DNA of 64,000 nucleotides. Source: Oscillospiraceae bacterium. Lineage in GTDB: Bacteria > Bacillota > Clostridia > Oscillospirales > Oscillospiraceae. Position 1 is the first letter of the stretch, and the number at the start of each line of letters is the position of its first letter. The notes under the pieces are model-generated. The model worked only from the letters and a program-made list of their open reading frames with translations. It did no database searches and was not told where the DNA came from. The position numbers were made by a program, and so were the translations under genes. The stretch spans positions 17,311 through 81,310 of the forward strand of contig JAGCAN010000001.1 in NCBI GenBank assembly GCA_017652685.1. Direction: 5' to 3'. Positions 1-64,000 of the stretch are shown in pieces.

Positions 1-52
1 CCTGATCGTGGCAATCGCCTGCGCGGCAGTGCTCGGATGGAGGGATAAATAA
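1..52 (+). CDS. 3' end of small membrane/lipoprotein-like ORF (full copy at 47784-47945)
   Basis: Identical to 47894-47945. Truncated by the window edge. Confidence 0.4.
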   Translation, partial: LIVAIACAAVLGWRDK

Positions 53-298
53 ATGATGATCACACGGGACTGGGTCAATGACCTCATCAAAGTGGGCGAG
101 GCGCTCAACTCCGAAGCGATGCGCCACAACGTCGACAACCTGAGGATCAAGGTGATGCCCGAGCTCGAATATGTCTATATACGGGCATACCGGGACGAAA
201 AACTCGTGATGAGCGCCCAGCACTTCGGGCTGCTCGATAAGGATGACATAAGGATGGCCACACGGAGAGCTGCCACTCCCACCGGGGACGAAACATAA
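53..298 (+). CDS. Hypothetical protein (81 aa)
   Basis: ORF packed between neighbouring genes on the same strand. No recognisable motif. Confidence 0.5.
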   Translation: MMITRDWVNDLIKVGEALNSEAMRHNVDNLRIKVMPELEYVYIRAYRDEKLVMSAQHFGLLDKDDIRMATRRAATPTGDET

Positions 299-319
299 AT
301 ACTCCAAGAGGATTATAGC

Positions 320-1624
320 ATGAAAATTAACAGATTAGAGATCGAAAACGTGAAACGGATCCACGCCGTCATGATCGAACCGACAAAGGATGGACTCACG
401 ATCATCGGCGGGAAGAACCGGCAGGGCAAGAGCTCGGTCCTTGACGCGATCGCGTGGGCACTGGGCGGCAACAAGTACAAACCTTCACAGGCGGTCAACG
501 CTGACAGCACGATCCCGCCGAGGCTCAAGGTGATCATGGACAACGGTCTTGTGGTAGAGCGCAAGGGTAAGAACAGCGACCTCAAGGTCACGGATCCCGA
601 AGGCCAGAAGGGCGGGCAGCAGCTCCTCGACGAGTTCGTTGAAGAACTCGCGATCAACCTGCCGAAGTTTATGGAAGTTACAGGCAAGGAAAAGGCAAAC
701 ACCATCCTGCAGATCATCGGTGTCGGTCCCCAGCTTGCGGAGCTCGATCAGAAGGAAAAGGAACTTTACCAGGAACGGACCTACGTCGGCCGGACAGCCG
801 ACCAGAAAGAGAAGTTCGCGAAGGAACAGCCGTATTACCCGGATGCTCCTGAAGAGCCGGTCAGCGCTTCGGAGCTGATTAAAGAACAGCAGGAGATTCT
901 CGCCAGGAACGGCCAGCGTCAGCAGTGGGCCCGCGAATATGACAAGATCCTTACAGATCTCGAAAAGAATGAAAATGCAATCGAGGCATATGAGCGCGCA
1001 CTCAGGGATCTTAAGAAAGAACGAGAAACCCTCGAGGAAAGGCGCAAGGCCGCAGAAAAGACTCCGGCAGAGATGAAGATGGAATCTACCGAGGAGCTTG
1101 AGCGCTCGATCGAGTCCATCGAGACGATCAACAGGAAAGTCCGGGCAAACCTCGATAAGGCCAAGGCAGAAGAGGATGCCAAGGAATACCGCAATAAATA
1201 CCTGTCACTCACCAATGAAATTGAGGACATCAGGAAACAGCGGACAGCGCTCCTGGATAATGCGGATCTGCCGCTTCCGGGCCTGTCAGTAAAGGACGGC
1301 GAACTGATCTACAAGGGACAGATGTGGGACAACATGAGCGGCGCTGAGCAGATGATCGTCTCCACTTCCATCGTGCGGAAGCTCAACCCGAAGTGCGGAT
1401 TTGTGCTCCTGGACAAGCTCGAGGCGATGGACCTGGACACGCTCAAAGAGTTCGGGCAGTGGCTTGAGGAGGAAGGCCTGCAGGCGATCGCGACAAGAGT
1501 GAGCACCGGGGACGAGTGCAGCATCGTGATCACGGACGGCTATGTCGAAGGACAGGACGGCGTCTTCGCAAAAGAAGAGCCCGCGCCTAAGACGATCGGA
1601 TGGTCTGCCGGCATGGGATTTTAA
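320..1624 (+). CDS. SMC/Rad50/RecF-like AAA ATPase (phage recombination/replication)
   Basis: N-terminal Walker A 'GGKNRQGKSSVLDAI', long charged coiled-coil middle, C-terminal 'VLLDKLEAMD' Walker B/D-loop-like segment. Confidence 0.75.
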   Translation: MKINRLEIENVKRIHAVMIEPTKDGLTIIGGKNRQGKSSVLDAIAWALGGNKYKPSQAVNADSTIPPRLKVIMDNGLVVERKGKNSDLKVTDPEGQKGGQQLLDEFVEELAINLPKFMEVTGKEKANTILQIIGVGPQLAELDQKEKELYQERTYVGRTADQKEKFAKEQPYYPDAPEEPVSASELIKEQQEILARNGQRQQWAREYDKILTDLEKNENAIEAYERALRDLKKERETLEERRKAAEKTPAEMKMESTEELERSIESIETINRKVRANLDKAKAEEDAKEYRNKYLSLTNEIEDIRKQRTALLDNADLPLPGLSVKDGELIYKGQMWDNMSGAEQMIVSTSIVRKLNPKCGFVLLDKLEAMDLDTLKEFGQWLEEEGLQAIATRVSTGDECSIVITDGYVEGQDGVFAKEEPAPKTIGWSAGMGF

Positions 1625-1635
1625 GGAGGTAACAC

Positions 1636-2910
1636 ATGAATATTATCAGCGGGAAATTACCCGTCGCGAAGCGGATCGTGTTCTACGGGGCTGAAGGCAT
1701 TGGCAAGAGTACGCTTGCAAGCCAGTGCCCTGATCCGCTCTTCGTTGATACGGAAGGGTCGACGACACACATGGATGTCAAGCGCTTCGAGGCTCCGTCC
1801 TCGTGGCAGATGCTCCTTGATCAGGTGCAGTACGTGATCGACAACCCCACCGTCTGCAAAACACTGGTCATTGATACGGCAGATTGGGCGGAACAGCTCG
1901 AGATCAACGATCTGTGCCGGAAGAAGGGGTGGGACGGCCTCGAAGGCGCTGGCTACGGTAAGGGCTACCAGTATAGCGCTGAGGAGTTCGGAAAGCTCCT
2001 GAACAAGCTTACAGAGGTCGTCAACAAAGGCGTGAACGTCGTGATCACGGCACACGCTACGCTCCGTAAGGTGGAGCTCCCGGAAGAGCTCGGGGCCTAT
2101 GACCACTGGGAGATGAAGACCAGCAAGAAGGTGGCTCCCATGATCAAGGAATGGGCCGACGTGGTCCTGTTCCTCAACTATCACGTCAATGTCATCAATA
2201 CGGATGGGAAAGGCGCTGTAAAGGGCAAGAACAAGGCCCAGGGCGGCCGCAGGGTGATACACACGACACATACACCGTTCTGGGACGCAAAAAACAGGTT
2301 CGGGATGCCGGATGAGCTGCCACTCGAATATGAGTCGATCGCTCCGCTATTCGATGATCAGCCGGCAGCACAGGAGCCGCCCAAAAGCGCTCCAAAGCCT
2401 AAGCCCAAATCGAAGCCAGAGCCTAAGCCTGAGGCCGTACCAGAAACCGCACCGAAGGATCCGGCGCCTCAGAAAGAGGTTGGCCAGGCTTTACAGGGAT
2501 TTGTAGCTGAGGAGGATCTGTATCTCAGGAAGAACGGGGAACTCTACCACATCAAGGCGGGAAACGTCGTCCCGGGCAGCCTGCTGGATGCGGAGCATAT
2601 CAGCCGCGCAGAATACGATAAGAGCCAGCCGGCAGCAATAACGGGGCCGGAAGACATCAGGAACGTTCCGGTCGAATACCAGGAACCCGATCCGAGGATC
2701 AATAAGTCGCTCCGTGATCTCATGATCGCATCACAGATCGATGAGTGGGAGATTCAGCACATCGCAAGCACAAAAGGCTACATGACAGCGGATACAAGAG
2801 TTGCCGATTACCCGCAGGACTTCGTCGAGGGATGGGCCGTCGGATTCTGGCCACAGCTCAAGGCGGCCATCATGGAGATGCGGCAGAAACAGGAACTCGA
2901 ATACAAATAA
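1636..2910 (+). CDS. AAA_24/Sak4-like RecA-fold ATPase with Pro/Lys-rich linker and C-terminal extension
   Basis: 'VFYGAEGIGKST' P-loop and 'TLVIDTADW'. Linker 'PKSAPKPKPKSKPEPKPE'. RBS aaggagg upstream. Confidence 0.7.
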   Translation: MNIISGKLPVAKRIVFYGAEGIGKSTLASQCPDPLFVDTEGSTTHMDVKRFEAPSSWQMLLDQVQYVIDNPTVCKTLVIDTADWAEQLEINDLCRKKGWDGLEGAGYGKGYQYSAEEFGKLLNKLTEVVNKGVNVVITAHATLRKVELPEELGAYDHWEMKTSKKVAPMIKEWADVVLFLNYHVNVINTDGKGAVKGKNKAQGGRRVIHTTHTPFWDAKNRFGMPDELPLEYESIAPLFDDQPAAQEPPKSAPKPKPKSKPEPKPEAVPETAPKDPAPQKEVGQALQGFVAEEDLYLRKNGELYHIKAGNVVPGSLLDAEHISRAEYDKSQPAAITGPEDIRNVPVEYQEPDPRINKSLRDLMIASQIDEWEIQHIASTKGYMTADTRVADYPQDFVEGWAVGFWPQLKAAIMEMRQKQELEYK

Positions 2911-2923
2911 GGAGGAGTAATAA

Positions 2924-3361
2924 ATGGGAGACGTCTTAGATCTCAACAGCAGTATTAATCAGGAAAGTCAGTATGTAGATGTCCCGGAAGGCGAATATGA
3001 CGCCAGGATCGACCATGTCGAAAGCGGGGTCTGCCAGTGGGCCAATGAATACAACGGCAATCCGAACAGGATGGTATATGTCAACCTTGCCATGCCGGAC
3101 GGAAGTGAGGCACAGCTCCGCGACGAGTTTGTCCTCAACTCGGATTTCGAGTGGAAACTCTCACAGCTTTTCCTCGGGACCGGGCAGAAAAAGAAGGGCG
3201 AACCGCTGCCGAACCTCGGCAGGGCGCTGAATGATCTTCCGGGCCTTACATGCAGGGTCAGGGTCAAAAAGACAAAAGGCAAAGGTGACAAGAAAGATAC
3301 CACATACACAAACATCACATTCCTGGAGAAAAAGCAGCCTAAGTGGGGTGGTGGTTTCTGA
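2924..3361 (+). CDS. DUF669-like phage protein (usual partner of Sak4-type ATPases)
   Basis: Size, position directly after the AAA_24 gene, and a 'VPEGEYDARI' type N-terminus. Confidence 0.45.
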   Translation: MGDVLDLNSSINQESQYVDVPEGEYDARIDHVESGVCQWANEYNGNPNRMVYVNLAMPDGSEAQLRDEFVLNSDFEWKLSQLFLGTGQKKKGEPLPNLGRALNDLPGLTCRVRVKKTKGKGDKKDTTYTNITFLEKKQPKWGGGF

Positions 3362-4983
3362 TGATGAACCTCAGACCTTACCAGGAGCAGGCTTTCGCCG
3401 GAGTGTTCCGGGAATGGGATGGCGGCAGGCATAAGACGCTTGTCGTCATGCCAACCGGGACCGGCAAGACCATCGTGTTCGCCAAGATCGTCGAAGAATG
3501 TGTCCGGCGCGGATCGCGTGTGCTGATCATGGCACACCGCGGGGAACTCCTGGACCAGGCCGCTGACAAGATCTTCAAGGCGACCGGGCTCCGATCGTCA
3601 GTGGAGAAGGCGGAGCAGACCTGCATTGGGCAATGGTACCGCGTTGTGGTCGGATCAGTACAGACTCTGATGAGCGAGAAACGGCTGAGGCAGTTTCCGA
3701 AGGATTACTTCAATGTGATCATCGTCGATGAGGCTCATCATTGTGTCAGCTCGTCCTATCAGCGGGTACTGCAGTATTTCAGCGATTCCAACGTTCTGGG
3801 CGTCACGGCTACGCCTGACAGGGCCGACATGAAGAACCTCGGGAGCTATTTCGAGTCTTTAGCTTATGAGTACACCATGCCGGAAGCCATCCGGAGCGGA
3901 TACCTGGTGCCGATCAAGGCGCTTACGATCCCGCTCAAGATCGACATCAGCATGGTCGGGATCAGTGCCGGAGACTTCAAAGCCGGCGAGATCGGGACTG
4001 CACTTGACCCGTACCTGTTCCAGATCGCGGACGAGATGACAAGGTTCTGTAAGGACCGGAAGACGATCGTGTTCCTGCCGCTGATCGCCACATCACAGAA
4101 GTTTATGGGAATGCTCAATGAGCGGGGCTTCAGCGCGGCAGAAGTCAACGGCTCCAGCGAGGATAGGGCACAGATTCTGCAGGACTTCGAGTCTGGCAAA
4201 TACAACGTGATCTGCAATTCGATGCTGCTTACAGAAGGCTATGACTGCCCGGCAGTAGACTGCATCATTGTGCTCAGGCCGACAAGGTCAAGACCGCTTT
4301 ACGCTCAGATGATCGGACGTGGAACAAGGCTGTCCCCGGAGACCGGTAAGGGACATCTGCTGCTGATCGACTTCTTGTGGATGACGGAACGTCATGAGCT
4401 GTGCCATCCGGCCTCGTTGATCTGTGAGGATCCGGAAGTCGCCCAGCGTATGACGAAGAACCTGGAAGACAAGGCCGGCGAGGCTGTAGACATCGAAGAA
4501 GCTGAGAAGCGTGCATCTGAGGATGTGGTCGCCGAACGCGAGGAAGCACTCGCCAAGGAACTGGCAGCACAGCGCCGGAAGAAGAGCCAGCTGGTCGACC
4601 CGCTGCAGTATGCAATGAGTATCAACGCAAGGGATCTTGTCGATTATGTCCCGCCGTTCGGGTGGGCCGCTCAGGATCCTACCGCACAGCAGCGTGACAG
4701 GCTCGAGCATCTCGGGATTAATCCCGAAAATGTCAAGAGCCAGGGCGAAGCGGACATGCTCCTCAAGAAGCTCGGCGAAAGGAGCTCCGGAGGGCTTGCG
4801 ACTCCACGACAGATCAGACAGCTTGAGAACCGAGGCTTTCAAAATGTCGGGACATGGTCGTTTGATCAGGCCCGGAATCTGATCGACAGGATCGCGGCAA
4901 ACGGATGGAGAACACCAAGAGACATTAACCCTAAATCATATGTGCCTCAGGCAGATGAGCCTAAGGTATCAGGGTGGATTTGA
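3361..4983 (+). CDS. Superfamily-2 DEAD/DEAH-box helicase
   Basis: 'LRPYQEQA', 'VMPTGTGKT', 'IIVDEAHH', 'GVTATP', 'GRGTR'. ATG at 3361 overlaps the upstream stop (TGATG). Confidence 0.85.
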   Translation: MMNLRPYQEQAFAGVFREWDGGRHKTLVVMPTGTGKTIVFAKIVEECVRRGSRVLIMAHRGELLDQAADKIFKATGLRSSVEKAEQTCIGQWYRVVVGSVQTLMSEKRLRQFPKDYFNVIIVDEAHHCVSSSYQRVLQYFSDSNVLGVTATPDRADMKNLGSYFESLAYEYTMPEAIRSGYLVPIKALTIPLKIDISMVGISAGDFKAGEIGTALDPYLFQIADEMTRFCKDRKTIVFLPLIATSQKFMGMLNERGFSAAEVNGSSEDRAQILQDFESGKYNVICNSMLLTEGYDCPAVDCIIVLRPTRSRPLYAQMIGRGTRLSPETGKGHLLLIDFLWMTERHELCHPASLICEDPEVAQRMTKNLEDKAGEAVDIEEAEKRASEDVVAEREEALAKELAAQRRKKSQLVDPLQYAMSINARDLVDYVPPFGWAAQDPTAQQRDRLEHLGINPENVKSQGEADMLLKKLGERSSGGLATPRQIRQLENRGFQNVGTWSFDQARNLIDRIAANGWRTPRDINPKSYVPQADEPKVSGWI

Positions 4984-7259
4984 TGGACAACAGAACAGAT
5001 TTAGTTGAATTGCTTAAACATATAGATCCCGGGCTCCTTGACTATCAGGAATGGACGGATGTAGGCATGGCGCTCAAGCTCGATGGCTATCCCTGCAGCG
5101 TCTGGGATGACTGGAGCCGGAAGGATGCCGGACGCTATCACGCAGGTGAGTGTGCCCGGAAGTGGCGGACATTCAAACGTGACGAGGGCGTCACCGGCGG
5201 GACGATCTATCATCTGGCCGTCTCTCAGGGATGGGTACCGACACACGAAGCCGGCAGGATCCTGAGCATGGACGACTCGATCGAATATGAAGGCGTTGTG
5301 GTTGGCGAGGGATGGGCAGAGATACGCGAGTTCGATGAGCCTGCGAAATGGGAACCCGAACAGCAGCTGATCCGGTATCTCGAGACGCTCTTCCAGCCGG
5401 AGGAGATCTTCGGATATGTGACAGAGTCCTTCGAAAAAGCAGACAAGTCCGGGAAAAAGAAGCTCGTGCCCGCCAACAAGGGCGTGTATACGCTCCGCGT
5501 AGGCGAGATCGTGCAGAGGCTTAAGAGCGACACCATTGAGGATGTTATCGGCAAATACAAGCACGAAGCCGGCGCGTGGATCCGCTTCAATCCATTGGAT
5601 GGGAACGGCGTCAACAACGAGAACGTGACGGATTACCGGTACGCTCTGGTCGAGTCGGACAACATGTCCCTGGAAGCGCAGAACGGCCTGATCAGGCAGC
5701 TTAACCTGCCCGTAGCGGTCCTGATGTACTCCGGCGGCAAGAGTGTCCATGCGATCGTAAAAATCGAGGCAGATGACAAGCAGGAGTACCAGAAGCGTGT
5801 CAATTACCTGTACGACGTCTGCAAGAAGAACGGCATGGTGATCGATACGCAGAACCGGAACCCTTCCAGGCTGTCCAGAATGCCGGGATGTGAACGAGGA
5901 GAAAAAAAGCAGTTCATTATCGATACGAACATCGGCTGTAAGTCCTGGTCAGAATGGCATGAGTGGATCGAGGCTGTGAATGATGATCTTCCGGATATGG
6001 AGGAGCTTTCATCGGAATGGGACAGCCTTCCGCCACTGGCTCCGGAGCTGATCAAAGGAGTGCTCCGGGAAGGCCACAAGATGCTGATCGTGGGACCCTC
6101 TAAAGCCGGCAAGTCCTTTGACCTCATAGAGCTGTGTATAGCGATCGCTGAGGGCAGGTCATGGCATGGATGGGACTGTATGAAGGGACGTGTCCTTTAC
6201 GTCAATCTTGAACTTGACAGGGCATCCTGTCTGCACAGGTTCCGCGACGTTTACAATGCTGCAGGGATACCGCCCAGAAGCCTCAGCAACATCGATATAT
6301 GGAACTTAAGGGGAAGATCCGTCCCAATGGATAAACTGGCTCCTAAGCTCATCAGGAGGGCCAAGGACAGGCATTACAAGGCTGTTATCATCGACCCGAT
6401 CTACAAGGTCATCACCGGCGATGAGAACTCAGCTGACCAGATGGCCAAGTTCTGTAACCAGTTCGATAAGGTGTGCACAGAGCTGGGAGCCTCAGTGATC
6501 TATTGTCATCACCACTCTAAAGGATCACAGGGACAGAAGAAATCGATGGACAGGGCGTCAGGCTCCGGAGTCTTCGCAAGGGATCCGGACGCGCTGCTGG
6601 ACATGATAGAGCTCCCGCTCACGAATGCCATAATCGCGCAGGAGACCAACAAGGCCATCTGCCGTACCTGTATCCAATACCTGACGGCTTATTGCAAGAA
6701 CATTCCGTGGGAGACAGACCTGTCGCAGGACGATAAGTTGTCGGCCGGGATCATGCAGACTTACTGCGAAAACAAGCTCGATCAGTGGCAGCAGAAAGCA
6801 CTTGCCCGTCAGCTGGAAGAGGCAGTCAAGGGAGTGGAATCGCTATCGGGATGGAGGATCGAGGGGACGCTCAGAGAGTTCCCGAAATTCAAGCCGGTCA
6901 ACACATGGTTCCGGTATCCGATCCATACGCCTGACGAGTCAGGATGCCTGCAGGATATCCAGCCGGAAAGCGAATTGACTGGATATCAGAAGATGGTGGA
7001 ACAGCGAAAGAAGAAGGCAGAGAAGAAAAAAGAGGACACGATCAATCAGATCGAGATCGCTTTCGAGGGCGTCCAACAGGACGGCGTAGCGTCAGCGATC
7101 GACATCGCGGAAGAGATCGGAGTCGCTCCGGATACCATAAAACGATGGTTCGGCAAAGGAAAACGGAGCCGTCCGGAATACAAAAAACGGTTTGAAACTT
7201 TCGAAAATCCCGACGATCATAAGCTGTTTTTGAGACGCAAAGAGGGTACGGACAGATAG
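4983..7259 (+). CDS. Primase-helicase (PriCT-2-like N-terminus, primase-polymerase-like core, AAA_25/RepA-like P-loop)
   Basis: 'YQEWTDVGMALK...WDDWS' PriCT-2-like, 'SGGKSVHAIVKI', 'IVGPSKAGKS' Walker A, 'VIIDPIYK' Walker B. ATG at 4983 overlaps the helicase stop. Confidence 0.75.
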   Translation: MDNRTDLVELLKHIDPGLLDYQEWTDVGMALKLDGYPCSVWDDWSRKDAGRYHAGECARKWRTFKRDEGVTGGTIYHLAVSQGWVPTHEAGRILSMDDSIEYEGVVVGEGWAEIREFDEPAKWEPEQQLIRYLETLFQPEEIFGYVTESFEKADKSGKKKLVPANKGVYTLRVGEIVQRLKSDTIEDVIGKYKHEAGAWIRFNPLDGNGVNNENVTDYRYALVESDNMSLEAQNGLIRQLNLPVAVLMYSGGKSVHAIVKIEADDKQEYQKRVNYLYDVCKKNGMVIDTQNRNPSRLSRMPGCERGEKKQFIIDTNIGCKSWSEWHEWIEAVNDDLPDMEELSSEWDSLPPLAPELIKGVLREGHKMLIVGPSKAGKSFDLIELCIAIAEGRSWHGWDCMKGRVLYVNLELDRASCLHRFRDVYNAAGIPPRSLSNIDIWNLRGRSVPMDKLAPKLIRRAKDRHYKAVIIDPIYKVITGDENSADQMAKFCNQFDKVCTELGASVIYCHHHSKGSQGQKKSMDRASGSGVFARDPDALLDMIELPLTNAIIAQETNKAICRTCIQYLTAYCKNIPWETDLSQDDKLSAGIMQTYCENKLDQWQQKALARQLEEAVKGVESLSGWRIEGTLREFPKFKPVNTWFRYPIHTPDESGCLQDIQPESELTGYQKMVEQRKKKAEKKKEDTINQIEIAFEGVQQDGVASAIDIAEEIGVAPDTIKRWFGKGKRSRPEYKKRFETFENPDDHKLFLRRKEGTDR

Positions 7260-7500
7260 GGACAACATCGTGCGTCCCTAGTCCCTATGGGGTACGGACA
7301 CTAGGGACAGTACCGTGCGTCCGTACCTGCCGACACCTACGGACAGATAGGGACAACATCGTGCGTCCGTGTCCCTACCCCTAGGGACGAAGGTAGGGAC
7401 GGACGATGTGTATAACACTATAGTGTCCCGTACGTACCGTCCGCGTGGGTGAGACGGAGGGTGGGTGCTAAGCACACCCACCGTCCCTACCACACACGTA
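7247..7500. repeat. Iteron cluster / putative replication origin
   Basis: 31-bp direct repeat TACGGACAGATAGGGACAACATCGTGCGTCC at 7247-7277 and 7338-7368. Nine copies of TAGGGAC/GTCCCTA. Palindromes ACACTATAGTGT and GTCCCTAccccTAGGGAC. Confidence 0.6.
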
Positions 7501-7527
7501 CGGAGACAAAACGCGAAGGGAGGATGG

Positions 7528-7929
7528 ATGGAGATTAAATTTTTTATGGCGATGGACCCGCCGACCGTGACGGCACAGGAACACAAGGTCATGGTCCGCA
7601 ACGGTAAGCCGGTGTTCTATGATCCGCCGGAGCTCAAGGCGGCCCGGCAGAAACTAACAGACTACCTGGCACAGTACAAACCCGAACAGACGCTGACCGG
7701 TCCGCTGGAGCTGGTAACGACATGGTGCTTTCCGACAGAGGCCGAGTGGCAGTACAGCAGCTATAAGATCACAAGGCCGGACACGGATAACCTTAACAAG
7801 ATGCTTAAGGACTGCATGACGGCTGTGGGGTTCTGGCATGACGACGCGCAGGTGTGCCGTGAGATCATCGAAAAGTTCTGGGTAAGTCCGAACCTGCGCG
7901 GGATCTTTGTAAAGGTCACTCAGCTATGA
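7528..7929 (+). CDS. rusA: RusA-family Holliday junction resolvase
   Basis: 'PPTVTAQEHK', 'RPDTDNLNKMLKDCM', 'WHDDAQV'. RBS gaagggagg before the ATG at 7528. Confidence 0.85.
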   Translation: MEIKFFMAMDPPTVTAQEHKVMVRNGKPVFYDPPELKAARQKLTDYLAQYKPEQTLTGPLELVTTWCFPTEAEWQYSSYKITRPDTDNLNKMLKDCMTAVGFWHDDAQVCREIIEKFWVSPNLRGIFVKVTQL

Positions 7930-8147
7930 CGCCTATGACATACTTCAGGTTCTTCCAGGACTTGTGGAGGTTTTTTAAAAATCACGCCGAGCCGGTCTCA
8001 GCTGACAGCTGGTGGCAGCGTCTCGCTGATCAGGCGGACGAGCTCGCCAATCGGTACGGCAACACTGAATTTGTGATCCGGATGACATCAATAGTCGTCT
8101 GGGAAATTGACAGAATATTTCAAGAAAAAGAGGAGATGAAAAGATGA
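7926..8147 (+). CDS. Hypothetical protein (73 aa)
   Basis: ATGA-coupled ORF between rusA and the next gene. Confidence 0.5.
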   Translation: MTPMTYFRFFQDLWRFFKNHAEPVSADSWWQRLADQADELANRYGNTEFVIRMTSIVVWEIDRIFQEKEEMKR

Positions 8148-8767
8148 AAGATATCAGAGTAAAGCTTACGTTCACAGAGCCTATCCTGGGCACAGCAAGT
8201 GCAAACCCCGAAATTCACAGTGAGTACATCGCGTCGAAAGCTCCGGACGCGCCCAGCAAGGAAGAAGAGATCGCCGCGATCGGCGCCGAGGAGTATGAGG
8301 AGAAAGCAATGACAGTCTTCCCGCGCAACAACGAGGGGATCCCGATCCTGTTTGATTACCAGATCAAGGGATTTTTCAAAGACGCATGCTCCATGCTCCA
8401 GAAGTGTCGGGCCGGGAAAGGCGGCAAGCCGGAAGAGTTCGCGAAAGAATCCTGCGCACTCAAGGCGTACAAGAAGATCATCGATGGCTGCATCTTCGTG
8501 ATGGAACGCCAGATCCCGATCGAGCTCAATGGGGAGATGGGCAACCTCCAGCGACCGCTCCGCGGACAGACAGCACAGGGCGAACGGATCGCGCTGGCCA
8601 ACAGTGAGAAGGCCCCGGCAGGAAGTTCGGTGGAATTTACGATCAGGTGCCTGTCTGATACATACGCGCCGGCAGTGATGGAATGGCTGAACTACGGAGC
8701 CCTCAGGGGCATTGGCCAGTGGCGCAACGGATCATACGGCAGGTTCGAGTACAAGATCATCGAATAA
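8144..8767 (+). CDS. Hypothetical protein with RAMP-like sequence motifs (207 aa)
   Basis: 'IRVKLTFTEPILGTAS', 'GIPILFDYQIKGFFKDA', 'SEKAPAGSSVEFTI', and a C-terminal Gly-rich 'GALRGIGQWRNGSYGRFEY'. Motif-level resemblance only. Confidence 0.6.
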   Translation: MKDIRVKLTFTEPILGTASANPEIHSEYIASKAPDAPSKEEEIAAIGAEEYEEKAMTVFPRNNEGIPILFDYQIKGFFKDACSMLQKCRAGKGGKPEEFAKESCALKAYKKIIDGCIFVMERQIPIELNGEMGNLQRPLRGQTAQGERIALANSEKAPAGSSVEFTIRCLSDTYAPAVMEWLNYGALRGIGQWRNGSYGRFEYKIIE

Positions 8768-9633
8768 GCAGCGGAAAGGCTATCTGTCGCAAGGCAGAGC
8801 GACGGCATGGCGCTGACGGGCACAGTAACGCATAGCAAAGGCACGGATGGGAAAGGCGTAGCAACGGCATGGCAATGACGAGCTTAGAGATGCGAAGGCG
8901 ATGCACAGAGCCGCAAAGACGCGCAAAGGCTTAGTTGGGCAAATCGCAGAAAGCAAAGCAAAAGGCGAAGCAGTGCAATGCTTTGCAAGGGCAAGGCTCA
9001 TCAACGGGCGGCAAAGGCTAGGCTGTGTGGGGCAAGGCAGTGGCAACGAAAGGTAGTGCCCTGCAAAGGCAAGGCGAAGTTAGTCGGGGTGATGCGATGG
9101 CAAAAGCAGAGAAATGAGCGCCAAGCGGTGGCAAGGTGAAGCGAAGCGGTGGCAAGGCAAGGCATGTCGTGGCAAAACAGAGCAATGGCAGTGCAAATCG
9201 GAGTGCGGCAATGGCATAGCTCGGAATATCGCGGCATGGCAGCGGAATTGCAGAGATAGGTTATGCGACGGCATAGCATCACATTGCGGAGACCGGCAAA
9301 GGCGAGGAGTAGACGAGCGGATCCAAGGCAACGATTGGCAGCGAGTAGGGTCGCAAAGGCTTAGCACATCAATGACACGCTAAGGCTATGCAGAGACTAT
9401 TTTCGCTCAGCAGTGGAACTGTACAGCCACGGCATCGCAGAGGCTTGGCAATAGCTAAACGGAGCATAGCGGGGCGGAGCAACGGCATAGCAAGGAAATA
9501 CTAAGGACGCAGAGGCATTGCGAAGCGGCACGGAGCAGAGGCGATGAGGGGCTGAGCAGAGAAAAGCAGAGGATCAGCATAAAAGAGCGAAGCAAGGGCA
9601 ACAGTAACATCAGCAAAAGAAGGAGGATGAAAG
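8768..9633 (+). other. ORF-free, purine-skewed, GGCA-word-rich non-coding block (possible ncRNA or protein-binding array)
   Basis: All three stop codon types occur in every + frame. T is scarce (7 of 60 nt at 8941-9000). More than 30 GGCA words by manual count. Local duplications. Confidence 0.6.
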
Positions 9634-10023
9634 ATGGAAAATATGATCCTGATCAACGGAACAAAACTTAAGGCAGTCATCGCCGAGTGGGAACAGATAG
9701 GAGGCTACAGCGAAGGCGAAAAGAATATCCTGAGAGCCGTTATCAATGAGATCGAAGAGGCAATGGAGAACGGCCCGTGGATCCCGGTGGCTGAAGGGCT
9801 TCCGGAAGAGCCCGGCGAGTATCTGGTCACGGCCAGATGGGACGAGGATGAACCGTACGCGATCTTCATTGCGGACTACGGCAACAAGATAGATCCCAGG
9901 TGGGACGGCAGCCACAAGGTCTTCCAAAATGGTTTTGCGTTCGGCGAGATCTGGGGCGACAGCCTCGATAACCTCTTCGAGGTCACGGCCTGGATGCCTA
10001 AGCAGGAAACATATCAGTCATGA
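9634..10023 (+). CDS. DUF551-like phage protein
   Basis: 'GPWIPVAEGLPEEPGEYLVTARW' matches the DUF551 pattern. RBS aaggagga upstream. Confidence 0.55.
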   Translation: MENMILINGTKLKAVIAEWEQIGGYSEGEKNILRAVINEIEEAMENGPWIPVAEGLPEEPGEYLVTARWDEDEPYAIFIADYGNKIDPRWDGSHKVFQNGFAFGEIWGDSLDNLFEVTAWMPKQETYQS

Positions 10024-10205
10024 AACTGGTAAACGCGCATGCGGGAATGGAAATCGGTATCTGTAAATTAAACGATAAGCCGGCATTATACATCCAGGAC
10101 GGACAGTGGTGCAGGATATATGCAACTTTTTTGTCAGAGGAAAAAGCCGAGATGTTCCTGCACAAGCTGAAAAAATGGGACTTACATGGAGGGAATGATG
10201 GATAA
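10020..10205 (+). CDS. Hypothetical protein (61 aa)
   Basis: ATGA-coupled small ORF. Confidence 0.45.
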   Translation: MKLVNAHAGMEIGICKLNDKPALYIQDGQWCRIYATFLSEEKAEMFLHKLKKWDLHGGNDG

Positions 10206-10554
10206 CGTCTATTCACAAATGTTGATAACTGCAAAAAACGCCGGCATAAATGTGGTCGGTAAACATAAGGCAGCAAAACTCCTTGCACTCTGTTGCGCGA
10301 TAGGGGACGAACCGTTTGTGTTTAACAAAAAGCTGTATGAAGATGTCATGTATGCGGCTGATGTAACAGGAATTAAGCACATGAATTATCCGCTTGAGGA
10401 AATAACGTCTCTTATCAACAAATACTACAACGATTTGCAGATTGGGACAGCAGACTGGGTGCAGGAAATCAACGAAGAATATAAAACGAAGTTTCCAAAA
10501 AAAATGGAATCTGATGGAAGAGAGAAACTGATATGGCCGTCTATGCTTATTTAA
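10186..10554 (+). CDS. Hypothetical protein (122 aa)
   Basis: ORF in a low-GC accessory segment. No motif recognised. Confidence 0.5.
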   Translation: MEGMMDNVYSQMLITAKNAGINVVGKHKAAKLLALCCAIGDEPFVFNKKLYEDVMYAADVTGIKHMNYPLEEITSLINKYYNDLQIGTADWVQEINEEYKTKFPKKMESDGREKLIWPSMLI

Positions 10555-11165
10555 GAGTATCAACCGGAAAACAGGATGGAGAAAACCAGCGTCTTGGAGT
10601 TGATGAACTCGCAAAAAGGCTTGGTCTTGAAATCACAGAATACATCGATGATGAAGGCGTGAGTGGGACGAAAGAACCTGAAAAGCGCGAACTTGGAAAA
10701 CTGTTAAAGAAACTGAAACCAGGTGATGTACTTCTTGCCGGTGAAATTTCAAGACTCGGAAGATCACTATTCATGGTCATGAGGATATTGGAATATTGCA
10801 TGAATAACGACATAAGGGTCTATACAGCAAAAGATGGGTACGAGCTTGGTGACAACATTCAGTCTAAGGTTCTCGCATTTGCGTTCGGGCTATCCGCTGA
10901 GATTGAGCGTGAAATGATCAGTAGGCGAACAAAAGAGGCGCTTGCCAAGAAGCGGGCAGAAGGTGTGATTCTTGGCCGTCCCAAAGGGAGAAAATCAGGA
11001 CAGGTAAAACTTTCCGGGAAAGCGCACGATATCAAGGTACTGTTGGATTACGGAATCCCAAAAATGCAAATTGCGAAAAAGATGAAGGTTAACCGTAATA
11101 CGCTCGCGACATACCTGAAAGAAAGATATGAAGATGAACTTCTTGAACTTAAAAAGGAGAAATAG
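10533..11165 (+). CDS. Small serine recombinase (resolvase/invertase family) with C-terminal HTH
   Basis: 'YAYLRVSTGKQ' catalytic Ser region, 'GDVLLAGEISRLGRS', C-terminal 'IAKKMKVNRNTLATYLK'. Confidence 0.85.
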   Translation: MAVYAYLRVSTGKQDGENQRLGVDELAKRLGLEITEYIDDEGVSGTKEPEKRELGKLLKKLKPGDVLLAGEISRLGRSLFMVMRILEYCMNNDIRVYTAKDGYELGDNIQSKVLAFAFGLSAEIEREMISRRTKEALAKKRAEGVILGRPKGRKSGQVKLSGKAHDIKVLLDYGIPKMQIAKKMKVNRNTLATYLKERYEDELLELKKEK

Positions 11166-11167
11166 AT

Positions 11168-11920
11168 ATGAAAAACACCTGCAAGACCTGCACGCACAGC
11201 AAGCCCACGTACAAGGGCTATCGGTGCGAAATCAAGGGCAAAAAGACCAAGCTGACCGACACATGCAAAGACTGGTCACGCAAGGCAGGCATCATCCTGC
11301 TCGCCCTGATCCTGTCCGCCACACCGCTCACCGTACACGCACAGGGACGTGACTGGTGGCCGGATCAAGTGGAACAGGATGACTACTACCACAACCTTGA
11401 CAAGTTTGGCGAGTGGCCAGGGGACGTCATCACCAACGAGACAATGATCGAGACGGTAACCTTCCGCCCGAAAGTGCTGTCGGCGGTGACGTACAGCAAA
11501 AGCACCAAGATAACCGTGGATGCCACGACGGCAGCGAGAGTGATCATTGTACGGTACACGACAGACGGTAAGCACTGGGAACAGCGGAGCTTCCGGAACA
11601 TGAGCTACAAAGGCCCAGTCACAGCGCACAGGAAATGGCAGGTGAAAGCATACGTCAAGGAAAACAGATACTCCTCATGGTGCGCGAGGCAGTTTAAGCA
11701 AGCTGGCAAGACGATCGACTACAAAAAGACGGCAATGCTTAACAGCCCGATGGCCCAATTGTATTTCGACGACCACTTGATCGACGGTATCCGCAGGAAG
11801 GTAGCCAGTCCGGTCACGCTGAACATTCCCGTCAGGGCGAGGAGGATCAGAATTCGATATGCATACACGGGGCTGAAAAGGGAATGTTACTCCGAGTGGG
11901 CCGAGGTGAAAGCGAGGTAA
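11168..11920 (+). CDS. Membrane-anchored protein with N-terminal Cys cluster
   Basis: 'CKTCTHSKPTYKGYRCE...DTCKDW' followed by TM segment 'AGIILLALILSATPLTV'. The remainder is probably extracytoplasmic. Confidence 0.55.
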   Translation: MKNTCKTCTHSKPTYKGYRCEIKGKKTKLTDTCKDWSRKAGIILLALILSATPLTVHAQGRDWWPDQVEQDDYYHNLDKFGEWPGDVITNETMIETVTFRPKVLSAVTYSKSTKITVDATTAARVIIVRYTTDGKHWEQRSFRNMSYKGPVTAHRKWQVKAYVKENRYSSWCARQFKQAGKTIDYKKTAMLNSPMAQLYFDDHLIDGIRRKVASPVTLNIPVRARRIRIRYAYTGLKRECYSEWAEVKAR

Positions 11921-11924
11921 TGAA

Positions 11925-12152
11925 ATGTTTGACAAAAATGCAATCGCCAGAAATCTCAGAAAACACATGGAAGAGAAAAACATAAGCATAAACAAACTGG
12001 CCAGATTGGCCGATGTGATGCCGAGCACAGTTTGGCAATACATACATGGATATAGTACGCCAGTTATCTACAATCTGTATAAAATCAGCAAAGTACTCGG
12101 AATAAGCGTTGATAACCTGATCAAAGGGATAGACGACGGGAAAGAGGATTGA
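11925..12152 (+). CDS. XRE-family HTH regulator
   Basis: 'ISINKLARLADVMPSTVWQYIHG...ISKVLGISVDNLI'. Confidence 0.75.
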   Translation: MFDKNAIARNLRKHMEEKNISINKLARLADVMPSTVWQYIHGYSTPVIYNLYKISKVLGISVDNLIKGIDDGKED

Positions 12153-12155
12153 GCA

Positions 12156-12830
12156 GTGAACAGGATAAAAGACATCATCAAAGTGATTGATCAGATATCC
12201 GGAAGGTATTCGGCGTATGAAGTATTCACAGATTGGATCAGGTGCATGGCGATGTCAATATGCAATACGGTCTCGCCGATCCATGACAAAGTATGGCAGG
12301 AACGGGAACAGTCCTATATGGATACAATGCGGAAATACACGCCTGAAGAACAGGTCAAACTCTGTGAAATGATGTTGTGGCTCGTAGAGACACTGGATGA
12401 CGGCCCGTATGATGTCCTCGGGAAAATCTACATGGACGCCGGCATGGGAAGTAAAGCGGCCGGCCAGTTCTTCACACCATTTCATCTGTCAGTACTTACG
12501 GCAAAAATGTCATTGGGAGAATCAATTGAGTCATATCGGGATGAAATGACTAAGTTGGACATCAATGAACCGACATGCGGAGGAGGGGCGATGATCATCG
12601 CAGCAGCCAAAGTGTTGCAGGATGAAGGGATCAATTACCAGAAGGTGATGAAAGTGGTAGCACAGGATCTTGACTGGAAAGGAGTGTATATGTGCTATGT
12701 GCAGCTCAGTCTTCTGGGAATAGATGCGATTTGTGTGCAAGGCAATACGCTGGCTGATCCTTATGTTCCTGGCAAGACAGACAGGTCGCATATCATGAGG
12801 ACTCCGAAAAATATGGGGGTGCTGCTATGA
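12156..12830 (+). CDS. N6-adenine methyltransferase-like protein lacking catalytic motif IV
   Basis: 'GQFFTPFHL', 'INEPTCGGGAMI' (SAM motif I), 'VAQDLD', 'GNTL', then it stops with no NPPF/NPPY. GTG start. Confidence 0.6.
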   Translation: MNRIKDIIKVIDQISGRYSAYEVFTDWIRCMAMSICNTVSPIHDKVWQEREQSYMDTMRKYTPEEQVKLCEMMLWLVETLDDGPYDVLGKIYMDAGMGSKAAGQFFTPFHLSVLTAKMSLGESIESYRDEMTKLDINEPTCGGGAMIIAAAKVLQDEGINYQKVMKVVAQDLDWKGVYMCYVQLSLLGIDAICVQGNTLADPYVPGKTDRSHIMRTPKNMGVLL

Positions 12831-13915
12831 GTGATCAAAAAGAAAAGTTCAAAGACGAACTGATCATCGCACTCACGCCGTTCCTGCAGCCGGAATACAT
12901 CGAGGCCGTGAAAGCGAAGATCACGATCCTGACACACAACTACGAGATATCGAAGGCGGAAAACGAGATCATAGTCTACGAAGGAGACGTGAACGAGCGG
13001 ATTGTAAAAAGGTATCTCATGGCGAAGACGGCACAGGGGCTGTCGAAGAGGACGATAGAGTTCTATCAGCTGTCGTTGGAGCTCTTTTTCGGGGAAATAC
13101 AGAAACCGTTTACACAGATCACGGCCGACGACATCCGGTATTGGATCGCACTGAAACTGTCAAGGGACGGCGTGTCAAAGACAGGAGTGAACAACTACAG
13201 AAGGAACATCAGCGCTTTTTATACATGGCTGCAGAAAGAAGAGATCCTCCTCAAGAACCCGATGAACAAGGTCCCGCCGCTAAAGGAGACAAAGAAAAAG
13301 AAGCACGCGTTTGAACTCCTCGACCTAGAACTTATACGGATGGGATGCAGGGACGAGAGACAGAAGGCAATGGTGGAAATGCTCACATCGACATGGTGCC
13401 GGGCGGACGAACTGGTCAACATCAGGACGGATGATGTCGAAGAGGGCCGCGTGATGATACACGGCAAAGGAGACAAATACAGATACGTATTCATTAATGC
13501 CAGGGCAAAGCTCGCCTTAGATGTGTACCTGAATCAGAGAAAGGATAACAACCCATATCTGTTCCCGAGAGCCAAAAATATTTTGGGGAATATTGATAAA
13601 TATTCCAGACATGCGAAAGAAACGGGAACAGGCGCATGGGAATGGTGGAAGGATCCTGAGATGGTAAGCGAAGACGGCCACATAGACGAGAGCACGCTGG
13701 GCTCGATTATTAGGAAGATAGGACAAAGGGCGGGAGTCAAAAATGTCCACCCGCACAGATTCCGCAGGACAGGAGCAACGATGGCGCTCAGGGCCGGAAT
13801 GCCGATCACAACAGTATCTAAGCTGCTTGGGCACGAGAGTATTGAGACGACACAGATCTATCTGGATATCTCAGACAAGGACCTGGAGCAGGCACATGAG
13901 AAATATGTGTTCTAA
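12827..13915 (+). CDS. Tyrosine recombinase (XerC/D-like), paralog 1
   Basis: 'HPHRFRRTGATMAL', 'LLGHESIETTQIYL'. SAM-like N-domain 'SKRTIEFYQLSLELFF'. ATGA overlap with the upstream gene. Confidence 0.85.
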   Translation: MSDQKEKFKDELIIALTPFLQPEYIEAVKAKITILTHNYEISKAENEIIVYEGDVNERIVKRYLMAKTAQGLSKRTIEFYQLSLELFFGEIQKPFTQITADDIRYWIALKLSRDGVSKTGVNNYRRNISAFYTWLQKEEILLKNPMNKVPPLKETKKKKHAFELLDLELIRMGCRDERQKAMVEMLTSTWCRADELVNIRTDDVEEGRVMIHGKGDKYRYVFINARAKLALDVYLNQRKDNNPYLFPRAKNILGNIDKYSRHAKETGTGAWEWWKDPEMVSEDGHIDESTLGSIIRKIGQRAGVKNVHPHRFRRTGATMALRAGMPITTVSKLLGHESIETTQIYLDISDKDLEQAHEKYVF

Positions 13916-13943
13916 ATTGTCGGAAAGCGAGGTGACCATAAAT

Positions 13944-14150
13944 ATGGCTAATGGCAGCTATCACTTCTGCAGGGACTGTATCCACCATCACGGGATCACT
14001 ACCAGAGAGGCCAGGAAAGACGGGCACACATTTATCGTGCAGAAGTGCCCGGTATCCAGCGGAGAGTCATGGTGGTACAAAGCAGATTACGGAAAGCTCT
14101 TACACACCTGCCCGGAGTTCAGCCCGGAGCAGATACAGATGGAGGTTTGA
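13944..14150 (+). CDS. Small Cys-rich protein (68 aa)
   Basis: Internal ATG at 13944 after RBS-like gaaagcgaggtga. 'CRDCIHHH...CPVS'. Confidence 0.45.
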   Translation: MANGSYHFCRDCIHHHGITTREARKDGHTFIVQKCPVSSGESWWYKADYGKLLHTCPEFSPEQIQMEV

Positions 14151-14153
14151 AAG

Positions 14154-14399
14154 ATGAAGAATACATTGACAAATTTGAATAACTACCTGTTCGAGCAGCT
14201 GGAGCGGCTTAATGATGACTCGCTTTCGGAGGAAGAGCTCGATCGAGAGATGAAGAAGGCCGACGCGATCGTCAAGGTCTCCGACAAGATCATACAGACC
14301 GGCGAGCTCGCCCTCCGGACGATCAAGCATCGGGATGAATACGGATACAACAACAAGACCAATCAGATGCCGGACATCCTCCAGCTTGAGGCGAAGTGA
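14154..14399 (+). CDS. Hypothetical protein (81 aa)
   Basis: ORF tightly spaced with its neighbours. Confidence 0.5.
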   Translation: MKNTLTNLNNYLFEQLERLNDDSLSEEELDREMKKADAIVKVSDKIIQTGELALRTIKHRDEYGYNNKTNQMPDILQLEAK

Positions 14400-14400
14400 T

Positions 14401-15414
14401 ATGGGGATCCATGACAGATATCCTCCGGAAGTCCACGAGTTTGTAAAGCACATGTCCCCGAAGCTTAGAGATATTGATCTGGCACATGCGTGCAATGTTG
14501 AGCTTGGGACCAGTTTCACAAAGTCCAGCATGAAGGCGTTCCGATACAACCATGGATACCTTAACGGTAAAGGCAAGCTGACAAGTGAGGAATACTGGAA
14601 GTATCAGACCAGGTATCCGCAAGGCATGTACGAGTTCATCCGTGACAATTCCTGGAATGTCAGTTCTGAAGAGATGGCCAATATGACAAATGAGAAGTTC
14701 GGCACTAACTGGACTAAGACAGGAATGAAACAGTTTCGGCAGCGCCACGGGATCAAGTCCGGCCTGAAAGGCTGGTTCCAGAAGGGGCATCCCCCTGGGA
14801 ATAAGGGCAAGAAACAGTCAGAGTATTGCAGTCCGGAAGCGATCGAAAAAAGCCGTAAGACACAGTTCAAAAAAGGGCATAAGCCAGTAAATGAGCTGCC
14901 GGTCGGATCAGTCGTCGTCAACTCATACGGATACCTGCTCCGCAAGACGCGGATGGAAGGTAAGTTGTGGGACCGCTGGGAGTTTGTGCACAGGGCTGTC
15001 TGGGAAGAGCATAACGGCCCGGTCCCGCCGTATATGGTCGTCGCCTTTAAGGATGGCAATAAGATGCACTGCAACATAGACAACCTGATGCTTATTACTC
15101 AGAGCGAGAACATGACACTTACACACCTTAATCTCCGCTCCGAGGATCCTGACCTGACAGAGGCAGGGCTCAATCTTGCAAGGGTAAAGACAAAGCTCCG
15201 GAAGCTCCGGAACGCTGGCGACATAAAGACTGGGCAGAATATCCTAAGGGTAATGGATGAGAAGAATATCACGAAGGAAGAGCTCGCGAAAATGGTAGGC
15301 GTGTCCAAATACACGCTCTGGAATTATATCAAGGGATATAACCCCGTACCTGATCCGCGCCTCGGGCAGATCGCAAATGCGCTTGGTGTGTCAAAACAGG
15401 AATTGAGACCTTAA
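14401..15414 (+). CDS. HNH_3-type homing-endonuclease-like protein with C-terminal XRE HTH
   Basis: 'VHRAVWEEHNGPVP...FKDGNKMHCNIDNLMLITQSEN'. Two 'TK..MK.FR..HG' repeats. C-terminal 'ELAKMVGVSKYTLWNYIKG'. Confidence 0.7.
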   Translation: MGIHDRYPPEVHEFVKHMSPKLRDIDLAHACNVELGTSFTKSSMKAFRYNHGYLNGKGKLTSEEYWKYQTRYPQGMYEFIRDNSWNVSSEEMANMTNEKFGTNWTKTGMKQFRQRHGIKSGLKGWFQKGHPPGNKGKKQSEYCSPEAIEKSRKTQFKKGHKPVNELPVGSVVVNSYGYLLRKTRMEGKLWDRWEFVHRAVWEEHNGPVPPYMVVAFKDGNKMHCNIDNLMLITQSENMTLTHLNLRSEDPDLTEAGLNLARVKTKLRKLRNAGDIKTGQNILRVMDEKNITKEELAKMVGVSKYTLWNYIKGYNPVPDPRLGQIANALGVSKQELRP

Positions 15415-15569
15415 CCCGTCCGGACGGTTAAGCATATACCGGAACAGGCAACCATCAACGCACGAGACAACAGAAAGGAGGATCCTTCTTGCGGTGTGCG
15501 GCGCGATTATTGCGAATGTGAATACCAGGCCCGCGGGGGAACCGGCGCGGGCATTATGAGGAGGAGAAA

Positions 15570-15908
15570 ATGGAATGCATTATTTCGGGAAGAAGGTCTG
15601 GGCGAACAACTAAAATGATTGAAATGTGCGCGGAGCACCCGGGATCGGTAATAGTCGCACCGAATCAAAGGGCTGCCGAATCCATATTTCATATGGCGGT
15701 CATGATGGGGAAGCAGATCCCATTCCCTATGACGTTCAATCATTTCGCGTTCAGATGTTACACAAAAGGCCAATACAAAGAGTACCTGTTTGACGACCTG
15801 GACAGATCCCTTCAGCTTATGGCCGGATCCGGCAGGGTTGCAGCGGCAACAATGGAAAGCGAGGAAAGCATATGGATAAGAGAGCAATTGATGAGCTGCT
15901 CGATATAA
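15570..15908 (+). CDS. Hypothetical protein with P-loop-like 'GRRSGRTT'
   Basis: RBS gaggagga before the ATG. Motif only. Confidence 0.45.
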   Translation: MECIISGRRSGRTTKMIEMCAEHPGSVIVAPNQRAAESIFHMAVMMGKQIPFPMTFNHFAFRCYTKGQYKEYLFDDLDRSLQLMAGSGRVAAATMESEESIWIREQLMSCSI

Positions 15909-16060
15909 ATGACAGGGTCATAAAAGCCAATGAGGAGCTCATTAAGGTAAACGAGAACGCCATGAAGATCATCGGCGACCTGGTAGCTTTGCTTAAGGTC
16001 AAGGCGGTAACAGGCGGCAGAAACAAGGTGACAGATGAACAGACTGGCGATAGGCCGTAA
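15872..16060 (+). CDS. Hypothetical coiled-coil protein (62 aa)
   Basis: ORF overlaps both neighbours. Charged helical sequence. Confidence 0.35.
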   Translation: MDKRAIDELLDINDRVIKANEELIKVNENAMKIIGDLVALLKVKAVTGGRNKVTDEQTGDRP

Positions 16061-16256
16061 CATCCGGAAAGCTTTGGACAAGCGGAAGCTGTCGCAGGTG
16101 TGGCTTGCGAAACAGATCGGCGTGAGCAATACGCTTTTCACGCCCTGGATGAGCGGAAAATGCCTGCCGAGCTTAATGATGCTGTACCGGATCAGCCGGG
16201 TGCTGGAAGTAAGTATGGATCAGCTTATGGAGGGAATAGATGATGACGACTTTTGA
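16035..16256 (+). CDS. XRE-family HTH regulator
   Basis: 'LSQVWLAKQIGVSNTLFTPWMSG...ISRVLEVSMDQLMEGIDD'. Paralog of 11925-12152. Confidence 0.7.
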   Translation: MNRLAIGRNIRKALDKRKLSQVWLAKQIGVSNTLFTPWMSGKCLPSLMMLYRISRVLEVSMDQLMEGIDDDDF

Positions 16257-16455
16257 AGCAGGCGAGTATATCGTATACAGGAATGGCAACAGATGTGAGA
16301 TTGGCAAAGTCAAGAGTGTCACGGAAACAGGAGCTTTTGTCCACTACACCAGCGGAAGTACTGCAGCCTTTACCCCTTACGAATGCATGTACAAACTGAT
16401 TAACCGGTATGTGATCCAGAAGACGAATCTTGGAGGACGACAGAATGATGAATGA
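16240..16455 (+). CDS. Hypothetical protein (71 aa)
   Basis: Coupled ORF. Confidence 0.45.
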   Translation: MMTTFEAGEYIVYRNGNRCEIGKVKSVTETGAFVHYTSGSTAAFTPYECMYKLINRYVIQKTNLGGRQNDE

Positions 16456-17041
16456 TGACCTGATCAGCAGGAAACAGGCTTTTGACATGATCATGGGGCA
16501 GCCTCCGGAAGTGCATTATCCATCATGGTATGCGGATCAGATCATGGGGCTGCCGCCAGCGCAGAAAGCTGAAGATCTCGACAGGCTTATTAAAGCACTG
16601 GAACAGGAACACGCAAAACTGCGGGAGATGCAATATGCTCCCGACATTTATGTCGGTAGCAAAGATACGATTTATCGGCAAGCGGCGATTGATGCTGTCG
16701 AGAGGGCAAAAACTGTAAGATCGGAAGATGGGGAAATCTATTGTGCAAAGGTAAATGCACAGATGAATATACATCTTTTGCCGTCTGCACATGCGCAGCT
16801 TGAACTGTCCGAGGAAGACAGACGGCTCTTGAAGAAACTGCGTTCATTCCACAACGGATCGTATGCCAAAGTAATCGACCGGCTGATGAGCGCACAGCCC
16901 GAAATCATCCACTGCAATGACTGTCAGCACTCAGTATACGATGCGATGTTCGGTGACAGATATTGCCACTATAACGGCAAAGCGGAAATCGTGCCGGATG
17001 ACCACTACTGCGGATATGCGGAGAGGAGAACCGATGGATAG
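16445..17041 (+). CDS. Hypothetical protein with C-terminal Cys cluster
   Basis: RBS ggagga 6 nt before the ATG at 16445. 'YRQAAIDAV' and 'CNDCQHS...YCHYNG...YCGY'. Confidence 0.5.
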   Translation: MMNDDLISRKQAFDMIMGQPPEVHYPSWYADQIMGLPPAQKAEDLDRLIKALEQEHAKLREMQYAPDIYVGSKDTIYRQAAIDAVERAKTVRSEDGEIYCAKVNAQMNIHLLPSAHAQLELSEEDRRLLKKLRSFHNGSYAKVIDRLMSAQPEIIHCNDCQHSVYDAMFGDRYCHYNGKAEIVPDDHYCGYAERRTDG

Positions 17042-17609
17042 GGAGGATTTCATGGACATTGTTTATGCGGAACTCGCAGACGATCCCGACAACAACAGGG
17101 CAAACAGGATTATATGGGCGGCAGATGGGTATGCGGAAAGACGGGTAGATGATGCATTGCAAGTGATAGAAGAACTACAATCCGCACAGCTTGGCACGAA
17201 CTTGGCAGAGGTTGACACAAGGGCAGTAAGAGGATACCCGATAGACGCAGATGCGCTCATGGAAAAGGTGGCAGAAGAATACGGAGAACGTGCGCGAGAT
17301 AGGTTGTATCAAATTATCCGATATATGCCACCTGCACAGCCCGAACCGTGCGAAGATGCGGTGTCAAGACAGGCGGCGATTCGTGCGTGTGGCGGTTACA
17401 TGGTTCCTGTGGGGATTATTAAAGCGTTGCAACCCGTCACACCGAAACAGCGCACAGGGAAGTGGGAAAGACACTATTCAAGACCAAATGTGTACGCAGA
17501 CCTCTGTTGGCATTGTTCGGCATGTGGATACTACCACGCAGACAATTGGACGAACAAATTTAAATACTGCCCCAACTGCGGAGCGAAGATGGAAGGAGAT
17601 GCGGAATGA
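17034..17609 (+). CDS. Hypothetical protein, paralogous architecture to 16445-17041
   Basis: 'SRQAAIRAC' and 'CWHCSACGYYH...YCPNCGAKM' zinc-ribbon-like end. Confidence 0.5.
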   Translation: MDREDFMDIVYAELADDPDNNRANRIIWAADGYAERRVDDALQVIEELQSAQLGTNLAEVDTRAVRGYPIDADALMEKVAEEYGERARDRLYQIIRYMPPAQPEPCEDAVSRQAAIRACGGYMVPVGIIKALQPVTPKQRTGKWERHYSRPNVYADLCWHCSACGYYHADNWTNKFKYCPNCGAKMEGDAE

Positions 17610-17779
17610 ATATCAAGGATGTTACAGACGATAAGTGTTGTTGTTCTTGCAAGCACAATATCCGCACAAGCTATGACGAGATGCACGTAAGGTGCAACTG
17701 CGACAAGGATGGGCACTACATCGGGTATGTGGCAAATTTCGGAAGCGTATGTGATGAATGGGAAGGAGATTTGGAATGA
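17606..17779 (+). CDS. Small Cys-rich protein (57 aa, below ORF-track cutoff)
   Basis: ATGA-coupled at both ends. Manual translation MNIKDVTDDKCCCSCKHN...WEGDLE. Confidence 0.4.
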   Translation: MNIKDVTDDKCCCSCKHNIRTSYDEMHVRCNCDKDGHYIGYVANFGSVCDEWEGDLE

Positions 17780-18513
17780 AATACATTATCGAGATTGAAG
17801 ATGAACCATTTGGAAGGAATGATGATCCCGTTATCCCCCACGGCATGGATGAATTGTACAGAGCAAAAGGATTCAACAGCCTTGTGTTCGATAAGAACGG
17901 TCTTGACAAGCTGATACCGATTGACAAGGAACTGGAAGAAGCCTATCAGCGTGGCTTGGACGAAGGTTACAATAACGGCTATTCGCAAGGACTGAAAGAC
18001 GGATGCCATAAGAGCGACACAGAGGAATATCAGCAAGGTTTGGATGATGCGTGGGAGTGTGCAAAGAAGATTAGTCTCATGTCGCCAGATGAAATAGAAA
18101 AGGTGTTTCCCGGTGCGGCAAAAAATAACCGCTATAATCTGGGGTACAGTGGCACCGAAGCAATCGAAAAGCTGAAAGCCTACGAACAGAAGAAAGCCGA
18201 ATCTGAGATCAAGGTCGGGGATATTATCACGGACGGTAAGATTAACTACCTTGTAATTGATATTACAGATAATTCATATGTTGCTTTACAGGGAACGGAC
18301 TTTGAACCTTCTTACATCGGAAAAGACTATATAAAATCATATCACAATCTGCATTATTCTAAAGATATGCAGAAGATAGCAGAAGAAATCAACAGAGCGG
18401 TAAAAGGAGAACAGCGTGACTGCCATACCTGCAAGCATCAAGTGGCAAGCTCCATCGAATGCGTAGATTGTAGTGGCTTTAAAAAGTGGGAACCGAAAGG
18501 TGGTGACGCATGA
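17776..18513 (+). CDS. Hypothetical protein (245 aa)
   Basis: ATG at 17776 overlaps the upstream stop. C-terminal 'CHTCKHQ...CVDCSG'. Confidence 0.5.
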   Translation: MKYIIEIEDEPFGRNDDPVIPHGMDELYRAKGFNSLVFDKNGLDKLIPIDKELEEAYQRGLDEGYNNGYSQGLKDGCHKSDTEEYQQGLDDAWECAKKISLMSPDEIEKVFPGAAKNNRYNLGYSGTEAIEKLKAYEQKKAESEIKVGDIITDGKINYLVIDITDNSYVALQGTDFEPSYIGKDYIKSYHNLHYSKDMQKIAEEINRAVKGEQRDCHTCKHQVASSIECVDCSGFKKWEPKGGDA

Positions 18514-18644
18514 TCCACCATTACATCACAAAGTACGAGGAGAGTGGGAAAAGATACGCCGAGTCATGGATACAGATAAACATTCTCGGGATGTGTTTTT
18601 GCTTTTCGAGGCGCAGGATAAAGATTAGTGAGGTGACGGAATGA
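18510..18644 (+). CDS. Tiny ORF (44 aa) ending in EVTE
   Basis: Manual translation MIHHYITKYEESGKRY...SEVTE. ATGA-coupled at both ends. Confidence 0.3.
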   Translation: MIHHYITKYEESGKRYAESWIQINILGMCFCFSRRRIKISEVTE

Positions 18645-18868
18645 GCAGAAAGGTTAAAGACATTCCTCTTTCACCACTGTTCGAAAGGGTTATTCCGATA
18701 GAGGTGAACACCCCTCACAAGGCAAGCGAAGTTATCTGCGTAAAATGCGGAAAGAGATGGATTTCGGTTAGGCAAGCGGACATCTTTTTGAAGAACATAG
18801 TTTGCCCAAATTGCGGAGCGGGTTATGTAATCGAGACAGGTGAAGAAATGAAAGAGGTGACGGAATAA
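18641..18868 (+). CDS. Zinc-ribbon protein (75 aa)
   Basis: 'CVKCGKRW...CPNCG'. Ends in KEVTE. Confidence 0.5.
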   Translation: MSRKVKDIPLSPLFERVIPIEVNTPHKASEVICVKCGKRWISVRQADIFLKNIVCPNCGAGYVIETGEEMKEVTE

Positions 18869-19098
18869 TGCCAAGATTCAACGTGCAACACCCAGTAACC
18901 AAACAATGGAGGTGTTTCTCAACAGTAGTTGACAATTATGTCACGGACTGGATGGACGAGGAACGCTATCAGAAGTGGAGAGAGTACGAATATGGAAGGC
19001 ATGCCGGACCGATCAGAGAAGCTAACCTGATGAGCTACGAAAAGGCGGAGGAGAAAATAGCACTCAGAAAGAAATGGGATGAGGAGGTGACGGAATGA
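18868..19098 (+). CDS. Hypothetical protein (76 aa)
   Basis: Coupled ORF. Ends in EEVTE. Confidence 0.5.
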   Translation: MPRFNVQHPVTKQWRCFSTVVDNYVTDWMDEERYQKWREYEYGRHAGPIREANLMSYEKAEEKIALRKKWDEEVTE

Positions 19099-19337
19099 GC
19101 GTACTGATTAAGGGCATGGAGATGCCGGGTGCCTGTTGGGAATGTCCGTTAAAAGTTCATCTATTTCAGCAGTTGTGGTGTACGCCAAGCAACAAGGTTA
19201 TAGACAGGGAAGATAACACTGAACGTGAACCGGACTGTCCACTCGTTGAAGTAAACCTTGTCGCACAGGAAGAACTGATTACTCCGCTTAATATGATAGG
19301 CGGATATTTGGAGAATGTAGAAGGGAGCGACACATGA
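19095..19337 (+). CDS. Hypothetical protein (80 aa)
   Basis: ATGA-coupled ORF. Confidence 0.5.
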   Translation: MSVLIKGMEMPGACWECPLKVHLFQQLWCTPSNKVIDREDNTEREPDCPLVEVNLVAQEELITPLNMIGGYLENVEGSDT

Positions 19338-19642
19338 CCACGCTCCAGACCCTCGACCTGATCCTGTGCATGGCGTTCGTACTGTTCTACGTCTACACCG
19401 CATTCGGCACACTGATTTGGATACTGGAGCATTTTTTGGAACTATTCGCAAAGGAGGACAACAGTGAGCGTATTCAGCGCATTTATTGTCGGGAGTATTG
19501 CAGGAAGCATCGTCTCATATATCGTTATATCCGCAATTATCGCAGGCGAAAGGAGCGACAAGCACGATATATATCGGATTGGGTACGACACAGGCTTCCG
19601 AGACGGGTTGAAGAAGAAAGGAGATTGAGGCGTGGATATTAG
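19334..19642 (+). CDS. Small membrane protein; Arg-rich C-terminal half doubtful
   Basis: N-terminal TM 'LILCMAFVLFYVYTAFGTLIWIL'. The second half looks like an out-of-frame reading of 19464-19628. Confidence 0.35.
   Translation: MTTLQTLDLILCMAFVLFYVYTAFGTLIWILEHFLELFAKEDNSERIQRIYCREYCRKHRLIYRYIRNYRRRKERQARYISDWVRHRLPRRVEEERRLRRGY
19464..19628 (+). CDS. Candidate tiny single-pass membrane protein (54 aa, GTG start)
   Basis: RBS aaggagga 6 nt upstream. Manual translation VSVFSAFIVGSIAGSIVSYIVISAIIAGERSDKH... Confidence 0.3.
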   Translation: MSVFSAFIVGSIAGSIVSYIVISAIIAGERSDKHDIYRIGYDTGFRDGLKKKGD

Positions 19643-19757
19643 CATTATCGTTTTGATGGGATGTTGTACGATAGCATCCTTCGCCGGTTCGTATGCAGCT
19701 GTGGTACATCTGTTTTCAAGATGGGAAGAGGACGACATGTATGAGGACATGGATTAA
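19632..19757 (+). CDS. Candidate tiny membrane protein (41 aa, GTG start)
   Basis: RBS aaaggag upstream. Manual translation VDISIIVLMGCCTIASFAGSYAAVVHLF... Confidence 0.3.
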   Translation: MDISIIVLMGCCTIASFAGSYAAVVHLFSRWEEDDMYEDMD

Positions 19758-19878
19758 ACAGTTACTCTGTAGACACGAATGGATCAGGGCAGCGGACAAA
19801 ATGATCCGCGAAGGGCACTATATTAAAATGCGCACAGTGCATAAGTGCAAGAAGTGCGGAAAGGTAAAATACGAATGA
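19741..19878 (+). CDS. Small protein (45 aa) with 'CKKCG'
   Basis: Internal ATG of the 19693 ORF. Stop overlaps the recombinase start (ATGA). Confidence 0.35.
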   Translation: MRTWIKQLLCRHEWIRAADKMIREGHYIKMRTVHKCKKCGKVKYE

Positions 19879-20867
19879 AAGACAAATTGTTAAGGGATAT
19901 CGAGCTGAAGCTCTCGCTACAGTTTCCGGCAGAGCAGCGGGAGAAGGTAATGCAGTGCGTGATCTCGTGCCTTAACGATTACGACGTGACTGAGCGGGTC
20001 ACAAATCTGACGGTAAGATATGAAGACATTAACGAGAGGATTCTCAAGAGATACGTGGCCTGCATCCGGATCGACGGCAAGGCCGAGAGCACGATCAAGC
20101 AGTACGTCAGAACGCTGGTAAAACTGGCGGAACTGATCGGGAAGCCGTACACAGAGATGAGCGCATACGACATCCGGTATTTCCTCGGAGACATCAAGGA
20201 AAGAGGGGCAAAGAACAGCCACGTAGAAAACCAGAGATCTTATATAGCCACATTCTTCCAGTGGATGTTGGACGAGGAGATGATCCGGAAAAATCCATGC
20301 GCGAAGGTCAAGACGATCAAAGTGGAGTCCGAGATTAGGAAGCCGTTTTCTGCGGTCGAGATAGACAGGCTAAGGTCTGTGTGCAGCAGGCCTCTGGACA
20401 GGGCCGTAATAGAGACGTTGCTGTCGTCAGGGTTGAGACGAGAGGAGATGTGCAACCTTAAGGTGTCAGACGTGGACCTCGACAAGAGGATACTAACCGT
20501 CCGGCATGGCAAGGGCGGGAAGGACAGAGTCGTGTACATCAGCGACGTGGCGGCGGAACACATTAAGATCTATCTGGGCAAAAGACGGATCGAGAGCGAC
20601 GTTCTTTTTGTGAGTCAGGCGTCAGGATCAAAGTACACACCGGGAGGATTGCTGGAGATGGTGGTGCGGATCGGCGCGAAGGCGCAGGTCGACGGCGTGC
20701 ATCCGCATAGGTTCAGGAGGACATTTGCGTCGGAGATGTATCGCCGGGGCATGGACATCAATACGATCAGCAGGCTGATGGGGCACTCTAACATATCTAC
20801 GACGCAAAGATACATCTACACAGCGGATGACCAATTGCATGCGGAGTATAAAAAGTATTCAGCGTGA
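19875..20867 (+). CDS. Tyrosine recombinase (XerC/D-like), paralog 2
   Basis: 'HPHRFRRTFASEM', 'LMGHSNISTTQRYIY', 'RHGKGGKDR'. N-terminal layout parallels 12827-13915 ('INERILKRYV' vs 'VNERIVKRYL'). Confidence 0.85.
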   Translation: MKDKLLRDIELKLSLQFPAEQREKVMQCVISCLNDYDVTERVTNLTVRYEDINERILKRYVACIRIDGKAESTIKQYVRTLVKLAELIGKPYTEMSAYDIRYFLGDIKERGAKNSHVENQRSYIATFFQWMLDEEMIRKNPCAKVKTIKVESEIRKPFSAVEIDRLRSVCSRPLDRAVIETLLSSGLRREEMCNLKVSDVDLDKRILTVRHGKGGKDRVVYISDVAAEHIKIYLGKRRIESDVLFVSQASGSKYTPGGLLEMVVRIGAKAQVDGVHPHRFRRTFASEMYRRGMDINTISRLMGHSNISTTQRYIYTADDQLHAEYKKYSA

Positions 20868-20875
20868 GGGGAAAT

Positions 20876-21256
20876 ATGGGACTATTAGAAAAACTGCAAA
20901 GGCTGAAGAGCCCATCAGAAATTACACCGGAAATGCTGCAGACAATTGTTGATTACATCGCTAAGAAACAGTGGATTAAAGACCGGTTCCCGGATACTGA
21001 GGAAGAAGTCCTGATCATCGTGGAGCACCGACCATTCAGACGTCCGGTACATCGCAGAGTGGTAAGAGCATTCTACGAAGACGGCCTGCAGCGGGCAGAA
21101 GACAGTCTGCGATGCTGGGAAGATCTGCCGGATGGAATTATCCCGATGGGCTGGTACGAATCAACCGACTACGGAGAGAGCTGCGAGATAAGTGATCAGG
21201 TAATAGGCTGGCAACATCTGCCGGATCCGTGGGAAGGAGATACTAATGACATCTAA
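20876..21256 (+). CDS. DUF551-like phage protein
   Basis: 'KKQWIKDRFPDTEEEVLIIV' pattern. ATG at 20876 after gagggg. Confidence 0.5.
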   Translation: MGLLEKLQRLKSPSEITPEMLQTIVDYIAKKQWIKDRFPDTEEEVLIIVEHRPFRRPVHRRVVRAFYEDGLQRAEDSLRCWEDLPDGIIPMGWYESTDYGESCEISDQVIGWQHLPDPWEGDTNDI

Positions 21257-21683
21257 GGAAATGCTACTCAGATACAGGGACGCCAAGCGGGAAGCAAACG
21301 AGATGGAGCTCAAGATCACACAGCTCCGCCTCAAGTATGCCGCCCCCAGTGCGATCAAATACAGCGACATGCCGTCATCTCACGATTCAAATCATGATCT
21401 TTCGGATTATGCAGCAAAGCTCGAGAAACTGACAGACATGATGGTCGAGCGCTATAAGCGCTGCATCGGGATAGAAATAGATATCGAGATGAGGCTTGAC
21501 CGTATGGCTCCGGATCATCCGCAGGGACAGATCTTCCGGGAAATACTCCGGCACCGTTATCTAACGATCACGGACAAAGGGCAGCTGAATCCATGGGAAG
21601 AAGTAGCGGCACAGGTCGGGTATTCTGACCGCAGGGTCAAGAGCTTGCATGGCATTGCTCTGCTGTACTTCCCTACTGATTAA
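21246..21683 (+). CDS. Putative late-gene regulator (sigma-70 region-4-like / DUF1492-type); could double as a small-terminase-like DNA binder
   Basis: Position immediately before the packaging genes. C-terminal HTH-like 'WEEVAAQVGYSDRRVKSLHGIAL'. Confidence 0.45.
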   Translation: MTSKEMLLRYRDAKREANEMELKITQLRLKYAAPSAIKYSDMPSSHDSNHDLSDYAAKLEKLTDMMVERYKRCIGIEIDIEMRLDRMAPDHPQGQIFREILRHRYLTITDKGQLNPWEEVAAQVGYSDRRVKSLHGIALLYFPTD

Positions 21684-21881
21684 CATTTCCTTTTATTTCC
21701 CGTTATCAATATTTTATAATGTAAACTAGCCCAAGGGGCTAAAGTGAACTGGCGTCAATTGTACAGATAGCTTTCATCTTTCTCTTTTCATTTTCATGCT
21801 TTCTTCAGCCGGGCGTCGTATCCTCCATCGGTACGGCGCTCTTTTGGCGCATGCCGATAGCGCTATACAAGTCATGGCACC

Positions 21882-21909
21882 GCGGGTCTGATGAGGACCC
21901 GCTTTTCTT
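21882..21909 (+). terminator. Stem-loop plus T-run immediately before the HNH gene
   Basis: GCGGGTC-tgatgag-GACCCGC followed by TTTTCTT. Confidence 0.55.
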
Positions 21910-22254
21910 ATGGCTACAAAACGATCAGACAGACAGGCAGGGAACCGCGGCGCATTTGATGCCGCCCGCCTCAAGATATTAAAGACCCAGACCATATGCG
22001 GGATCTGCGGCAAGCCGGTGGACTTCAGTTACAAGAATCCTCATCCGCTTGCTCCTACAGTCGATCACATCATTCCGGTTTCAAAGGGCGGGCACCCGTC
22101 AGACATAGCCAATCTGCAGCTGGCTCATCGCTGTTGCAACCGGGCCAAGGCTGACAGCCTGATCGAACCGAGAAAAAAAGACGAAAGTGATAAAGTGATC
22201 CCCAACGACATGTTGGAACAGCATTTTGATTGGATTAATTACAGGGCGAAGTGA
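21910..22254 (+). CDS. HNH endonuclease (packaging-associated)
   Basis: 'CGICGKP...TVDHIIPVSKGGHP...NLQLAHRCCNRAK'. Confidence 0.8.
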   Translation: MATKRSDRQAGNRGAFDAARLKILKTQTICGICGKPVDFSYKNPHPLAPTVDHIIPVSKGGHPSDIANLQLAHRCCNRAKADSLIEPRKKDESDKVIPNDMLEQHFDWINYRAK

Positions 22255-22352
22255 ACCTGGGGCGGGTGACTCCCTGCCGGTACCCCGGCGGCAATCCCTC
22301 TCCCGCCCACTGCACGAAAATTCACACTGTATGTTTTTCAACGGTGAAAACT

Positions 22353-22952
22353 ATGGAAGTATTGGCGATTTGCGAATTATGTGGCGCTGAATATTTAAAG
22401 AAAAATGGCAAAAGCAAGTACTGTTCTGATGCATGCAAAAAGGCTGCACGCAAAGAAACACTGGCAAAATGGCGCGAAGAAAACAAGGATTATCAAAAGA
22501 ATTGGCGAGAAGCGCATCCGGAATATGCTGCGGAGTGGGTGAAAAATCATCGCAGTTATGGTCGTGATAGATCAAGAAAAATCAGGGGCAGTAAAGAGCA
22601 CAACAGAAAATGTGTAGTATGCGGAAAAGAGTTTAGCACATATATTCAGCACAAACACACATGCTGTGATAAATGCAAATGCAGTCATAAGTTAAAACGT
22701 ATTCCAAAAGATCAGATTGTTGATACTGACATTACCGTCAAAGCGTTATATGAACGCGATGGCGGTATTTGTTATTTATGCGGAAAGCCTTGTGATTTCA
22801 ATGATATTGACAAAGAACGGCACGCGATTGGAAGCAATTATCCTACTGTTGATCATGTGATCCCGGTTACTCGTGGCGGGATGCATTCCTGGGACAACGT
22901 GAAGCTTGCTCATCTTAGTTGCAATTCCGCAAAGCACGATAAGGTGGTTTAA
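22353..22952 (+). CDS. Second HNH endonuclease with N-terminal Cys-rich repeats
   Basis: 'CYLCGKP...TVDHVIPVTRGGMHSWDNVKLAHLSCNSAK'. ATG at 22353. Confidence 0.75.
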   Translation: MEVLAICELCGAEYLKKNGKSKYCSDACKKAARKETLAKWREENKDYQKNWREAHPEYAAEWVKNHRSYGRDRSRKIRGSKEHNRKCVVCGKEFSTYIQHKHTCCDKCKCSHKLKRIPKDQIVDTDITVKALYERDGGICYLCGKPCDFNDIDKERHAIGSNYPTVDHVIPVTRGGMHSWDNVKLAHLSCNSAKHDKVV

Positions 22953-22954
22953 TA

Positions 22955-24169
22955 ATGGACGATTTCAAGGGTATTCCTTACCTGAAAAACAAACTGTCAT
23001 ACAAGAAAAACAGAACCCGTTTGCGGTACCAGTACTACGAGATGAAGACCAGAGCGCGGGATTTCGGCATCAGTTCCCCGCCGGATCTGCGTGGTTGGAT
23101 GAGCATTCTCGGCTGGTGTGCGCGTTCGGTGGACTGTCTCGCGGACAGGCTTGTGTTCAGAGAGTTTCGGGATGACATCTTCAACCTTAACTCGATCTAT
23201 GACTCAAATAATAAGGACGTCCTGATCGACTCCGCGATCCTTGGCGCTCTGATCAGTGCCTGTGATTTTATTTATATCACTGCTGATGAGGACGGTTTCC
23301 CCAGAATGCGCGTGATCGATGGCAGGCATGCGACCGGCATCATTGATCCGACGACTAACCTGCTCAAAGAAGGCTACGCCGTACTGGAATTTGATGATAG
23401 AGACCGGCCCGTCACGGAAGCATACTTCCTGCCTGGTGAGACGCAGATCTTCGAGGCCGGGAAAGAACCGTATAGCGTATTCAATCCTGCGCCATATCCA
23501 CTGCTGGTCCCGGTGATCTACCGTCCGGATGCGGTCAGGCCTTTCGGGCACAGCAGGATCAGCCGTGCATGCATGTCGATCGTAGACTCTGCAGCGCGTA
23601 CGGTCAAACGGTCTGAGATCGCGGCGGAGTTTTACAGCTATCCACAGAAATATATCCTCGGGATGGATCCTGACGCCGACAGAATGGAGAAATGGCAGGC
23701 GTCCATGTCGAGCCTGCTGCAGATCGACAAAGATGAGGATGGCGACAAGCCGACAGCGGGGCAGTTCCAGCAGGCTGCGATGACGCCGCACACGGAGCAG
23801 CTCCGGATGTTCGCCGGGATGTTCGCCGGCGAGACAGGTCTTACTCTTGACGATCTTGGCTTCCCGTCACAGAACCCTTCGAGCTCAGAGGCGATCCGCG
23901 CAGCGCATGAAACGCTGAGACTGATGGCCCGCAAGGCACAGCGGGACTTCGGCGTCGGGCTGCTTAATGCCGGCTATCTGGCCGCATGTGTGAGAGATGA
24001 CCAGCCGTACCTGAGACGGCAGCTGTACAGGACAAAGGCAGTGTGGGCACCGATTTTCGAGCCGGACGTCACAGCCCTCGGCGGGATCGGCGATGCGGTA
24101 CAGAAGATCCAGACATCGTTCCCGGACTATTTCGACGAGGATAAGCTCGAGGAGCTGACAGGTATCTAA
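22955..24169 (+). CDS. Portal protein (SPP1 gp6-like)
   Basis: Size, position, and typical N-terminus 'LKNKLSYKKNRTRLRYQYYEMK'. Confidence 0.8.
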   Translation: MDDFKGIPYLKNKLSYKKNRTRLRYQYYEMKTRARDFGISSPPDLRGWMSILGWCARSVDCLADRLVFREFRDDIFNLNSIYDSNNKDVLIDSAILGALISACDFIYITADEDGFPRMRVIDGRHATGIIDPTTNLLKEGYAVLEFDDRDRPVTEAYFLPGETQIFEAGKEPYSVFNPAPYPLLVPVIYRPDAVRPFGHSRISRACMSIVDSAARTVKRSEIAAEFYSYPQKYILGMDPDADRMEKWQASMSSLLQIDKDEDGDKPTAGQFQQAAMTPHTEQLRMFAGMFAGETGLTLDDLGFPSQNPSSSEAIRAAHETLRLMARKAQRDFGVGLLNAGYLAACVRDDQPYLRRQLYRTKAVWAPIFEPDVTALGGIGDAVQKIQTSFPDYFDEDKLEELTGI

Positions 24170-24170
24170 G

Positions 24171-24836
24171 ATGGACGTAACACAGATCCTTAGGATTTAT
24201 GACAAAAGAATATCGGGATTTTCTGTTTCCGACATCGCTGATTATGCAGCCGCTCAAAGGTATGCGCAGAAGACAGGGAAGGTCCTGGCCGATGTCATCT
24301 GCCAGTTTACGGACTTCCCCTCGCTCACTGAAGCGGACGCTGTGCCGCTTTTTACGACTACCCTTAAGCACAACCATGACAAGGTAGTAAAAGCCTGCAG
24401 ACGGGCACAGAGAGCGATAAACAACAAGGCGCGTGTCAGTCTCGGACTGCTTGATGCGGATTTTGACCCGGAAGGGGCAAGAGAGATCGCGTTTACGATC
24501 CTCGACGCCAAGGAGCTGACGCCTGATTTTGTTAAAAATCTCGTAGTCAATCATTCTAACCATACGGTAGACGAGACGATCCGCCGGAACACGGAAGCGC
24601 AGCAGGGTATCGGACTCGAAGTCCATATCACGCGCAAGTACGACGATGTCGGGCTCCATGACGGAAAGGATGCCTGCCAATGGTGCCTTGACCGCGAAGG
24701 TGACTGGAATGATTACCAGGAAGCTTATAACGCCGGATGCTTCGAGCGTCATCCGGGATGCGGATGCGTGATCGAATACAATGTCGGCAAGACGCATACA
24801 TGGTCCAACAACAAATACGACTGGAATAACATGTGA
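24171..24836 (+). CDS. Head morphogenesis / minor capsid protein (SPP1 gp7 / Mu F-like)
   Basis: Follows the portal gene. 'DGKDACQWCLDREGDW...HPGCGCV'. Confidence 0.6.
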   Translation: MDVTQILRIYDKRISGFSVSDIADYAAAQRYAQKTGKVLADVICQFTDFPSLTEADAVPLFTTTLKHNHDKVVKACRRAQRAINNKARVSLGLLDADFDPEGAREIAFTILDAKELTPDFVKNLVVNHSNHTVDETIRRNTEAQQGIGLEVHITRKYDDVGLHDGKDACQWCLDREGDWNDYQEAYNAGCFERHPGCGCVIEYNVGKTHTWSNNKYDWNNM

Positions 24837-24894
24837 GGGCATGATCATGATGACCAGGAACAAAGACCCCGCGAACCATAAGGAGGAATAAGCC

Positions 24895-26283
24895 ATGGAC
24901 AGAGTCGGGAGACAATCCCCGACGGTGTCCGTTATTCTGCCTTATAAAGAGACAAAAGGCCCGGAGGCGATCGAGCTCTATAACAAGAGCGAGAAATCAG
25001 CACTTGAGTGGCAGGAAGCGCTCACATATGACATCATGGCCGTGGACGACGACGGCTTATGGGTCCACCAGAAATTCGGGTACAGTGTACCGCGACGCAA
25101 TGGCAAGTCGGAAATGGCCCTTGCGAGATGTATCTGGGGACTGAAGCACCAGGAGCGCATACTGTATACGGCACACAGGGCAAGCACAGCACATTCCATC
25201 TGGGAGCGGCTGGGCAGGCTGTGCGTCAAGTGTGGGATCAGGATCGTATCGTCTTTCCGCGCATTCGGCAAAGAGCATCTGTATACAGATGACGGTGGAG
25301 TGATCGAGTTCAGGACGAGGACGTCGACGGGCGGCCTCGGCGAAGGATTCGACCTGCTGATCATCGATGAGGCACAGGAGTACACGCCGGAGCAGGAGAC
25401 GGCGCTCAAGTACGTCGTTACCGACTCGGCAAACCCTCAGACGATCCTTTTCGGCACGCCACCGACGGCGATCAGCGCCGGAACAGTCTTCCCAAACCTG
25501 CGGAAGAACATTCTGCAGGACGATTCATATGCTTCCGGATGGGCCGAATGGTCTGTCCCGGAACAGTCAAATCCGCATGATGTTGACCTTTGGTATGAGA
25601 CCAATCCTTCGCTCGGATACATCCTTACAGAGCGCACGATCCGCTCAGAGATCGGCGACGATGTTGTGGATTTTAATATCCAGAGGCTGGGGTTATGGAT
25701 TAAGTACAATCAGCGCTCAGCGATCAGCCGGAATGAATGGGAAGCACTGCAGGCCGACACAATGCCAAAGCTCAAAGGCAAGCTGTTCGCCGGGATCAAG
25801 TTCGGATCCGACGGCCAGAATGTGGCACTTGCGGTTGCCGCACGAACCACAGACGGAAAGATCTTCTGTGAAGTTATCGGCTGCAGGCCAATGAGGACAG
25901 GAGTCCAGTGGATCACTGATTTCCTCGGGCATGCCGACATACGGAAGGCGGTCGTTGACGGAAAGGCCGGAACAGACGTCCTTATCGATGCGGCAAAAGA
26001 AGCAGGCGTGAAACGTCCTGACACGGTAACTGTTCCAGAGGTCATAAAAGCGAATACCATTTTTGATATTGGTATGGAGCAGGGAACATTCCAGCACATG
26101 GCCCAGTCGGCCGTGACGCAGGTGGTTACCAACTGTGACCGCAGAAAGATCGGGACAAGCGGGCTCGGCTACAAATCCATAAAAGATGGAGCCGATATCG
26201 TACTGCTTGACTGCATGATCCTGGCTTACTGGATCTGCTCGGAAACAAAGGCAGATAAGAAAAAACAACATGCAAGCTATTAA
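24895..26283 (+). CDS. terL: Terminase large subunit
   Basis: Walker A 'PRRNGKSE', Walker B 'DLLIIDEAQE', nuclease-half length. RBS aaggagga. Confidence 0.85.
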   Translation: MDRVGRQSPTVSVILPYKETKGPEAIELYNKSEKSALEWQEALTYDIMAVDDDGLWVHQKFGYSVPRRNGKSEMALARCIWGLKHQERILYTAHRASTAHSIWERLGRLCVKCGIRIVSSFRAFGKEHLYTDDGGVIEFRTRTSTGGLGEGFDLLIIDEAQEYTPEQETALKYVVTDSANPQTILFGTPPTAISAGTVFPNLRKNILQDDSYASGWAEWSVPEQSNPHDVDLWYETNPSLGYILTERTIRSEIGDDVVDFNIQRLGLWIKYNQRSAISRNEWEALQADTMPKLKGKLFAGIKFGSDGQNVALAVAARTTDGKIFCEVIGCRPMRTGVQWITDFLGHADIRKAVVDGKAGTDVLIDAAKEAGVKRPDTVTVPEVIKANTIFDIGMEQGTFQHMAQSAVTQVVTNCDRRKIGTSGLGYKSIKDGADIVLLDCMILAYWICSETKADKKKQHASY

Positions 26284-26286
26284 GGA

Positions 26287-26310
26287 GCACCGGAATACCG
26301 GTGCTTTTTT
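26287..26310 (+). terminator. Rho-independent terminator after terL
   Basis: GCACCGG-aata-CCGGTGC followed by TTTTTT. Confidence 0.7.
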
Positions 26311-26360
26311 AATACATCTTTTTACGGATACCAACCGGATAAATGGGAAAGGAATTAAAA

Positions 26361-26858
26361 ATGGCGGAATTTACACCTATCAACACACAGGAAGAGTTTG
26401 ACGCAGCGCTTAAGGAGCGCCTTAAGAGAGACAGGGAAGCCCAGGCGAAGAAATTCGAAGGATGGATTTCCCCGGACGATCAGCAGAAAAGAGTGAATGA
26501 ATACGAGAAGCAGATCAAGGCACTGCAGGATGCAGCGGCCGAGTCTGAGAAGACACTCGCCGAGAAAGACGCTGAGATCGCAAAAGGCGCGAAATACAGG
26601 ACCGACCTGGAAAAAACGAGGATCGCGCTTGCGGCAGGACTCAAGATTGACTACGCCGACAGGCTCCGCGGAGAAAATGCGGACGAGTGGAAGAAGGATG
26701 CGGAGATCCTCGCGAAGGACTTCGCTGTCAGCCACCGCACAGCTCCGATCGGGAGCGCTGAAGGCGTGAATACCAATGCAGCAAAACAGAGCAAACAGGC
26801 CAGTGAGCGTGACGCTCTGCGGTCTATGATTCAGGGCCTGGATGCTTCAGCAAAATAA
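26361..26858 (+). CDS. Scaffolding protein (DUF4355-like)
   Basis: 'MAEFTPINTQEEFDAALKERLKRDRE'. Charged helical protein directly upstream of the capsid gene. Confidence 0.65.
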   Translation: MAEFTPINTQEEFDAALKERLKRDREAQAKKFEGWISPDDQQKRVNEYEKQIKALQDAAAESEKTLAEKDAEIAKGAKYRTDLEKTRIALAAGLKIDYADRLRGENADEWKKDAEILAKDFAVSHRTAPIGSAEGVNTNAAKQSKQASERDALRSMIQGLDASAK

Positions 26859-26873
26859 AAGGAGGCCAAAATA

Positions 26874-27797
26874 ATGGCAGTTCTTAGTAAAGCAAATCTT
26901 TTTGATCCGATCCTTGTCAACAAGCTGATCGACGGCGTGAAGGGCAAGAGTGCTCTTGCACAGCTGTGTGCTCAGGAGCCGATCCCGTTCAACGGCCAGA
27001 AGGAGTTCGTTTTCACGATGGGCTCCGAGGCGGCGCTCGTCGCTGAGAACGGCGCGAAGTCCGCGGGTAATGTTGCGATCACTCCCGTCATTATGAACCC
27101 CGTCAAAATCGAGTACGGAGCTCGTGTCTCTGATGAGTTCATGTACGCTTCCGAGGAAGAGCGCATCGACATCCTCGCCAGCTTCAATGACGGCTTCATG
27201 AAGAAGGCGGCACGCGCTCTTGACATCATGGCGATCCACGGCATGAATCCCAGGACGGCGACCGTTTCCGATCTCCTGACTGGCAAGTATTTCGACGCAG
27301 GCGTTCAGGCGGCGTATGAAGGCTCCGGCGACGCTGATCAGCTGGTCGAAGCAGGTATCGCACTGGTCGGTGCCGGTGAGTATGACGTGACTGGCATCGC
27401 AATGGCTCCTGCGCTCCGCACCAAGCTGGCACAGCTGACCCTCGGCACCAACAACCAGCAGGCGCGCTATCCCGAGCTCGGATGGGGCAAGGCTCCCGGC
27501 GTGATCAACGGCCTGCCGGCAGCGGTCAACTCCACTGTGTCCTTCGGATCCAGCCCTGACCTCGGCATCGTCGGCGACTTCGAGGGTGCGTTCAAGTGGG
27601 GCTACTCCAAAGAGATCCCGCTCAAGGTCATCGAGTATGGCTGCCCGGACAACGACACGACCGCAGGAGACCTGCAGGGCCACAACCAGGTCTACATCCG
27701 TTGCGAGCTGTACCTTGGCTGGGGCATCCTGGACAAGGCGGCGTTCGCGCTGCTCCGCAGCGGTGCTGCCGGCGCTACGGGTGCGACAGGCGCCTAA
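26874..27797 (+). CDS. Major capsid protein with C-terminal GATGATG tag
   Basis: Strong RBS aaaggagg, position after the scaffold gene, about 300 aa. Ends in SGAAGATGATGA. Confidence 0.8.
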   Translation: MAVLSKANLFDPILVNKLIDGVKGKSALAQLCAQEPIPFNGQKEFVFTMGSEAALVAENGAKSAGNVAITPVIMNPVKIEYGARVSDEFMYASEEERIDILASFNDGFMKKAARALDIMAIHGMNPRTATVSDLLTGKYFDAGVQAAYEGSGDADQLVEAGIALVGAGEYDVTGIAMAPALRTKLAQLTLGTNNQQARYPELGWGKAPGVINGLPAAVNSTVSFGSSPDLGIVGDFEGAFKWGYSKEIPLKVIEYGCPDNDTTAGDLQGHNQVYIRCELYLGWGILDKAAFALLRSGAAGATGATGA

Positions 27798-27813
27798 GAT
27801 CATGAGGTAAACC

Positions 27814-28785
27814 ATGGGCAAAGTGTTATTCACAAGCCGGAGGCCGCTGGGCCGCTGTGAGAACATCACGGCGGTCTACAATGCCTATGACGGCGATAAG
27901 GATTTCATACAGTCGAGCTGGGGAAAAGACCAGGATCCGCGTATCCGGTCAGGCGAGTTCTCCGTCATGGTGGCGGACGATTTCGTATCATACTCACCGG
28001 GCAAGCTGATCATGATCACACACGGGGCCTCCGGAGGCAAGACCTACGGATTAACACAGCCCATGGGCTATCATAACCGCCGACAGGCGGAGCTGATCGA
28101 TTATGTGGTCAGCACGAGCGAGACCACAAGGCAGCTGGAGGCGGTCCAGCACGGAGTGCCAGTCTCAAAGGTGCTCCCGCTCGGAATGCCGCGGATGGAT
28201 GCCTATTTTGACAAAAAGAAGGGAGACGGCGGGACGCCGCTGGCAAGAAAGAGGGCATATCTGTATGTCCCGACATTCCGCCGGCCGCAGGATCCTCCAA
28301 TGCCGGTGATCAACTGGCGATACATCGACAGCCTCCTGACAGACGATGAGATACTCGTCGTCAAGAGGCACATGGTAACACGGATACCTCTGTTAAATGA
28401 CCAGTACAGGCATATCTTCGAGGCGTTGCCGAACGTCCCGTCTGCGCCGTACCTGATCGACAGCGACGTTGTAATCACAGACTACAGCTCCATACTCTTC
28501 GACGCGCATGTGCTCGGCAAGCCGCTCATTTTGCTCGAGAAGAACATCGGCTTCGTCCAAACGCGCCGCATGTCGTATCCGTACCCGGACGGCTACTCGT
28601 CAAGGTACGTGAACAGCGAGGAGGAGCTGGTCAACTACATGAGACATTCGGAAGGTCAGCAGGAGCTTGACCTTCTGTGTAAAGAGAGATGCTGCGGAGC
28701 CTGTGACGGGCACGCCACGGAGCGGGTCGTAGACCTGATAAGGAGAGTTGCGGATGAGGATCCTGATTGCAGTCCCCACGTTTGA
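27814..28785 (+). CDS. CDP-glycerol glycerophosphotransferase (TagB/TagF family)
   Basis: 'AYLYVPTFRR' and 'VITDYSSILFDAHVLGKPLILLEKN' family signatures. Confidence 0.8.
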   Translation: MGKVLFTSRRPLGRCENITAVYNAYDGDKDFIQSSWGKDQDPRIRSGEFSVMVADDFVSYSPGKLIMITHGASGGKTYGLTQPMGYHNRRQAELIDYVVSTSETTRQLEAVQHGVPVSKVLPLGMPRMDAYFDKKKGDGGTPLARKRAYLYVPTFRRPQDPPMPVINWRYIDSLLTDDEILVVKRHMVTRIPLLNDQYRHIFEALPNVPSAPYLIDSDVVITDYSSILFDAHVLGKPLILLEKNIGFVQTRRMSYPYPDGYSSRYVNSEEELVNYMRHSEGQQELDLLCKERCCGACDGHATERVVDLIRRVADEDPDCSPHV

Positions 28786-29398
28786 GAATATTTACCCTGA
28801 TACATACCAGTCGATCTGGGACCTCGACAAGGGGGGTCACACGGTCGACTTTTCTTTTGTCCGCGGTTATGACTGCGCTACGGCAAGAAACCGTATCGCC
28901 GACAAGGCCATGAAGGGCGGATACGACTATGTGCTCATGGTCGACAACGATGTGGTACTGCCGAAGACGATCCTCATCGATATGCTCGACGAGTCGGTGG
29001 ACGTATGCCTCGGGTATTACGCGCACCGGAACGAAAACAACCTCTACACAGGGCGTGTTTCGGCGTGCCGGCTTAAGGATGACAGGGGCATGGCGTATTA
29101 CAACTACCCTCTGGAATCTGAATATACGGCTGCAGAGATGCAGGCGATGCACGAGGCGGGCACAAAGAAAATACAGATCCATGGCGGCGGCATGGGCTGC
29201 GCGCTGATCAGGACGGAAGTCTTCAGGCGTCTCCGTTATCCCTGGTATGACTGGGTGAACTACGCAGACAACAACCGCGGGATGCTGTCAGAAGATCTGT
29301 ATTTTTGCGAGCAGTGCAAGCACGCGGGGATCCCGGTCTACACGGACGCCCGCGCTGGCAGCGGGCATATCCTCAGACATGTCCAGTGGCCGGAGTAA
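28754..29398 (+). CDS. GT-A-fold glycosyltransferase
   Basis: 'ILIAVPTFENIYPDT', 'YVLMVDNDVVLP' (DxD). RBS ggag 8 nt before the ATG at 28754. Confidence 0.7.
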   Translation: MRILIAVPTFENIYPDTYQSIWDLDKGGHTVDFSFVRGYDCATARNRIADKAMKGGYDYVLMVDNDVVLPKTILIDMLDESVDVCLGYYAHRNENNLYTGRVSACRLKDDRGMAYYNYPLESEYTAAEMQAMHEAGTKKIQIHGGGMGCALIRTEVFRRLRYPWYDWVNYADNNRGMLSEDLYFCEQCKHAGIPVYTDARAGSGHILRHVQWPE

Positions 29399-29408
29399 GG
29401 TGGACGAG

Positions 29409-29558
29409 ATGAAATACATTAACATAAAAACCGGCTCGATCCTTGAGACGCCTGCGGTGATCGTGAGCGAGAACTGGAAGGCAATTGAGGAGTCGAAACG
29501 GGAAGAAAAAGTTGCGCCGGCGCAAAAGCAGCAGCGGCAGAAGAGGACGAAAAAATGA
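29409..29558 (+). CDS. Small basic protein (49 aa, below ORF-track cutoff)
   Basis: RBS aaggtgg. Manual translation MKYINIKTGSILETPAVIVSENWK...QKRTKK. ATGA-coupled to the next gene. Confidence 0.4.
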   Translation: MKYINIKTGSILETPAVIVSENWKAIEESKREEKVAPAQKQQRQKRTKK

Positions 29559-29971
29559 GTGCATTTGTAACCACGGCTGAGCTTGAGGCCTATACGGGCG
29601 TCAGCTATACAGGCGCAGACATCGTACGCGTGGAGACTCTTCTGCCGCTTGTATCCGACCTTATCCGGAGCGAGGGTAAAAGAGTCGGCGTCAATGTGGA
29701 TGCAAAGATGGAGTCCGATGAGGCTTATGCGTCCGTTGTCAAGATGGTCACATGTGACGTTATGGTGCGCGTTATGCGCCAGTCTATGACGGGTGATCCT
29801 CTGACCCAGGAATCTCAGAGTGGGCTTGGCTACTCATGGTCGGGCACGTACACGATCCCAGGCGGAGGCGCAGCGATGTCACTGATGAACAATGAAAAGA
29901 AACTGCTCGGATTCCGCCGGCAGAGATATGGAGTGATGGAGCTATGGGAAGGCTGCACGGGATCACAGTGA
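29555..29971 (+). CDS. Head-tail connector (gp6-like)
   Basis: 'VTTAELEAYTGVSYTGADIVRVETLLPLVSDLI' is a typical connector N-terminus. Confidence 0.65.
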   Translation: MSAFVTTAELEAYTGVSYTGADIVRVETLLPLVSDLIRSEGKRVGVNVDAKMESDEAYASVVKMVTCDVMVRVMRQSMTGDPLTQESQSGLGYSWSGTYTIPGGGAAMSLMNNEKKLLGFRRQRYGVMELWEGCTGSQ

Positions 29972-30282
29972 CCTTGTACAACAAGGTCGAAACTGGTGTT
30001 GACGGTTTTAACCGTCCGGTATACGAAGATATACCCGAACAGGTCGAGAACGTGCTCGTGGGCAGTCCCTCGGCACAGGAAGTCATCGACACGCTCAATG
30101 TGACGGGGAAAAAGGCAGTCTATATTCTCGGCATCCCTAAGGGCGACACGCATGTGTGGACAGATCGGAAAGTCGAGATTAATGGCGAAGTTTTCCATAC
30201 GTTTTCGCGTCCCACAACAGGCATACAGGATCTTATCCCTCTTGACTGGGGGCAGAATGTGATGGTGGAGATCTATGAGTAA
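29944..30282 (+). CDS. Head closure / head-tail adaptor
   Basis: Position, and a 'TLYNKVETGVDGFNRPVYE' pattern. Confidence 0.5.
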   Translation: MGRLHGITVTLYNKVETGVDGFNRPVYEDIPEQVENVLVGSPSAQEVIDTLNVTGKKAVYILGIPKGDTHVWTDRKVEINGEVFHTFSRPTTGIQDLIPLDWGQNVMVEIYE

Positions 30283-30547
30283 GAATGTTGATTTCAAACT
30301 GAATATCTCAGGCCTGCGAGAACTCATGCAGTCTACTGAGATGCAGGCGGCCCTGCAGGAAGCCGGCGACGCTGTGGCAGCGGCTGCCGGTGACGAGTAT
30401 GATGTACGCGTCCATGTCGCAGATTTTGTAGCGATCGCGAACATCTATCCGAACAGCAAGCAGGCAGCGCAGGAAAACTACGAAAGCAACACTCTGCTCC
30501 ATGCGCTTGGCTCCGTCGGCCTCAATATGTCGAAGGGAGGCTCATGA
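30275..30547 (+). CDS. Neck protein (HK97 gp10-like?)
   Basis: Position only. Confidence 0.4.
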   Translation: MSKNVDFKLNISGLRELMQSTEMQAALQEAGDAVAAAAGDEYDVRVHVADFVAIANIYPNSKQAAQENYESNTLLHALGSVGLNMSKGGS

Positions 30548-30909
30548 TGCTGATTGAAAAGATCGTGCTCGATCACCTGCGCGAAAACCTCATGGTCCCT
30601 GTCTATATGGAAGTGCCGGAAATTCCGTCGGAATCACACGCAGTGATGCCGACGGAATTTGTTGTTATAGATAAGTTCGCCGGATCCGTCACCAACAAAG
30701 TGTGGTCGGCCTCGATCGCGATCCAGTCATACAGCTTAACGAGTATGTATGGAGCGGCGCTGCTTAATGATGCAGTGCATGAGGTCATGGACGAAATGGC
30801 GGATCATGTGCCTGAAATAAGCGGGTGCAAGATGACGGCGGACACGAATTTTACTGACGTACGCACTAAGCGGTACCGCTACCAGTGCACGTACAACATT
30901 TTCTACTAA
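30544..30909 (+). CDS. Tail terminator/completion-like protein
   Basis: Position directly upstream of the major tail gene. Confidence 0.4.
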   Translation: MMLIEKIVLDHLRENLMVPVYMEVPEIPSESHAVMPTEFVVIDKFAGSVTNKVWSASIAIQSYSLTSMYGAALLNDAVHEVMDEMADHVPEISGCKMTADTNFTDVRTKRYRYQCTYNIFY

Positions 30910-30923
30910 GGAGGGCAAGCGAT

Positions 30924-31517
30924 ATGTCTGGTGTAGCAACCAATGTCACTGCCGGCAAGCCTAAAACGAGTGGTGCTGTTTTTACTGCTCCGATCACGGC
31001 AACAATGCCGACAAACGCGACTGCGGACCTCAGTTCCGATTTCCAGGACATGGGGTTCCTCTCTGAGGACGGCTACTCTAAAAACGTGTCTATCTCCACA
31101 TCCACCATCAAGGAGTGGGGCGGACAGGTCGTGCTGGTCACCCAGGACGAGAAGAGTGCCACCTTTAAATTCAAAATGATCGAATACCTGCGCGACACTG
31201 TGCAGAAGTTTGTAAACGGCACTGCCAACGTGACCGGAAGCCTTGCGGAAGGCATGAGCGTGACCGTCAATGGCGACGAAGCTGAAGAACGCGCCCTGGT
31301 CATTGATCAGATCCTGCGCGGGAACGTCGCACATCGCCTTGTCGTGCCATGCTGCAAGATCACAGAGATGAGTGAGGTCGTTTACAAGATGAACGAAGCG
31401 GTGGGCTATGAAGTCACCGTGGCAGCCACTAAGGACGCATCCGGCAACTACTTCCACGAGTACTTCAAGGGTCCTACGGGAGCGACCGGTGCGACCGGTG
31501 AAGGTGGTGAAGGATGA
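30924..31517 (+). CDS. Major tail (tube) protein, phi13-like, with C-terminal GATGATG tag
   Basis: 'NVTAGKPKTSGAVFTAP...LSEDGYSKN...IKEWGGQVV'. RBS aaggaggg. Ends in GPTGATGATGEGGEG. Confidence 0.8.
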   Translation: MSGVATNVTAGKPKTSGAVFTAPITATMPTNATADLSSDFQDMGFLSEDGYSKNVSISTSTIKEWGGQVVLVTQDEKSATFKFKMIEYLRDTVQKFVNGTANVTGSLAEGMSVTVNGDEAEERALVIDQILRGNVAHRLVVPCCKITEMSEVVYKMNEAVGYEVTVAATKDASGNYFHEYFKGPTGATGATGEGGEG

Positions 31518-31792
31518 TCAGAGGGACGACTAAGACCGGGTTTGAGTTCGAACTGAATGATGACCTTTTTGATGATTTCGAACTCGTCGAGGCTTTTGCC
31601 AAATACAATAAGAACCCTCTTTTCCTCGGAGAACTCGCAGAGAGGCTCCTGGGCGCTGACCAGAAGGCGGCGCTCATGGAGTTCCTGCGCGGAGATGACG
31701 GCAAGATTAGAACCTCTGATATGATCAAGGCTCTCACAGATATTGAGGAGGCGATCCCCGCGGCAAAAAACTCCGGGCCCTCGCCGACATGA
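31514..31792 (+). CDS. Tail assembly chaperone (G-like)
   Basis: Position between the tail tube and tape measure genes. Slippery site near its 3' end. Confidence 0.7.
   Translation: MIRGTTKTGFEFELNDDLFDDFELVEAFAKYNKNPLFLGELAERLLGADQKAALMEFLRGDDGKIRTSDMIKALTDIEEAIPAAKNSGPSPT
31765..31771 (+). promoter_or_regulatory. Programmed -1 frameshift slippery heptamer A_AAA_AAC
   Basis: Zero-frame codons are gcA AAA AAC. The -1 frame is open through to the ATG of 31789-32163. Confidence 0.7.
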
Positions 31793-32163
31793 TGCAATAC
31801 CCCGACGAGCTCACCTGCGATATGGCTGAGACGTACGGGGTTTTTGACATTAAGAGGCTTCCGGCAAGACTTGCCGCGACGCTTGCTGTCGGTCTGAGGG
31901 ATACATCCAGGGTAAAGATGGCACTGACAGGAACCAAGGCATCAGATGAGGTTATGCTCCTCGCTGCGCTTGTGGATGCGCTGAAAAATCTGTGCTGGAA
32001 CCTGGCGGGAGCCGATGAGGAAAACAAACCAGTATCAATGGTCAAGTATTACCTGAACGGCAAAAAGCTTGATGAGCCTGAGCCGCAGGAAAAGAATTTT
32101 GAGGTTTTTGATTCTCCGGAAGATTTCCAGGCGAAATGGAAAAAACTGAAGGAGGGAGGTTGA
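31789..32163 (+). CDS. Tail assembly chaperone extension (T-like part of the G-T fusion)
   Basis: -1 frame relative to 31514-31792 and contiguous with the slippery site. Confidence 0.65.
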   Translation: MMQYPDELTCDMAETYGVFDIKRLPARLAATLAVGLRDTSRVKMALTGTKASDEVMLLAALVDALKNLCWNLAGADEENKPVSMVKYYLNGKKLDEPEPQEKNFEVFDSPEDFQAKWKKLKEGG

Positions 32164-32167
32164 TTTT

Positions 32168-33904
32168 ATGTCTCAACTTGGACAGGCATATGTACAGATC
32201 ATACCTGAAGCGCAGGGCATATCCGGGGCGATATCTGATGTGCTCGCAGGGCCTGCCGAGTCTGCCGGACAGGACGCCGGGAAGAAATTCGGCGCAGGTT
32301 TCGGCGGGAAGCTCGGTAAAGGGCTTGCTGTAGCTGGTGCCGGCGTTGTAGCGCTCGGAGCTGCTGCAGGCGCTGCCCTCGGCAAATCTATATCAGATGT
32401 GAGCCAGTACGGCGACAATGTAGATAAAATGTCGCAGAAAATAGGCTTTTCGCGGAAAGGTTTTCAGCAGTGGGACTACGTACTTCAGAGGGCCGGGACC
32501 AACATCAACAGTATGGCTCCGGTCATGAAGAAGCTGTCATCCGCGGCAGTGGAAAACTCTGATGCTTTCCAGGAGCTCGGAATCAGCCAGGAAGAAGTCG
32601 CCAACATGTCGCAGGAAGAGCTTTTTGGCCGCACGATCGAGGCCCTGTCCGGCATGGAGGAAGGCGCGGAGCGTACTGCGCTGGCATCTAAGCTGCTCGG
32701 CAAAGGCGCGTCTGAGCTGGCTCCGCTGATCAATGGCGGAACCGATGCCATCAAGGAACAAATGCAGATGGCGGAAGATTACGGCATGGTCCTGTCGGAC
32801 GAATCCGTAAAGGCCGCCGCTGATTTCTGCGATGCTCAGACCACCCTGCAGGGCGCAATGACCGGTTTTAAAAACAAAGTCAGTGCAGAGTTCCTGCCGG
32901 CAGCGACAGATGTCGTTAATGGGATCGCAAAGATGTTTGCCGGAGATCCATCCGGTTTTGATGACATAAAAAATGGCGTCGGGAAGATCGCGACGGACAT
33001 TGTAGCGAAGATCCCTGACTTCCTGGCGGCCGGAGGGGAACTGATCGGCGGGCTCATTCAGGGTCTTGTCGAACGGCTTCCGGAGATGGCCACACATGCC
33101 GCAGAAGCGATCAAGTCGTTCGCGGAGGGATTCGGCTCACAGTCTGAGGGCGGAAGCCAGCTCCTGGCAAATGCTGCTCAGCTCATGATGGATCTCGGTG
33201 GAGCTATGCTGGAAGCGGCAGCCATACTGATCCCTGCAGTCATAGAAGCTATCTGGACATTCTTCACGACGACTGACTGGCTCGGCCTTGGCATGCAGGT
33301 TGTTGACACACTTTACCAGGGCTTTCAGGACATCTTCCCGCAGGCAGTTTCATTTGTCGAAGAAAAAGTAAAAGAGATCATGGACCTGCTCGGGTTTAGC
33401 GGCCTTGTTGATCAGGTACAGAAACTCTTTAGCTCTGTCAAAGAGGGAATAACAGGACCGATTGACACGGCAAAAGAACTCGTCAGCGGAGCTGTGGAAA
33501 AAATCAAGGGTCTTTTCCCGATTTCAATGGGCAAGATCTTTTCCGGCATCAAGCTGCCACACTTTAAAATCTCCGGAGGCGAGATCCCGTGGGGCATTGG
33601 CGGAGCAGGAAGCCCGCCGAGCGTTGACATCGAATGGTATAAGCAGGGCGGTATCATGACAAAACCGGTTCTGTTCGGTGGCGGTGAAGCCGGAAAAGAA
33701 GGTATCGTCCCGCTGGATCCTTTCTGGGACCGTATGGACCGAATGACGGATTCCGTCATCAATGGGGTTAATACAGTACTTGCGGCAGGATCTGGGGCTG
33801 GCGGAGACATACACATTGTCCTCTATGCTTATCCAGGGGGGCCGCAGATGGATGAGATCATTGTCAAGTCCTATGATCGCGGAAAGGACAACGGATTGAA
33901 ATGA
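32168..33904 (+). CDS. Tape measure protein
   Basis: 578 aa, Ala/Gly-rich helical, 'GKGLAVAGAGVVALGAAAGAALG'. Correct position. Confidence 0.85.
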   Translation: MSQLGQAYVQIIPEAQGISGAISDVLAGPAESAGQDAGKKFGAGFGGKLGKGLAVAGAGVVALGAAAGAALGKSISDVSQYGDNVDKMSQKIGFSRKGFQQWDYVLQRAGTNINSMAPVMKKLSSAAVENSDAFQELGISQEEVANMSQEELFGRTIEALSGMEEGAERTALASKLLGKGASELAPLINGGTDAIKEQMQMAEDYGMVLSDESVKAAADFCDAQTTLQGAMTGFKNKVSAEFLPAATDVVNGIAKMFAGDPSGFDDIKNGVGKIATDIVAKIPDFLAAGGELIGGLIQGLVERLPEMATHAAEAIKSFAEGFGSQSEGGSQLLANAAQLMMDLGGAMLEAAAILIPAVIEAIWTFFTTTDWLGLGMQVVDTLYQGFQDIFPQAVSFVEEKVKEIMDLLGFSGLVDQVQKLFSSVKEGITGPIDTAKELVSGAVEKIKGLFPISMGKIFSGIKLPHFKISGGEIPWGIGGAGSPPSVDIEWYKQGGIMTKPVLFGGGEAGKEGIVPLDPFWDRMDRMTDSVINGVNTVLAAGSGAGGDIHIVLYAYPGGPQMDEIIVKSYDRGKDNGLK

Positions 33905-34281
33905 TGACCGAATTAGATTTTATCATCATCAACGGAGAGCAGATTCGGCGCCCGCCGAATTTCTCGCCTGCAAGAGAGGACATCTATAAAGGCGAGTACA
34001 CGACATGTACGGGTAAGCTGATCGCGGACCGGGTAGGATGGAAGTACTCTGACATGACACTCGAATGGGCCGCCCTGCCCCAGCATATGGTTGATGTCCT
34101 TATCGGCATGAACGGTGTCAGCACAATTGTCTTTGATGACCTTGACGGCGAGATCGTTGAGGAAGAGATTGTCAGGACTTCTGCTGTCGCGCTGCGCCAT
34201 AGATTTACCCATGGCGGCGTAACATTGTGGAAAGATGTTAAGGTAAAGATCAAATTCATCGAATCGCATACGGAGGGCTGA
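33901..34281 (+). CDS. Tail-associated protein (126 aa)
   Basis: ATGA-coupled to the tape measure gene. Function called from position only. Confidence 0.5.
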   Translation: MMTELDFIIINGEQIRRPPNFSPAREDIYKGEYTTCTGKLIADRVGWKYSDMTLEWAALPQHMVDVLIGMNGVSTIVFDDLDGEIVEEEIVRTSAVALRHRFTHGGVTLWKDVKVKIKFIESHTEG

Positions 34282-34284
34282 GTT

Positions 34285-36063
34285 ATGGCTGCTATTGACA
34301 CACAGAACGCCAAACAGATCAGAGCTCCTATGCTGATCAGCTGCGGAATCGCGGCGAAATCAAATTTAAATCTGACAATATCAAATATCAGCGGCTTTAT
34401 GTTGCAGGACACTTCTAATCCGCAGGCATCCATCAAAACGGAAGAATGGCCAATCAAGCAGATCACAGACCTGCAGGGCGACGGTTTTCCGCTTGATGGG
34501 TCCTGCGCTTTTTATGTGCCCGAACCGGGATCGGAAGACGGAAAGATCGGACTGCGAACACATATCGGCGGCTCCGGAAGCCTTACCGTTTCGGCTTCTT
34601 CAGAAATACCATCATTGACTATTTACACGGAAGGCGAAGGCACTATCACGGCTGGCAGCAGCTCATATGAGGCATGCGGCGTCAATATCATCCCTGTCAA
34701 TGCGACGTCTGTTTCGCTGACATTTTCCGCGGCGAATGCGACCGAGCGCATCATTGTGTACACGATCATACCAGGCGTCAGCATATCGTGGGATCAGGAC
34801 ACAATCGTATCCGTAGAGCTTGATCTCCGGTCCGATCTTGCCCTGACGAATACACGCTGGGCAGTTTCGGAGATCGAGATCAGAGGATATTATCCATACG
34901 ACATTTCGGAAGCCGTAACCGGTATATCTGATGACGTCCCGATCTGGTATACGGCAGGATACAGGGGTAACATGTCGCCTGAACGCAGGTTTTACCTGTC
35001 TGAACCGGTAAAGATGGAAAACAATATTGTTACCATCAGGGGCCATGACTCGTCCTATAAGCTCACTAAAAAAGGCAAGGCAGCGCAGATCCTAAACACG
35101 ACTACCGGAAGCGGGAAGCGTGACCTGTATTCCAAGATGGTCCGATTTATCACCGATGCCGGGATCACATTGAGGTCAAGACAGACAGCTCCGGCCAAGA
35201 CAACAGGATCCACCGAATATACGCTGATCTGGAAATCAAACACATACGATGCGATCATCCAGAACATCATGAACCTGGCACATGTCGGTACCTTTTGGCC
35301 GACGTTTGTCGATGCCGGCATTCCAAAGGTTTCTCATGAGAAGCCCACAAAGAAGTGGGACATCTATGAAGAAGATTGCGGAAATGTTGAGCGAACGGTG
35401 GACAGGAACCTGTCGAAGATCAGAACAGAGGACGATTTTGGTCTGCAGAACACTATCACACGCGAGAAAGAATGGCAGGAAATCGTAAGAAGGCACTGTA
35501 AGCGAGATGCAACTTATTCGCAGAATGCCGGAGGCGGATATTTCTGGGCCTTTTCTGTGTCTAATGCTAAGGACATAAAACCCACTGCAGAATCCGTATG
35601 GTGGACGGCGGTTAAGGACACGATCGGCGTCCCAAAGATGGACCACGTTATCAACGACCAGGGCGAAATTGTAACGGAGTACACAACAATGTACGTTGAT
35701 GAGTGCATTGTTAAAGCGAAGCCTACATCAACAAGAAAAGATGTCGATATGGTATCAGCCACTCCGGCCCGTTCAGGCATAACGGTGGAAATGTCACCAA
35801 TCGCATACGGCAGGGTTTATGGATATAATGAGCAGCTCGGTACCAGTGTCTTTATATATCCAAATTACAAAAACCTTTTCACCCGGTCCAATATCACGGG
35901 CAAGTTCAAGTGGAAAGGAGATCCAAGGATGATGCCGCGTGATGTATTCCGGTTTCACAGGCTTGACGGATCTTATGAGGACTGCACGATCGAGACAATT
36001 GTCCTTAAGCATGAAGGCGGCGGAACGTCCGCGGAAATCTCATACAGATTGGGGGTGTGCTGA
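34285..36063 (+). CDS. Tail tip / baseplate structural protein (592 aa)
   Basis: Size and position after the tape measure gene. Confidence 0.6.
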   Translation: MAAIDTQNAKQIRAPMLISCGIAAKSNLNLTISNISGFMLQDTSNPQASIKTEEWPIKQITDLQGDGFPLDGSCAFYVPEPGSEDGKIGLRTHIGGSGSLTVSASSEIPSLTIYTEGEGTITAGSSSYEACGVNIIPVNATSVSLTFSAANATERIIVYTIIPGVSISWDQDTIVSVELDLRSDLALTNTRWAVSEIEIRGYYPYDISEAVTGISDDVPIWYTAGYRGNMSPERRFYLSEPVKMENNIVTIRGHDSSYKLTKKGKAAQILNTTTGSGKRDLYSKMVRFITDAGITLRSRQTAPAKTTGSTEYTLIWKSNTYDAIIQNIMNLAHVGTFWPTFVDAGIPKVSHEKPTKKWDIYEEDCGNVERTVDRNLSKIRTEDDFGLQNTITREKEWQEIVRRHCKRDATYSQNAGGGYFWAFSVSNAKDIKPTAESVWWTAVKDTIGVPKMDHVINDQGEIVTEYTTMYVDECIVKAKPTSTRKDVDMVSATPARSGITVEMSPIAYGRVYGYNEQLGTSVFIYPNYKNLFTRSNITGKFKWKGDPRMMPRDVFRFHRLDGSYEDCTIETIVLKHEGGGTSAEISYRLGVC

Positions 36064-36431
36064 TGGCATGGATTGAACCTAAAACAAATTGGGTCGAGAC
36101 TGATCGGTGCACTTTTGATGATGCAAACAGGATTGCGAGCAACATCAACGAGCTATTAGGCAGCGCATCATTGAAAGCTGATTATACACAGGATGATGTG
36201 ATCTCAGCAGTCCAGTGGCGCGCTGTCCTGGACGCAATAGACAGTCTGATAGACAGAGAAGGGTACCATGCTGATGATCTGCCGGGAATGTCAGCTACGG
36301 CACTCAATTTCAATATTGTGGAAGGTCTGACATTGGGAATAAAGGAATGGATAGATCTGAAAAACAGACAGCATGCCGCAGATATTTTCTTCGGCGAAGT
36401 TTATTCCGGCGAAAATCAATGCATGAGGTAA
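36063..36431 (+). CDS. Tail/baseplate accessory protein
   Basis: ATG at 36063 overlaps the upstream stop (TGATG). Confidence 0.5.
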   Translation: MAWIEPKTNWVETDRCTFDDANRIASNINELLGSASLKADYTQDDVISAVQWRAVLDAIDSLIDREGYHADDLPGMSATALNFNIVEGLTLGIKEWIDLKNRQHAADIFFGEVYSGENQCMR

Positions 36432-36866
36432 ATGCGTATGGTCTTACAAGATAGAATTGTAGAAAACCCATGGCGGGTAACACTTACACCTGTCGCCGGG
36501 GAAGAAAATACTTATGACATGACGCGCAACGAAGGCGAAGTGACGCAGGAAGGCACTCAGATCAATGCCGCAAATCTCATTTCGGCTTTCGGCCTGGTGC
36601 GCGAGGACTATACCGGAACAGTCACGTATGAAGCGGGAACGGTCGGAACAAGAGCGACAGCGGTCAATCTCGGGACGGCGTCCAAATCCGGTATGATCCT
36701 GGTTGGTCTTGTAATCGTTGGTGCCACTAATGCATCCGCATATCAGATCCAGCCGTATGTGTCGAGCGGCACGGTATACGCAGGTATCTTCCGGGCCAAT
36801 ACCGGAGCGGTCACCGGAGCATCAATCACGGTGCGCGCAGTGTGGGCACCAGTTTTAGAGGAGTGA
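36432..36866 (+). CDS. Tail fibre/baseplate component
   Basis: 'GEVTQEGTQINAANL' is a motif common in Gram-positive phage fibre proteins. Confidence 0.5.
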   Translation: MRMVLQDRIVENPWRVTLTPVAGEENTYDMTRNEGEVTQEGTQINAANLISAFGLVREDYTGTVTYEAGTVGTRATAVNLGTASKSGMILVGLVIVGATNASAYQIQPYVSSGTVYAGIFRANTGAVTGASITVRAVWAPVLEE

Positions 36867-36872
36867 TAGCTT

Positions 36873-39095
36873 ATGGCTGTGAAAAGATCTTATAGAATCA
36901 ATCTTAGAAATTATGGTAACCCACCGGCAATCATGCTGTCACAGTATGACGAAAACTACGCGCTGGTATTCGAGGTTTTTGACGGTGCACTTCCGGCGGC
37001 AAGCCTCACATCATATACCGTCAAGCTTAAGGGACGTCAGCCCGGATCCGACAATCCTGCACTGGCATATGAGTTTACGGGCACGATATCAGGAACTCTT
37101 GGCAATGTCTTAAGCTTTACGATCGATACGACGATGACGGCCCGGGCCGGCAAAGGCACAGCTGAGATCGTGATCATTGATTCGTCCAATGATGTCAAGT
37201 TCGCGACATTTAATCTGCCTGTCTACATCGAAAAAGCAGCCGTTCCTGATAACGCGATTGACGCAGATGTCGAGAGAGCCCAGGAGATCGCTGATCAGGT
37301 ACAGGACATTGTAGATACAGCTGCCGCCACCGTAGGAGCTGAGGCAGAAGCCTGGGCCGTCGGCCAGAGAGACGGAGTAGACGTACCGAGCACAGATCCC
37401 GCATATGAGAATAACGCGAAATTTTACGCGGAGCAGGCAGCACAGATCGCAGAGGACATCTCCGGAGTCACTGATCAGGTAGCAACAAATACCAGTGACA
37501 TCTCAGATTTAAAGGAAGATTTAAATTCCATTGTCGGTGATTTCAAAACGCTTGACCAGTTTCCGCAGACGGTCGGAATCATCAACTCAACAGGGGTATG
37601 GGTTTATACATCCAACAACAATTACAAGCATGTAGTTGTTCCTGTAACTGGTGGGGAATCGGTAACAATAACAGGGAACTCTGCATATAACACATATATT
37701 GCTTTTTTAAAGACGTACTCTGCTCCTGTTAGTGGCAGTGCTGATTTTTCAGAGGCAACAGGATTTACTGGAAGAATCCAGCTTGCTAAAGGCGGGTCAT
37801 ATAGTTACACTGCGCCGTCAGATGCAACTTATATGTATATTCTGATGCTCGAAAATGAACATAACACCATGCCGTCAGCCTTAGTTATTGGTGGAGTTGA
37901 TTATTTTAAATCGTACTCTGACATGATTGAGGAAACTGTAGATAAAGCCAATGCTGATAACATCAAAGTTGACGCTTTGGAAAGTGCGGTCAGCGGATTG
38001 GATTACAAACCGATAGAAGCATATCCCGAAACGTATGGAATGATTAAGGCAGACGGCACATGGGGGAACATCGTCAGCACCTACACGCACAGAGCAATCC
38101 CTGTTAAAGGTGGGGACAGAATCGAAATCATAGGAAATGCTGATTATAACTCCGTAATTGCGCTTTTAAAATCGTATAGTGTAGTAAACGGAACTAATGC
38201 GGATTTTTCTGCATCATATCAGAGCAGAATCCAAATAGCTAAAAGCGGACACAGATTTTGGGATGTTCCGTCAGACGCAACATATCTTTTTGTACAGGTT
38301 AAATTGGGCGGTGATGATACAACACCTATTAAAATCCGCATCAATAATGTCGATATAACAGATGGACTTACGACAAACCTTGAAGAGTTGTATAGTCCTG
38401 ATACGGTCAGATGGTGTGTCATGGGCGATTCAATCCCTAACGGATACCATTCAGAAGCAGGTGACACAAGCGAGGGTGACGAGGGAGAAGAAACGAGCGA
38501 AACTGTTAGGTGGCGCACATGGGCTTATCTTGTGGCTACTTGGAATCACTGGCAGATTGATAACATCGCTATAGGTGGGAGCGGTTATCTGCTGACGAGG
38601 AACGGCGAAAGTGGATACACGCTCGGAAGGTCTGTGGATTTTACAAAATACAACCTTGTGACTATCGCATACGGAATCAACGATTGGAAGGGCAACCAAG
38701 TGATGGGTGACATCACGGATGATCCGACAGGCATTACTCCTACCACTGTCATTGGAGCAATTAAGGCTACTATTGAAGGAATCCTTGCAAGCAATCCCAA
38801 TATCAAGATTATCGTCATCACTCCGCTTAACTGCTACGGATACAATCATGATTACGGTACAGAATCAACTAACTGGGCGTTAGGTTATGAGTTCTCCAAC
38901 AGCGGAACACTGGAAAGTTTTGTTCAGAAACTCATTGAGGTCTGCAACTATTACGGCATCCAGTATATCGACATGACGCACTATTCGCCCATTAATCGCA
39001 AAAATCTGCCTACTATGGTTCCTGATGGTGTACATCCGTCACTTGCATGCCATAACCTTATCGCTCATCAGCTTAGTAAGCAGATTACGTTCTGA
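36873..39095 (+). CDS. Receptor-binding protein: BppU-like N-domain, two tandem paralogous domains, C-terminal SGNH/GDSL esterase
   Basis: BppU-like N-terminus. Repeats at aa 226-343 and 378-494. SGNH blocks 'MGDSI', 'IGGSG', 'YGINDW', 'DGVHPS'. Confidence 0.75.
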   Translation: MAVKRSYRINLRNYGNPPAIMLSQYDENYALVFEVFDGALPAASLTSYTVKLKGRQPGSDNPALAYEFTGTISGTLGNVLSFTIDTTMTARAGKGTAEIVIIDSSNDVKFATFNLPVYIEKAAVPDNAIDADVERAQEIADQVQDIVDTAAATVGAEAEAWAVGQRDGVDVPSTDPAYENNAKFYAEQAAQIAEDISGVTDQVATNTSDISDLKEDLNSIVGDFKTLDQFPQTVGIINSTGVWVYTSNNNYKHVVVPVTGGESVTITGNSAYNTYIAFLKTYSAPVSGSADFSEATGFTGRIQLAKGGSYSYTAPSDATYMYILMLENEHNTMPSALVIGGVDYFKSYSDMIEETVDKANADNIKVDALESAVSGLDYKPIEAYPETYGMIKADGTWGNIVSTYTHRAIPVKGGDRIEIIGNADYNSVIALLKSYSVVNGTNADFSASYQSRIQIAKSGHRFWDVPSDATYLFVQVKLGGDDTTPIKIRINNVDITDGLTTNLEELYSPDTVRWCVMGDSIPNGYHSEAGDTSEGDEGEETSETVRWRTWAYLVATWNHWQIDNIAIGGSGYLLTRNGESGYTLGRSVDFTKYNLVTIAYGINDWKGNQVMGDITDDPTGITPTTVIGAIKATIEGILASNPNIKIIVITPLNCYGYNHDYGTESTNWALGYEFSNSGTLESFVQKLIEVCNYYGIQYIDMTHYSPINRKNLPTMVPDGVHPSLACHNLIAHQLSKQITF

Positions 39096-39120
39096 TAGTT
39101 AAATGACACGAGGTAAAGCT

Positions 39121-39210
39121 ATGAATCCATGCGAGACATGCACAGTATATCTTAGCGGTAGAACAGGCACAGAAACGTGTGCAGGATGTACGGAAAAGAC
39201 CGATGTTTAA
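39121..39210 (+). CDS. Mini-ORF (29 aa, CxxC...CxxC)
   Basis: RBS gaggtaa. Manual translation MNPCETCTVYLSGRTGTETCAGCTEKTDV. Confidence 0.3.
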   Translation: MNPCETCTVYLSGRTGTETCAGCTEKTDV

Positions 39211-39228
39211 GCGACACGAGGTAAGATT

Positions 39229-39315
39229 ATGGAAGTCATCAAAATAGCAGGAGTTTTTATTGGTATAGTTGCCGTCTGCTATGTGTTGGCGTGGCTATGG
39301 GCAAAGCTATGGTGA
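39229..39315 (+). CDS. Mini-ORF (28 aa, single TM)
   Basis: RBS gaggtaa. Manual translation MEVIKIAGVFIGIVAVCYVLAWLWAKLW. Confidence 0.3.
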   Translation: MEVIKIAGVFIGIVAVCYVLAWLWAKLW

Positions 39316-39370
39316 AGATAGTTAAATGACACTTTAAATATCATTTTTCTAAGCAAATTTAGGATACGTT

Positions 39371-39412
39371 AAAACATAAAATAAAAACTTAAATAAATTT
39401 ATTTTATGTTTT
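39371..39412. terminator. AT-rich 15-bp-stem hairpin (candidate bidirectional terminator)
   Basis: AAAACATAAAATAAA ... TTTATTTTATGTTTT are perfect inverted repeats with a 12-nt loop. Confidence 0.45.
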
Positions 39413-39435
39413 GCTTACGTAACACTTTAAATATC

Positions 39436-39482
39436 GCAACTTGTGTGGCAACTTGCAACCAACTTGCAACCAACTTGCAACT
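39436..39482. repeat. 11-bp tandem repeat (CAACTTGCAAC, about 3.5 copies) phasing TTGCAA palindromes
   Basis: TTGCAA at 39453, 39464 and 39475, exactly 11 bp apart. Confidence 0.8.
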
Positions 39483-39536
39483 ATTAACACGGGGACTCCT
39501 TCGGGGGTCCTCTTTACATATTAGGAGGGCCAGACA

Positions 39537-39962
39537 TTGGACAAATTGCTTCAGCAGGCCGTCGAGCCCGGCCAGATGATCACCTGGCTGATCTTAGCGT
39601 TTCTGGTCGGATACTTCATCTATAAGGAGTGGCCTGAATTTAAACGGAGGGTATCCGGATCAGAAGTCAAGAAGGTAGAAGATAAGTCAGTGACAGACCG
39701 GCTGACAGCGATCGAAGCTGACATCAAAGAGATCAAGGAAAAGCTTGGGCAGGATTACAGCCGGCTCAATGATATGGATCGATGGAAGAGCGACATGGAA
39801 CAGATCGTTACCGAATCACTGGAAGAAAGAGAGATCCTGATGCAGGCAATGCTCGGTGTACTTGGCGGCCTGCAGGAGCTCGGAGCCAATGGGCCAACAA
39901 AAGAAGCAAAAGCAACAGTGCAGCGATATATCAACAAACAAGCGCATAGGAGGGATGCATGA
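39537..39962 (+). CDS. N-terminally membrane-anchored coiled-coil protein (lysis module; TTG start)
   Basis: TM 'ITWLILAFLVGYFIY'. RBS aggaggg. ATGA-coupled to the holin gene. Confidence 0.5.
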   Translation: MDKLLQQAVEPGQMITWLILAFLVGYFIYKEWPEFKRRVSGSEVKKVEDKSVTDRLTAIEADIKEIKEKLGQDYSRLNDMDRWKSDMEQIVTESLEEREILMQAMLGVLGGLQELGANGPTKEAKATVQRYINKQAHRRDA

Positions 39963-40189
39963 GTAAAGAAGATCTGATCAGGAAGCTGACAAGCCGTAAG
40001 TTCTGGGCGGCAGTGTGTGCGTTTGTGACGCTGCTGCTTGTTGCTCTCGGATCCGATGAAAGCGAGGCTAAGCAGGTAGCGGCGATCATCATGGCCGGAG
40101 CTACGGTACTGTCATACATCCTCGGAGAGGGCATGATCGACGCGGCTAGGGAAGGCAAACGCGAAGACACGGAAGAATACACCGAATAA
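39959..40189 (+). CDS. Holin
   Basis: 76 aa with two TM segments, 'FWAAVCAFVTLLLVAL' and 'VAAIIMAGATVLSYILG', and a charged C-terminus. Confidence 0.6.
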   Translation: MSKEDLIRKLTSRKFWAAVCAFVTLLLVALGSDESEAKQVAAIIMAGATVLSYILGEGMIDAAREGKREDTEEYTE

Positions 40190-40202
40190 TAGAGGCGGCG
40201 CC

Positions 40203-40241
40203 ACTGCTCGTCCGGACTGCTACCGGGCGGGCAGTTTTATT
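40203..40241 (+). terminator. 13-bp-stem hairpin plus T-run between holin and endolysin genes
   Basis: ACTGCTCGTCCGG-actgcta-CCGGGCGGGCAGT (2 G-U pairs) then TTTATT. Confidence 0.5.
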
Positions 40242-40254
40242 ATGGAGGCAATTG

Positions 40255-41388
40255 ATGAGTTGTTGGACTGCAGAAACCGAAAAAATTATTAAAGCCCATC
40301 AAGGAGATTTCACATCTGCCAATTGGCAGACCAAGCTGAACTGGTATGGCGGCTATTCCGCATATCTCAATATCCTCGGAGGCGTCTTCAAAAAATATAA
40401 TGGTAAAAACGCCAGTGTGAAAACAGCAGCACAGTTCCAGGAAGTGGCACAGTACGTCATGGGACTCATGGCGATATATGGCTTCAATTACAACAACGGC
40501 CAGACACATGTCTTATGGGGCGGACCAAAACCGTTTTATCCGTCAAAAGACAGTGGGAGATGCAATTGGGGCGAGATCGATACGCTCTGCTCCAGCTCCG
40601 GCAAAGATAAGACCACAAACTGTAACTTCGGCATGGATAGCTTTTACTACAAGTGCGGTCTGATGCCCAAGTACATGGAATTGTCTGACATGTTCAAGTG
40701 GCAGGCCAGGCACTATAAGGTCATCCGCAAAAAAGAAGACCTGAAGATCGGTGATCTGATCCATCTTTTCCACAGCCATATCACATCAAATGATCCCGGT
40801 ACATGGAGCGGATGGGGGCATGTATGCTGCGTCGGTGAGAAACGCGGGAACACTATCATCGCATATGATACTGGCAGGCGTTTTATTTCTTCCGGAGACT
40901 TCAAAAAAGAGTTCAACGTCAACAGCAAAAATGAACCTATCGGCGAATATGACAACTATGACGGATGGGTCGGGATCCACTTTGTTGAGCTCAGCGGTAA
41001 CAATGGCGAGGTCAAGGGAGACAGCGACCTGGCCGTAGAAGTGATCGCAGGGAAATATGGATCCGGACCAATGCGAGCCGTCAAGCTCGGCAAGCGCTAC
41101 GACGCCGTACAGAAACGGGTCAACTACTTCCTGGGCGGATCCTCCGCTGGCCGCGCCGCCTACCTGCGGGCCGCTGCCGGTTACGTCCTCAAGGGCTATG
41201 CTGGCACCGACGAGGAGCGCCGGAAGTTCTTCGGCAAGGACTATGCAGCCGTCCAGGACAAGGTCAATTGGGTGATCAGGACAGCCCGGGATGTGATCGC
41301 GAACAAATACGGCAAGGCTGACGACCGGAAAGCCGCGCTCGGCATTGACTACGATCTTGTACAACAGCAAGTAAATAGGATGGTGTAA
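40255..41388 (+). CDS. Endolysin 1: NlpC/P60- or CHAP-like peptidase with three CW_7 (Cpl-7-type) repeats
   Basis: 'GDLIHLFHSH...GWGHVCCVGE'. Three 'G...R...LG..Y..VQ..VN' repeats. Confidence 0.7.
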   Translation: MSCWTAETEKIIKAHQGDFTSANWQTKLNWYGGYSAYLNILGGVFKKYNGKNASVKTAAQFQEVAQYVMGLMAIYGFNYNNGQTHVLWGGPKPFYPSKDSGRCNWGEIDTLCSSSGKDKTTNCNFGMDSFYYKCGLMPKYMELSDMFKWQARHYKVIRKKEDLKIGDLIHLFHSHITSNDPGTWSGWGHVCCVGEKRGNTIIAYDTGRRFISSGDFKKEFNVNSKNEPIGEYDNYDGWVGIHFVELSGNNGEVKGDSDLAVEVIAGKYGSGPMRAVKLGKRYDAVQKRVNYFLGGSSAGRAAYLRAAAGYVLKGYAGTDEERRKFFGKDYAAVQDKVNWVIRTARDVIANKYGKADDRKAALGIDYDLVQQQVNRMV

Positions 41389-41389
41389 C

Positions 41390-42829
41390 ATGAGAAAATT
41401 TATTGATGTATCAGAACATAACACCATAGACTGGGCTAAGGCGAAAAAAGAAGTCGATGCAGCATATATCAGGTGCGGCCTCCGCGGATCCTTGGCGAAG
41501 ACCGCCCCGCAGGACTACAAGAAGATCCGGACGGACAAGAAGTGGGCGGAGAACCTCCGCGCCGTCCAGGAGTATGGGATCCCATTCGGAGCCTATTACT
41601 TCCCGACTGCAATCACGACCGAGGAGGCGACTGAGGGCGCGAAGTGGTTCTATGAGAAGATCAAGGATCTGAAAATGTCCTACCCGCCCATGCTCGACTC
41701 GGAGAATGTGTGGGGTGATGACCGGGAGCCCGGCCGGGCCAACAGCCTGAGCCGGGAAGAACGCACCAGGCTGCTCAAGATCGTGACGGATTACTTCAAT
41801 GAGCACGGCATGAATATCGGGGTCTATGCGTCGGCAAGCTGGTTCAAAAGTAAACTCGATATGTCTGCCTTCCCGCGGCGTGTCAGGGACTGCACGTGGG
41901 TCGCTGACAGCACTGGCGCTGTAGACTACGACGGATACTACTGGCTCCACCAGTACGGCAAAGGCCCCGTCGCTGGGAGCGCCAAAGACATAGACCTTAA
42001 CAAAATCTGCGCAACTATCCCGCCTGTTATTATTAAGGAAGCGTCTAAGGTGCAGGCCTTCCCGACGACGGATCCTGTGCAGATCTCGAACTCCGGATCC
42101 GACGAAAACGGCACCTATAGAGGCGGGAAAGCCGGTGATCAGACCGGGAATGAGTGGCGTAGACGCGACTGGTATAACCGCCCCTGGAACTGTGTCCTGA
42201 GACATCCTGATGCTGCTGTGCGGGCATGTATCGCGGAGCTTGCGATAAAGGCGGCGGATAATGACAAGATCGGATACGATCAGAACCAGCGGTTTACATA
42301 CTGGACAGAACTGCAAAAGGCAGGATTTGATCCTAGTAAGATCCGGACAGCCTGCGAGGCAGACTGCAGCGCAGGTGTGATCGCCAATGTGCGAGCCGCG
42401 GGATACATATTGGGCCGGAAGGAGCTGAAAGAAATCAGCGCCACATATACGGGCAACATGCGCAGCGCTTTCAAGGCCGCAGGATTCCGAGTGCTTACTG
42501 ATTCAAGGTATACCGATCAGGATGACTATCTGCTCGCAGGTGACATCCTGCTCAATGATGTCCATCATACGGCGACGGCGATAACAAATGGACGTTTCTC
42601 CGGAGCCGCACCCGCAGAAAAGGAGGAATACGATATGCCGGAAATCAAAAAAGGATCACAGGGCAAAGCAGTCAAGGTCCTGCAGGTCATCCTCGGAGGG
42701 CTAAATGTTGATGGCGATTTCGGCTGGAAAACGCTGAACGCCGTGATCGAGTTTCAGAAAACCCATAGTCTTACTGCTGATGGGATTGTCGGTCCGAAGA
42801 CATGGGCGGAGCTGCTTGGCACTTTATAA
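41390..42829 (+). CDS. Endolysin 2: GH25 muramidase, central domain, C-terminal PG_binding_1
   Basis: 'IDVSEHNTIDWAKAKKEVDAAYIRCG'. C-terminal 'GDFGWKTLNAVIEFQKTHSLTADGIVGPKTWAEL'. Confidence 0.85.
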   Translation: MRKFIDVSEHNTIDWAKAKKEVDAAYIRCGLRGSLAKTAPQDYKKIRTDKKWAENLRAVQEYGIPFGAYYFPTAITTEEATEGAKWFYEKIKDLKMSYPPMLDSENVWGDDREPGRANSLSREERTRLLKIVTDYFNEHGMNIGVYASASWFKSKLDMSAFPRRVRDCTWVADSTGAVDYDGYYWLHQYGKGPVAGSAKDIDLNKICATIPPVIIKEASKVQAFPTTDPVQISNSGSDENGTYRGGKAGDQTGNEWRRRDWYNRPWNCVLRHPDAAVRACIAELAIKAADNDKIGYDQNQRFTYWTELQKAGFDPSKIRTACEADCSAGVIANVRAAGYILGRKELKEISATYTGNMRSAFKAAGFRVLTDSRYTDQDDYLLAGDILLNDVHHTATAITNGRFSGAAPAEKEEYDMPEIKKGSQGKAVKVLQVILGGLNVDGDFGWKTLNAVIEFQKTHSLTADGIVGPKTWAELLGTL

Positions 42830-42877
42830 TATGGAGAAAAAGAATTTCTGCATGCATATCTTTTTCAAATATAAGAA

Positions 42878-42910
42878 CCCCGGGGAGAAAATCCCTGGGG
42901 CTCTTTTTTT
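42878..42910. terminator. Terminator between convergent lysis and minus-strand genes
   Basis: CCCCGGGGA-gaaaa-TCCCTGGGG followed by CTCTTTTTTT. Confidence 0.65.
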
Positions 42911-43241
42911 ATCTCTTATATAATCCGAGCAGTTCCTGCATCATCATCTTTGTATATTCAGGACACTCACGTTCTCCGGTGCACCAGTTCCCAAAGGTCC
43001 TGCGGGGGATCCCGAAATAGTCCGCCATAGCATTCTGGCTCTTTCCTGCCATCCGGCAGATGTCCTTGACGGAGCGGTGGGCAGCTGCCCATATCTGATG
43101 GAGCCATTCAATACGTTCTGCTGGAATCTCTTCCACATCATCCTCCCATATAGAGGAGAGTGCAAGATCAGAAACAAATGCGTCCTTATCAGAATAGTTG
43201 TACGCCTCGCTGAGGCACATGTGATAAATTCTGTTATCCAT
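42909..43241 (-). CDS. HTH-domain protein (110 aa)
   Basis: C-terminal 'NAMADYFGIPRRTFGNWCTGERECPEY' HTH-like motif. Confidence 0.55.
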   Translation of the reverse strand: MDNRIYHMCLSEAYNYSDKDAFVSDLALSSIWEDDVEEIPAERIEWLHQIWAAAHRSVKDICRMAGKSQNAMADYFGIPRRTFGNWCTGERECPEYTKMMMQELLGLYKR

Positions 43242-43257
43242 TGCGCTCCTCCTTTAA

Positions 43258-43488
43258 TTAACGCTCTGCAAAAGTGATCTTTTTCCAGGGAACCGTGACT
43301 TCCTTGCCGGAAACAGTATCAAAACCTGTCACTGTATCATTCTCGATATCGACTGCTGTAACTTCTTCGATGATCATGTGATATCCGACAACCGATTTGC
43401 CGATAAGGGTTCTAAGTTTATCCTGGTGCTTTCTCTTATTCTCTTCGAGTTTTTCCTGGCTGGGTCTCATGCAGTTAAATGTAGTCAT
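43258..43488 (-). CDS. Hypothetical protein (76 aa)
   Basis: The ATG at 43488 is preceded by GGAGGA. The longer ORF-track start is unlikely. Confidence 0.5.
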   Translation of the reverse strand: MTTFNCMRPSQEKLEENKRKHQDKLRTLIGKSVVGYHMIIEEVTAVDIENDTVTGFDTVSGKEVTVPWKKITFAER

Positions 43489-43535
43489 CGTTTTATCCTC
43501 CTTGGTGTTTCCTGTATTTCCCTGTCCTTGATTAT

Positions 43536-43564
43536 ATAATATCACTCATTGAGTGATATGTCAA
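43536..43564 (-). promoter_or_regulatory. Sigma-A-type promoter (TTGACA-17-TATTAT) on the minus strand
   Basis: Minus strand reads ctgTTGACAtatcactcaatgagtgaTATTATataatc. About 45 nt upstream of the ATG at 43488. Confidence 0.6.
43539..43559. promoter_or_regulatory. 21-bp perfect palindromic operator inside the promoter spacer
   Basis: ATATCACTCA-t-TGAGTGATAT. A degenerate second copy lies at 43571-43589. Confidence 0.6.
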
Positions 43565-43657
43565 CAGGAAATTACTCATTGGGTGATATTTTTTGTTGCG
43601 CGAGCGCAAAACTACGTACTAACTGATACCAGACAGATGCTAACCTTCGTTTAGTAC

Positions 43658-44959
43658 TTACAAATATTCAACAAAAAAAGACCTGTCCGGCTGCGGGGTT
43701 ATGGACTTGATTACTGACTGCCACAGGCGGCGCTTCTGAGGTTTATCAAGCGTCTGGTATATTTCATACACGTTCATGCTTAAAAGTGCCTCTATGGCGC
43801 TCGTATCGTGTTCTGCGGGCATCTCAAGAGAGGCAATCTCAGAGCGGTAGCGCTCCAGATCTGACTTATATGTCTCCATGTCGATCAGCTCGTCTATATA
43901 CAGATCCTTGAGACGGGCTATCTTCCGGTAGAGCTTATTTATCTTATCCGTATTGTCCACGGCTTTTACTGATTTCAATTTGAGATACCGCTGTTCAAGA
44001 TCATCCTTAACTGTGGACAGCAGGTACTTTTCGATTTTCCGTTCTGAAAACTGGTGATGATAGTCGCATCTGCCGACATAAGCGTAGCGGCACTTGTACT
44101 GAGTGTAATTGTTCTTTCCGGTTACGCCGACATTCATCACTCGCCCACAGCTCGGGCAGCGCATAAGACCGGTAAAGATGTATGTGTGTTTCTGGCTCTT
44201 CTTGACGTTAATCGGGAGGATACGCTGTACGGCGTCAAATGTCTGCTGGTCTATGATGGCTTCCGTATATCCTGCGATTCCATAAGCCTCTCCAATGTAA
44301 ACACGATTCGAGAGCAGTTTTTTCATACTTGCGTTGGATTGAGGCAGGCCGTAAGGAGCATAGTCCCTGATCAGCTTGCTGATGTTGTTGTGCTGGATAT
44401 AATCGCGGAAAAGGGCCTGCGCGATTGGTGCGCGCTCCGGATCCGCGACAGCGTGCTTGTCAACGATACGGTATCCGTATGTCACGCGCCAGTTCGGCCA
44501 CTCTTTTTTTGACCGTTTGTGGCGCAGGACGTCCTTAATCCTGGCGGAGTCCATATTCGATTCCATTTCCGCGAAGGCCGCGAGGATGGTCAGGGTAAGC
44601 TTCCCGGTAGGCGTACTGTTGTCATGGTGCTCCTCTATGGCCCGCCACTCACATTTCTGCTTGTCGAGAAAATCAAATGTATTCATAAGGTGGCGGACGC
44701 TCCGGAAGAAACGGTCCAGGCGTGTGAACAGGATAAGATCGACCTTGCCCGCTTCTACGTCGGACAGGAGCCGCTGGAGCTCGTCACGTTCAGAGAGTTT
44801 TGTGCCGGAAATGCCGTAATCGATATATGTATCCACCAGTACCATGTCTGGATGGGCAGCGACATAATCCCGGAGGGAATGTTCCTGCGATTCCAGGGAC
44901 TGCCCGTCGTTGACCTGATGGATCGTACTGACACGCATGTATAAACCGACCTTTTGCAT
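43658..44959 (-). CDS. int: Large serine recombinase (integrase)
   Basis: 'VGLYMRVSTIHQ', 'LILFTRLDRFFRS', recombinase and zinc-ribbon region 'CPSCGRVM...YKCRY', coiled-coil C-terminus. GGAGG 8 nt before the ATG at 44959. Confidence 0.9.
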   Translation of the reverse strand: MQKVGLYMRVSTIHQVNDGQSLESQEHSLRDYVAAHPDMVLVDTYIDYGISGTKLSERDELQRLLSDVEAGKVDLILFTRLDRFFRSVRHLMNTFDFLDKQKCEWRAIEEHHDNSTPTGKLTLTILAAFAEMESNMDSARIKDVLRHKRSKKEWPNWRVTYGYRIVDKHAVADPERAPIAQALFRDYIQHNNISKLIRDYAPYGLPQSNASMKKLLSNRVYIGEAYGIAGYTEAIIDQQTFDAVQRILPINVKKSQKHTYIFTGLMRCPSCGRVMNVGVTGKNNYTQYKCRYAYVGRCDYHHQFSERKIEKYLLSTVKDDLEQRYLKLKSVKAVDNTDKINKLYRKIARLKDLYIDELIDMETYKSDLERYRSEIASLEMPAEHDTSAIEALLSMNVYEIYQTLDKPQKRRLWQSVIKSITPQPDRSFFVEYL

Positions 44960-45087
44960 AAAAATAACCTCCAATGGGTTTACTTAATAAGCCCATGAAG
45001 GTTATACTGATTTTAGCTGAGGAATACGTTCCTTCATGGGACTGCTTCTATGATCATCCGTCCTGTTGCCGCAGGGCGGGTGATTTT

Positions 45088-45675
45088 TTATTTGAACGCG
45101 TCTTTCAAAATAGAATTTGCCCCAATATAATCCTGTTGGAAAATCTTTTCGACAGCCCTCCTTAAACTACTGACCAGCTCCTTCGGCTGTTCTCCTTCCA
45201 TTTCAGAAATTTCATAGATTTTATTAATTTCCTTCTTAGTAAGAGAAACTTGTTTATCCTTATATGCCCTGTAAATCACATTGGCGTGCCCTTTTGTCAT
45301 GCTGTAATAAACCATGCGCTCACCGTAAATATCATATGTGACAGAGACATCAAACTTATTGTTCTCTACGATCTTGGCAACAAAAACTGCATTAGGAAAA
45401 GATTCCTTCAAAGATACGGCAGTGCCTTCATGCAGTGTGCCTATGTCCAAACCTGATTTACAGTCTACTACCATGTAAGCAGGACGGCCTTCGTATTCGT
45501 AGTATTCAAGGACAAGCGGAGCTCCCACCTTTAAAGACTTCAATACATCCAATCGTTTCTTCTTAGGGTCCTTCCGGCATTCATATCCAACACCGGCAAT
45601 CCTATTAGTCCTTGTGTCTGCAGGATCACCTGGTACTGATGGCGGCTGAATTTTATACCTGTTAAACAATCCCAT
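45088..45675 (-). CDS. HIRAN-like domain protein (195 aa)
   Basis: 'IAGVGYECRK...LKVGAPLVLEYYEYEGRPAYMVVD..GLDIGTLHEG' resembles HIRAN. AGGAGG 6 nt before the ATG at 45675. Confidence 0.45.
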   Translation of the reverse strand: MGLFNRYKIQPPSVPGDPADTRTNRIAGVGYECRKDPKKKRLDVLKSLKVGAPLVLEYYEYEGRPAYMVVDCKSGLDIGTLHEGTAVSLKESFPNAVFVAKIVENNKFDVSVTYDIYGERMVYYSMTKGHANVIYRAYKDKQVSLTKKEINKIYEISEMEGEQPKELVSSLRRAVEKIFQQDYIGANSILKDAFK

Positions 45676-45883
45676 CGTGTGCCTCCTTTTCAATCTGCTG
45701 TACGTCTTCTCTGCTCCAGTCATTCCGCGTCACATGCTCCAAAGCATGCAGATATGCCTTTACTCTGTCCTGATAGGACAACCGGGCATTAAGGTAGATC
45801 GTAAAGCCTCCACCAATACACGGGGCCACCATTTCCGGCACAGTAGTAGGCAGATCCACCAGGTAAACATAGATGTCATCCAT
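45662..45883 (-). CDS. Short ImmA/IrrE-like protein with HALEH in place of HExxH
   Basis: 'GFTIYLNARLSYQDRVKAYLHALEHVTRNDW'. Overlaps the 3' end of the XRE repressor gene (45876-46250). Confidence 0.5.
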   Translation of the reverse strand: MDDIYVYLVDLPTTVPEMVAPCIGGGFTIYLNARLSYQDRVKAYLHALEHVTRNDWSREDVQQIEKEAHDGIV

Positions 45884-46250
45884 CGGGGTTAGTCTCCTTG
45901 AATCTCTCTAACATATCTGCGGCCATTCTAAGATCTTCAGGCCGGCTGCCTCTGGCAGCGTTAAAGAGCGCACGCTTATCGGGGTCTTCGAAGATTTCCT
46001 GCGCTATTTGTGCTGCCTCTTCATTTATATACCATTGTGGGCTGTTTTGCGGTCCGGTATTTGGGACTCCAATTAAGAAATCTACAGACACGCCAAGATA
46101 CTCCGCTAGGATCTGAAGCTTGTCTGATCTCGGTGTGGTCCCTTTCGTTTTCCATGTGCTTAGAACAGACTGGGCAATTCCGGTATCTTTTGACACTTTA
46201 TAATTCGTCAGTCCTTTCGCTTTTATAACGCTTTCATAATTCTCATACAT
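45876..46250 (-). CDS. XRE-family CI-like repressor
   Basis: 'LTNYKVSKDTGIAQSVLSTWKTKGTTPRSDKLQILAEYLGVSVDFLIG'. Divergent from the Cro-like gene. Confidence 0.75.
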   Translation of the reverse strand: MYENYESVIKAKGLTNYKVSKDTGIAQSVLSTWKTKGTTPRSDKLQILAEYLGVSVDFLIGVPNTGPQNSPQWYINEEAAQIAQEIFEDPDKRALFNAARGSRPEDLRMAADMLERFKETNPDG

Positions 46251-46297
46251 CTCTGCTCACCTTCCCCAAAATACTTCAAAAAATGCAAGCAAAGCTG

Positions 46298-46326
46298 TTG
46301 ACTACTTCAATTAAACGTAGTATACT
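46298..46326 (+). promoter_or_regulatory. Early rightward promoter TTGACT-17-TATACT
   Basis: Read directly. CTTCAA/TTGAAG half-sites lie in and around it, including the palindrome CTTTCAATtATTGAAG at 46325-46340. Confidence 0.6.
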
Positions 46327-46445
46327 TTCAATTATTGAAGCACCCAACAAAAATGCTTCCGGTTTGCGAGTTACTTCTATTTGGCGATTTAAGTATATCA
46401 CAAACTTGAAGCATATTAAAGAGGAAATCAGAAAGGAGGTTTGTG

Positions 46446-46646
46446 ATGTATCAGAGATACGTCGATCTGCTCGAAAAGCACAATACGACCACATATCAGG
46501 TTTGCAAAGAGACCGGCGTCGCACAGAGCACGATCTCAATGTGGAAGACAAGAGCAGAAAAAGACGACAAAGCGACTATCGGCATTTTTGACTTAAAAAA
46601 GATTGCGGATTATTTCAACGTGTCCGTTGACTACTTTTTGACCTGA
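46446..46646 (+). CDS. Cro-like XRE HTH protein
   Basis: 'TTYQVCKETGVAQSTISMWKT...IADYFNVSVDYFL'. RBS aaggagg. Confidence 0.7.
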   Translation: MYQRYVDLLEKHNTTTYQVCKETGVAQSTISMWKTRAEKDDKATIGIFDLKKIADYFNVSVDYFLT

Positions 46647-46658
46647 GGAGGTATGCAG

Positions 46659-46916
46659 ATGATCTGGATAGGATCCTATTTGATTAAGGACGAGGACGGA
46701 GGAGTTACAGCATTCAGCACCGCCGTTAAGGCTGGCGACATCGGCCTTGCGGTTGCAGAAGTCATCAGCTTCATCACCGAGGAACATCCGGACATGGACA
46801 AATTCCTGATCACGGACATTGGTATTGCGGATGCAGATTCTTCGCAGTATATCGGCCATGAATGGATTGATCCGCTGGCTGATGATTACTGGCCAGAAGA
46901 GGAGGCGGCATCATGA
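46659..46916 (+). CDS. Hypothetical protein (about 85 aa)
   Basis: The ATG at 46659 is better spaced from gaggagg than the one at 46653. Confidence 0.5.
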   Translation: MIWIGSYLIKDEDGGVTAFSTAVKAGDIGLAVAEVISFITEEHPDMDKFLITDIGIADADSSQYIGHEWIDPLADDYWPEEEAAS

Positions 46917-47128
46917 AAAGATGGAGAATCGACTATTCGACCAGGTATGTCGATGGTGAGGAAAAGCACGACTACATGTTTGTCGAAGCAGGAAACATCA
47001 CGATCGCACTTGGGACGGCCCTCGCGAAGATCATGCCGGAAGCAAAGACAGATCCGCGGATCAGCGAGCGCGCAGTCTACAACGTAGGGATCTGTGCCAA
47101 CAGCAAAATATTCGAGGTGGCGTTATGA
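46913..47128 (+). CDS. Hypothetical protein (71 aa)
   Basis: ATGA-coupled ORF. Confidence 0.5.
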   Translation: MKRWRIDYSTRYVDGEEKHDYMFVEAGNITIALGTALAKIMPEAKTDPRISERAVYNVGICANSKIFEVAL

Positions 47129-47195
47129 ACTTCAACAAATTTTTGCAGACTCTTGCTGACATCCTCTCAGATGTATATGGCTGTGTGGTGGAGCC

Positions 47196-47399
47196 ATGAC
47201 AGATTGCGCATCCTGCCTCCACTTTTCGGAATGCATGGAGCGCAGAGGCATATGCAGGGAATACAAGTCATTGGATATGGTAAGAAATGAAATCGAACAA
47301 CTCAATGCGAATTTTAAGGCCGCTTCCGGATGTAAAACTCGGACACGGACCGACAAAAGCGGCCCCGGACAACCCGAACATCATCGGCGTGAAGTCTAA
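47196..47399 (+). CDS. Small Cys-rich protein; 3' extent uncertain
   Basis: 'CASCLHFSECMERRGIC'. Overlaps the next ORF by 113 nt. Confidence 0.35.
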   Translation: MTDCASCLHFSECMERRGICREYKSLDMVRNEIEQLNANFKAASGCKTRTRTDKSGPGQPEHHRREV

Positions 47400-47787
47400 C
47401 CACATAAAGGTCAGAGATGTCCCGAAACGGCCAGATGCACTGCAGCGCAGATGGGAAAGCATGCAGCAGGCGACTGAACGCAAGAGCCAAAAAAGGAAAG
47501 AGCGGGAAGCAAAAGCGATAGAACTGTTCAGGCAGGGCAAGTCACTGAAGGAGATCGTAGCGGAAACAGGATGGGGATATTCGACAGTATGCAAGTACAC
47601 CCAGGGCGTGAGTGATTTAAAAAGGAGACCTAAAGGGTCACTGGATGAACAGTTTGTACGGATGTATGAACAGGGGATGGCATACAGCCAGATTGCGAAG
47701 GAGCTTGGTGTTACTAAGGAATATGTATCCAACAAGCTGTCAAGGCTTCGCCGAAAAGAGATGGTCGGCAGGAGGAGGAAGGCATGA
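47287..47787 (+). CDS. DNA-binding protein with two HTH-like segments; start uncertain
   Basis: 'GKSLKEIVAETGWGYSTVCKY' and 'GMAYSQIAKELGVTKEYVSNKL'. Confidence 0.5.
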   Translation: MKSNNSMRILRPLPDVKLGHGPTKAAPDNPNIIGVKSNHIKVRDVPKRPDALQRRWESMQQATERKSQKRKEREAKAIELFRQGKSLKEIVAETGWGYSTVCKYTQGVSDLKRRPKGSLDEQFVRMYEQGMAYSQIAKELGVTKEYVSNKLSRLRRKEMVGRRRKA

Positions 47788-47945
47788 AAGATAAGGCGAT
47801 CATGACAGTGTTTTTAATCAGCTGGCTCGTCTGCGGGTGCAGCGTAGACAAGGCACTCGACGACTGGCGGGCCTGCTGGGTCGCTGTCGTGGCCCTGATC
47901 GTGGCAATCGCCTGCGCGGCAGTGCTCGGATGGAGGGATAAATAA
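47784..47945 (+). CDS. Small membrane/lipoprotein-like protein (53 aa, below ORF-track cutoff)
   Basis: Manual translation MKDKAIMTVFLISWLVCGCSVDK...VVALIVAIACAAVLGW. ATGA-coupled upstream. Confidence 0.4.
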   Translation: MKDKAIMTVFLISWLVCGCSVDKALDDWRACWVAVVALIVAIACAAVLGWRDK

Positions 47946-48191
47946 ATGATGATCACACGGGACTGGGTCAATGACCTCATCAAAGTGGGCGAGGCGCTCA
48001 ACTCCGAAGCGATGCGCCACAACGTCGACAACCTGAGGATCAAGGTGATGCCCGAGCTCGAATATGTCTATATACGGGCATACCGGGACGAAAAACTCGT
48101 GATGAGCGCCCAGCACTTCGGGCTGCTCGATAAGGATGACATAAGGATGGCCACACGGAGAGCTGCCACTCCCACCGGGGACGAAACATAA
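47946..48191 (+). CDS. Hypothetical protein (second copy of 53-298)
   Basis: Identical translation at +47,893. Confidence 0.5.
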   Translation: MMITRDWVNDLIKVGEALNSEAMRHNVDNLRIKVMPELEYVYIRAYRDEKLVMSAQHFGLLDKDDIRMATRRAATPTGDET

Positions 48192-48212
48192 ATACTCCAA
48201 GAGGATTATAGC

Positions 48213-49517
48213 ATGAAAATTAACAGATTAGAGATCGAAAACGTGAAACGGATCCACGCCGTCATGATCGAACCGACAAAGGATGGACTCACGATCATCG
48301 GCGGGAAGAACCGGCAGGGCAAGAGCTCGGTCCTTGACGCGATCGCGTGGGCACTGGGCGGCAACAAGTACAAACCTTCACAGGCGGTCAACGCTGACAG
48401 CACGATCCCGCCGAGGCTCAAGGTGATCATGGACAACGGTCTTGTGGTAGAGCGCAAGGGTAAGAACAGCGACCTCAAGGTCACGGATCCCGAAGGCCAG
48501 AAGGGCGGGCAGCAGCTCCTCGACGAGTTCGTTGAAGAACTCGCGATCAACCTGCCGAAGTTTATGGAAGTTACAGGCAAGGAAAAGGCAAACACCATCC
48601 TGCAGATCATCGGTGTCGGTCCCCAGCTTGCGGAGCTCGATCAGAAGGAAAAGGAACTTTACCAGGAACGGACCTACGTCGGCCGGACAGCCGACCAGAA
48701 AGAGAAGTTCGCGAAGGAACAGCCGTATTACCCGGATGCTCCTGAAGAGCCGGTCAGCGCTTCGGAGCTGATTAAAGAACAGCAGGAGATTCTCGCCAGG
48801 AACGGCCAGCGTCAGCAGTGGGCCCGCGAATATGACAAGATCCTTACAGATCTCGAAAAGAATGAAAATGCAATCGAGGCATATGAGCGCGCACTCAGGG
48901 ATCTTAAGAAAGAACGAGAAACCCTCGAGGAAAGGCGCAAGGCCGCAGAAAAGACTCCGGCAGAGATGAAGATGGAATCTACCGAGGAGCTTGAGCGCTC
49001 GATCGAGTCCATCGAGACGATCAACAGGAAAGTCCGGGCAAACCTCGATAAGGCCAAGGCAGAAGAGGATGCCAAGGAATACCGCAATAAATACCTGTCA
49101 CTCACCAATGAAATTGAGGACATCAGGAAACAGCGGACAGCGCTCCTGGATAATGCGGATCTGCCGCTTCCGGGCCTGTCAGTAAAGGACGGCGAACTGA
49201 TCTACAAGGGACAGATGTGGGACAACATGAGCGGCGCTGAGCAGATGATCGTCTCCACTTCCATCGTGCGGAAGCTCAACCCGAAGTGCGGATTTGTGCT
49301 CCTGGACAAGCTCGAGGCGATGGACCTGGACACGCTCAAAGAGTTCGGGCAGTGGCTTGAGGAGGAAGGCCTGCAGGCGATCGCGACAAGAGTGAGCACC
49401 GGGGACGAGTGCAGCATCGTGATCACGGACGGCTATGTCGAAGGACAGGACGGCGTCTTCGCAAAAGAAGAGCCCGCGCCTAAGACGATCGGATGGTCTG
49501 CCGGCATGGGATTTTAA
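48213..49517 (+). CDS. SMC/Rad50/RecF-like AAA ATPase (second copy of 320-1624)
   Basis: Identical translation at +47,893. Confidence 0.75.
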   Translation: MKINRLEIENVKRIHAVMIEPTKDGLTIIGGKNRQGKSSVLDAIAWALGGNKYKPSQAVNADSTIPPRLKVIMDNGLVVERKGKNSDLKVTDPEGQKGGQQLLDEFVEELAINLPKFMEVTGKEKANTILQIIGVGPQLAELDQKEKELYQERTYVGRTADQKEKFAKEQPYYPDAPEEPVSASELIKEQQEILARNGQRQQWAREYDKILTDLEKNENAIEAYERALRDLKKERETLEERRKAAEKTPAEMKMESTEELERSIESIETINRKVRANLDKAKAEEDAKEYRNKYLSLTNEIEDIRKQRTALLDNADLPLPGLSVKDGELIYKGQMWDNMSGAEQMIVSTSIVRKLNPKCGFVLLDKLEAMDLDTLKEFGQWLEEEGLQAIATRVSTGDECSIVITDGYVEGQDGVFAKEEPAPKTIGWSAGMGF

Positions 49518-49528
49518 GGAGGTAACAC

Positions 49529-50803
49529 ATGAATATTATCAGCGGGAAATTACCCGTCGCGAAGCGGATCGTGTTCTACGGGGCTGAAGGCATTGGCAAG
49601 AGTACGCTTGCAAGCCAGTGCCCTGATCCGCTCTTCGTTGATACGGAAGGGTCGACGACACACATGGATGTCAAGCGCTTCGAGGCTCCGTCCTCGTGGC
49701 AGATGCTCCTTGATCAGGTGCAGTACGTGATCGACAACCCCACCGTCTGCAAAACACTGGTCATTGATACGGCAGATTGGGCGGAACAGCTCGAGATCAA
49801 CGATCTGTGCCGGAAGAAGGGGTGGGACGGCCTCGAAGGCGCTGGCTACGGTAAGGGCTACCAGTATAGCGCTGAGGAGTTCGGAAAGCTCCTGAACAAG
49901 CTTACAGAGGTCGTCAACAAAGGCGTGAACGTCGTGATCACGGCACACGCTACGCTCCGTAAGGTGGAGCTCCCGGAAGAGCTCGGGGCCTATGACCACT
50001 GGGAGATGAAGACCAGCAAGAAGGTGGCTCCCATGATCAAGGAATGGGCCGACGTGGTCCTGTTCCTCAACTATCACGTCAATGTCATCAATACGGATGG
50101 GAAAGGCGCTGTAAAGGGCAAGAACAAGGCCCAGGGCGGCCGCAGGGTGATACACACGACACATACACCGTTCTGGGACGCAAAAAACAGGTTCGGGATG
50201 CCGGATGAGCTGCCACTCGAATATGAGTCGATCGCTCCGCTATTCGATGATCAGCCGGCAGCACAGGAGCCGCCCAAAAGCGCTCCAAAGCCTAAGCCCA
50301 AATCGAAGCCAGAGCCTAAGCCTGAGGCCGTACCAGAAACCGCACCGAAGGATCCGGCGCCTCAGAAAGAGGTTGGCCAGGCTTTACAGGGATTTGTAGC
50401 TGAGGAGGATCTGTATCTCAGGAAGAACGGGGAACTCTACCACATCAAGGCGGGAAACGTCGTCCCGGGCAGCCTGCTGGATGCGGAGCATATCAGCCGC
50501 GCAGAATACGATAAGAGCCAGCCGGCAGCAATAACGGGGCCGGAAGACATCAGGAACGTTCCGGTCGAATACCAGGAACCCGATCCGAGGATCAATAAGT
50601 CGCTCCGTGATCTCATGATCGCATCACAGATCGATGAGTGGGAGATTCAGCACATCGCAAGCACAAAAGGCTACATGACAGCGGATACAAGAGTTGCCGA
50701 TTACCCGCAGGACTTCGTCGAGGGATGGGCCGTCGGATTCTGGCCACAGCTCAAGGCGGCCATCATGGAGATGCGGCAGAAACAGGAACTCGAATACAAA
50801 TAA
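49529..50803 (+). CDS. AAA_24/Sak4-like ATPase (second copy of 1636-2910)
   Basis: Identical translation at +47,893. Confidence 0.7.
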   Translation: MNIISGKLPVAKRIVFYGAEGIGKSTLASQCPDPLFVDTEGSTTHMDVKRFEAPSSWQMLLDQVQYVIDNPTVCKTLVIDTADWAEQLEINDLCRKKGWDGLEGAGYGKGYQYSAEEFGKLLNKLTEVVNKGVNVVITAHATLRKVELPEELGAYDHWEMKTSKKVAPMIKEWADVVLFLNYHVNVINTDGKGAVKGKNKAQGGRRVIHTTHTPFWDAKNRFGMPDELPLEYESIAPLFDDQPAAQEPPKSAPKPKPKSKPEPKPEAVPETAPKDPAPQKEVGQALQGFVAEEDLYLRKNGELYHIKAGNVVPGSLLDAEHISRAEYDKSQPAAITGPEDIRNVPVEYQEPDPRINKSLRDLMIASQIDEWEIQHIASTKGYMTADTRVADYPQDFVEGWAVGFWPQLKAAIMEMRQKQELEYK

Positions 50804-50816
50804 GGAGGAGTAATAA

Positions 50817-51254
50817 ATGGGAGACGTCTTAGATCTCAACAGCAGTATTAATCAGGAAAGTCAGTATGTAGATGTCCCGGAAGGCGAATATGACGCCAGG
50901 ATCGACCATGTCGAAAGCGGGGTCTGCCAGTGGGCCAATGAATACAACGGCAATCCGAACAGGATGGTATATGTCAACCTTGCCATGCCGGACGGAAGTG
51001 AGGCACAGCTCCGCGACGAGTTTGTCCTCAACTCGGATTTCGAGTGGAAACTCTCACAGCTTTTCCTCGGGACCGGGCAGAAAAAGAAGGGCGAACCGCT
51101 GCCGAACCTCGGCAGGGCGCTGAATGATCTTCCGGGCCTTACATGCAGGGTCAGGGTCAAAAAGACAAAAGGCAAAGGTGACAAGAAAGATACCACATAC
51201 ACAAACATCACATTCCTGGAGAAAAAGCAGCCTAAGTGGGGTGGTGGTTTCTGA
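50817..51254 (+). CDS. DUF669-like protein (second copy of 2924-3361)
   Basis: Identical translation at +47,893. Confidence 0.45.
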   Translation: MGDVLDLNSSINQESQYVDVPEGEYDARIDHVESGVCQWANEYNGNPNRMVYVNLAMPDGSEAQLRDEFVLNSDFEWKLSQLFLGTGQKKKGEPLPNLGRALNDLPGLTCRVRVKKTKGKGDKKDTTYTNITFLEKKQPKWGGGF

Positions 51255-52876
51255 TGATGAACCTCAGACCTTACCAGGAGCAGGCTTTCGCCGGAGTGTT
51301 CCGGGAATGGGATGGCGGCAGGCATAAGACGCTTGTCGTCATGCCAACCGGGACCGGCAAGACCATCGTGTTCGCCAAGATCGTCGAAGAATGTGTCCGG
51401 CGCGGATCGCGTGTGCTGATCATGGCACACCGCGGGGAACTCCTGGACCAGGCCGCTGACAAGATCTTCAAGGCGACCGGGCTCCGATCGTCAGTGGAGA
51501 AGGCGGAGCAGACCTGCATTGGGCAATGGTACCGCGTTGTGGTCGGATCAGTACAGACTCTGATGAGCGAGAAACGGCTGAGGCAGTTTCCGAAGGATTA
51601 CTTCAATGTGATCATCGTCGATGAGGCTCATCATTGTGTCAGCTCGTCCTATCAGCGGGTACTGCAGTATTTCAGCGATTCCAACGTTCTGGGCGTCACG
51701 GCTACGCCTGACAGGGCCGACATGAAGAACCTCGGGAGCTATTTCGAGTCTTTAGCTTATGAGTACACCATGCCGGAAGCCATCCGGAGCGGATACCTGG
51801 TGCCGATCAAGGCGCTTACGATCCCGCTCAAGATCGACATCAGCATGGTCGGGATCAGTGCCGGAGACTTCAAAGCCGGCGAGATCGGGACTGCACTTGA
51901 CCCGTACCTGTTCCAGATCGCGGACGAGATGACAAGGTTCTGTAAGGACCGGAAGACGATCGTGTTCCTGCCGCTGATCGCCACATCACAGAAGTTTATG
52001 GGAATGCTCAATGAGCGGGGCTTCAGCGCGGCAGAAGTCAACGGCTCCAGCGAGGATAGGGCACAGATTCTGCAGGACTTCGAGTCTGGCAAATACAACG
52101 TGATCTGCAATTCGATGCTGCTTACAGAAGGCTATGACTGCCCGGCAGTAGACTGCATCATTGTGCTCAGGCCGACAAGGTCAAGACCGCTTTACGCTCA
52201 GATGATCGGACGTGGAACAAGGCTGTCCCCGGAGACCGGTAAGGGACATCTGCTGCTGATCGACTTCTTGTGGATGACGGAACGTCATGAGCTGTGCCAT
52301 CCGGCCTCGTTGATCTGTGAGGATCCGGAAGTCGCCCAGCGTATGACGAAGAACCTGGAAGACAAGGCCGGCGAGGCTGTAGACATCGAAGAAGCTGAGA
52401 AGCGTGCATCTGAGGATGTGGTCGCCGAACGCGAGGAAGCACTCGCCAAGGAACTGGCAGCACAGCGCCGGAAGAAGAGCCAGCTGGTCGACCCGCTGCA
52501 GTATGCAATGAGTATCAACGCAAGGGATCTTGTCGATTATGTCCCGCCGTTCGGGTGGGCCGCTCAGGATCCTACCGCACAGCAGCGTGACAGGCTCGAG
52601 CATCTCGGGATTAATCCCGAAAATGTCAAGAGCCAGGGCGAAGCGGACATGCTCCTCAAGAAGCTCGGCGAAAGGAGCTCCGGAGGGCTTGCGACTCCAC
52701 GACAGATCAGACAGCTTGAGAACCGAGGCTTTCAAAATGTCGGGACATGGTCGTTTGATCAGGCCCGGAATCTGATCGACAGGATCGCGGCAAACGGATG
52801 GAGAACACCAAGAGACATTAACCCTAAATCATATGTGCCTCAGGCAGATGAGCCTAAGGTATCAGGGTGGATTTGA
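51254..52876 (+). CDS. SF2 DEAD/DEAH helicase (second copy of 3361-4983)
   Basis: Identical translation at +47,893. Confidence 0.85.
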   Translation: MMNLRPYQEQAFAGVFREWDGGRHKTLVVMPTGTGKTIVFAKIVEECVRRGSRVLIMAHRGELLDQAADKIFKATGLRSSVEKAEQTCIGQWYRVVVGSVQTLMSEKRLRQFPKDYFNVIIVDEAHHCVSSSYQRVLQYFSDSNVLGVTATPDRADMKNLGSYFESLAYEYTMPEAIRSGYLVPIKALTIPLKIDISMVGISAGDFKAGEIGTALDPYLFQIADEMTRFCKDRKTIVFLPLIATSQKFMGMLNERGFSAAEVNGSSEDRAQILQDFESGKYNVICNSMLLTEGYDCPAVDCIIVLRPTRSRPLYAQMIGRGTRLSPETGKGHLLLIDFLWMTERHELCHPASLICEDPEVAQRMTKNLEDKAGEAVDIEEAEKRASEDVVAEREEALAKELAAQRRKKSQLVDPLQYAMSINARDLVDYVPPFGWAAQDPTAQQRDRLEHLGINPENVKSQGEADMLLKKLGERSSGGLATPRQIRQLENRGFQNVGTWSFDQARNLIDRIAANGWRTPRDINPKSYVPQADEPKVSGWI

Positions 52877-55152
52877 TGGACAACAGAACAGATTTAGTTG
52901 AATTGCTTAAACATATAGATCCCGGGCTCCTTGACTATCAGGAATGGACGGATGTAGGCATGGCGCTCAAGCTCGATGGCTATCCCTGCAGCGTCTGGGA
53001 TGACTGGAGCCGGAAGGATGCCGGACGCTATCACGCAGGTGAGTGTGCCCGGAAGTGGCGGACATTCAAACGTGACGAGGGCGTCACCGGCGGGACGATC
53101 TATCATCTGGCCGTCTCTCAGGGATGGGTACCGACACACGAAGCCGGCAGGATCCTGAGCATGGACGACTCGATCGAATATGAAGGCGTTGTGGTTGGCG
53201 AGGGATGGGCAGAGATACGCGAGTTCGATGAGCCTGCGAAATGGGAACCCGAACAGCAGCTGATCCGGTATCTCGAGACGCTCTTCCAGCCGGAGGAGAT
53301 CTTCGGATATGTGACAGAGTCCTTCGAAAAAGCAGACAAGTCCGGGAAAAAGAAGCTCGTGCCCGCCAACAAGGGCGTGTATACGCTCCGCGTAGGCGAG
53401 ATCGTGCAGAGGCTTAAGAGCGACACCATTGAGGATGTTATCGGCAAATACAAGCACGAAGCCGGCGCGTGGATCCGCTTCAATCCATTGGATGGGAACG
53501 GCGTCAACAACGAGAACGTGACGGATTACCGGTACGCTCTGGTCGAGTCGGACAACATGTCCCTGGAAGCGCAGAACGGCCTGATCAGGCAGCTTAACCT
53601 GCCCGTAGCGGTCCTGATGTACTCCGGCGGCAAGAGTGTCCATGCGATCGTAAAAATCGAGGCAGATGACAAGCAGGAGTACCAGAAGCGTGTCAATTAC
53701 CTGTACGACGTCTGCAAGAAGAACGGCATGGTGATCGATACGCAGAACCGGAACCCTTCCAGGCTGTCCAGAATGCCGGGATGTGAACGAGGAGAAAAAA
53801 AGCAGTTCATTATCGATACGAACATCGGCTGTAAGTCCTGGTCAGAATGGCATGAGTGGATCGAGGCTGTGAATGATGATCTTCCGGATATGGAGGAGCT
53901 TTCATCGGAATGGGACAGCCTTCCGCCACTGGCTCCGGAGCTGATCAAAGGAGTGCTCCGGGAAGGCCACAAGATGCTGATCGTGGGACCCTCTAAAGCC
54001 GGCAAGTCCTTTGACCTCATAGAGCTGTGTATAGCGATCGCTGAGGGCAGGTCATGGCATGGATGGGACTGTATGAAGGGACGTGTCCTTTACGTCAATC
54101 TTGAACTTGACAGGGCATCCTGTCTGCACAGGTTCCGCGACGTTTACAATGCTGCAGGGATACCGCCCAGAAGCCTCAGCAACATCGATATATGGAACTT
54201 AAGGGGAAGATCCGTCCCAATGGATAAACTGGCTCCTAAGCTCATCAGGAGGGCCAAGGACAGGCATTACAAGGCTGTTATCATCGACCCGATCTACAAG
54301 GTCATCACCGGCGATGAGAACTCAGCTGACCAGATGGCCAAGTTCTGTAACCAGTTCGATAAGGTGTGCACAGAGCTGGGAGCCTCAGTGATCTATTGTC
54401 ATCACCACTCTAAAGGATCACAGGGACAGAAGAAATCGATGGACAGGGCGTCAGGCTCCGGAGTCTTCGCAAGGGATCCGGACGCGCTGCTGGACATGAT
54501 AGAGCTCCCGCTCACGAATGCCATAATCGCGCAGGAGACCAACAAGGCCATCTGCCGTACCTGTATCCAATACCTGACGGCTTATTGCAAGAACATTCCG
54601 TGGGAGACAGACCTGTCGCAGGACGATAAGTTGTCGGCCGGGATCATGCAGACTTACTGCGAAAACAAGCTCGATCAGTGGCAGCAGAAAGCACTTGCCC
54701 GTCAGCTGGAAGAGGCAGTCAAGGGAGTGGAATCGCTATCGGGATGGAGGATCGAGGGGACGCTCAGAGAGTTCCCGAAATTCAAGCCGGTCAACACATG
54801 GTTCCGGTATCCGATCCATACGCCTGACGAGTCAGGATGCCTGCAGGATATCCAGCCGGAAAGCGAATTGACTGGATATCAGAAGATGGTGGAACAGCGA
54901 AAGAAGAAGGCAGAGAAGAAAAAAGAGGACACGATCAATCAGATCGAGATCGCTTTCGAGGGCGTCCAACAGGACGGCGTAGCGTCAGCGATCGACATCG
55001 CGGAAGAGATCGGAGTCGCTCCGGATACCATAAAACGATGGTTCGGCAAAGGAAAACGGAGCCGTCCGGAATACAAAAAACGGTTTGAAACTTTCGAAAA
55101 TCCCGACGATCATAAGCTGTTTTTGAGACGCAAAGAGGGTACGGACAGATAG
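52876..55152 (+). CDS. Primase-helicase (second copy of 4983-7259)
   Basis: Identical translation at +47,893. Confidence 0.75.
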   Translation: MDNRTDLVELLKHIDPGLLDYQEWTDVGMALKLDGYPCSVWDDWSRKDAGRYHAGECARKWRTFKRDEGVTGGTIYHLAVSQGWVPTHEAGRILSMDDSIEYEGVVVGEGWAEIREFDEPAKWEPEQQLIRYLETLFQPEEIFGYVTESFEKADKSGKKKLVPANKGVYTLRVGEIVQRLKSDTIEDVIGKYKHEAGAWIRFNPLDGNGVNNENVTDYRYALVESDNMSLEAQNGLIRQLNLPVAVLMYSGGKSVHAIVKIEADDKQEYQKRVNYLYDVCKKNGMVIDTQNRNPSRLSRMPGCERGEKKQFIIDTNIGCKSWSEWHEWIEAVNDDLPDMEELSSEWDSLPPLAPELIKGVLREGHKMLIVGPSKAGKSFDLIELCIAIAEGRSWHGWDCMKGRVLYVNLELDRASCLHRFRDVYNAAGIPPRSLSNIDIWNLRGRSVPMDKLAPKLIRRAKDRHYKAVIIDPIYKVITGDENSADQMAKFCNQFDKVCTELGASVIYCHHHSKGSQGQKKSMDRASGSGVFARDPDALLDMIELPLTNAIIAQETNKAICRTCIQYLTAYCKNIPWETDLSQDDKLSAGIMQTYCENKLDQWQQKALARQLEEAVKGVESLSGWRIEGTLREFPKFKPVNTWFRYPIHTPDESGCLQDIQPESELTGYQKMVEQRKKKAEKKKEDTINQIEIAFEGVQQDGVASAIDIAEEIGVAPDTIKRWFGKGKRSRPEYKKRFETFENPDDHKLFLRRKEGTDR

Positions 55153-55393
55153 GGACAACATCGTGCGTCCCTAGTCCCTATGGGGTACGGACACTAGGGA
55201 CAGTACCGTGCGTCCGTACCTGCCGACACCTACGGACAGATAGGGACAACATCGTGCGTCCGTGTCCCTACCCCTAGGGACGAAGGTAGGGACGGACGAT
55301 GTGTATAACACTATAGTGTCCCGTACGTACCGTCCGCGTGGGTGAGACGGAGGGTGGGTGCTAAGCACACCCACCGTCCCTACCACACACGTA
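55140..55393. repeat. Iteron cluster / putative origin (second copy of 7247-7500)
   Basis: Same sequence at +47,893. Confidence 0.6.
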
Positions 55394-55420
55394 CGGAGAC
55401 AAAACGCGAAGGGAGGATGG

Positions 55421-55822
55421 ATGGAGATTAAATTTTTTATGGCGATGGACCCGCCGACCGTGACGGCACAGGAACACAAGGTCATGGTCCGCAACGGTAA
55501 GCCGGTGTTCTATGATCCGCCGGAGCTCAAGGCGGCCCGGCAGAAACTAACAGACTACCTGGCACAGTACAAACCCGAACAGACGCTGACCGGTCCGCTG
55601 GAGCTGGTAACGACATGGTGCTTTCCGACAGAGGCCGAGTGGCAGTACAGCAGCTATAAGATCACAAGGCCGGACACGGATAACCTTAACAAGATGCTTA
55701 AGGACTGCATGACGGCTGTGGGGTTCTGGCATGACGACGCGCAGGTGTGCCGTGAGATCATCGAAAAGTTCTGGGTAAGTCCGAACCTGCGCGGGATCTT
55801 TGTAAAGGTCACTCAGCTATGA
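55421..55822 (+). CDS. rusA: RusA resolvase (second copy)
   Basis: Identical translation at +47,893. Confidence 0.85.
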   Translation: MEIKFFMAMDPPTVTAQEHKVMVRNGKPVFYDPPELKAARQKLTDYLAQYKPEQTLTGPLELVTTWCFPTEAEWQYSSYKITRPDTDNLNKMLKDCMTAVGFWHDDAQVCREIIEKFWVSPNLRGIFVKVTQL

Positions 55823-56040
55823 CGCCTATGACATACTTCAGGTTCTTCCAGGACTTGTGGAGGTTTTTTAAAAATCACGCCGAGCCGGTCTCAGCTGACA
55901 GCTGGTGGCAGCGTCTCGCTGATCAGGCGGACGAGCTCGCCAATCGGTACGGCAACACTGAATTTGTGATCCGGATGACATCAATAGTCGTCTGGGAAAT
56001 TGACAGAATATTTCAAGAAAAAGAGGAGATGAAAAGATGA
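55819..56040 (+). CDS. Hypothetical protein (second copy of 7926-8147)
   Basis: Identical translation at +47,893. Confidence 0.5.
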   Translation: MTPMTYFRFFQDLWRFFKNHAEPVSADSWWQRLADQADELANRYGNTEFVIRMTSIVVWEIDRIFQEKEEMKR

Positions 56041-56660
56041 AAGATATCAGAGTAAAGCTTACGTTCACAGAGCCTATCCTGGGCACAGCAAGTGCAAACC
56101 CCGAAATTCACAGTGAGTACATCGCGTCGAAAGCTCCGGACGCGCCCAGCAAGGAAGAAGAGATCGCCGCGATCGGCGCCGAGGAGTATGAGGAGAAAGC
56201 AATGACAGTCTTCCCGCGCAACAACGAGGGGATCCCGATCCTGTTTGATTACCAGATCAAGGGATTTTTCAAAGACGCATGCTCCATGCTCCAGAAGTGT
56301 CGGGCCGGGAAAGGCGGCAAGCCGGAAGAGTTCGCGAAAGAATCCTGCGCACTCAAGGCGTACAAGAAGATCATCGATGGCTGCATCTTCGTGATGGAAC
56401 GCCAGATCCCGATCGAGCTCAATGGGGAGATGGGCAACCTCCAGCGACCGCTCCGCGGACAGACAGCACAGGGCGAACGGATCGCGCTGGCCAACAGTGA
56501 GAAGGCCCCGGCAGGAAGTTCGGTGGAATTTACGATCAGGTGCCTGTCTGATACATACGCGCCGGCAGTGATGGAATGGCTGAACTACGGAGCCCTCAGG
56601 GGCATTGGCCAGTGGCGCAACGGATCATACGGCAGGTTCGAGTACAAGATCATCGAATAA
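56037..56660 (+). CDS. RAMP-like-motif protein (second copy of 8144-8767)
   Basis: Identical translation at +47,893. Confidence 0.6.
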   Translation: MKDIRVKLTFTEPILGTASANPEIHSEYIASKAPDAPSKEEEIAAIGAEEYEEKAMTVFPRNNEGIPILFDYQIKGFFKDACSMLQKCRAGKGGKPEEFAKESCALKAYKKIIDGCIFVMERQIPIELNGEMGNLQRPLRGQTAQGERIALANSEKAPAGSSVEFTIRCLSDTYAPAVMEWLNYGALRGIGQWRNGSYGRFEYKIIE

Positions 56661-57526
56661 GCAGCGGAAAGGCTATCTGTCGCAAGGCAGAGCGACGGCA
56701 TGGCGCTGACGGGCACAGTAACGCATAGCAAAGGCACGGATGGGAAAGGCGTAGCAACGGCATGGCAATGACGAGCTTAGAGATGCGAAGGCGATGCACA
56801 GAGCCGCAAAGACGCGCAAAGGCTTAGTTGGGCAAATCGCAGAAAGCAAAGCAAAAGGCGAAGCAGTGCAATGCTTTGCAAGGGCAAGGCTCATCAACGG
56901 GCGGCAAAGGCTAGGCTGTGTGGGGCAAGGCAGTGGCAACGAAAGGTAGTGCCCTGCAAAGGCAAGGCGAAGTTAGTCGGGGTGATGCGATGGCAAAAGC
57001 AGAGAAATGAGCGCCAAGCGGTGGCAAGGTGAAGCGAAGCGGTGGCAAGGCAAGGCATGTCGTGGCAAAACAGAGCAATGGCAGTGCAAATCGGAGTGCG
57101 GCAATGGCATAGCTCGGAATATCGCGGCATGGCAGCGGAATTGCAGAGATAGGTTATGCGACGGCATAGCATCACATTGCGGAGACCGGCAAAGGCGAGG
57201 AGTAGACGAGCGGATCCAAGGCAACGATTGGCAGCGAGTAGGGTCGCAAAGGCTTAGCACATCAATGACACGCTAAGGCTATGCAGAGACTATTTTCGCT
57301 CAGCAGTGGAACTGTACAGCCACGGCATCGCAGAGGCTTGGCAATAGCTAAACGGAGCATAGCGGGGCGGAGCAACGGCATAGCAAGGAAATACTAAGGA
57401 CGCAGAGGCATTGCGAAGCGGCACGGAGCAGAGGCGATGAGGGGCTGAGCAGAGAAAAGCAGAGGATCAGCATAAAAGAGCGAAGCAAGGGCAACAGTAA
57501 CATCAGCAAAAGAAGGAGGATGAAAG
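56661..57526 (+). other. Purine-skewed GGCA-rich non-coding block (second copy of 8768-9633)
   Basis: Same sequence at +47,893. Confidence 0.6.
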
Positions 57527-57916
57527 ATGGAAAATATGATCCTGATCAACGGAACAAAACTTAAGGCAGTCATCGCCGAGTGGGAACAGATAGGAGGCTA
57601 CAGCGAAGGCGAAAAGAATATCCTGAGAGCCGTTATCAATGAGATCGAAGAGGCAATGGAGAACGGCCCGTGGATCCCGGTGGCTGAAGGGCTTCCGGAA
57701 GAGCCCGGCGAGTATCTGGTCACGGCCAGATGGGACGAGGATGAACCGTACGCGATCTTCATTGCGGACTACGGCAACAAGATAGATCCCAGGTGGGACG
57801 GCAGCCACAAGGTCTTCCAAAATGGTTTTGCGTTCGGCGAGATCTGGGGCGACAGCCTCGATAACCTCTTCGAGGTCACGGCCTGGATGCCTAAGCAGGA
57901 AACATATCAGTCATGA
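57527..57916 (+). CDS. DUF551-like protein (second copy)
   Basis: Identical translation at +47,893. Confidence 0.55.
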   Translation: MENMILINGTKLKAVIAEWEQIGGYSEGEKNILRAVINEIEEAMENGPWIPVAEGLPEEPGEYLVTARWDEDEPYAIFIADYGNKIDPRWDGSHKVFQNGFAFGEIWGDSLDNLFEVTAWMPKQETYQS

Positions 57917-58098
57917 AACTGGTAAACGCGCATGCGGGAATGGAAATCGGTATCTGTAAATTAAACGATAAGCCGGCATTATACATCCAGGACGGACAGT
58001 GGTGCAGGATATATGCAACTTTTTTGTCAGAGGAAAAAGCCGAGATGTTCCTGCACAAGCTGAAAAAATGGGACTTACATGGAGGGAATGATGGATAA
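57913..58098 (+). CDS. Hypothetical protein (second copy of 10020-10205)
   Basis: Identical translation at +47,893. Confidence 0.45.
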   Translation: MKLVNAHAGMEIGICKLNDKPALYIQDGQWCRIYATFLSEEKAEMFLHKLKKWDLHGGNDG

Positions 58099-58447
58099 CG
58101 TCTATTCACAAATGTTGATAACTGCAAAAAACGCCGGCATAAATGTGGTCGGTAAACATAAGGCAGCAAAACTCCTTGCACTCTGTTGCGCGATAGGGGA
58201 CGAACCGTTTGTGTTTAACAAAAAGCTGTATGAAGATGTCATGTATGCGGCTGATGTAACAGGAATTAAGCACATGAATTATCCGCTTGAGGAAATAACG
58301 TCTCTTATCAACAAATACTACAACGATTTGCAGATTGGGACAGCAGACTGGGTGCAGGAAATCAACGAAGAATATAAAACGAAGTTTCCAAAAAAAATGG
58401 AATCTGATGGAAGAGAGAAACTGATATGGCCGTCTATGCTTATTTAA
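58079..58447 (+). CDS. Hypothetical protein (second copy of 10186-10554)
   Basis: Identical translation at +47,893. Confidence 0.5.
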   Translation: MEGMMDNVYSQMLITAKNAGINVVGKHKAAKLLALCCAIGDEPFVFNKKLYEDVMYAADVTGIKHMNYPLEEITSLINKYYNDLQIGTADWVQEINEEYKTKFPKKMESDGREKLIWPSMLI

Positions 58448-59058
58448 GAGTATCAACCGGAAAACAGGATGGAGAAAACCAGCGTCTTGGAGTTGATGAA
58501 CTCGCAAAAAGGCTTGGTCTTGAAATCACAGAATACATCGATGATGAAGGCGTGAGTGGGACGAAAGAACCTGAAAAGCGCGAACTTGGAAAACTGTTAA
58601 AGAAACTGAAACCAGGTGATGTACTTCTTGCCGGTGAAATTTCAAGACTCGGAAGATCACTATTCATGGTCATGAGGATATTGGAATATTGCATGAATAA
58701 CGACATAAGGGTCTATACAGCAAAAGATGGGTACGAGCTTGGTGACAACATTCAGTCTAAGGTTCTCGCATTTGCGTTCGGGCTATCCGCTGAGATTGAG
58801 CGTGAAATGATCAGTAGGCGAACAAAAGAGGCGCTTGCCAAGAAGCGGGCAGAAGGTGTGATTCTTGGCCGTCCCAAAGGGAGAAAATCAGGACAGGTAA
58901 AACTTTCCGGGAAAGCGCACGATATCAAGGTACTGTTGGATTACGGAATCCCAAAAATGCAAATTGCGAAAAAGATGAAGGTTAACCGTAATACGCTCGC
59001 GACATACCTGAAAGAAAGATATGAAGATGAACTTCTTGAACTTAAAAAGGAGAAATAG
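58426..59058 (+). CDS. Small serine recombinase (second copy)
   Basis: Identical translation at +47,893. Confidence 0.85.
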   Translation: MAVYAYLRVSTGKQDGENQRLGVDELAKRLGLEITEYIDDEGVSGTKEPEKRELGKLLKKLKPGDVLLAGEISRLGRSLFMVMRILEYCMNNDIRVYTAKDGYELGDNIQSKVLAFAFGLSAEIEREMISRRTKEALAKKRAEGVILGRPKGRKSGQVKLSGKAHDIKVLLDYGIPKMQIAKKMKVNRNTLATYLKERYEDELLELKKEK

Positions 59059-59060
59059 AT

Positions 59061-59813
59061 ATGAAAAACACCTGCAAGACCTGCACGCACAGCAAGCCCA
59101 CGTACAAGGGCTATCGGTGCGAAATCAAGGGCAAAAAGACCAAGCTGACCGACACATGCAAAGACTGGTCACGCAAGGCAGGCATCATCCTGCTCGCCCT
59201 GATCCTGTCCGCCACACCGCTCACCGTACACGCACAGGGACGTGACTGGTGGCCGGATCAAGTGGAACAGGATGACTACTACCACAACCTTGACAAGTTT
59301 GGCGAGTGGCCAGGGGACGTCATCACCAACGAGACAATGATCGAGACGGTAACCTTCCGCCCGAAAGTGCTGTCGGCGGTGACGTACAGCAAAAGCACCA
59401 AGATAACCGTGGATGCCACGACGGCAGCGAGAGTGATCATTGTACGGTACACGACAGACGGTAAGCACTGGGAACAGCGGAGCTTCCGGAACATGAGCTA
59501 CAAAGGCCCAGTCACAGCGCACAGGAAATGGCAGGTGAAAGCATACGTCAAGGAAAACAGATACTCCTCATGGTGCGCGAGGCAGTTTAAGCAAGCTGGC
59601 AAGACGATCGACTACAAAAAGACGGCAATGCTTAACAGCCCGATGGCCCAATTGTATTTCGACGACCACTTGATCGACGGTATCCGCAGGAAGGTAGCCA
59701 GTCCGGTCACGCTGAACATTCCCGTCAGGGCGAGGAGGATCAGAATTCGATATGCATACACGGGGCTGAAAAGGGAATGTTACTCCGAGTGGGCCGAGGT
59801 GAAAGCGAGGTAA
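59061..59813 (+). CDS. Membrane-anchored Cys-cluster protein (second copy)
   Basis: Identical translation at +47,893. Confidence 0.55.
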   Translation: MKNTCKTCTHSKPTYKGYRCEIKGKKTKLTDTCKDWSRKAGIILLALILSATPLTVHAQGRDWWPDQVEQDDYYHNLDKFGEWPGDVITNETMIETVTFRPKVLSAVTYSKSTKITVDATTAARVIIVRYTTDGKHWEQRSFRNMSYKGPVTAHRKWQVKAYVKENRYSSWCARQFKQAGKTIDYKKTAMLNSPMAQLYFDDHLIDGIRRKVASPVTLNIPVRARRIRIRYAYTGLKRECYSEWAEVKAR

Positions 59814-59817
59814 TGAA

Positions 59818-60045
59818 ATGTTTGACAAAAATGCAATCGCCAGAAATCTCAGAAAACACATGGAAGAGAAAAACATAAGCATAAACAAACTGGCCAGATT
59901 GGCCGATGTGATGCCGAGCACAGTTTGGCAATACATACATGGATATAGTACGCCAGTTATCTACAATCTGTATAAAATCAGCAAAGTACTCGGAATAAGC
60001 GTTGATAACCTGATCAAAGGGATAGACGACGGGAAAGAGGATTGA
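59818..60045 (+). CDS. XRE HTH regulator (second copy)
   Basis: Identical translation at +47,893. Confidence 0.75.
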   Translation: MFDKNAIARNLRKHMEEKNISINKLARLADVMPSTVWQYIHGYSTPVIYNLYKISKVLGISVDNLIKGIDDGKED

Positions 60046-60048
60046 GCA

Positions 60049-60723
60049 GTGAACAGGATAAAAGACATCATCAAAGTGATTGATCAGATATCCGGAAGGT
60101 ATTCGGCGTATGAAGTATTCACAGATTGGATCAGGTGCATGGCGATGTCAATATGCAATACGGTCTCGCCGATCCATGACAAAGTATGGCAGGAACGGGA
60201 ACAGTCCTATATGGATACAATGCGGAAATACACGCCTGAAGAACAGGTCAAACTCTGTGAAATGATGTTGTGGCTCGTAGAGACACTGGATGACGGCCCG
60301 TATGATGTCCTCGGGAAAATCTACATGGACGCCGGCATGGGAAGTAAAGCGGCCGGCCAGTTCTTCACACCATTTCATCTGTCAGTACTTACGGCAAAAA
60401 TGTCATTGGGAGAATCAATTGAGTCATATCGGGATGAAATGACTAAGTTGGACATCAATGAACCGACATGCGGAGGAGGGGCGATGATCATCGCAGCAGC
60501 CAAAGTGTTGCAGGATGAAGGGATCAATTACCAGAAGGTGATGAAAGTGGTAGCACAGGATCTTGACTGGAAAGGAGTGTATATGTGCTATGTGCAGCTC
60601 AGTCTTCTGGGAATAGATGCGATTTGTGTGCAAGGCAATACGCTGGCTGATCCTTATGTTCCTGGCAAGACAGACAGGTCGCATATCATGAGGACTCCGA
60701 AAAATATGGGGGTGCTGCTATGA
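60049..60723 (+). CDS. Methyltransferase-like protein lacking motif IV (second copy)
   Basis: Identical translation at +47,893. Confidence 0.6.
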   Translation: MNRIKDIIKVIDQISGRYSAYEVFTDWIRCMAMSICNTVSPIHDKVWQEREQSYMDTMRKYTPEEQVKLCEMMLWLVETLDDGPYDVLGKIYMDAGMGSKAAGQFFTPFHLSVLTAKMSLGESIESYRDEMTKLDINEPTCGGGAMIIAAAKVLQDEGINYQKVMKVVAQDLDWKGVYMCYVQLSLLGIDAICVQGNTLADPYVPGKTDRSHIMRTPKNMGVLL

Positions 60724-61808
60724 GTGATCAAAAAGAAAAGTTCAAAGACGAACTGATCATCGCACTCACGCCGTTCCTGCAGCCGGAATACATCGAGGCC
60801 GTGAAAGCGAAGATCACGATCCTGACACACAACTACGAGATATCGAAGGCGGAAAACGAGATCATAGTCTACGAAGGAGACGTGAACGAGCGGATTGTAA
60901 AAAGGTATCTCATGGCGAAGACGGCACAGGGGCTGTCGAAGAGGACGATAGAGTTCTATCAGCTGTCGTTGGAGCTCTTTTTCGGGGAAATACAGAAACC
61001 GTTTACACAGATCACGGCCGACGACATCCGGTATTGGATCGCACTGAAACTGTCAAGGGACGGCGTGTCAAAGACAGGAGTGAACAACTACAGAAGGAAC
61101 ATCAGCGCTTTTTATACATGGCTGCAGAAAGAAGAGATCCTCCTCAAGAACCCGATGAACAAGGTCCCGCCGCTAAAGGAGACAAAGAAAAAGAAGCACG
61201 CGTTTGAACTCCTCGACCTAGAACTTATACGGATGGGATGCAGGGACGAGAGACAGAAGGCAATGGTGGAAATGCTCACATCGACATGGTGCCGGGCGGA
61301 CGAACTGGTCAACATCAGGACGGATGATGTCGAAGAGGGCCGCGTGATGATACACGGCAAAGGAGACAAATACAGATACGTATTCATTAATGCCAGGGCA
61401 AAGCTCGCCTTAGATGTGTACCTGAATCAGAGAAAGGATAACAACCCATATCTGTTCCCGAGAGCCAAAAATATTTTGGGGAATATTGATAAATATTCCA
61501 GACATGCGAAAGAAACGGGAACAGGCGCATGGGAATGGTGGAAGGATCCTGAGATGGTAAGCGAAGACGGCCACATAGACGAGAGCACGCTGGGCTCGAT
61601 TATTAGGAAGATAGGACAAAGGGCGGGAGTCAAAAATGTCCACCCGCACAGATTCCGCAGGACAGGAGCAACGATGGCGCTCAGGGCCGGAATGCCGATC
61701 ACAACAGTATCTAAGCTGCTTGGGCACGAGAGTATTGAGACGACACAGATCTATCTGGATATCTCAGACAAGGACCTGGAGCAGGCACATGAGAAATATG
61801 TGTTCTAA
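60720..61808 (+). CDS. Tyrosine recombinase paralog 1 (second copy)
   Basis: Identical translation at +47,893. Confidence 0.85.
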   Translation: MSDQKEKFKDELIIALTPFLQPEYIEAVKAKITILTHNYEISKAENEIIVYEGDVNERIVKRYLMAKTAQGLSKRTIEFYQLSLELFFGEIQKPFTQITADDIRYWIALKLSRDGVSKTGVNNYRRNISAFYTWLQKEEILLKNPMNKVPPLKETKKKKHAFELLDLELIRMGCRDERQKAMVEMLTSTWCRADELVNIRTDDVEEGRVMIHGKGDKYRYVFINARAKLALDVYLNQRKDNNPYLFPRAKNILGNIDKYSRHAKETGTGAWEWWKDPEMVSEDGHIDESTLGSIIRKIGQRAGVKNVHPHRFRRTGATMALRAGMPITTVSKLLGHESIETTQIYLDISDKDLEQAHEKYVF

Positions 61809-61836
61809 ATTGTCGGAAAGCGAGGTGACCATAAAT

Positions 61837-62043
61837 ATGGCTAATGGCAGCTATCACTTCTGCAGGGACTGTATCCACCATCACGGGATCACTACCAGAG
61901 AGGCCAGGAAAGACGGGCACACATTTATCGTGCAGAAGTGCCCGGTATCCAGCGGAGAGTCATGGTGGTACAAAGCAGATTACGGAAAGCTCTTACACAC
62001 CTGCCCGGAGTTCAGCCCGGAGCAGATACAGATGGAGGTTTGA
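61837..62043 (+). CDS. Small Cys-rich protein (second copy of 13944-14150)
   Basis: Same sequence at +47,893. Confidence 0.45.
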   Translation: MANGSYHFCRDCIHHHGITTREARKDGHTFIVQKCPVSSGESWWYKADYGKLLHTCPEFSPEQIQMEV

Positions 62044-62046
62044 AAG

Positions 62047-62292
62047 ATGAAGAATACATTGACAAATTTGAATAACTACCTGTTCGAGCAGCTGGAGCGG
62101 CTTAATGATGACTCGCTTTCGGAGGAAGAGCTCGATCGAGAGATGAAGAAGGCCGACGCGATCGTCAAGGTCTCCGACAAGATCATACAGACCGGCGAGC
62201 TCGCCCTCCGGACGATCAAGCATCGGGATGAATACGGATACAACAACAAGACCAATCAGATGCCGGACATCCTCCAGCTTGAGGCGAAGTGA
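62047..62292 (+). CDS. Hypothetical protein (second copy of 14154-14399)
   Basis: Identical translation at +47,893. Confidence 0.5.
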   Translation: MKNTLTNLNNYLFEQLERLNDDSLSEEELDREMKKADAIVKVSDKIIQTGELALRTIKHRDEYGYNNKTNQMPDILQLEAK

Positions 62293-62293
62293 T

Positions 62294-63307
62294 ATGGGGA
62301 TCCATGACAGATATCCTCCGGAAGTCCACGAGTTTGTAAAGCACATGTCCCCGAAGCTTAGAGATATTGATCTGGCACATGCGTGCAATGTTGAGCTTGG
62401 GACCAGTTTCACAAAGTCCAGCATGAAGGCGTTCCGATACAACCATGGATACCTTAACGGTAAAGGCAAGCTGACAAGTGAGGAATACTGGAAGTATCAG
62501 ACCAGGTATCCGCAAGGCATGTACGAGTTCATCCGTGACAATTCCTGGAATGTCAGTTCTGAAGAGATGGCCAATATGACAAATGAGAAGTTCGGCACTA
62601 ACTGGACTAAGACAGGAATGAAACAGTTTCGGCAGCGCCACGGGATCAAGTCCGGCCTGAAAGGCTGGTTCCAGAAGGGGCATCCCCCTGGGAATAAGGG
62701 CAAGAAACAGTCAGAGTATTGCAGTCCGGAAGCGATCGAAAAAAGCCGTAAGACACAGTTCAAAAAAGGGCATAAGCCAGTAAATGAGCTGCCGGTCGGA
62801 TCAGTCGTCGTCAACTCATACGGATACCTGCTCCGCAAGACGCGGATGGAAGGTAAGTTGTGGGACCGCTGGGAGTTTGTGCACAGGGCTGTCTGGGAAG
62901 AGCATAACGGCCCGGTCCCGCCGTATATGGTCGTCGCCTTTAAGGATGGCAATAAGATGCACTGCAACATAGACAACCTGATGCTTATTACTCAGAGCGA
63001 GAACATGACACTTACACACCTTAATCTCCGCTCCGAGGATCCTGACCTGACAGAGGCAGGGCTCAATCTTGCAAGGGTAAAGACAAAGCTCCGGAAGCTC
63101 CGGAACGCTGGCGACATAAAGACTGGGCAGAATATCCTAAGGGTAATGGATGAGAAGAATATCACGAAGGAAGAGCTCGCGAAAATGGTAGGCGTGTCCA
63201 AATACACGCTCTGGAATTATATCAAGGGATATAACCCCGTACCTGATCCGCGCCTCGGGCAGATCGCAAATGCGCTTGGTGTGTCAAAACAGGAATTGAG
63301 ACCTTAA
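62294..63307 (+). CDS. HNH_3-like protein with XRE HTH (second copy)
   Basis: Identical translation at +47,893. Confidence 0.7.
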   Translation: MGIHDRYPPEVHEFVKHMSPKLRDIDLAHACNVELGTSFTKSSMKAFRYNHGYLNGKGKLTSEEYWKYQTRYPQGMYEFIRDNSWNVSSEEMANMTNEKFGTNWTKTGMKQFRQRHGIKSGLKGWFQKGHPPGNKGKKQSEYCSPEAIEKSRKTQFKKGHKPVNELPVGSVVVNSYGYLLRKTRMEGKLWDRWEFVHRAVWEEHNGPVPPYMVVAFKDGNKMHCNIDNLMLITQSENMTLTHLNLRSEDPDLTEAGLNLARVKTKLRKLRNAGDIKTGQNILRVMDEKNITKEELAKMVGVSKYTLWNYIKGYNPVPDPRLGQIANALGVSKQELRP

Positions 63308-63462
63308 CCCGTCCGGACGGTTAAGCATATACCGGAACAGGCAACCATCAACGCACGAGACAACAGAAAGGAGGATCCTTCTTGCGGTGTGCGGCGCGAT
63401 TATTGCGAATGTGAATACCAGGCCCGCGGGGGAACCGGCGCGGGCATTATGAGGAGGAGAAA

Positions 63463-63801
63463 ATGGAATGCATTATTTCGGGAAGAAGGTCTGGGCGAAC
63501 AACTAAAATGATTGAAATGTGCGCGGAGCACCCGGGATCGGTAATAGTCGCACCGAATCAAAGGGCTGCCGAATCCATATTTCATATGGCGGTCATGATG
63601 GGGAAGCAGATCCCATTCCCTATGACGTTCAATCATTTCGCGTTCAGATGTTACACAAAAGGCCAATACAAAGAGTACCTGTTTGACGACCTGGACAGAT
63701 CCCTTCAGCTTATGGCCGGATCCGGCAGGGTTGCAGCGGCAACAATGGAAAGCGAGGAAAGCATATGGATAAGAGAGCAATTGATGAGCTGCTCGATATA
63801 A
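63463..63801 (+). CDS. Hypothetical protein (second copy of 15570-15908)
   Basis: Identical translation at +47,893. Confidence 0.45.
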   Translation: MECIISGRRSGRTTKMIEMCAEHPGSVIVAPNQRAAESIFHMAVMMGKQIPFPMTFNHFAFRCYTKGQYKEYLFDDLDRSLQLMAGSGRVAAATMESEESIWIREQLMSCSI

Positions 63802-63953
63802 ATGACAGGGTCATAAAAGCCAATGAGGAGCTCATTAAGGTAAACGAGAACGCCATGAAGATCATCGGCGACCTGGTAGCTTTGCTTAAGGTCAAGGCGG
63901 TAACAGGCGGCAGAAACAAGGTGACAGATGAACAGACTGGCGATAGGCCGTAA
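63765..63953 (+). CDS. Hypothetical coiled-coil protein (second copy of 15872-16060)
   Basis: Identical translation at +47,893. Confidence 0.35.
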   Translation: MDKRAIDELLDINDRVIKANEELIKVNENAMKIIGDLVALLKVKAVTGGRNKVTDEQTGDRP

Positions 63954-64000
63954 CATCCGGAAAGCTTTGGACAAGCGGAAGCTGTCGCAGGTGTGGCTTG
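63928..64000 (+). CDS. XRE HTH regulator, 5' part only (second copy of 16035-16256, cut by the window end)
   Basis: Same sequence at +47,893. Truncated. Confidence 0.6.
   Translation, partial: MNRLAIGRNIRKALDKRKLSQVWL

What the first reader, a model, noticed from the sequence alone, without database searches (positions are those of the whole stretch)
8144..8767. Replication-module protein with RAMP (Cas7/Csm3/Cas6)-like motif layout
Seen: the 207-aa protein has four motifs in a particular order.
- An N-terminal beta-strand motif 'IRVKLTFTEPILGTAS' (aa 4-19).
- 'GIPILFDYQIKGFFKDA' (aa 65-81). This resembles the RAMP 'G-hP-hhPGSShKGhhR' segment.
- 'SEKAPAGSSVEFTI' (aa 154-167). This resembles the 'E-h-h-aGt-F-F-h' strand.
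- A C-terminal glycine-rich loop 'GALRGIGQWRNGSYGRFEY' (aa 185-203). This resembles 'LGG...G.G.h.h'.

Established: this order of motifs is the hallmark of RAMP RNA-binding proteins of CRISPR effector complexes.

Inference (weak, motif-level only): this may be a lone, phage-borne RAMP-fold RNA- or ssDNA-binding protein. It sits directly upstream of an 860-nt repeat-word-rich non-coding block, which would be an unusual pairing outside any CRISPR-Cas locus.
Basis: inference. Interest (0 to 1): 0.6.

Follow-up and report, generated by a model that had tools for sequence, protein, structure and literature searches.

The report
Gut-phage VIPR RNA-guided system
A small Cas7-like (RAMP) protein of a temperate gut phage sits directly beside an 866-base array of about 167 five-base repeats. 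This pairing matches the recently described VIPR systems, in which phages use RNA guides against rival mobile elements, but here the array is unusually long and regularly punctuated.

Summary
ORF 8144-8767 encodes a 207-aa protein. Its confident AlphaFold model (pLDDT 90) matches only Cas7/Csm3-type RAMPs. Its family profile hits the Cas7 and Csm4 glycine loops.

That guess is supported, and such systems were described in 2026 preprints as VIPR: a Vipr protein plus vrRNA pentamer-repeat guides.

- **Protein:** the family profile aligns end to end with SUSP1 Vipr (hhalign E about 1e-5). It keeps the G-loop Trp-Arg that holds the repeat bases.
- **Array:** block 8768-9633 holds about 167 units, N-G-(C/A)-N-N, on the gene's strand. 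A 6-nt unit (NGCAAN, followed by GGCAN) occurs every 5-7 units, giving a coherent 5.2-nt period. No other place in the 2.28-Mb assembly shows this signal.
- **Conservation:** the gene-plus-array pair recurs in about 75-80% of 160 related loci, while the flanking genes do not.

It differs from the SUSP1 model. It has no discrete roughly 100-nt guides, no hairpin tails and no shared accessory gene.

This scan already reached the same VIPR reading on another genome. Verdict: a new member of a known kind, of moderate interest.

The parts
8144..8767 (+). vipr-like gene: a 207-aa minimal single-RRM RAMP with beta1, helix 1, a thumb hairpin (aa 133-157) and a G-loop GIGQWRNGSYGRF (aa 189-201)
   Evidence: ORF. 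AF2 model with pLDDT 90.4. Foldseek hits to Cas7/Csm3, E=1.9e-8. Profile hits to Cas7 and Csm4 G-loops. hhalign to SUSP1 Vipr, E=1.6e-5 over 174 columns, and to a 40-sequence Vipr profile, E=5.4e-5.
8768..9633 (+). vrRNA-like array of about 167 pentamer units with consensus N-G-(C/A)-N-N. It fills the whole intergenic space from the vipr stop codon to the ribosome-binding site of the next gene (AAGGAGG about 9619-9625, ATG at 9634).
   Evidence: The GC-dinucleotide period is 5.2 nt, with power 5.87 against shuffles of mean 0.67 and maximum 2.05. HMM segmentation gives 137 units of 5 nt and 28 of 6 nt, with G at 0.86 in position 2 and C at 0.70 in position 3. It is the only such signal among 44,530 windows of the 2.28-Mb assembly. 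There is no Rfam match, no promoter or terminator consensus inside it, and no inverted repeats.
8799..9599 (+). Punctuation junctions NGC(A/G)AN|GG(C/A). There are 16 exact GCRANGGM words, all on the + strand. Their spacings are 26, 31 or 36 nt, or sums of these. They divide the array into about 29 modules of mostly 5-7 units.
   Evidence: The pattern search finds 16 hits within the 866-nt array, against about 46 in the remaining 62 kb counted on both strands. Module table: 31 nt x11, 26 nt x7, 36 nt x3. In the junction logo, G at position 8 occurs in 28 of 28 junctions. Family-wide, the spacing between 6-nt units peaks at 6 units.
9213..9243 (+). Example of a typical 31-nt module: GGCAT AGCTC GGAAT ATCGC GGCAT GGCAGC
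   Evidence: Segmentation.
56037..57526 (+). Second, identical copy of the gene (56037-56660) and the array (56661-57526). This is an assembly concatemer of one circular 47,893-bp phage genome, not a second locus.
   Evidence: Window 1-16107 is identical to 47894-64000 with 0 mismatches. Contig C21 is 86,093 bp and is self-identical at offset 47,893.

Best explanation
This is a VIPR-type RNA-guided system carried by a 47.9-kb temperate phage of gut Clostridia-like bacteria.

Proposed mechanism:
1. The vipr-like gene and the array are transcribed together on the + strand. This is inferred: same strand, no terminator or promoter consensus between them.
2. The 207-aa RAMP polymerises on the purine-rich array RNA, one protomer per 5-nt unit. 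It grips the invariant G and the following C/A through the thumb arginines (R137/R140) and the G-loop W193/R194. This is inferred by analogy with the SUSP1 Vipr-vrRNA cryo-EM structure.
3. The variable bases are left exposed.
4. The array is punctuated every 5-7 units by a 6-nt unit, NGCAAN, followed by a strict GGCAN. This gives about 29 modules of 26, 31 or 36 nt. They are either separate short guides or register breaks about once per six protomers.
5. The ribonucleoprotein then recognises matching double-stranded DNA of rival phages, satellites or prophages in a gapped fashion and silences it. This step is inferred from the published VIPR work and was not shown here.

Shown here: the RAMP fold, homology to Vipr, the pentamer array and its selective constraint, and the conserved gene-array linkage.
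For: - **Fold:** AF2 pLDDT 90.4. Foldseek top hits are all Cas7-type RAMPs.
- **Existing annotation:** a 59%-identical gut-phage protein in BFVD is already named 'Cas system-associated RAMP superfamily protein' (E=1e-29).
- **Homology to Vipr:** hhalign of the family profile against SUSP1 Vipr gives probability 79% and E=1.6e-5, collinear over 174 columns. Against a 40-sequence Vipr profile it gives probability 66% and E=5.4e-5.
- **Contact residues:** the SUSP1 G-loop residues D177-W178-R179 align with the nearly invariant Q192-W193-R194. Thumb arginines are invariant in both families: R138 in the Vipr profile (A2), R137 here.
- **Array:** a coherent 5.2-nt period far above shuffles, unique in the 2.28-Mb assembly.
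- **Selection on the array:** in 3,626 units from 40 related arrays, position 2 is G in 92%, position 3 is C or A in 88%, and positions 1, 4 and 5 are variable. In alignable array segments, substitutions are 1.8% at the G against 10-13% at the variable positions.
- **Linkage:** arrays lie directly next to the gene on its strand in 64 of 80 viral and 59 of 80 genomic loci, upstream or downstream. Flanking genes are not shared.
- **Array turnover:** a protein 81% identical has an array with no detectable similarity. Whole modules are shared as cassettes at different positions in different arrays.
- **Literature:** VIPR is a minimal RAMP in phages plus flanking pentamer-repeat RNAs. Alternative repeat consensuses (NNNGG, YNNNG, NNNNG) and 'staggered' arrays with 1-nt offsets are reported (10.64898/2026.04.26.720920).
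Against: - The sequence link to bona fide Vipr is only moderate (hhalign probability 66-79%). A plain HMM search of the family profile finds Cas7 and Csm4 in the PDB but not SUSP1 Vipr.
- The array departs from the characterised type II design, as seen in the SUSP1 control locus. There is no strict GGY: position 1 is G in only 38% of units. There are no discrete guides of 9-16 repeats, no conserved hairpin tail and no individual promoters.
- No accessory (vap) gene is shared with relatives.
- No target was found under any rule tried.
- Transcription, processing and protein binding of the array are untested.
- About 20-25% of homologous loci show no adjacent array at my threshold.
Confidence: 0.85

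Rival explanations
1. The RAMP binds the array RNA, but the complex is not a DNA-targeting guide. It could be a protein-coated RNA scaffold or decoy, for example one that soaks up a host RAMP or CRISPR component, or a regulator of the phage's own downstream genes.
For: No targets were found under NN or NNN reading rules with skips 0-3 in the assembly, the phage itself or about 170 related loci. None was found in IMG/VR for a conserved two-module cassette. Junction units and position 4 are A-biased and conserved, which leaves little variable information per module. The G-loop spacing GIGxWxNxGYGRF resembles Cas7 and Csm4 more than SUSP1 Vipr.
Against: The variable positions turn over fast while the G anchor is kept. 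Modules are exchanged as cassettes. That is the behaviour of specificity-bearing guides, not of a fixed scaffold. The published VIPR systems with the same architecture act on DNA targets. My target search covered only about 6 Mb locally plus one exact pattern in IMG/VR, so it has little power.
Confidence: 0.08
2. The purine-rich block is a DNA-level element, such as a replication origin, iteron array or protein-binding array of the adjacent replication module. Its 5.2-bp period would be half of the 10.4-bp DNA helical repeat, and the RAMP-like protein would bind it as DNA.
For: In this phage the pair lies between the primase-helicase/RusA genes and further early genes. Twice 5.15-5.2 nt is 10.3-10.4, close to the B-DNA helical repeat.
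Against: In relatives the pair sits in unrelated gene contexts, and none of this window's replication genes recurs nearby. All 64 gene-adjacent arrays in the genome-derived loci have GGC above GCC, and every detected array in the viral loci does too. All are purine-rich, so they keep the gene's strand. A double-stranded binding array would not be expected to show this. There is no 10.4-nt spectral peak. The fold and the conserved residues are those of single-stranded-RNA-binding RAMPs.
Confidence: 0.04
3. The block is coding or is a low-complexity artefact, and the RAMP resemblance is incidental.
For: The mechanical ORF list shows ORFs of 88-95 aa across the block on both strands.
Against: The dominant period is 5.2 nt, not 3. 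Gene callers on independent assemblies call nothing there. The block is identical, or differs by 1-2 bases, in six independent assemblies of the same phage. The structural match to RAMPs has probability 1.00 with E down to 1.9e-8.
Confidence: 0.01

Closest known systems
VIPR type II system of Escherichia phage SUSP1 (Vipr + vrRNAs + vap1). Sources: bioRxiv 10.64898/2026.04.26.720920 and 10.64898/2026.04.26.720927; PDB 36pp.
   Same: - A phage-borne, roughly 200-aa single-RRM RAMP with thumb and G-loop.
- End-to-end profile alignment (E about 1e-5).
- The G-loop Trp-Arg pair and a thumb Arg are conserved.
- It lies next to same-strand intergenic RNA built of 5-nt units with conserved G/pyrimidine positions and variable positions.
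- There is no CRISPR array and no cas gene among the neighbours examined.
   Different: - SUSP1 has four discrete vrRNAs of about 100 nt, each with about 12-16 strict GGT-NN units plus a hairpin tail, placed on both sides of a vipr-vap1 operon.
- Here there is one continuous 866-nt tract of about 167 units.
- Only the second G is near-invariant, and position 1 is free.
- H17 and D177, which read the first G in SUSP1, are T17 and Q192 here.
- A 6-nt unit occurs every 5-7 units.
- There is no tail and no shared vap.
Other VIPR types in the same preprint: alternative consensuses NNNGG, YNNNG and NNNNG; 'staggered arrays' whose vrRNAs are offset by 1 nt; stand-alone vipr genes.
   Same: The G-(C/A)-N-N-N unit reads as a YNNNG-like repeat. 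Modules of 5n+1 nt, where the end of one abuts the start of the next, fit the verbal description of staggered arrays. The absence of a vap fits the 'stand-alone gene' cases.
   Different: I could not see the figures or tables. I therefore cannot say which of the seven types, if any, this gut Clostridia-phage family belongs to. I also cannot say whether arrays of this length (167 units, 29 modules) and this junction motif were described.
CRISPR Cas7-family RAMPs (type VII Cas7, type III Csm3/Cmr4, type IV Csf2)
   Same: These are the best structural matches (TM about 0.5, E down to 1.9e-8). The G-loop has the canonical GxGxxxxxGxG spacing. Their known mode is one protomer per RNA repeat length, with a thumb that flips bases.
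   Different: - Those proteins bind 6-nt steps of a crRNA spacer inside multi-subunit effector complexes encoded beside CRISPR arrays and other cas genes.
- Here the step is 5 nt and the RNA is itself a tandem repeat.
- The protein stands alone in a phage.
- Sequence identity is only 10-17%.

Membership tests
VIPR system (Vipr + vrRNA) | Vipr protein: a minimal RAMP with a single RRM core, a thumb and a glycine-rich loop | tested here: met
   AF2 model, pLDDT 90.4, with beta1-alpha1-thumb hairpin-alpha2-G-loop-beta4. Foldseek hits to Cas7/Csm3 with probability 1.00. Profile hits to Cas7 and Csm4 G-loops.
VIPR system (Vipr + vrRNA) | Sequence homology to established Vipr proteins | tested here: met
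   hhalign of the family profile against SUSP1 Vipr gives E=1.6e-5, probability 79%, 174 collinear columns. Against a 40-member Vipr profile it gives E=5.4e-5, probability 66%. The strength is only moderate. A plain hmmsearch of the PDB did not list Vipr.
VIPR system (Vipr + vrRNA) | Residues that hold the repeat bases: thumb Arg and G-loop Asp-Trp-Arg, plus His17 for the first G | tested here: inconclusive
   W193-R194 and R137/R140 are invariant or nearly so and align with W178-R179 and the thumb Arg. D177 is Q192 and H17 is T17 here. This agrees with loss of specificity for the first G in the units, but it rests on a weak pairwise alignment.
VIPR system (Vipr + vrRNA) | Adjacent intergenic tandem pentanucleotide repeats with conserved and hypervariable positions (GGY/NN or a related consensus) | tested here: met
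   About 167 units N-G-(C/A)-N-N. Family-wide, G is at 0.92. The substitution rate is 1.8% at G against 10-13% at N positions. This is a related consensus, not strict GGY.
VIPR system (Vipr + vrRNA) | Discrete vrRNAs of 9-16 repeats capped by a conserved structured 3' tail (type II design) | tested here: not met
   The tract is continuous, with no inverted repeats and no Rfam or ribozyme match. Its modules have 5-7 units and are delimited by NGCAAN|GGCAN. The SUSP1 control shows the tails clearly. The preprint allows other array designs, so this excludes type II membership, not VIPR membership.
VIPR system (Vipr + vrRNA) | Phage or provirus location, outside CRISPR-cas loci | tested here: met
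   The element is a 47,893-bp circular element with a tyrosine integrase, serine recombinases, primase-helicase and RusA. Relatives lie on IMG/VR viral contigs and in prophage-like regions of gut bacterial genomes. The neighbouring genes examined are not cas genes. The whole phage was not scanned exhaustively for cas genes.
VIPR system (Vipr + vrRNA) | Accessory vap gene in an operon with vipr | tested here: not met
   The 73-aa ORF that overlaps the vipr start and all other flanking genes have no homologue within 3-4 kb of vipr in 81 related loci. The preprint also reports stand-alone vipr genes.
VIPR system (Vipr + vrRNA) | Array is expressed as RNA and co-purifies with Vipr | not testable with these tools
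VIPR system (Vipr + vrRNA) | Variable bases match natural DNA targets under a gapped rule (1-nt skip) | tested here: inconclusive
   No signal above shuffled guides for NN or NNN with skips 0-3 in about 6 Mb of local sequence. There were 0 IMG/VR hits for one conserved two-module pattern. The search has low power.
CRISPR-Cas Cas7 (class 1 effector backbone) | Encoded with other cas genes next to a CRISPR repeat-spacer array; binds crRNA in 6-nt steps | tested here: not met
   No cas neighbours were found among the ORFs examined. The adjacent array has a period of 5.2 nt, not repeats of 24-48 nt with spacers.

The most novel reading that the evidence does not exclude
This very abundant gut Clostridia/Coriobacteriia-phage family may be a distinct VIPR type with its own code.
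- Guides would be 26, 31 or 36-nt modules, that is 5-7 pentamers plus one extra base, about one extra base per six protomers.
- Modules would be delimited by NGCAAN|GGCAN junctions within one long transcript.
- Only one G per unit would be anchored, and up to three bases per unit would be read.
- The reading rule would therefore differ from GGY/NN with a 1-nt skip.

Its G-loop keeps the canonical CRISPR-RAMP spacing, so it could lie closer to the Cas7/Cas5 root than the SUSP1 type.
Probability: 0.3. Interest if true: 0.7.

Novelty: new member of a known kind. Interest (0 to 1): 0.45.

Why it matters
VIPR was reported only in 2026 and has been characterised in Escherichia and Pseudomonas phages. 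This locus shows the same logic in temperate phages of human and animal gut anaerobes.

The protein family is far larger in public metagenomes than the model family:
- At least 8,000 clusters at 90% identity, which was the scoring cap, and 1,717 clusters at 50% identity.
- 529 proteins for the SUSP1 type in the same database.

Relatives occur in Lachnospiraceae, Oscillospiraceae, Faecalibacterium, Eggerthella, Megasphaera and others.

The arrays here are long, about 29 modules, and are built from exchangeable cassettes. If they are guides, they record phage-phage conflicts in the gut. The regular 5n+1 punctuation offers a testable handle on how Vipr filaments start, stop or are processed.

Tried and rejected
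- **Library annotation.** Pfam, PHROGs and NCBIfam give nothing for the protein.
- **Strict YNNGG runs.** There are no runs of 3 or more strict YNNGG units on either strand. The signal is also invisible at exactly 5.0 nt. It appears only when periods of 5.1-5.3 are scanned.
- **Tandem Repeats Finder.** It sees almost nothing in the block.
- **Target searches in local sequence.** I slid windows of 6-10 units and whole modules over the rest of the assembly, the phage itself and the related loci. Reading rules were NN or NNN per unit, target skips 0-3, and four ways of treating the extra base. Observed scores equalled shuffled-guide scores everywhere. The only exception was the trivial self-match of the array.
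- **Target search in IMG/VR.** One exact scan for a two-module cassette conserved in seven of the related arrays, under the 1-nt skip rule, gave 0 hits.
- **In-frame codon test.** I asked whether the three variable bases per unit behave as in-frame codons. Stop triplets are only mildly depleted (0.77 of expectation), so the idea is not supported.
- **Other RNA or signal elements.** No ribozymes or other Rfam families, and no promoter or terminator consensus inside the array.
- **RNA folding.** The z-score is -2.65 from only 20 shuffles, and the predicted pairs are long-range and not credible.
- **Solo arrays.** None elsewhere in the assembly.
- **Polarity of array diversification.** My end-anchoring classification was not clean enough to support a claim.
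- **Tool limits.** The preprint's figures and data tables are not held as text, so the VIPR type could not be assigned.
Full report
**1. The observation**

Curated libraries are silent. Pfam and PHROGs give nothing. NCBIfam gives only a meaningless TrbG hit at E=0.11. PADLOC gives a weak Cas7_IIId hit on aa 61-98 at E=0.01.

The protein is nevertheless far from an orphan:
- All 8,000 scored candidates in the 90%-clustered metagenome database pass E<=0.001, which is the scoring cap. None has an informative name.
- An exhaustive HMMER scan of 50%-identity representatives finds 1,717 clusters at E<=1e-3 and 329 at E<=1e-30.

**2. The fold**

I aligned 80 diverse members (A1).
- Invariant residues: G76, R137, S154, G199.
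- Nearly invariant residues include L15-G16, Y72, K79, P138-L139-R140, Q192-W193-R194-N195 and F201.

The AlphaFold2 model built on this alignment is confident (mean pLDDT 90.4, pTM 0.83). Its elements are:
- beta1, aa 2-10
- a poorly conserved helical insert, aa 24-54
- a strand plus helix 1, aa 67-85
- a long beta-hairpin, aa 133-157
- a strand, aa 162-169
- helix 2, aa 172-188
- a glycine-rich loop, then the last strand, aa 201-205

This is the RAMP layout of RRM core, thumb and G-loop.

Searches with the model and the profile agree:
- Foldseek against the PDB returns 191 matches at E<=0.001. The top 50 are all subunits of type VII, III and IV effector complexes or Cas7-11. The best is 8z4j_J at E=1.9e-8, with TM about 0.5.
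- Against BFVD, the best hit (E=1e-29, 59% identity) is a human-gut Siphoviridae protein already labelled 'Cas system-associated RAMP superfamily protein'.
- The A1 profile hits type VII Cas7 (E=5.9e-5) and Csm4 (E=1.8e-3) across the G-loop.

It is not met, and the RAMP reading stands.

**3. The lead to VIPR**

A single-sequence PDB search listed, at a non-significant E=1.2, the chain 36pp_D, 'SUSP1 Vipr protein'. A literature search found three 2026 preprints from one group.

- **10.64898/2026.04.26.720920.** VIPR systems consist of a minimal RAMP (Vipr) in phages and vrRNAs made of tandem GGY/NN pentamers plus a 3' tail.
  - The NN bases read double-stranded DNA with one skipped base per unit, which silences rival phages and satellites.
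  - Seven types exist. Alternative consensuses are NNNGG, YNNNG and NNNNG.
  - Array designs include 'staggered' arrays whose vrRNAs are offset by 1 nt.
  - Some vipr genes stand alone.
- **10.64898/2026.04.26.720927.** This paper gives cryo-EM structures.
  - One protomer binds per repeat, in a filament with six-subunit periodicity.
  - The first G is read by H17 and D177, the second G by thumb R138 and W178, and the pyrimidine by R179 and neighbours.
- **10.64898/2026.10.15.759431.** This paper shows the biology in SUSP1 and a satellite.

**4. Is the protein a Vipr?**

I fetched the SUSP1 locus (KT454805.2, L091).
- hhalign of A1 against SUSP1 Vipr gives probability 79% and E=1.6e-5, with 174 collinear columns covering both proteins end to end.
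- Against a 40-sequence profile of SUSP1-type Viprs (A2) it gives probability 66% and E=5.4e-5.

The G-loops align as GIGQWRNGSYGRF (here) and GVGDWRP-RFGRF (SUSP1).
- W178/R179 correspond to the nearly invariant W193/R194.
- D177 corresponds to Q192, and H17 to T17.
- Both families have invariant thumb arginines.

The link is moderate, not overwhelming. The plain HMM search did not list Vipr. The loop spacing here is the canonical Cas7/Csm4 one.

**5. The non-coding block is a pentamer array**

Block 8768-9633 is 866 nt with G 305, A 277, C 175 and T 109. Strict YNNGG runs are absent, and there is no power at exactly 5.0 nt.

GC-to-GC distances peak at 5/6, 10/11, 15/16, 20/21 and 26 nt. A fine spectrum shows one sharp peak at 5.2 nt. 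Its power is 5.87, against shuffles of mean 0.67 and maximum 2.05 taken over all periods.

A cyclic HMM splits the tract into about 167 units:
- position 1: G 0.41 / A 0.36
- position 2: G 0.86
- position 3: C 0.70
- positions 4-5: variable and A-rich
- 137 units have 5 nt and 28 have 6 nt

The 6-nt units recur every 5-7 units. They read NGC(A)(A)N and are always followed by a unit starting GG (28 of 28), usually GGC. This gives about 29 modules, most often 31 nt (11), 26 nt (7) or 36 nt (3).

An HMM-independent check agrees. The word GCRANGGM occurs 16 times in the array, all on the + strand. Spacings are 26, 31 or 36 nt, or their sums. About 46 further occurrences lie in the other 62 kb counted on both strands.

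Other properties:
- The tract has no inverted repeats.
- It has no Rfam match and no promoter or terminator consensus.
- It has no 3-nt periodicity, and independent assemblies' gene calls leave it empty.
- It starts right after the vipr stop codon and ends at the next gene's ribosome-binding site.
- Across the whole 2.28-Mb assembly (44,530 windows), only the two assembly copies of this array exceed a power of 1.2 at 5.1-5.25 nt. The next best window scores 0.75.

**6. Conservation of the pair**

| Set | Loci with an adjacent array | Details |
|---|---|---|
| 80 IMG/VR loci, proteins 56-65% identical | 64 | Tracts of 250-725 nt. Most lie within about 100 nt of the gene, a few 250-740 nt away, downstream or upstream. 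All are on the gene's strand (GGC far above GCC, 57-70% purine). Nothing else in the 8-kb loci passes the threshold. |
| 80 loci from species-representative bacterial genomes, 48-64% identical | 59 | All 64 adjacent arrays are on the gene's strand. Some loci have arrays on both sides. The best period is 5.1-5.2 nt in 76 of 80. |

The genome loci come from Lachnospiraceae, Oscillospiraceae, Faecalibacterium, Ruminococcus, Eggerthella, Olsenella, Megasphaera and a few Bacteroidales bins.

Pooled over 40 arrays (3,626 units):
- G at position 2 is 0.92.
- Position 3 is C 0.56 / A 0.32.
- Positions 1, 4 and 5 are close to uninformative.
- The mean unit length is 5.155 nt.
- The spacing between 6-nt units peaks at 6 units (165), then 5 (122) and 7 (115).
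- The junction consensus is NGCAAN followed by GGCAN.

In alignable segments of related arrays, the mismatch rate is 1.8% at the G, 7.8% at position 3 and 10-13% at positions 1, 4 and 5. The pairs are not independent, so this is indicative only.

Arrays turn over faster than the protein:
- Six independent assemblies of the same phage carry the same array, with 0-2 differences.
- The array next to an 81%-identical protein shows no detectable similarity.
- Whole modules recur as cassettes at different offsets in different arrays. One indel removes exactly one 5-nt unit.

None of this window's neighbours has a homologue near vipr in 81 related loci. The neighbours tested were primase-helicase, RusA, the 73-aa ORF that overlaps the vipr start, the DUF551-like gene and the resolvase. 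The conserved unit is therefore the gene plus the array, with no shared accessory gene.

**7. Comparison with the model system**

The SUSP1 control locus shows what type II looks like.
- It has discrete vrRNAs such as ATGGTAAGGTGTGGTTCGGTAAGGTGCGGTGGGGTAAGGCTAGGTTTGGTCTGGTGTGG...
- The period is about 5 nt. Strict GGT-NN pentamers are visible in the sequence, and spectral peaks lie at 4.95-5.1 nt.
- Each vrRNA is followed by a hairpin tail and separated from the next by spacer sequence, on both sides of vipr-vap1.

The present array differs in every one of these respects. It keeps the principle of a conserved anchor plus variable bases in a 5-nt step.

The loss of specificity for the first G parallels the replacement of the two residues that read it in SUSP1 (H17 to T17, D177 to Q192). 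This is an inference from a weak alignment.

The 5n+1 modules fit the preprint's verbal description of staggered arrays and a YNNNG-like consensus. I could not see the figures or tables. The type assignment therefore remains open.

**8. Mechanism**

My best reading, at 0.85 confidence, is a VIPR-type ribonucleoprotein.
- The array is co-transcribed with vipr.
- It is coated one protomer per unit through the G anchor.
- It is organised into modules of 5-7 units, which are either processed guides or register breaks about once per six protomers.

The average of one extra base per six units equals the six-subunit periodicity reported for the SUSP1 filament. That is a coincidence worth testing, not evidence. 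The target-recognition and silencing steps are inferred from the literature.

I could not find targets. Observed scores equalled shuffled controls for every rule tried on about 6 Mb of local sequence. One exact IMG/VR scan found nothing. A codon-like test of the variable triplets was negative. These searches have little power for modules that specify 10-18 bases.

**9. Rivals**

- **Non-targeting RNA scaffold or decoy, 0.08.** The fast, cassette-like turnover of the variable positions argues against it.
- **DNA-level origin or iteron array, 0.04.** It rests on twice 5.2 being about 10.4 bp. Against it stand the fixed strand relation to the gene, the lack of conserved replication neighbours and the RNA-binding fold.
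- **Coding or artefact, 0.01.** The 5.2-nt period and the identical sequence in independent assemblies exclude it.

**10. Context**

- The window holds 1.34 copies of a 47,893-bp unit: positions 1-16107 equal 47894-64000.
- The contig holds 1.8 copies. The element is therefore a circular or concatemeric phage genome binned with a 2.28-Mb MAG.
- It encodes an SMC-like ATPase, an AAA_24 protein, an SNF2-type helicase, a primase-helicase, RusA, a small serine invertase, a tyrosine integrase and a large serine recombinase. It is therefore temperate.
- In the named-phage collection, only four uncultured human-faecal phages carry a homologue.

**11. Novelty**

The class is known from 2026 preprints. 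An earlier follow-up in this scan reached the same VIPR reading for a gut-phage relative on another genome (e1-2905847). I reached it independently through the PDB hit and tested it here. I file this as a new member of a known kind.

Points that may go beyond what is published:
- the junction motif
- the 26/31/36-nt module structure and its family-wide regularity
- the single-G anchor
- the size of the family in gut metagenomes

The probability that this amounts to a distinct type with its own reading rule is about 0.3.

Noticed in passing
window 1-16107 and 47894-64000: The window is a concatemer. The two stretches are identical (0 mismatches in 16,107 bases). The whole 86,093-bp contig is self-identical at offset 47,893. 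The element is therefore a circular or terminally redundant 47.9-kb phage genome assembled 1.8 times over, and every feature below 16,108 appears twice.
   Followed up: yes
window 7926-8147 (+): A 73-aa ORF whose stop overlaps the vipr start (ATGA) has only a weak match to PHROG 3745 (E=8e-4). It is positioned like an accessory gene but has no homologue next to vipr in 81 related loci.
   Followed up: partly
window 10533-11165 (+), 12827-13915 (+), 43658-44974 (-): One 47.9-kb phage carries three site-specific recombinases: a small serine resolvase/invertase, a tyrosine integrase and a large serine recombinase.
   Followed up: no
L107, L142, L151, L168; also L044, L099, L135: Some relatives carry pentamer arrays on both sides of the vipr gene, or a second array 0.6-2 kb away. 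This recalls the upstream-plus-downstream vrRNAs of SUSP1.
   Followed up: no
L016, L019, L025, L043, L052, L066, L073 (array segments shown): A two-module cassette is shared by seven arrays at different offsets: GGCAC AGCTC GGAAT TGCTG ATAAY AGCAT GGCTAT, then GGCAC GGCTT TGAGA CGTGG CGCAAA. One variant differs by exactly one extra 5-nt unit, so modules behave as exchangeable units.
   Followed up: partly
L087, L088 (relatives with 81% identical protein): In these phages, vipr and its array lie between a PAPS-reductase/SSB/YfdP block and a dUTPase gene. This is a different context from the window's.
   Followed up: no
window 36873-39095 (+): A 740-aa protein has a C-terminal GDSL lipase/acylhydrolase domain. 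It is probably a tail-associated esterase.
   Followed up: no
L129, L141, L156, L158 and about 15 other loci: About 20-25% of homologous loci show no adjacent 5.2-nt-period tract at my threshold. These may be vipr genes with short, degenerate or remote arrays.
   Followed up: no

What the first reader, a model, noticed from the sequence alone, without database searches (positions are those of the whole stretch)
8768..9633. 860-bp ORF-free, purine-skewed block built from GGCA/GCAAAGGC words
Seen: in a genome where genes otherwise overlap or abut, 8768-9633 has no credible ORF. TAA, TAG and TGA all interrupt every + frame. The 88-95-aa ORFs in the track are Cys/Ala/Arg low-complexity artefacts.

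The + strand is strongly purine-rich and T-poor, for example 7 T and 12 C in 8941-9000. By my manual count GGCA occurs more than 30 times, often as TGGCA. Degenerate 8-10-mers recur: GCAAAGGC, GGCAAGGC, GGCATGGC, CGGCATAGCA, GCAGAGGC.

Local duplications:
- AAGCGGTGGCAAGG at 9123-9136 and 9144-9157.
- ACGGCATGGCnnTGACG at 8802-8818 and 8864-8880.
- CGCAAAGGCTTAG at 8922-8934 and 9352-9364.

It is not a CRISPR array, because there is no fixed repeat and spacer period. It is co-oriented with the flanking early genes, so it should be transcribed as an A/G-rich RNA.

Inference, three options:
(a) a long non-coding RNA acting as a multivalent sponge or scaffold for an RNA-binding protein, either the upstream RAMP-like protein or a host factor;
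(b) a G-rich non-template stretch that promotes an R-loop or priming in the replication module;
(c) a degenerate DNA-binding-site array.

I know of no described element with this composition in this genomic context.
Basis: partly seen in the sequence, partly recalled or inferred. Interest (0 to 1): 0.7.

Follow-up and report, generated by a model that had tools for sequence, protein, structure and literature searches.

The report
Phage VIPR guide-RNA repeat array
The ORF-free, GGCA-rich block is the guide-RNA repeat array of a phage VIPR system, an RNA-guided gene-silencing system related to CRISPR and first described in 2026 preprints; it sits next to its RAMP-type protein gene and has an unusual punctuated repeat pattern.

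Summary
Window 8768-9633 has no ORF, is 67% purine and carries 34 GGCA.

It is about 167 tandem 5-nt units, xG[C/T]NN. An extra base falls every 5-7 units, giving a sharp 5.19-nt periodicity over about 830 nt.

The upstream 207-aa gene (8144-8767) folds as a Cas7/Csm3-like RAMP. A profile of its family aligns end to end with the characterised Vipr protein of phage SUSP1 (E 1.6e-5).

112 of 160 homologous phage and prophage loci carry the same kind of array directly beside the gene, on the gene's strand.

This matches VIPR (Viral Interference Programmable Repeat; bioRxiv 2026, PMC13142463). There, Vipr protomers bind one pentanucleotide repeat each, and the variable bases guide binding to the DNA of competing phages.

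This locus uses the YNNNG repeat variant, one of the alternative repeat types the authors list. The two protein residues that read the first G in SUSP1 are replaced here, and that G is correspondingly degenerate.

I found no tail, no accessory gene and no target. Expression and targeting are inferred, not shown.

Verdict: a new member of a very recently described kind.

The parts
8144..8767 (+). vipr gene: a 207-aa single-RRM RAMP (Cas7/Csm3-like) protein. Its G-loop reads GIGQWRNGSYGRF (residues 189-201) and it has a conserved thumb hairpin (residues 133-157).
   Evidence: AF2 model with pLDDT 83 and pTM 0.77. The top Foldseek PDB hits are all Cas7/Csm3/Cmr4, with 8z4j_J at E 5e-8 and 195 hits at E<=1e-3. 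hhalign of a 64-sequence family profile against SUSP1 Vipr ALH47069.1 gives Prob 79%, E 1.6e-5 and 174 colinear columns. No Pfam or PHROG family matches. The family has 1961 clusters at 50% identity.
8768..9633 (+). vrRNA-type tandem repeat array. It holds about 167 units of xG[C/T]NN (equivalent to YNNNG): 136-138 pentamers and 29 hexamers, arranged in about 29 modules of 26, 31 or 36 nt. The register runs from about 8773 to about 9597. The last 35 nt carry the RBS of the next gene.
   Evidence: Period 5.186 nt with power 28.5 and no subharmonics. Phase is constant within about 0.5 nt over the whole block. G occupies about 80% of register points from 8773 to 9597 and drops outside. Segmentation without the lattice gives the same result. 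The same arrays sit beside homologous genes in 112 of 160 loci.
8804..8839 (+). Example of one module: GGCat GGCgc TGAcg GGCac AGTaa CGCat AGCaaa. It starts with a canonical GGC unit, has inner xGY units, and closes with a hexamer xGCAAN.
   Evidence: Over 43 arrays the closing hexamer is x-G(99%)-C(88%)-A(62%)-A(81%)-N. The next unit is G(97%)-G(99%)-[C 62%/A 32%]-A(73%)-[A/T].
56037..56660 (+). The same vipr gene seen again, because the window runs past the end of the 47,893-bp genome.
   Evidence: Window 1-16107 is identical to 47894-64000.
56661..57526 (+). The same array seen again. It is not an independent second copy.

Best explanation
Window 8144-9633 is a VIPR (Viral Interference Programmable Repeat) locus of a temperate phage of Oscillospiraceae/Clostridia. 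It consists of a vipr gene encoding a minimal RAMP protein, followed on the same strand by its repeat array.

Shown here:
- The protein has a Cas7-like fold and is homologous to SUSP1 Vipr.
- The block is a tandem 5-nt repeat with one nearly invariant G, a following pyrimidine and three variable positions (YNNNG).
- An extra G every 5-7 units cuts the array into modules of about 31 nt.
- Gene and array travel together through about 112 of 160 otherwise different phage contexts.

Inferred from the SUSP1 and P. fulva work (preprints):
- The array is transcribed with the early genes.
- Vipr protomers polymerise on the RNA, one per repeat. The G-loop W193/R194 and thumb arginines hold the conserved G and Y.
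- The variable bases are presented for non-contiguous pairing with double-stranded DNA of a competing phage or prophage. Binding there represses transcription.

My own inference:
- Because the two residues that read the first G in SUSP1 (H17, D177) are T17 and Q192 here, and that position is variable in the RNA, this family may read three variable bases per repeat.
- Each module of about 31 nt may be one short guide.
For: - Fold.
- Faint sequence signals to Cas7_IIId, RAMPs and Csm4.
- Homology to the experimentally characterised Vipr, with G-loop GxG(Q/D)WR..GRF aligned.
- Repeat structure.
- Linkage of gene and array on either side of the gene, always on the same strand, with variable neighbours.
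- Substitutions between related arrays avoid the G (1.4%) and hit positions 1, 4 and 5 equally (5.5-6.0%).
- In-frame stop triplets among the three variable bases are depleted, 86 observed against 117 +/- 7. This fits the repeat-to-codon correspondence reported for VIPR.
- Literature description of VIPR: RAMP homologue, long flanking intergenic regions, pentanucleotide repeats, alternative YNNNG repeats, and a phage or prophage location (PMC13142463; 10.64898/2026.04.26.720927).
- Internal control: L025 and L126 carry a second Vipr that keeps His and Glu at the two G1-reading positions. Its array keeps G1 at 86-91%.
Against: - I have no expression, processing or binding data for this locus.
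- No target was found. The local search with 0-3-nt skip rules gave no excess. Five exact scans of viral contigs with patterns from this array and one with a pattern from the L025 array gave one hit, which is probably chance.
- Canonical features are absent: G1 is degenerate, tracts are 5-7 units rather than 9-16, there is no conserved 3' tail, and there is no conserved accessory (vap) gene.
- Similarity to SUSP1 Vipr is remote: 26% identity and hhalign probability 79%.
- The supporting literature is two preprints from one laboratory. I could not see their figures or data tables to assign a type.
Confidence: 0.85

Rival explanations
1. The RNA is only a multivalent scaffold or sponge. The RAMP protein coats it, as type IV-B Csf2 coats non-CRISPR RNA, to form a filament with a non-guide role such as sequestration, protection or an anti-CRISPR decoy.
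For: The protein-RNA pairing is supported. No target was found for any module. Tracts of 5-7 units seem short for a specific guide.
Against: The variable positions turn over four times faster than the scaffold G and show codon-like stop avoidance. That pattern is expected of information-carrying positions, not of a sponge. Homologous systems are shown to be guides (PMC13142463).
Confidence: 0.07
2. The block acts as double-stranded DNA. It is a phased binding-site lattice with one site per half helical turn (2 x 5.16 = 10.3 bp). It would serve as a replication origin or iteron field, or as a centromere, for the neighbouring protein or the primase-helicase.
For: The period is 5.159 +/- 0.019 nt in 43 arrays, about half the B-DNA repeat, with long-range phase coherence. 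The block lies in the replication and recombination module.
Against: Coherence follows simply from the narrow module size: 5-7 units plus one extra G. No 10.3-nt component is present. Period does not correlate with predicted twist. The array follows the RAMP gene, not the primase. All sites share one orientation with the gene. Known relatives of the protein bind RNA.
Confidence: 0.04
3. The G-rich non-template strand promotes an R-loop at the locus that primes replication.
For: The strand shows purine and G skew. The block is close to the primase, helicase and RusA genes.
Against: Related arrays can be G/T-rich instead of G/A-rich, as in L009. The conserved feature is a single G register, not purine content. 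The array also occurs in loci whose fetched flanks show no primase.
Confidence: 0.02
4. The block is a decaying remnant of a protein-coding gene, or a gene read with an alternative genetic code.
For: It occupies a gene-sized gap in a tightly packed genome.
Against: All three stop codons occur in every frame. The period is 5.19 nt, not 3. The equivalent region is ORF-free and periodic in more than 100 diverged relatives.
Confidence: 0.01

Closest known systems
VIPR systems (Viral Interference Programmable Repeat), type II of Escherichia phage SUSP1 and a Pseudomonas fulva prophage (PMC13142463; bioRxiv 10.64898/2026.04.26.720927)
   Same: - A small single-RRM RAMP protein with a G-loop and a thumb.
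- The gene is flanked on the same strand by long non-coding tandem pentanucleotide repeats with a fixed G-containing motif and variable bases.
- It is encoded by a phage or prophage.
- G-loop residues W-R are conserved (W193/R194 here, W178/R179 in SUSP1).
- I confirmed the SUSP1 locus layout myself.
   Different: - The repeat is xGYNN (YNNNG) rather than GGYNN.
- The G1-reading residues H17 and D177 are T17 and Q192.
- Tracts are 5-7 units closed by an extra base, not 9-16 units.
- There is no pseudoknot tail and no conserved vap gene.
- The array is one continuous run of about 167 units.
- The host is Clostridia.
- The target rule is untested.
[quoted passage not shown]
   Same: A continuous array without tails, in which the pentamer register shifts by one base between successive tracts.
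   Different: The arrays I take to be of that kind lie next to a second, canonical-like Vipr in L025 and L126. They shift by -1 (a 4-nt unit) every 12-20 units and keep GGY. The array here shifts by +1 (a 6-nt unit) every 5-7 units. I could not see the figure to check the equivalence.
Class 1 CRISPR backbone: Cas7/Csm3 filament on crRNA
   Same: The protein fold, the thumb hairpin and the C-terminal glycine-rich loop. One protomer binds per short fixed stretch of RNA.
   Different: - The period is 5 nt rather than 6.
- The RNA is a degenerate tandem repeat, not repeat-spacer units.
- There is no cas1/cas2, Cas5, Cas6, Cas10 or Cas8, and no adaptation module.
- The system is encoded by the virus.
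Type IV-B Csf2 (Cas7-like) filaments assembled on non-CRISPR RNA (PMC7937560)
   Same: A Cas7-like protein polymerises on RNA that is not a crRNA.
   Different: There the RNA is heterogeneous cellular RNA, and the filament needs a Cas11 partner. Here a dedicated periodic RNA is encoded beside the gene.

Membership tests
VIPR | Vipr protein: a minimal RAMP of about 20 kDa with a single RRM core, a glycine-rich loop and a thumb. | tested here: met
   The protein is 207 aa. The AF2 model shows an RRM core, a long beta-hairpin at residues 133-157 and a C-terminal G-rich loop. The Foldseek top hits are Cas7/Csm3 across the full length.
VIPR | Sequence homology to an experimentally characterised Vipr (SUSP1 ALH47069.1). 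| tested here: met
   hhalign of the family profile A2 against SUSP1 Vipr gives Prob 79%, E 1.6e-5 and 174 columns, covering residues 1-192 of 195. The narrower profile A1 gives E 2.2e-4. The similarity is remote (26% identity), so support is moderate rather than strong.
VIPR | Residues holding G2 and Y3 of the repeat (SUSP1 W178, R179 and thumb R138). | tested here: met
   W193 and R194 align with W178 and R179. They are invariant among close relatives and at least 90% conserved in the wider 64-sequence alignment. R137 and R140 in the thumb are invariant, but their alignment to R138 is not secure.
VIPR | Residues reading G1 (SUSP1 H17, D177). | tested here: not met
   The aligned residues are T17 and Q192. 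This matches the RNA: position 1 is G in only 28-40% of inner units. A second Vipr in L025 and L126 keeps H and E, and its array keeps G1 at 86-91%.
VIPR | The vipr gene is flanked by a long intergenic tract of tandem pentanucleotide repeats on the same strand. | tested here: met
   for the window. 112 of 160 homologous loci have such an array: 99 downstream and 16 upstream. The orientation was checked in the 80 viral loci and is always that of the gene.
VIPR | Repeat consensus YNNGG (GGY alternating with NN), or one of the authors' alternatives (NNNGG, YNNNG, NNNNG). | tested here: met
   The canonical GGY occurs only at module starts. The inner units are xG[C/T]NN, which equals YNNNG, an alternative named in the supplement.
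VIPR | vrRNA of 9-16 repeats followed by a conserved 3' tail (type II). | tested here: not met
   Tracts are 5-7 units, mean 5.85. There is no recurring non-periodic tail, no Rfam family and no hammerhead. The authors describe other array architectures, so this feature is type-specific.
VIPR | An accessory vap gene next to vipr. | tested here: inconclusive
   No gene cluster is consistently adjacent across the 80 viral loci. The window has a 73-aa ORF upstream and a weak DUF551-like ORF downstream, neither with a DNA-binding assignment.
VIPR | The variable bases match DNA of competing phages under the 1-nt skip rule. | tested here: inconclusive
   Decimated-database BLAST over 1.37 Mb of local loci showed no real excess for any skip rule. 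Exact scans of viral contigs gave 0, 1, 0 and 0 hits for four patterns from this array. A fifth pattern, taken from the L025 array, also gave none. The single hit is out of codon frame and lies in an AT-rich contig.
VIPR | vrRNAs are expressed, processed and co-purify with Vipr. | not testable with these tools
   No transcriptome data are available for this phage. No cultured phage in the phage collection carries the gene.
CRISPR-Cas | An array of identical repeats separated by unique spacers, with cas genes including adaptation genes. | tested here: not met
   No repeat-spacer period is found by TRF or the repeat finder. The only Rfam CRISPR hit is E 6.1. The one RAMP gene is the only Cas-like gene.
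Iteron-type replication origin | Direct repeats of about 10-22 bp phased with the helix, next to an AT-rich unwinding element and an initiator gene. | tested here: not met
   The unit is 5 nt with no 10.4-nt component. GC content is 55-57% throughout with no AT-rich element. The array tracks the RAMP gene, not the primase.

The most novel reading that the evidence does not exclude
This very large Clostridia-phage family (1961 clusters at 50% identity) may be a compact VIPR variant with its own code.

- Having lost the two G1-reading residues, the protein would hold only G-Y.
- It would present three variable bases per repeat, a trinucleotide code possibly without a skipped target base.
- The extra G every 5-7 units would mark the start of short guides of about 31 nt, each about one helical turn of filament.
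- This phage would then carry about 29 guides head to tail.

I found neither the punctuation nor the residue-base co-variation in the preprint text I could read.
Probability: 0.3. Interest if true: 0.65.

Novelty: new member of a known kind. Interest (0 to 1): 0.5.

Why it matters
VIPR is reported as a new mode of RNA-guided DNA recognition and as a possible ancestor of CRISPR RAMPs. So far it has been characterised in only two Proteobacteria-associated systems.

This locus and its relatives show that a very abundant branch in gut Clostridia phages uses a different repeat grammar: YNNNG units in punctuated modules of about 31 nt.

The change in the protein's base-reading residues matches the change in the RNA. 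That gives a natural experiment on how the protein-RNA code is set.

If the three variable bases are all read, the targeting rule and the design space for programmable tools would widen.

For the scan itself, this kind of ORF-free periodic block beside a small unannotated gene is now an explained class. A simple Fourier test at about 5 nt will recognise it.

Tried and rejected
- Known RNA families: the Rfam E-value search found only chance hits.
- Tandem Repeats Finder: it saw nothing real because the units are too degenerate.
- DNA similarity to deposited phages: none.
- Coding or recoded gene: rejected. Stops occur in all frames and the period is not 3.
- Higher-order repeat of 26, 31, 57 or 83 nt: no subharmonic power.
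- Half-helical-turn DNA lattice: I took this seriously because 2 x 5.16 = 10.3 and the phase is coherent over more than 600 nt.
  - Predicted twist does not track the period.
  - The narrow module size explains the coherence.
- Unstructured-RNA idea: rejected. The MFE z-score is -2.65, so the RNA is not less structured than shuffles.
- Replication origin tied to the primase: rejected. The array follows the RAMP gene into loci with RecT and exonuclease modules.
- Fusion partners of longer homologues: uninformative.
- Target searches gave no convincing target:
  - NN with 0-3 skipped bases and NNN with 0-3 skipped bases against 1.37 Mb of related loci.
  - Six exact scans of viral contigs.
- The Minerva preprint that surfaced in a search could not be opened.

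Full report
**1. The observation**

The block 8768-9633 is as described.
- It is 866 nt with A277 G305 C175 T109, which is 67% purine against 57% for the window. All three stop codons occur in every + frame, and it carries 34 GGCA.
- The quoted word counts, the three local duplications and the count of 7 T and 12 C in 8941-9000 are all correct.
- The listed 88-95-aa ORFs are minus-strand low-complexity artefacts.
- Six independent assemblies of the same phage leave the 866 nt uncalled and differ by 0-2 bases.
- The window is a 47,893-bp genome read past its end: 1-16107 equals 47894-64000. The block therefore reappears at 56661-57526 as the same DNA.

**2. Hidden order**

Identity autocorrelation peaks at lags 5, 10/11, 15/16, 21, 26, 31 and onward. 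It stays at 0.40-0.42, against a 0.24 background, out to lags above 600.
- The spectrum has a single line at 5.186 nt with power 28.5. The shuffle maximum is 4.7 and the genome median is 1.7. Apart from its harmonic and two weak local maxima (power 4.1-4.7, no higher than the shuffles), there is nothing else at 10.4, 26, 31, 57 or 83 nt.
- The phase of the GC dinucleotide stays within about 0.5 nt across the block.
- A dynamic-programming segmentation that knows nothing of the lattice gives 167 units: 136-138 pentamers and 29 hexamers. They form runs of 4-6 pentamers closed by a hexamer, and the unit after each hexamer is nearly always GGC.
- TRF and Rfam see nothing because the units are degenerate.

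**3. The neighbour gene**

The 207-aa ORF at 8144-8767 has no Pfam or PHROG family.
- Its AlphaFold model (pLDDT 83, pTM 0.77) matches Cas7/Csm3/Cmr4 RAMPs over its whole length. The best hit is type VII Cas7 8z4j_J at E 5e-8, and 195 hits have E<=1e-3.
- Sequence signals are faint: Csm4/Cas7 at the G-rich loop, PADLOC Cas7_IIId at E 0.01, and Pfam RAMPs at E 0.23.
- The family is very large. More than 8000 90%-clusters share words with it, and there are 1961 clusters at 50% identity.
- The exact protein is annotated only as hypothetical, in an Oscillospiraceae MAG.

**4. Gene and array travel together**

I examined 80 viral contigs and 80 bacterial genome contigs encoding homologues at 46-75% identity. 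Most of the genome contigs are Clostridia MAGs.
- A period scan left free over 4.4-6.6 nt found a block of period 5.07-5.23 directly beside the gene in 112 loci. It lies downstream in 99 and upstream in 16.
- In the 80 viral loci the G-rich strand is always the gene's strand.
- Almost no other periodic blocks occur in these loci.
- The other neighbours vary: lysogeny switch, RecT plus exonuclease, or Sak4 plus primase modules.
- The words are conserved but the positions are not.
- One array, in L009, is G/T-rich rather than G/A-rich. The constant feature is therefore the G register, not purine content.

**5. The grammar across 43 non-redundant arrays (3472 units)**

- The period is 5.159 +/- 0.019 nt, and G occupies 82% of register points.
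- G occupancy follows a real-valued lattice. Both flanking bases are G where the lattice point falls between two bases.
- Inner units are x-G(94%)-[C 52%, T 16%, A 26%]-N-N.
- Every 5-7 units (mean 5.85) a hexamer occurs: x-G(99%)-C(88%)-A(62%)-A(81%)-N. It is followed by G(97%)-G(99%)-[C/A]-A(73%)-[A/T].
- In all 14 long arrays tested, the observed Fourier power exceeds all 200 shuffles of unit order. Hexamer spacing is therefore regular.
- With module sizes this narrow, the expected phase error is only about 0.2 nt per module. That is enough to give the apparent non-integer lattice.
- I therefore drop the DNA half-turn idea (2 x 5.16 = 10.3 bp). It also failed a twist-correlation test, although that test had little power.
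- Between related arrays, indels are mostly whole units.
- Substitutions avoid the G (1.4%) and to some extent the Y (4.0%). Positions 1, 4 and 5 change at 5.5-6.0%.

**6. Identification**

Full-text searches led to two preprints from one laboratory.
- PMC13142463 reports VIPR systems. [quoted passage not shown]
- The vrRNAs are built of 9-16 YNNGG repeats plus a tail. One-repeat-to-one-codon targeting skips the wobble base.
- Natural targets are competing phages, satellites and lysis-lysogeny regulators.
- There are seven types with variable arrays: staggered, ribozyme-interspersed or single.
- The supplement names alternative repeats NNNGG, YNNNG and NNNNG.
- The structural preprint (10.64898/2026.04.26.720927) shows one protomer per repeat. 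G1 is read by H17 and D177, G2 by thumb R138 and W178, and Y3 by R179.

**7. Tests against the reference**

- I located the SUSP1 locus in KT454805.2. ALH47069.1 is 195 aa, followed by a 146-aa gene and flanked by 450- and 530-nt gaps full of strict GGYNN pentamers.
- A 64-sequence profile of the window's family aligns with SUSP1 Vipr end to end, with hhalign Prob 79% and E 1.6e-5.
- In that alignment, G189-I-G-Q192-W193-R194 aligns with G174-V-G-D177-W178-R179, and T17 aligns with H17.
- The G2 and Y3 readers are therefore kept and the two G1 readers are replaced. This fits the degenerate first position of the repeat here (28-40% G).
- A natural control exists. L025 and L126 carry a second Vipr gene with LIVHAW and GIGEWRP motifs (BLASTP against SUSP1, E 2e-8). 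It is followed by an array with G1 at 86-91%, G2 at 86-92%, Y at 94-96%, and a 4-nt unit every 12-20 units. I take this to be the authors' 'staggered, 1-nt overlapping' type.

**8. What remains untested**

- I found no conserved tail, no accessory gene and no target.
- Among triplets formed by the three variable bases, in-frame stop codons are depleted: 86 observed against 117 +/- 7 on permutation. After TA, A and G are under-represented and T is over-represented. This hints that one repeat corresponds to one codon, and that the first position also carries target information.
- Searches under NN and NNN rules with 0-3 skipped bases gave no excess over controls in 1.37 Mb of related loci. The apparent excess for the 1-nt skip came from one low-complexity query.
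- Five exact scans of viral contigs with patterns from this array, and one with a pattern from the L025 array, gave one 21-nt hit. It lies at L168 7139-7159 in a Lys/Glu-rich ORF, out of codon register, in an AT-rich contig. I treat it as chance.
- No cultured phage in the deposited collection carries the gene, so no experimental data exist for this branch.

**9. Verdict**

The block is the repeat (guide-RNA) array of a VIPR locus, and the upstream gene is its Vipr protein.
- The kind has been known since April 2026.
- This is a new member from a very abundant Clostridia-phage branch, using the YNNNG repeat variant and a +1 punctuated module structure.
- I did not find that structure in the preprint text available to me.

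Noticed in passing
window 1-16107 and 47894-64000: The two stretches are identical base for base. The window is therefore a 47,893-bp circular or terminally redundant phage genome read past its end. Every feature in the first 16.1 kb appears twice.
   Followed up: yes
L025 3331-4480 and L126 5917-6950: Some related phages carry a second, different VIPR system in tandem. Its Vipr is 225-247 aa with LIVHAW and GIGEWRP motifs. It is followed by a canonical GGYNN array of period 4.92, with a 4-nt unit every 12-20 units, and then by a conserved gene of about 150 aa (MVY[KQ]...EWRDD).
   Followed up: partly
L143 3884-3975 (minus strand): A perfect TTGACA-17-TATAAT promoter lies on the strand opposite to vipr. 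About 30 nt downstream is a 15-bp-stem terminator. Together they could give a small antisense RNA of about 60-90 nt just upstream of the vipr start.
   Followed up: no
L168 7139-7159 (minus strand): An exact 21-nt match to the concatenated variable triplets of the module at window 9322-9357. It lies inside a 206-aa Lys/Glu-rich ORF of an unrelated AT-rich viral contig, out of codon register and with no match for the adjacent modules. It is probably chance.
   Followed up: partly
window 23255-23288 (minus strand): The best local hit under the 1-nt skip rule. Units 17-28 of the array of L037 match 22 of 23 positions here, inside the 404-aa ORF 22955-24169. The score is no higher than in the control skip rules.
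   Followed up: partly
L009 5630-6124: This array keeps the G register at period 5.16, but its variable positions are T-rich (31% T, 58% purine).
   Followed up: partly
window 8799-8812, 8861-8874, 9265-9278, 9426-9439, 9479-9492: A 14-nt word, GC[GA]ACGGCAT[AG]GCA, recurs five times at irregular spacing (62, 404, 161 and 53 nt). Versions of it open the arrays of several relatives. It is a strong form of the module junction and could be a nucleation or processing site.
   Followed up: partly
window 9447-9545: Within the array, G occupancy of the register drops to 4-5 of 10 points and the phase slips by about half a base. The segmentation also becomes irregular here, with modules of 2, 2, 6 and 11 units. 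This may be a decayed or differently organised stretch.
   Followed up: no

Follow-up and report, generated by a model that had tools for sequence, protein, structure and literature searches.

Glycosylation of phage structural proteins has previously been described in the mycobacteriophages Che8, Corndog and Myrna, whose phage-encoded glycosyltransferases modify capsid and tail-tube subunits (Freeman et al. 2023, as cited in PMC12363180 and PMC11256854). In the phage analysed here, both of these proteins were found to be tagged at their C-termini. In contrast to the mycobacteriophage system, however, the proposed acceptor was an explicit, portable Gly-X-Thr repeat, the genes formed part of the head-tail operon and were not placed at the end of the genome, the cassette included a TagF-family enzyme, and the host looked Gram-positive and Eubacteriales-like. 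The enzymes were non-homologous to Che8 gp109 and gp110 (hhalign probability <1%). The capsid and tube proteins of Che8 also shared their last residues (...TGS and ...DGS, both ending GS).

A second group of related enzymes was formed by the wall teichoic acid synthases TagF, TarL, TagB and TarF, with which the phage TagF-like protein shared PF04464 membership, a GT-B fold and the donor-site elements (PTxR, DYSS and the equivalent of H584). It differed from them in being a 323-aa catalytic core without the membrane-association region and in being encoded between capsid and connector genes. Moreover, these synthases act on a lipid-linked wall precursor, whereas the presumed acceptor of the phage enzyme would be a glycoprotein. 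In Gram-negative capsule polymerases, TagF-like and glycosyltransferase modules jointly build sugar-polyol-phosphate chains. Cps3D (PDB 8qoy, 9e-13) and Bcs3 (PDB 8a0c, 4e-12) were structural matches of the TagF-like model, and their pairing of a TagF-like with a glycosyltransferase module resembled both the present gene pair and the GT8 fusions of its phage relatives. Nevertheless, the present enzymes were separate small proteins without TPR or other scaffold domains, and in place of the lipid-linked primer of Cps3D and Bcs3 the presumed primer was a protein tag, with polymerisation only putative.

For the glycosyltransferase, the best structural match was another small virus-encoded GT-A enzyme, STIV A197 (PDB 2c0n), although it comes from an archaeal virus, was only 17% identical, and has no tag system to our knowledge. 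The other nearest solved folds included the collagen-directed GT-A enzymes COLGALT1, LH3 and Mimivirus R699, but the TM-scores for collagen glycosyltransferases were only 0.55-0.62 and there was no sequence homology. A glycosylated collagen-like protein, BclA, is known from the Bacillus exosporium, and the phage tags resembled Gram-positive collagen-like regions in offering a Gly-X-Y acceptor with Thr at Y (PMC8968730). In contrast to these, they had only 2-11 triplets, stood at the extreme C-terminus and lacked a globular C-terminal domain.

Gene order and C-terminal tags

The window, that is, the whole 64,000-nt stretch of DNA analysed, was filled by the 47,893-bp genome of a temperate siphophage encoding recombinase and repressor-like genes. 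Since the genome was wrapped on itself, positions 1-16107 were the same as 47894-64000. The following features were considered:

26874..27797, + strand: major capsid protein, 307 aa, HK97-type (Pfam Phage_capsid 2e-9; phrog_10 "major head protein" 6e-38)
27762..27794, + strand: capsid C-terminal tag, G-A-A G-A-T G-A-T G-A, then stop (read directly from the sequence)
27814..28785, + strand: TagF-family (CDP-polyol phosphotransferase-like) enzyme, 323 aa (PF04464 Glyphos_transf)
28754..29398, + strand: GT-A-fold glycosyltransferase, 214 aa (phrog_1574 2.5e-15; phrog_34859 "glycosyltransferase" 2e-6)
29379..29558, + strand: small ORF, 59 aa (phrog_36603, unknown function, 1.4e-10)
29555..30909, + strand: head-tail adaptor, head closure, neck and tail terminator genes (phrog_137, 501, 387, 123; Pfam Phage_Gp19)
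30924..31517, + strand: tail tube (major tail) protein (PF25681 Phage_TTP_17 3e-13; phrog_117 1.3e-37)
31470..31514, + strand: tube C-terminal tag, G-P-T G-A-T G-A-T G-E-G G-E-G, then stop (from the sequence)

The open reading frames were present as an earlier note on this DNA had listed them, and the sequence and profile matches agreed with its placement of two transferase genes between the capsid and the connector genes. The small ORF followed the glycosyltransferase gene, and the adaptor, closure, neck and terminator genes filled the interval up to the tube gene, so that the two enzymes were encoded within the late structural operon. The TagF-like gene had a ribosome-binding site (GAGG) 8 nt upstream of its ATG, and its end was overlapped by 32 nt by the start of the glycosyltransferase gene. 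The opening MKILIAVPTFE of homologues made ATG 28754 the most likely start codon of the latter. For the tube gene, ATG 30924 was a more likely start than the listed GTG 30885; the phrog_117 match to the listed frame began at residue 14.

The capsid protein ended in ...LLRSGAAGATGATGA and the tube protein in ...GPTGATGATGEGGEG, so that both terminated in runs of Gly-X-Thr triplets with collagen-like spacing. The heptapeptide GATGATG, which the earlier note had seen in no other supplied translation, was unique to these two C-termini: all six frames of the window contained only these 2 sites, against 0.00028 occurrences expected from the window's own residue frequencies, and the tag pair was not due to chance. 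It was likewise correct that the codons of the two tags were unlike each other (ggcgctacgggtgcgaca versus ggagcgaccggtgcgacc).

Since the phage was temperate and phage glycosyltransferases often target polymers of the host surface (for example, as proposed in PMC8008677), both enzymes might serve lysogenic conversion, remodelling the host cell wall with the tag being unrelated. We considered this very unlikely. No promoter or terminator was seen on the + strand around the two enzyme genes, their GC3 was that of the neighbouring late genes, and both products were predicted to be soluble, which, together with the late-operon placement, argued against conversion as the earlier note had reasoned from placement. 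Two further findings (see below) pointed in the same direction, namely the joint presence of tag and glycosyltransferase in unrelated families of capsid and tail proteins and the lack of the tag in enzyme-less relatives.

The two enzymes

Both enzyme assignments of the earlier note were upheld by profiles and predicted folds. The TagF-like protein matched Glyphos_transf with E 4.9e-26 (92 bits, cut-off 22.1), contained AYLYVPTFRR and VITDYSSILFD, and matched the PDB profiles of TarL (2.4e-22) and TagF (6.8e-17). In the PDB profile alignment, its H186 corresponded to TagF H584; this residue and the PTFR and DYSS donor motifs were conserved, and H70-G71 was invariant. No residue-by-residue alignment was obtained for the catalytic-base histidine (TagF H444, TarL H300). 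The AF2 model (pLDDT 89.5) showed a minimal GT-B fold, and the nearest folds in Foldseek were TarL (5e-18, TMq 0.75-0.80), TagF and TagF-like capsule polymerases. No hydrophobic or membrane-binding segment was found in the protein. It scored far under the NCBIfam cut-offs of TarF, TarL and TarB, and its substrate was thus not transferable by orthology. The scan of window proteins revealed no gene for CDP-glycerol or CDP-ribitol synthesis.

The glycosyltransferase had a DxD motif (D64-N65-D66) that was invariant in 28 homologues, as were HGGGMGCA and SEDLYFC. With its AF2 model (pLDDT 85.6), Foldseek ranked STIV A197 first (1.5e-9), followed by collagen galactosyltransferases, Mimivirus R699 and ppGalNAc-T2. 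The predicted fold was therefore nearest to a viral glycosyltransferase and to protein- and collagen-directed GT-A enzymes.

Association of the tag with the glycosyltransferase gene

A tag-trimmed capsid profile recovered 80 IMG/VR loci with homologous capsids. Both the capsid and the tube protein carried (GAT)n in 3/3 loci with the TagF-like and glycosyltransferase genes, and such tags were found in 0/77 enzyme-less loci, so the co-occurrence that the earlier note had proposed to look for was strong; it was confounded by relatedness, however, because the three tagged loci were also the closest relatives (75-86% versus at most 60% identity). Likewise, (GAT)2 tails ended 0/1297 ORFs in the 77 enzyme-less loci versus 34/1443 in TagF-like loci. 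The enzyme-less capsid homologues stopped ~10-15 residues sooner, at ...GWGILDxxAFARIxx, and the tube homologues at ...THYEYIKKGE.

Beside the enzymes, tagged head proteins belonged to families phrog_10, 544, 422, 909, 212 and 3270 and tagged tail proteins to phrog_117, 88, 820, 2645 and 885. Across many uncultured phages the tag was portable, being found in at least six unrelated capsid and five tail-tube families and always beside the GT-A gene. The link that the earlier note had drawn between the tag and both enzymes held for the glycosyltransferase, as 62 of the 69 glycosyltransferase loci were tagged, but not for the TagF-like gene, which was absent near most tagged capsid genes. It was present within 8 kb in only 10/69 of these loci, although four loci scored as lacking it carried a TagF-like gene (40-43%) elsewhere on the contig, making the true TagF-less fraction of tagged phages uncertain. 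Conversely, a GT-A homologue lay within 1.5 kb in 21 of the 26 TagF-like loci having both flanks, and the stop codon of one gene often overlapped the start codon of the next. Thus, across these loci the tag followed the GT-A gene, its constant partner, and the TagF-like gene appeared to be an optional add-on. In relatives, the slot between the capsid and glycosyltransferase genes held a GT8 gene or a GT8-TagF fusion, as in L238, whose capsid protein bore (GAT)4; the GT8 domain was fused to relatives of the phage TagF-like gene in either order.

Among 96 distinct tags, the repeat number varied from 2 to 11 and 90 finished within 4 residues of the stop. The X position was Ala in 226/307 triplets, with Glu, Ser and Val among the others, and Thr was the invariant residue. 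More distant cassettes had other Thr-rich tails common to both proteins (GGDTGDTAQG in L023, TTTTTGA in L046). The tails could instead be unmodified collagen-like structural elements with a trimerising or cementing role, given their Gly-X-Y spacing and the fact that Thr is the commonest Y residue of Gram-positive collagen-like proteins (PMC8968730). Some relatives did have 8-11 triplets. Nevertheless, we found this explanation highly improbable: a stable triple helix needs more than the 2-5 triplets of the window tags; capsid and tube relatives that lack a tail still assemble; the alternative tags TTTTT and GDTGDT retained Thr and not the collagen register; and the strict glycosyltransferase link was left unexplained.

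Proposed coating of the virion

We propose that the acceptor would be the short C-terminal Gly-X-Thr extension carried by each of the two exposed proteins that are most abundant in the virion. Late in infection, the soluble GT-A enzyme (28754-29398) would recognise the tag in the cytoplasm and attach a sugar to its threonines. The TagF-like enzyme (27814-28785) would then take a host CDP-polyol, most likely CDP-glycerol and possibly CDP-ribitol, and attach one or more polyol-phosphate units to the tag sugar, giving head and tail a sugar-polyol-phosphate decoration resembling teichoic acid. On the basis of sequence comparison and models, we regard O-glycosylation of tag Thr followed by polyol-phosphate addition as probable, with modest confidence; here we infer Thr as the acceptor, the reaction order, the donor and the chain length. 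The sugar-first order fits because the glycosyltransferase was the constant tag partner and the TagF-like gene optional.

In the reverse order, the TagF-like enzyme would put polyol-phosphate straight on tag Thr, forming a phosphodiester to protein, and the GT-A enzyme would glycosylate the polyol. The two genes are adjacent and overlapping, and GT-A enzymes that glycosylate teichoic-acid polyols (ribitol-phosphate) exist, namely TarS and TarP. However, the nearest solved folds were protein-directed glycosyltransferases, not TarS or TarP, and the GT8 sugar transferases in the same slot would fit extension of a primed sugar. Moreover, most tagged phages had the glycosyltransferase without an adjacent TagF-like gene, so it must be capable of using the bare tag, and we considered the reverse order quite improbable.

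A somewhat stronger contender, though still unlikely, was that only the glycosyltransferase has a virion target and the TagF-like enzyme acts elsewhere, on host wall teichoic acid precursors (blocking superinfection or re-adsorption) or on phage DNA. Prophage enzymes altering teichoic acid are known, and TagF-like homologues were also found outside structural modules (in L224 beside RNA ligase, Thy1 and DNA methylases, and similarly in L225), suggesting that the family may have other targets. In phage SP-15, a TagF-like gene was proposed to act in DNA hypermodification (PMC5977210). In the present lineage, however, the TagF-like gene was enclosed by the capsid gene and that of the tag-linked glycosyltransferase, its translation being coupled, and it occupied a slot common to GT8, including the fusion beside the (GAT)4 capsid. 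The protein lacked a membrane-binding segment, late expression just before lysis would be a poor fit to wall remodelling, and the window proteins scanned included no base-hypermodification enzyme, the sole DNA-modifying match being an N6 methylase.

Thus, the interpretation of the earlier note was partly supported, with the glycosyltransferase and the tag as the putative core of the system and the slot gene as an exchangeable elaborating enzyme, which is TagF-like here and in relatives is a GT8 enzyme or a GT8-TagF fusion. The sequence comparisons suggest that tag and glycosyltransferase form a modular, undescribed route by which phages coat their own particles. Speculatively, such a coat may benefit the phage by shielding it from antibodies or proteases, or by altering its surface charge and adhesion.

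Genome layout around the tagged capsid protein

The window was a 47,893-bp genome wrapped round itself: 16,075 30-mers were repeated at an offset of 47,893, and positions 1-16107 were the same as 47894-64000. These recurring ends suggested a circular or circularly permuted contig. The 47.9-kb genome was complete, and prophage-like contigs were present among its relatives. The genome was that of a temperate siphophage and contained portal, terminase, scaffold, capsid, connector, tube, tape-measure and tail genes as well as recombinases. Its endolysins had GH25 and CW_7 domains, as those of phages infecting Gram-positive hosts typically do. Two tyrosine-recombinase genes were located on the + strand (12827-13915 and 19845-20867), and a - strand ORF (43658-44974) resembled a serine recombinase. 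There were also three HNH endonuclease genes (14335-15414, 21910-22254 and 22251-22952). A 740-aa tail protein (36873-39095) carried a GDSL/SGNH esterase domain at its C-terminal end (Pfam 5.6e-16) and may deacylate a cell-wall polymer when the phage adsorbs.

Features of the region between the capsid and tail tube genes (window numbering)
26874-27797, + strand: major capsid protein, C-terminus ...SGAAGATGATGA, then stop
27814-28785, + strand: TagF-family gene (PF04464)
28754-29398, + strand: GT-A-like glycosyltransferase (GT) gene, 32-nt overlap with the end of the TagF-like gene
Between the GT gene and the tail tube gene: a 59-aa ORF, then four connector genes
End at 31517, + strand: tail tube protein, C-terminus ...GPTGATGATGEGGEG, then stop

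This layout, with the TagF-like and GT genes between the capsid and connector genes, matched the description in the earlier note. As the note had also reported, the capsid and tube ends both carried GATGATG, and direct reading of the two tags confirmed that their codons differed. The six-frame translation contained no other copy (0.00028 expected by composition). The GC3 of the enzyme genes was 0.72 and 0.73 versus 0.74 for the capsid gene. On the + strand, neither a promoter nor a terminator specific to the enzyme genes was found, and the possibility that the pair was a moron with either element was rejected. An antisense ORF of 340 aa (26847-27869, - strand) covered the entire capsid gene; it was without supporting evidence and was probably just a side effect of that gene's high GC3.

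The TagF-like protein and the glycosyltransferase

The TagF-like protein matched PF04464 (Glyphos_transf) at 92 bits against a gathering threshold of 22.1 (E 4.9e-26). Its residues 69-309 were aligned to profile positions 104-365 of 367, and the first ~100 profile positions were unmatched. The AF2 model (pLDDT 89.5) had a compact GT-B two-domain fold, for which Foldseek placed TarL nearest (8va1, E 5e-18, TMq 0.75-0.80), followed by TagF (3l7* entries, E about 1e-15), Cps3D (8qoy, 9e-13) and Bcs3. Thus, the assignment of 27814-28785 to the TagF family, originally made from short motifs, was borne out by both the Pfam score and the TarL/TagF-like predicted fold. A PDB search with a profile of 21 TagF-like homologues retrieved TarL (2.4e-22), TagF (6.8e-17) and the TagF-like capsule polymerase Cps3D (1.2e-14). 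In the alignment, M583-H584 of TagF corresponded to R185-H186 of the window protein, PTWR to PTFR and DYSS to DYSS, and H186, P153, T154, R156, D223, Y224 and S225 were invariant in the 21 homologues. H70-G71 was invariant as well; it lay where the Pfam match begins, and its spacing from the aligned core was as expected. It was presumed to be the catalytic base equivalent to TagF H444 and TarL H300, and the HMMER alignments began downstream of it.

The NCBIfam equivalog models scored far below their cut-offs (TarF 34.7 bits vs 550, TarL 30.9 vs 1000, TarB 26.3 vs 500). Moreover, no hydrophobic or membrane-association segment was found in the 323-aa protein, whose top 19-residue hydropathy window was 0.94. 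By these comparisons it was a PF04464 member but an orthologue of no wall teichoic acid enzyme: it shared the GT-B fold and donor motifs with the wall teichoic acid synthases and lacked their membrane-association region. A role as a glycerol- or ribitol-phosphate transferase using a CDP donor was plausible. There were ~890 homologues in public data. In cellular genome contigs the profile found only distant ones, from Streptomyces, Lachnospiraceae and other taxa and never above 35% identity, which pointed to no particular host; host names looked up by cluster went no further than 'Eubacteriales bacterium'.

The GT-A-like reading of 28754-29398 was likewise upheld, since the AF2 model (pLDDT 85.6) had a GT-A fold and the D64-N65-D66 (DxD) motif was invariant among homologues. 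The model had 123 PDB structural matches at E<=0.001, and among the matches listed most were GT-A glycosyltransferases. The nearest solved structures were STIV A197, the human collagen galactosyltransferases COLGALT1 and LH3, Mimivirus R699 and ppGalNAc-T2, that is, viral and protein-directed GT-A enzymes with moderate TM-scores (0.55-0.62). Among viral structures, GT-A domains from uncultured phages and collagen-modifying enzymes of giant viruses came closest. At the sequence level, no curated family was matched above its cut-off (the sole Pfam match, Anp1, scored 24 bits against 28.8, and NCBIfam gave none), and no PDB relative was found. There were ~2,600 homologues in public data.

A megablast search of 24000-34000 against GenBank phages gave no match. 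In tblastn searches of the same records, the TagF-like protein found only unannotated records at 23-28% identity, and the best match of the GT (37.8%, L296:1119-2087) was in Caudoviricetes sp. vir323 (BK063679; host Methanobacteriales). This phage was without C-terminal tags and had an internal DTGDTGSTGSTGD ~25 residues before the end of its annotated prohead protease. From these searches of GenBank phages, we concluded that the system was present in no cultured phage.

Tag and enzymes among related phages

A capsid profile trimmed of the tag was run on IMG/VR and yielded 80 loci. Three of them encoded both the TagF-like protein and the GT, and all three had (GAT)n on the capsid and tube proteins. 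None of the 77 loci without the enzymes (capsid identity 47-60%) was tagged, although this contrast was confounded by relatedness. The untagged homologues ended in ...GWGILDxxAFARIxx (capsid) and ...THYEYIKKGE (tube); since they stopped earlier, the tag was a 10-15-residue add-on. Tails with (GAT)2 occurred in 0 of 1297 ORFs in the enzyme-less loci versus 34 of 1443 in TagF-like loci. Tagged proteins beside the same enzymes spanned head families phrog_10, 544, 422, 909, 212 and 3270 and tail families phrog_117, 88, 820, 2645 and 885, and the confounding by relatedness was removed because the same association was seen across different protein families. An NCBI metagenome-assembled contig labelled Eubacteriales had identical synteny and identical tags.

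When 96 distinct tags were compared, the Gly and Thr positions were fixed and the middle residue was variable (Ala in 226 of 307 triplets, then Glu, Ser and Val). The tags were 2-11 triplets long, and 90 of the 96 were within four residues of the stop. In distant cassettes, the two proteins had other Thr-rich tails in common (GGDTGDTAQG in locus L023, TTTTTGA in L046). Since Thr was fixed and the distant tails were still Thr-rich, Thr was likely to be the functional residue. The co-occurrence of tag and enzymes in relatives, whose absence the earlier note had named as refuting its reading, was thus positive by three independent lines: same-family contrast, cross-family spread and residue pattern. 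A search of IMG/VR with a (GAT)3 DNA pattern gave at least 120 matches; among those listed, 98 were internal collagen-like repeats and 1 was C-terminal, and none was accompanied by the GT.

In many relatives (L011, L012, L013, L015, L017, L030, L235-L237 and others), small head proteins ending ...IVFRTNIGVNGATGATGATGST were also tagged. Their ORFs (117-138 aa) were directly upstream of the enzymes, and the one scanned, from L011, matched phrog_909 'major head protein'. Some phages had three different tagged virion proteins. Furthermore, in relatives without the enzymes or GAT tails, capsid and tube proteins often still had their last 3-6 residues in common (L161, L169, L171, L176, L177, L186, L189, L196), as in the pairs ...GGGVEG/...GGGVEG, ...DPASL/...EEPSL, ...GASA/...TPSA, ...GGGE/...GGGD and ...GGANG/...TQANG. 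These ends may belong to other C-terminal recognition or modification systems.

A scan with the GT profile found 69 further loci, 62 of which carried Gly-X-Thr tails on the capsid protein, a small head protein or the tube protein. A TagF-like gene was within 8 kb in only 10 of the 69. Four further loci had one more than 10 kb away on the same contig, with 40-43% identity to the window protein (L045/L261, L047/L247, L049/L257, L052/L265), and at least 11 contigs of 33-99 kb had GT and tag but no match in a collection-wide TagF motif scan. In L045, a divergent GT-A gene (~25% identity) preceded the distant TagF-like gene by ~0.5 kb. Conversely, of 26 TagF-like loci for which both flanks were present, 21 had a GT-A homologue at most 1.5 kb away, and in most of these the stop codon of one gene overlapped the start codon of the next. 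As judged from these genomic patterns, the link between tag and GT was strong. A reverse order, with polyol-phosphate first placed onto Thr, was disfavoured because most tagged phages had the GT without an adjacent TagF-like gene. Pure lysogenic conversion by both enzymes, which would leave the tag aside, was an unlikely reading.

The slot between capsid and GT genes, filled by the TagF-like gene in the window, held a GT8 glycosyltransferase (Pfam) in L229 (3579-4373), L244 (7279-8010) and L246 (7298-8032). L239 (5021-5824) and L277 (4356-5153) had a gene of similar size (~265 aa) at that position. The slot genes of these five loci encoded ~245-265 aa, and the capsid proteins of L229, L239, L244 and L277 ended in ...SGATT or ...AAGGTT. 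In L238, a GT8-TagF fusion (3498-5111) filled the slot and the capsid protein ended in (GAT)4, while the homologue P0029 had the two domains in reversed order. The simplest reading of this arrangement would be a core pair of tag and priming GT with exchangeable glycan-extending enzymes.

It was also possible that the TagF-like enzyme acted elsewhere, on the host wall or on DNA. Two homologues (L224:3447-5123 and L225:10001-11005) were located outside the structural module among early or DNA-metabolism genes, one being a GT8 fusion adjoining RNA ligase, Thy1-like and DNA methylase genes and the other belonging to a 100-kb phage contig, so the family may have further targets. The proposed part of a phage TagF-like gene in DNA hypermodification in SP-15 provided a precedent (PMC5977210). 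However, in the lineage studied here the TagF-like and GT8 genes used a common slot and GT8 fusions were found, and no base-hypermodification enzyme was present among the window proteins scanned. DNA hypermodification was rejected for this window because those proteins included no base-modification pathway.

Proposed virion coat and its relation to known systems

We propose that late in infection the soluble GT would O-glycosylate the tag threonines of capsid and tube subunits, and that the TagF-like enzyme would then move polyol-phosphate from a host CDP-polyol onto the tag sugar. The second step parallels the action of TagB, TagF and the TagF-like capsule polymerases, whose acceptors are sugars. 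In HK97-fold capsid proteins and siphophage tube proteins, the C-terminus is commonly exposed at the surface, so the product would coat both head and tail. The window proteins scanned included no cytidylyltransferase, and the donor would thus have to be supplied by the host; donor, chain length and benefit to the phage are all inferred. The earlier note had read the tag as an acceptor primed by the GT and extended by the TagF-like enzyme. This reading was partly supported: the tag-GT link was strong, and the polyol-phosphate step, a teichoic-acid-like elaboration of the tag glycan, was only plausible.

The closest known biology was virion glycosylation in mycobacteriophages, whose capsid and tube proteins are modified by phage glycosyltransferases (PMC12363180, PMC11256854). 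In mycobacteriophage Che8, as in the window phage, phage GTs were accompanied by capsid and tube proteins with a common candidate acceptor C-terminus (gp6 and gp11 of Che8 both end in GS). The two systems differed in tag, gene position, likely host type and the TagF-like component. Homology between the GTs was rejected on hhalign probabilities of 0.3% (gp110) and 0.1% (gp109). The TagF-like capsule polymerases Cps3D and Bcs3 also couple a TagF-like module to a GT, and in the window the two genes were adjacent and overlapping.

Gram-positive collagen-like glycoproteins such as BclA have Thr-rich Gly-X-Y regions (PMC8968730), and the window tags and the 96 tags of relatives similarly had Gly-X-Y with Thr at Y. 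In contrast to the 27 to 1158 residues of Bcl collagen-like regions (PMC8968730), the window tags comprised only 2-5 triplets at the extreme C-terminus (GAA-GAT-GAT in the capsid protein, GPT-GAT-GAT-GEG-GEG in the tube protein), too few for a stable triple helix and with no globular domain behind them. An unmodified, purely structural collagen-like tail was unlikely. Literature searches on virion-associated TagF-like enzymes or glycerol-phosphate in phages, and on capsid tags of collagen-like type, gave no account of this system.

We tentatively suggest, as a reading that is quite possible though short of probable, a portable 'tag and coat' module in many uncultured phages whose hosts are probably Gram-positive bacteria of the gut or rumen. 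A Gly-X-Thr tag could be placed on any capsid, decoration or tube protein, primed by a dedicated GT and elaborated by exchangeable enzymes; here the TagF-like enzyme would build covalent teichoic-acid-like sugar-polyol-phosphate chains on the virion. We know of no virus particle for which such chain chemistry has been reported, and to our knowledge phage-encoded virion glycosylation has been shown so far only for a few mycobacteriophages.

The finding points to a second virion-glycosylation system, non-homologous to that of mycobacteriophages and apparently widespread. Since its acceptor is defined by sequence, it can be recognised directly in genomes, which opens the questions of what peptide features direct phage glycosylation, how glycan cassettes are exchanged among phages and whether virions can bear anionic, teichoic-acid-like polymers. 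The short tag and the small soluble GT make up a minimal pair that is attractive for engineering the glycosylation of proteins or phages and, if the reading is true, could serve as a programmable protein-glycosylation tool. For the phage itself, such a coat would alter surface charge, antibody and protease access and adhesion to mucus or cell wall, and possibly re-adsorption to host debris.
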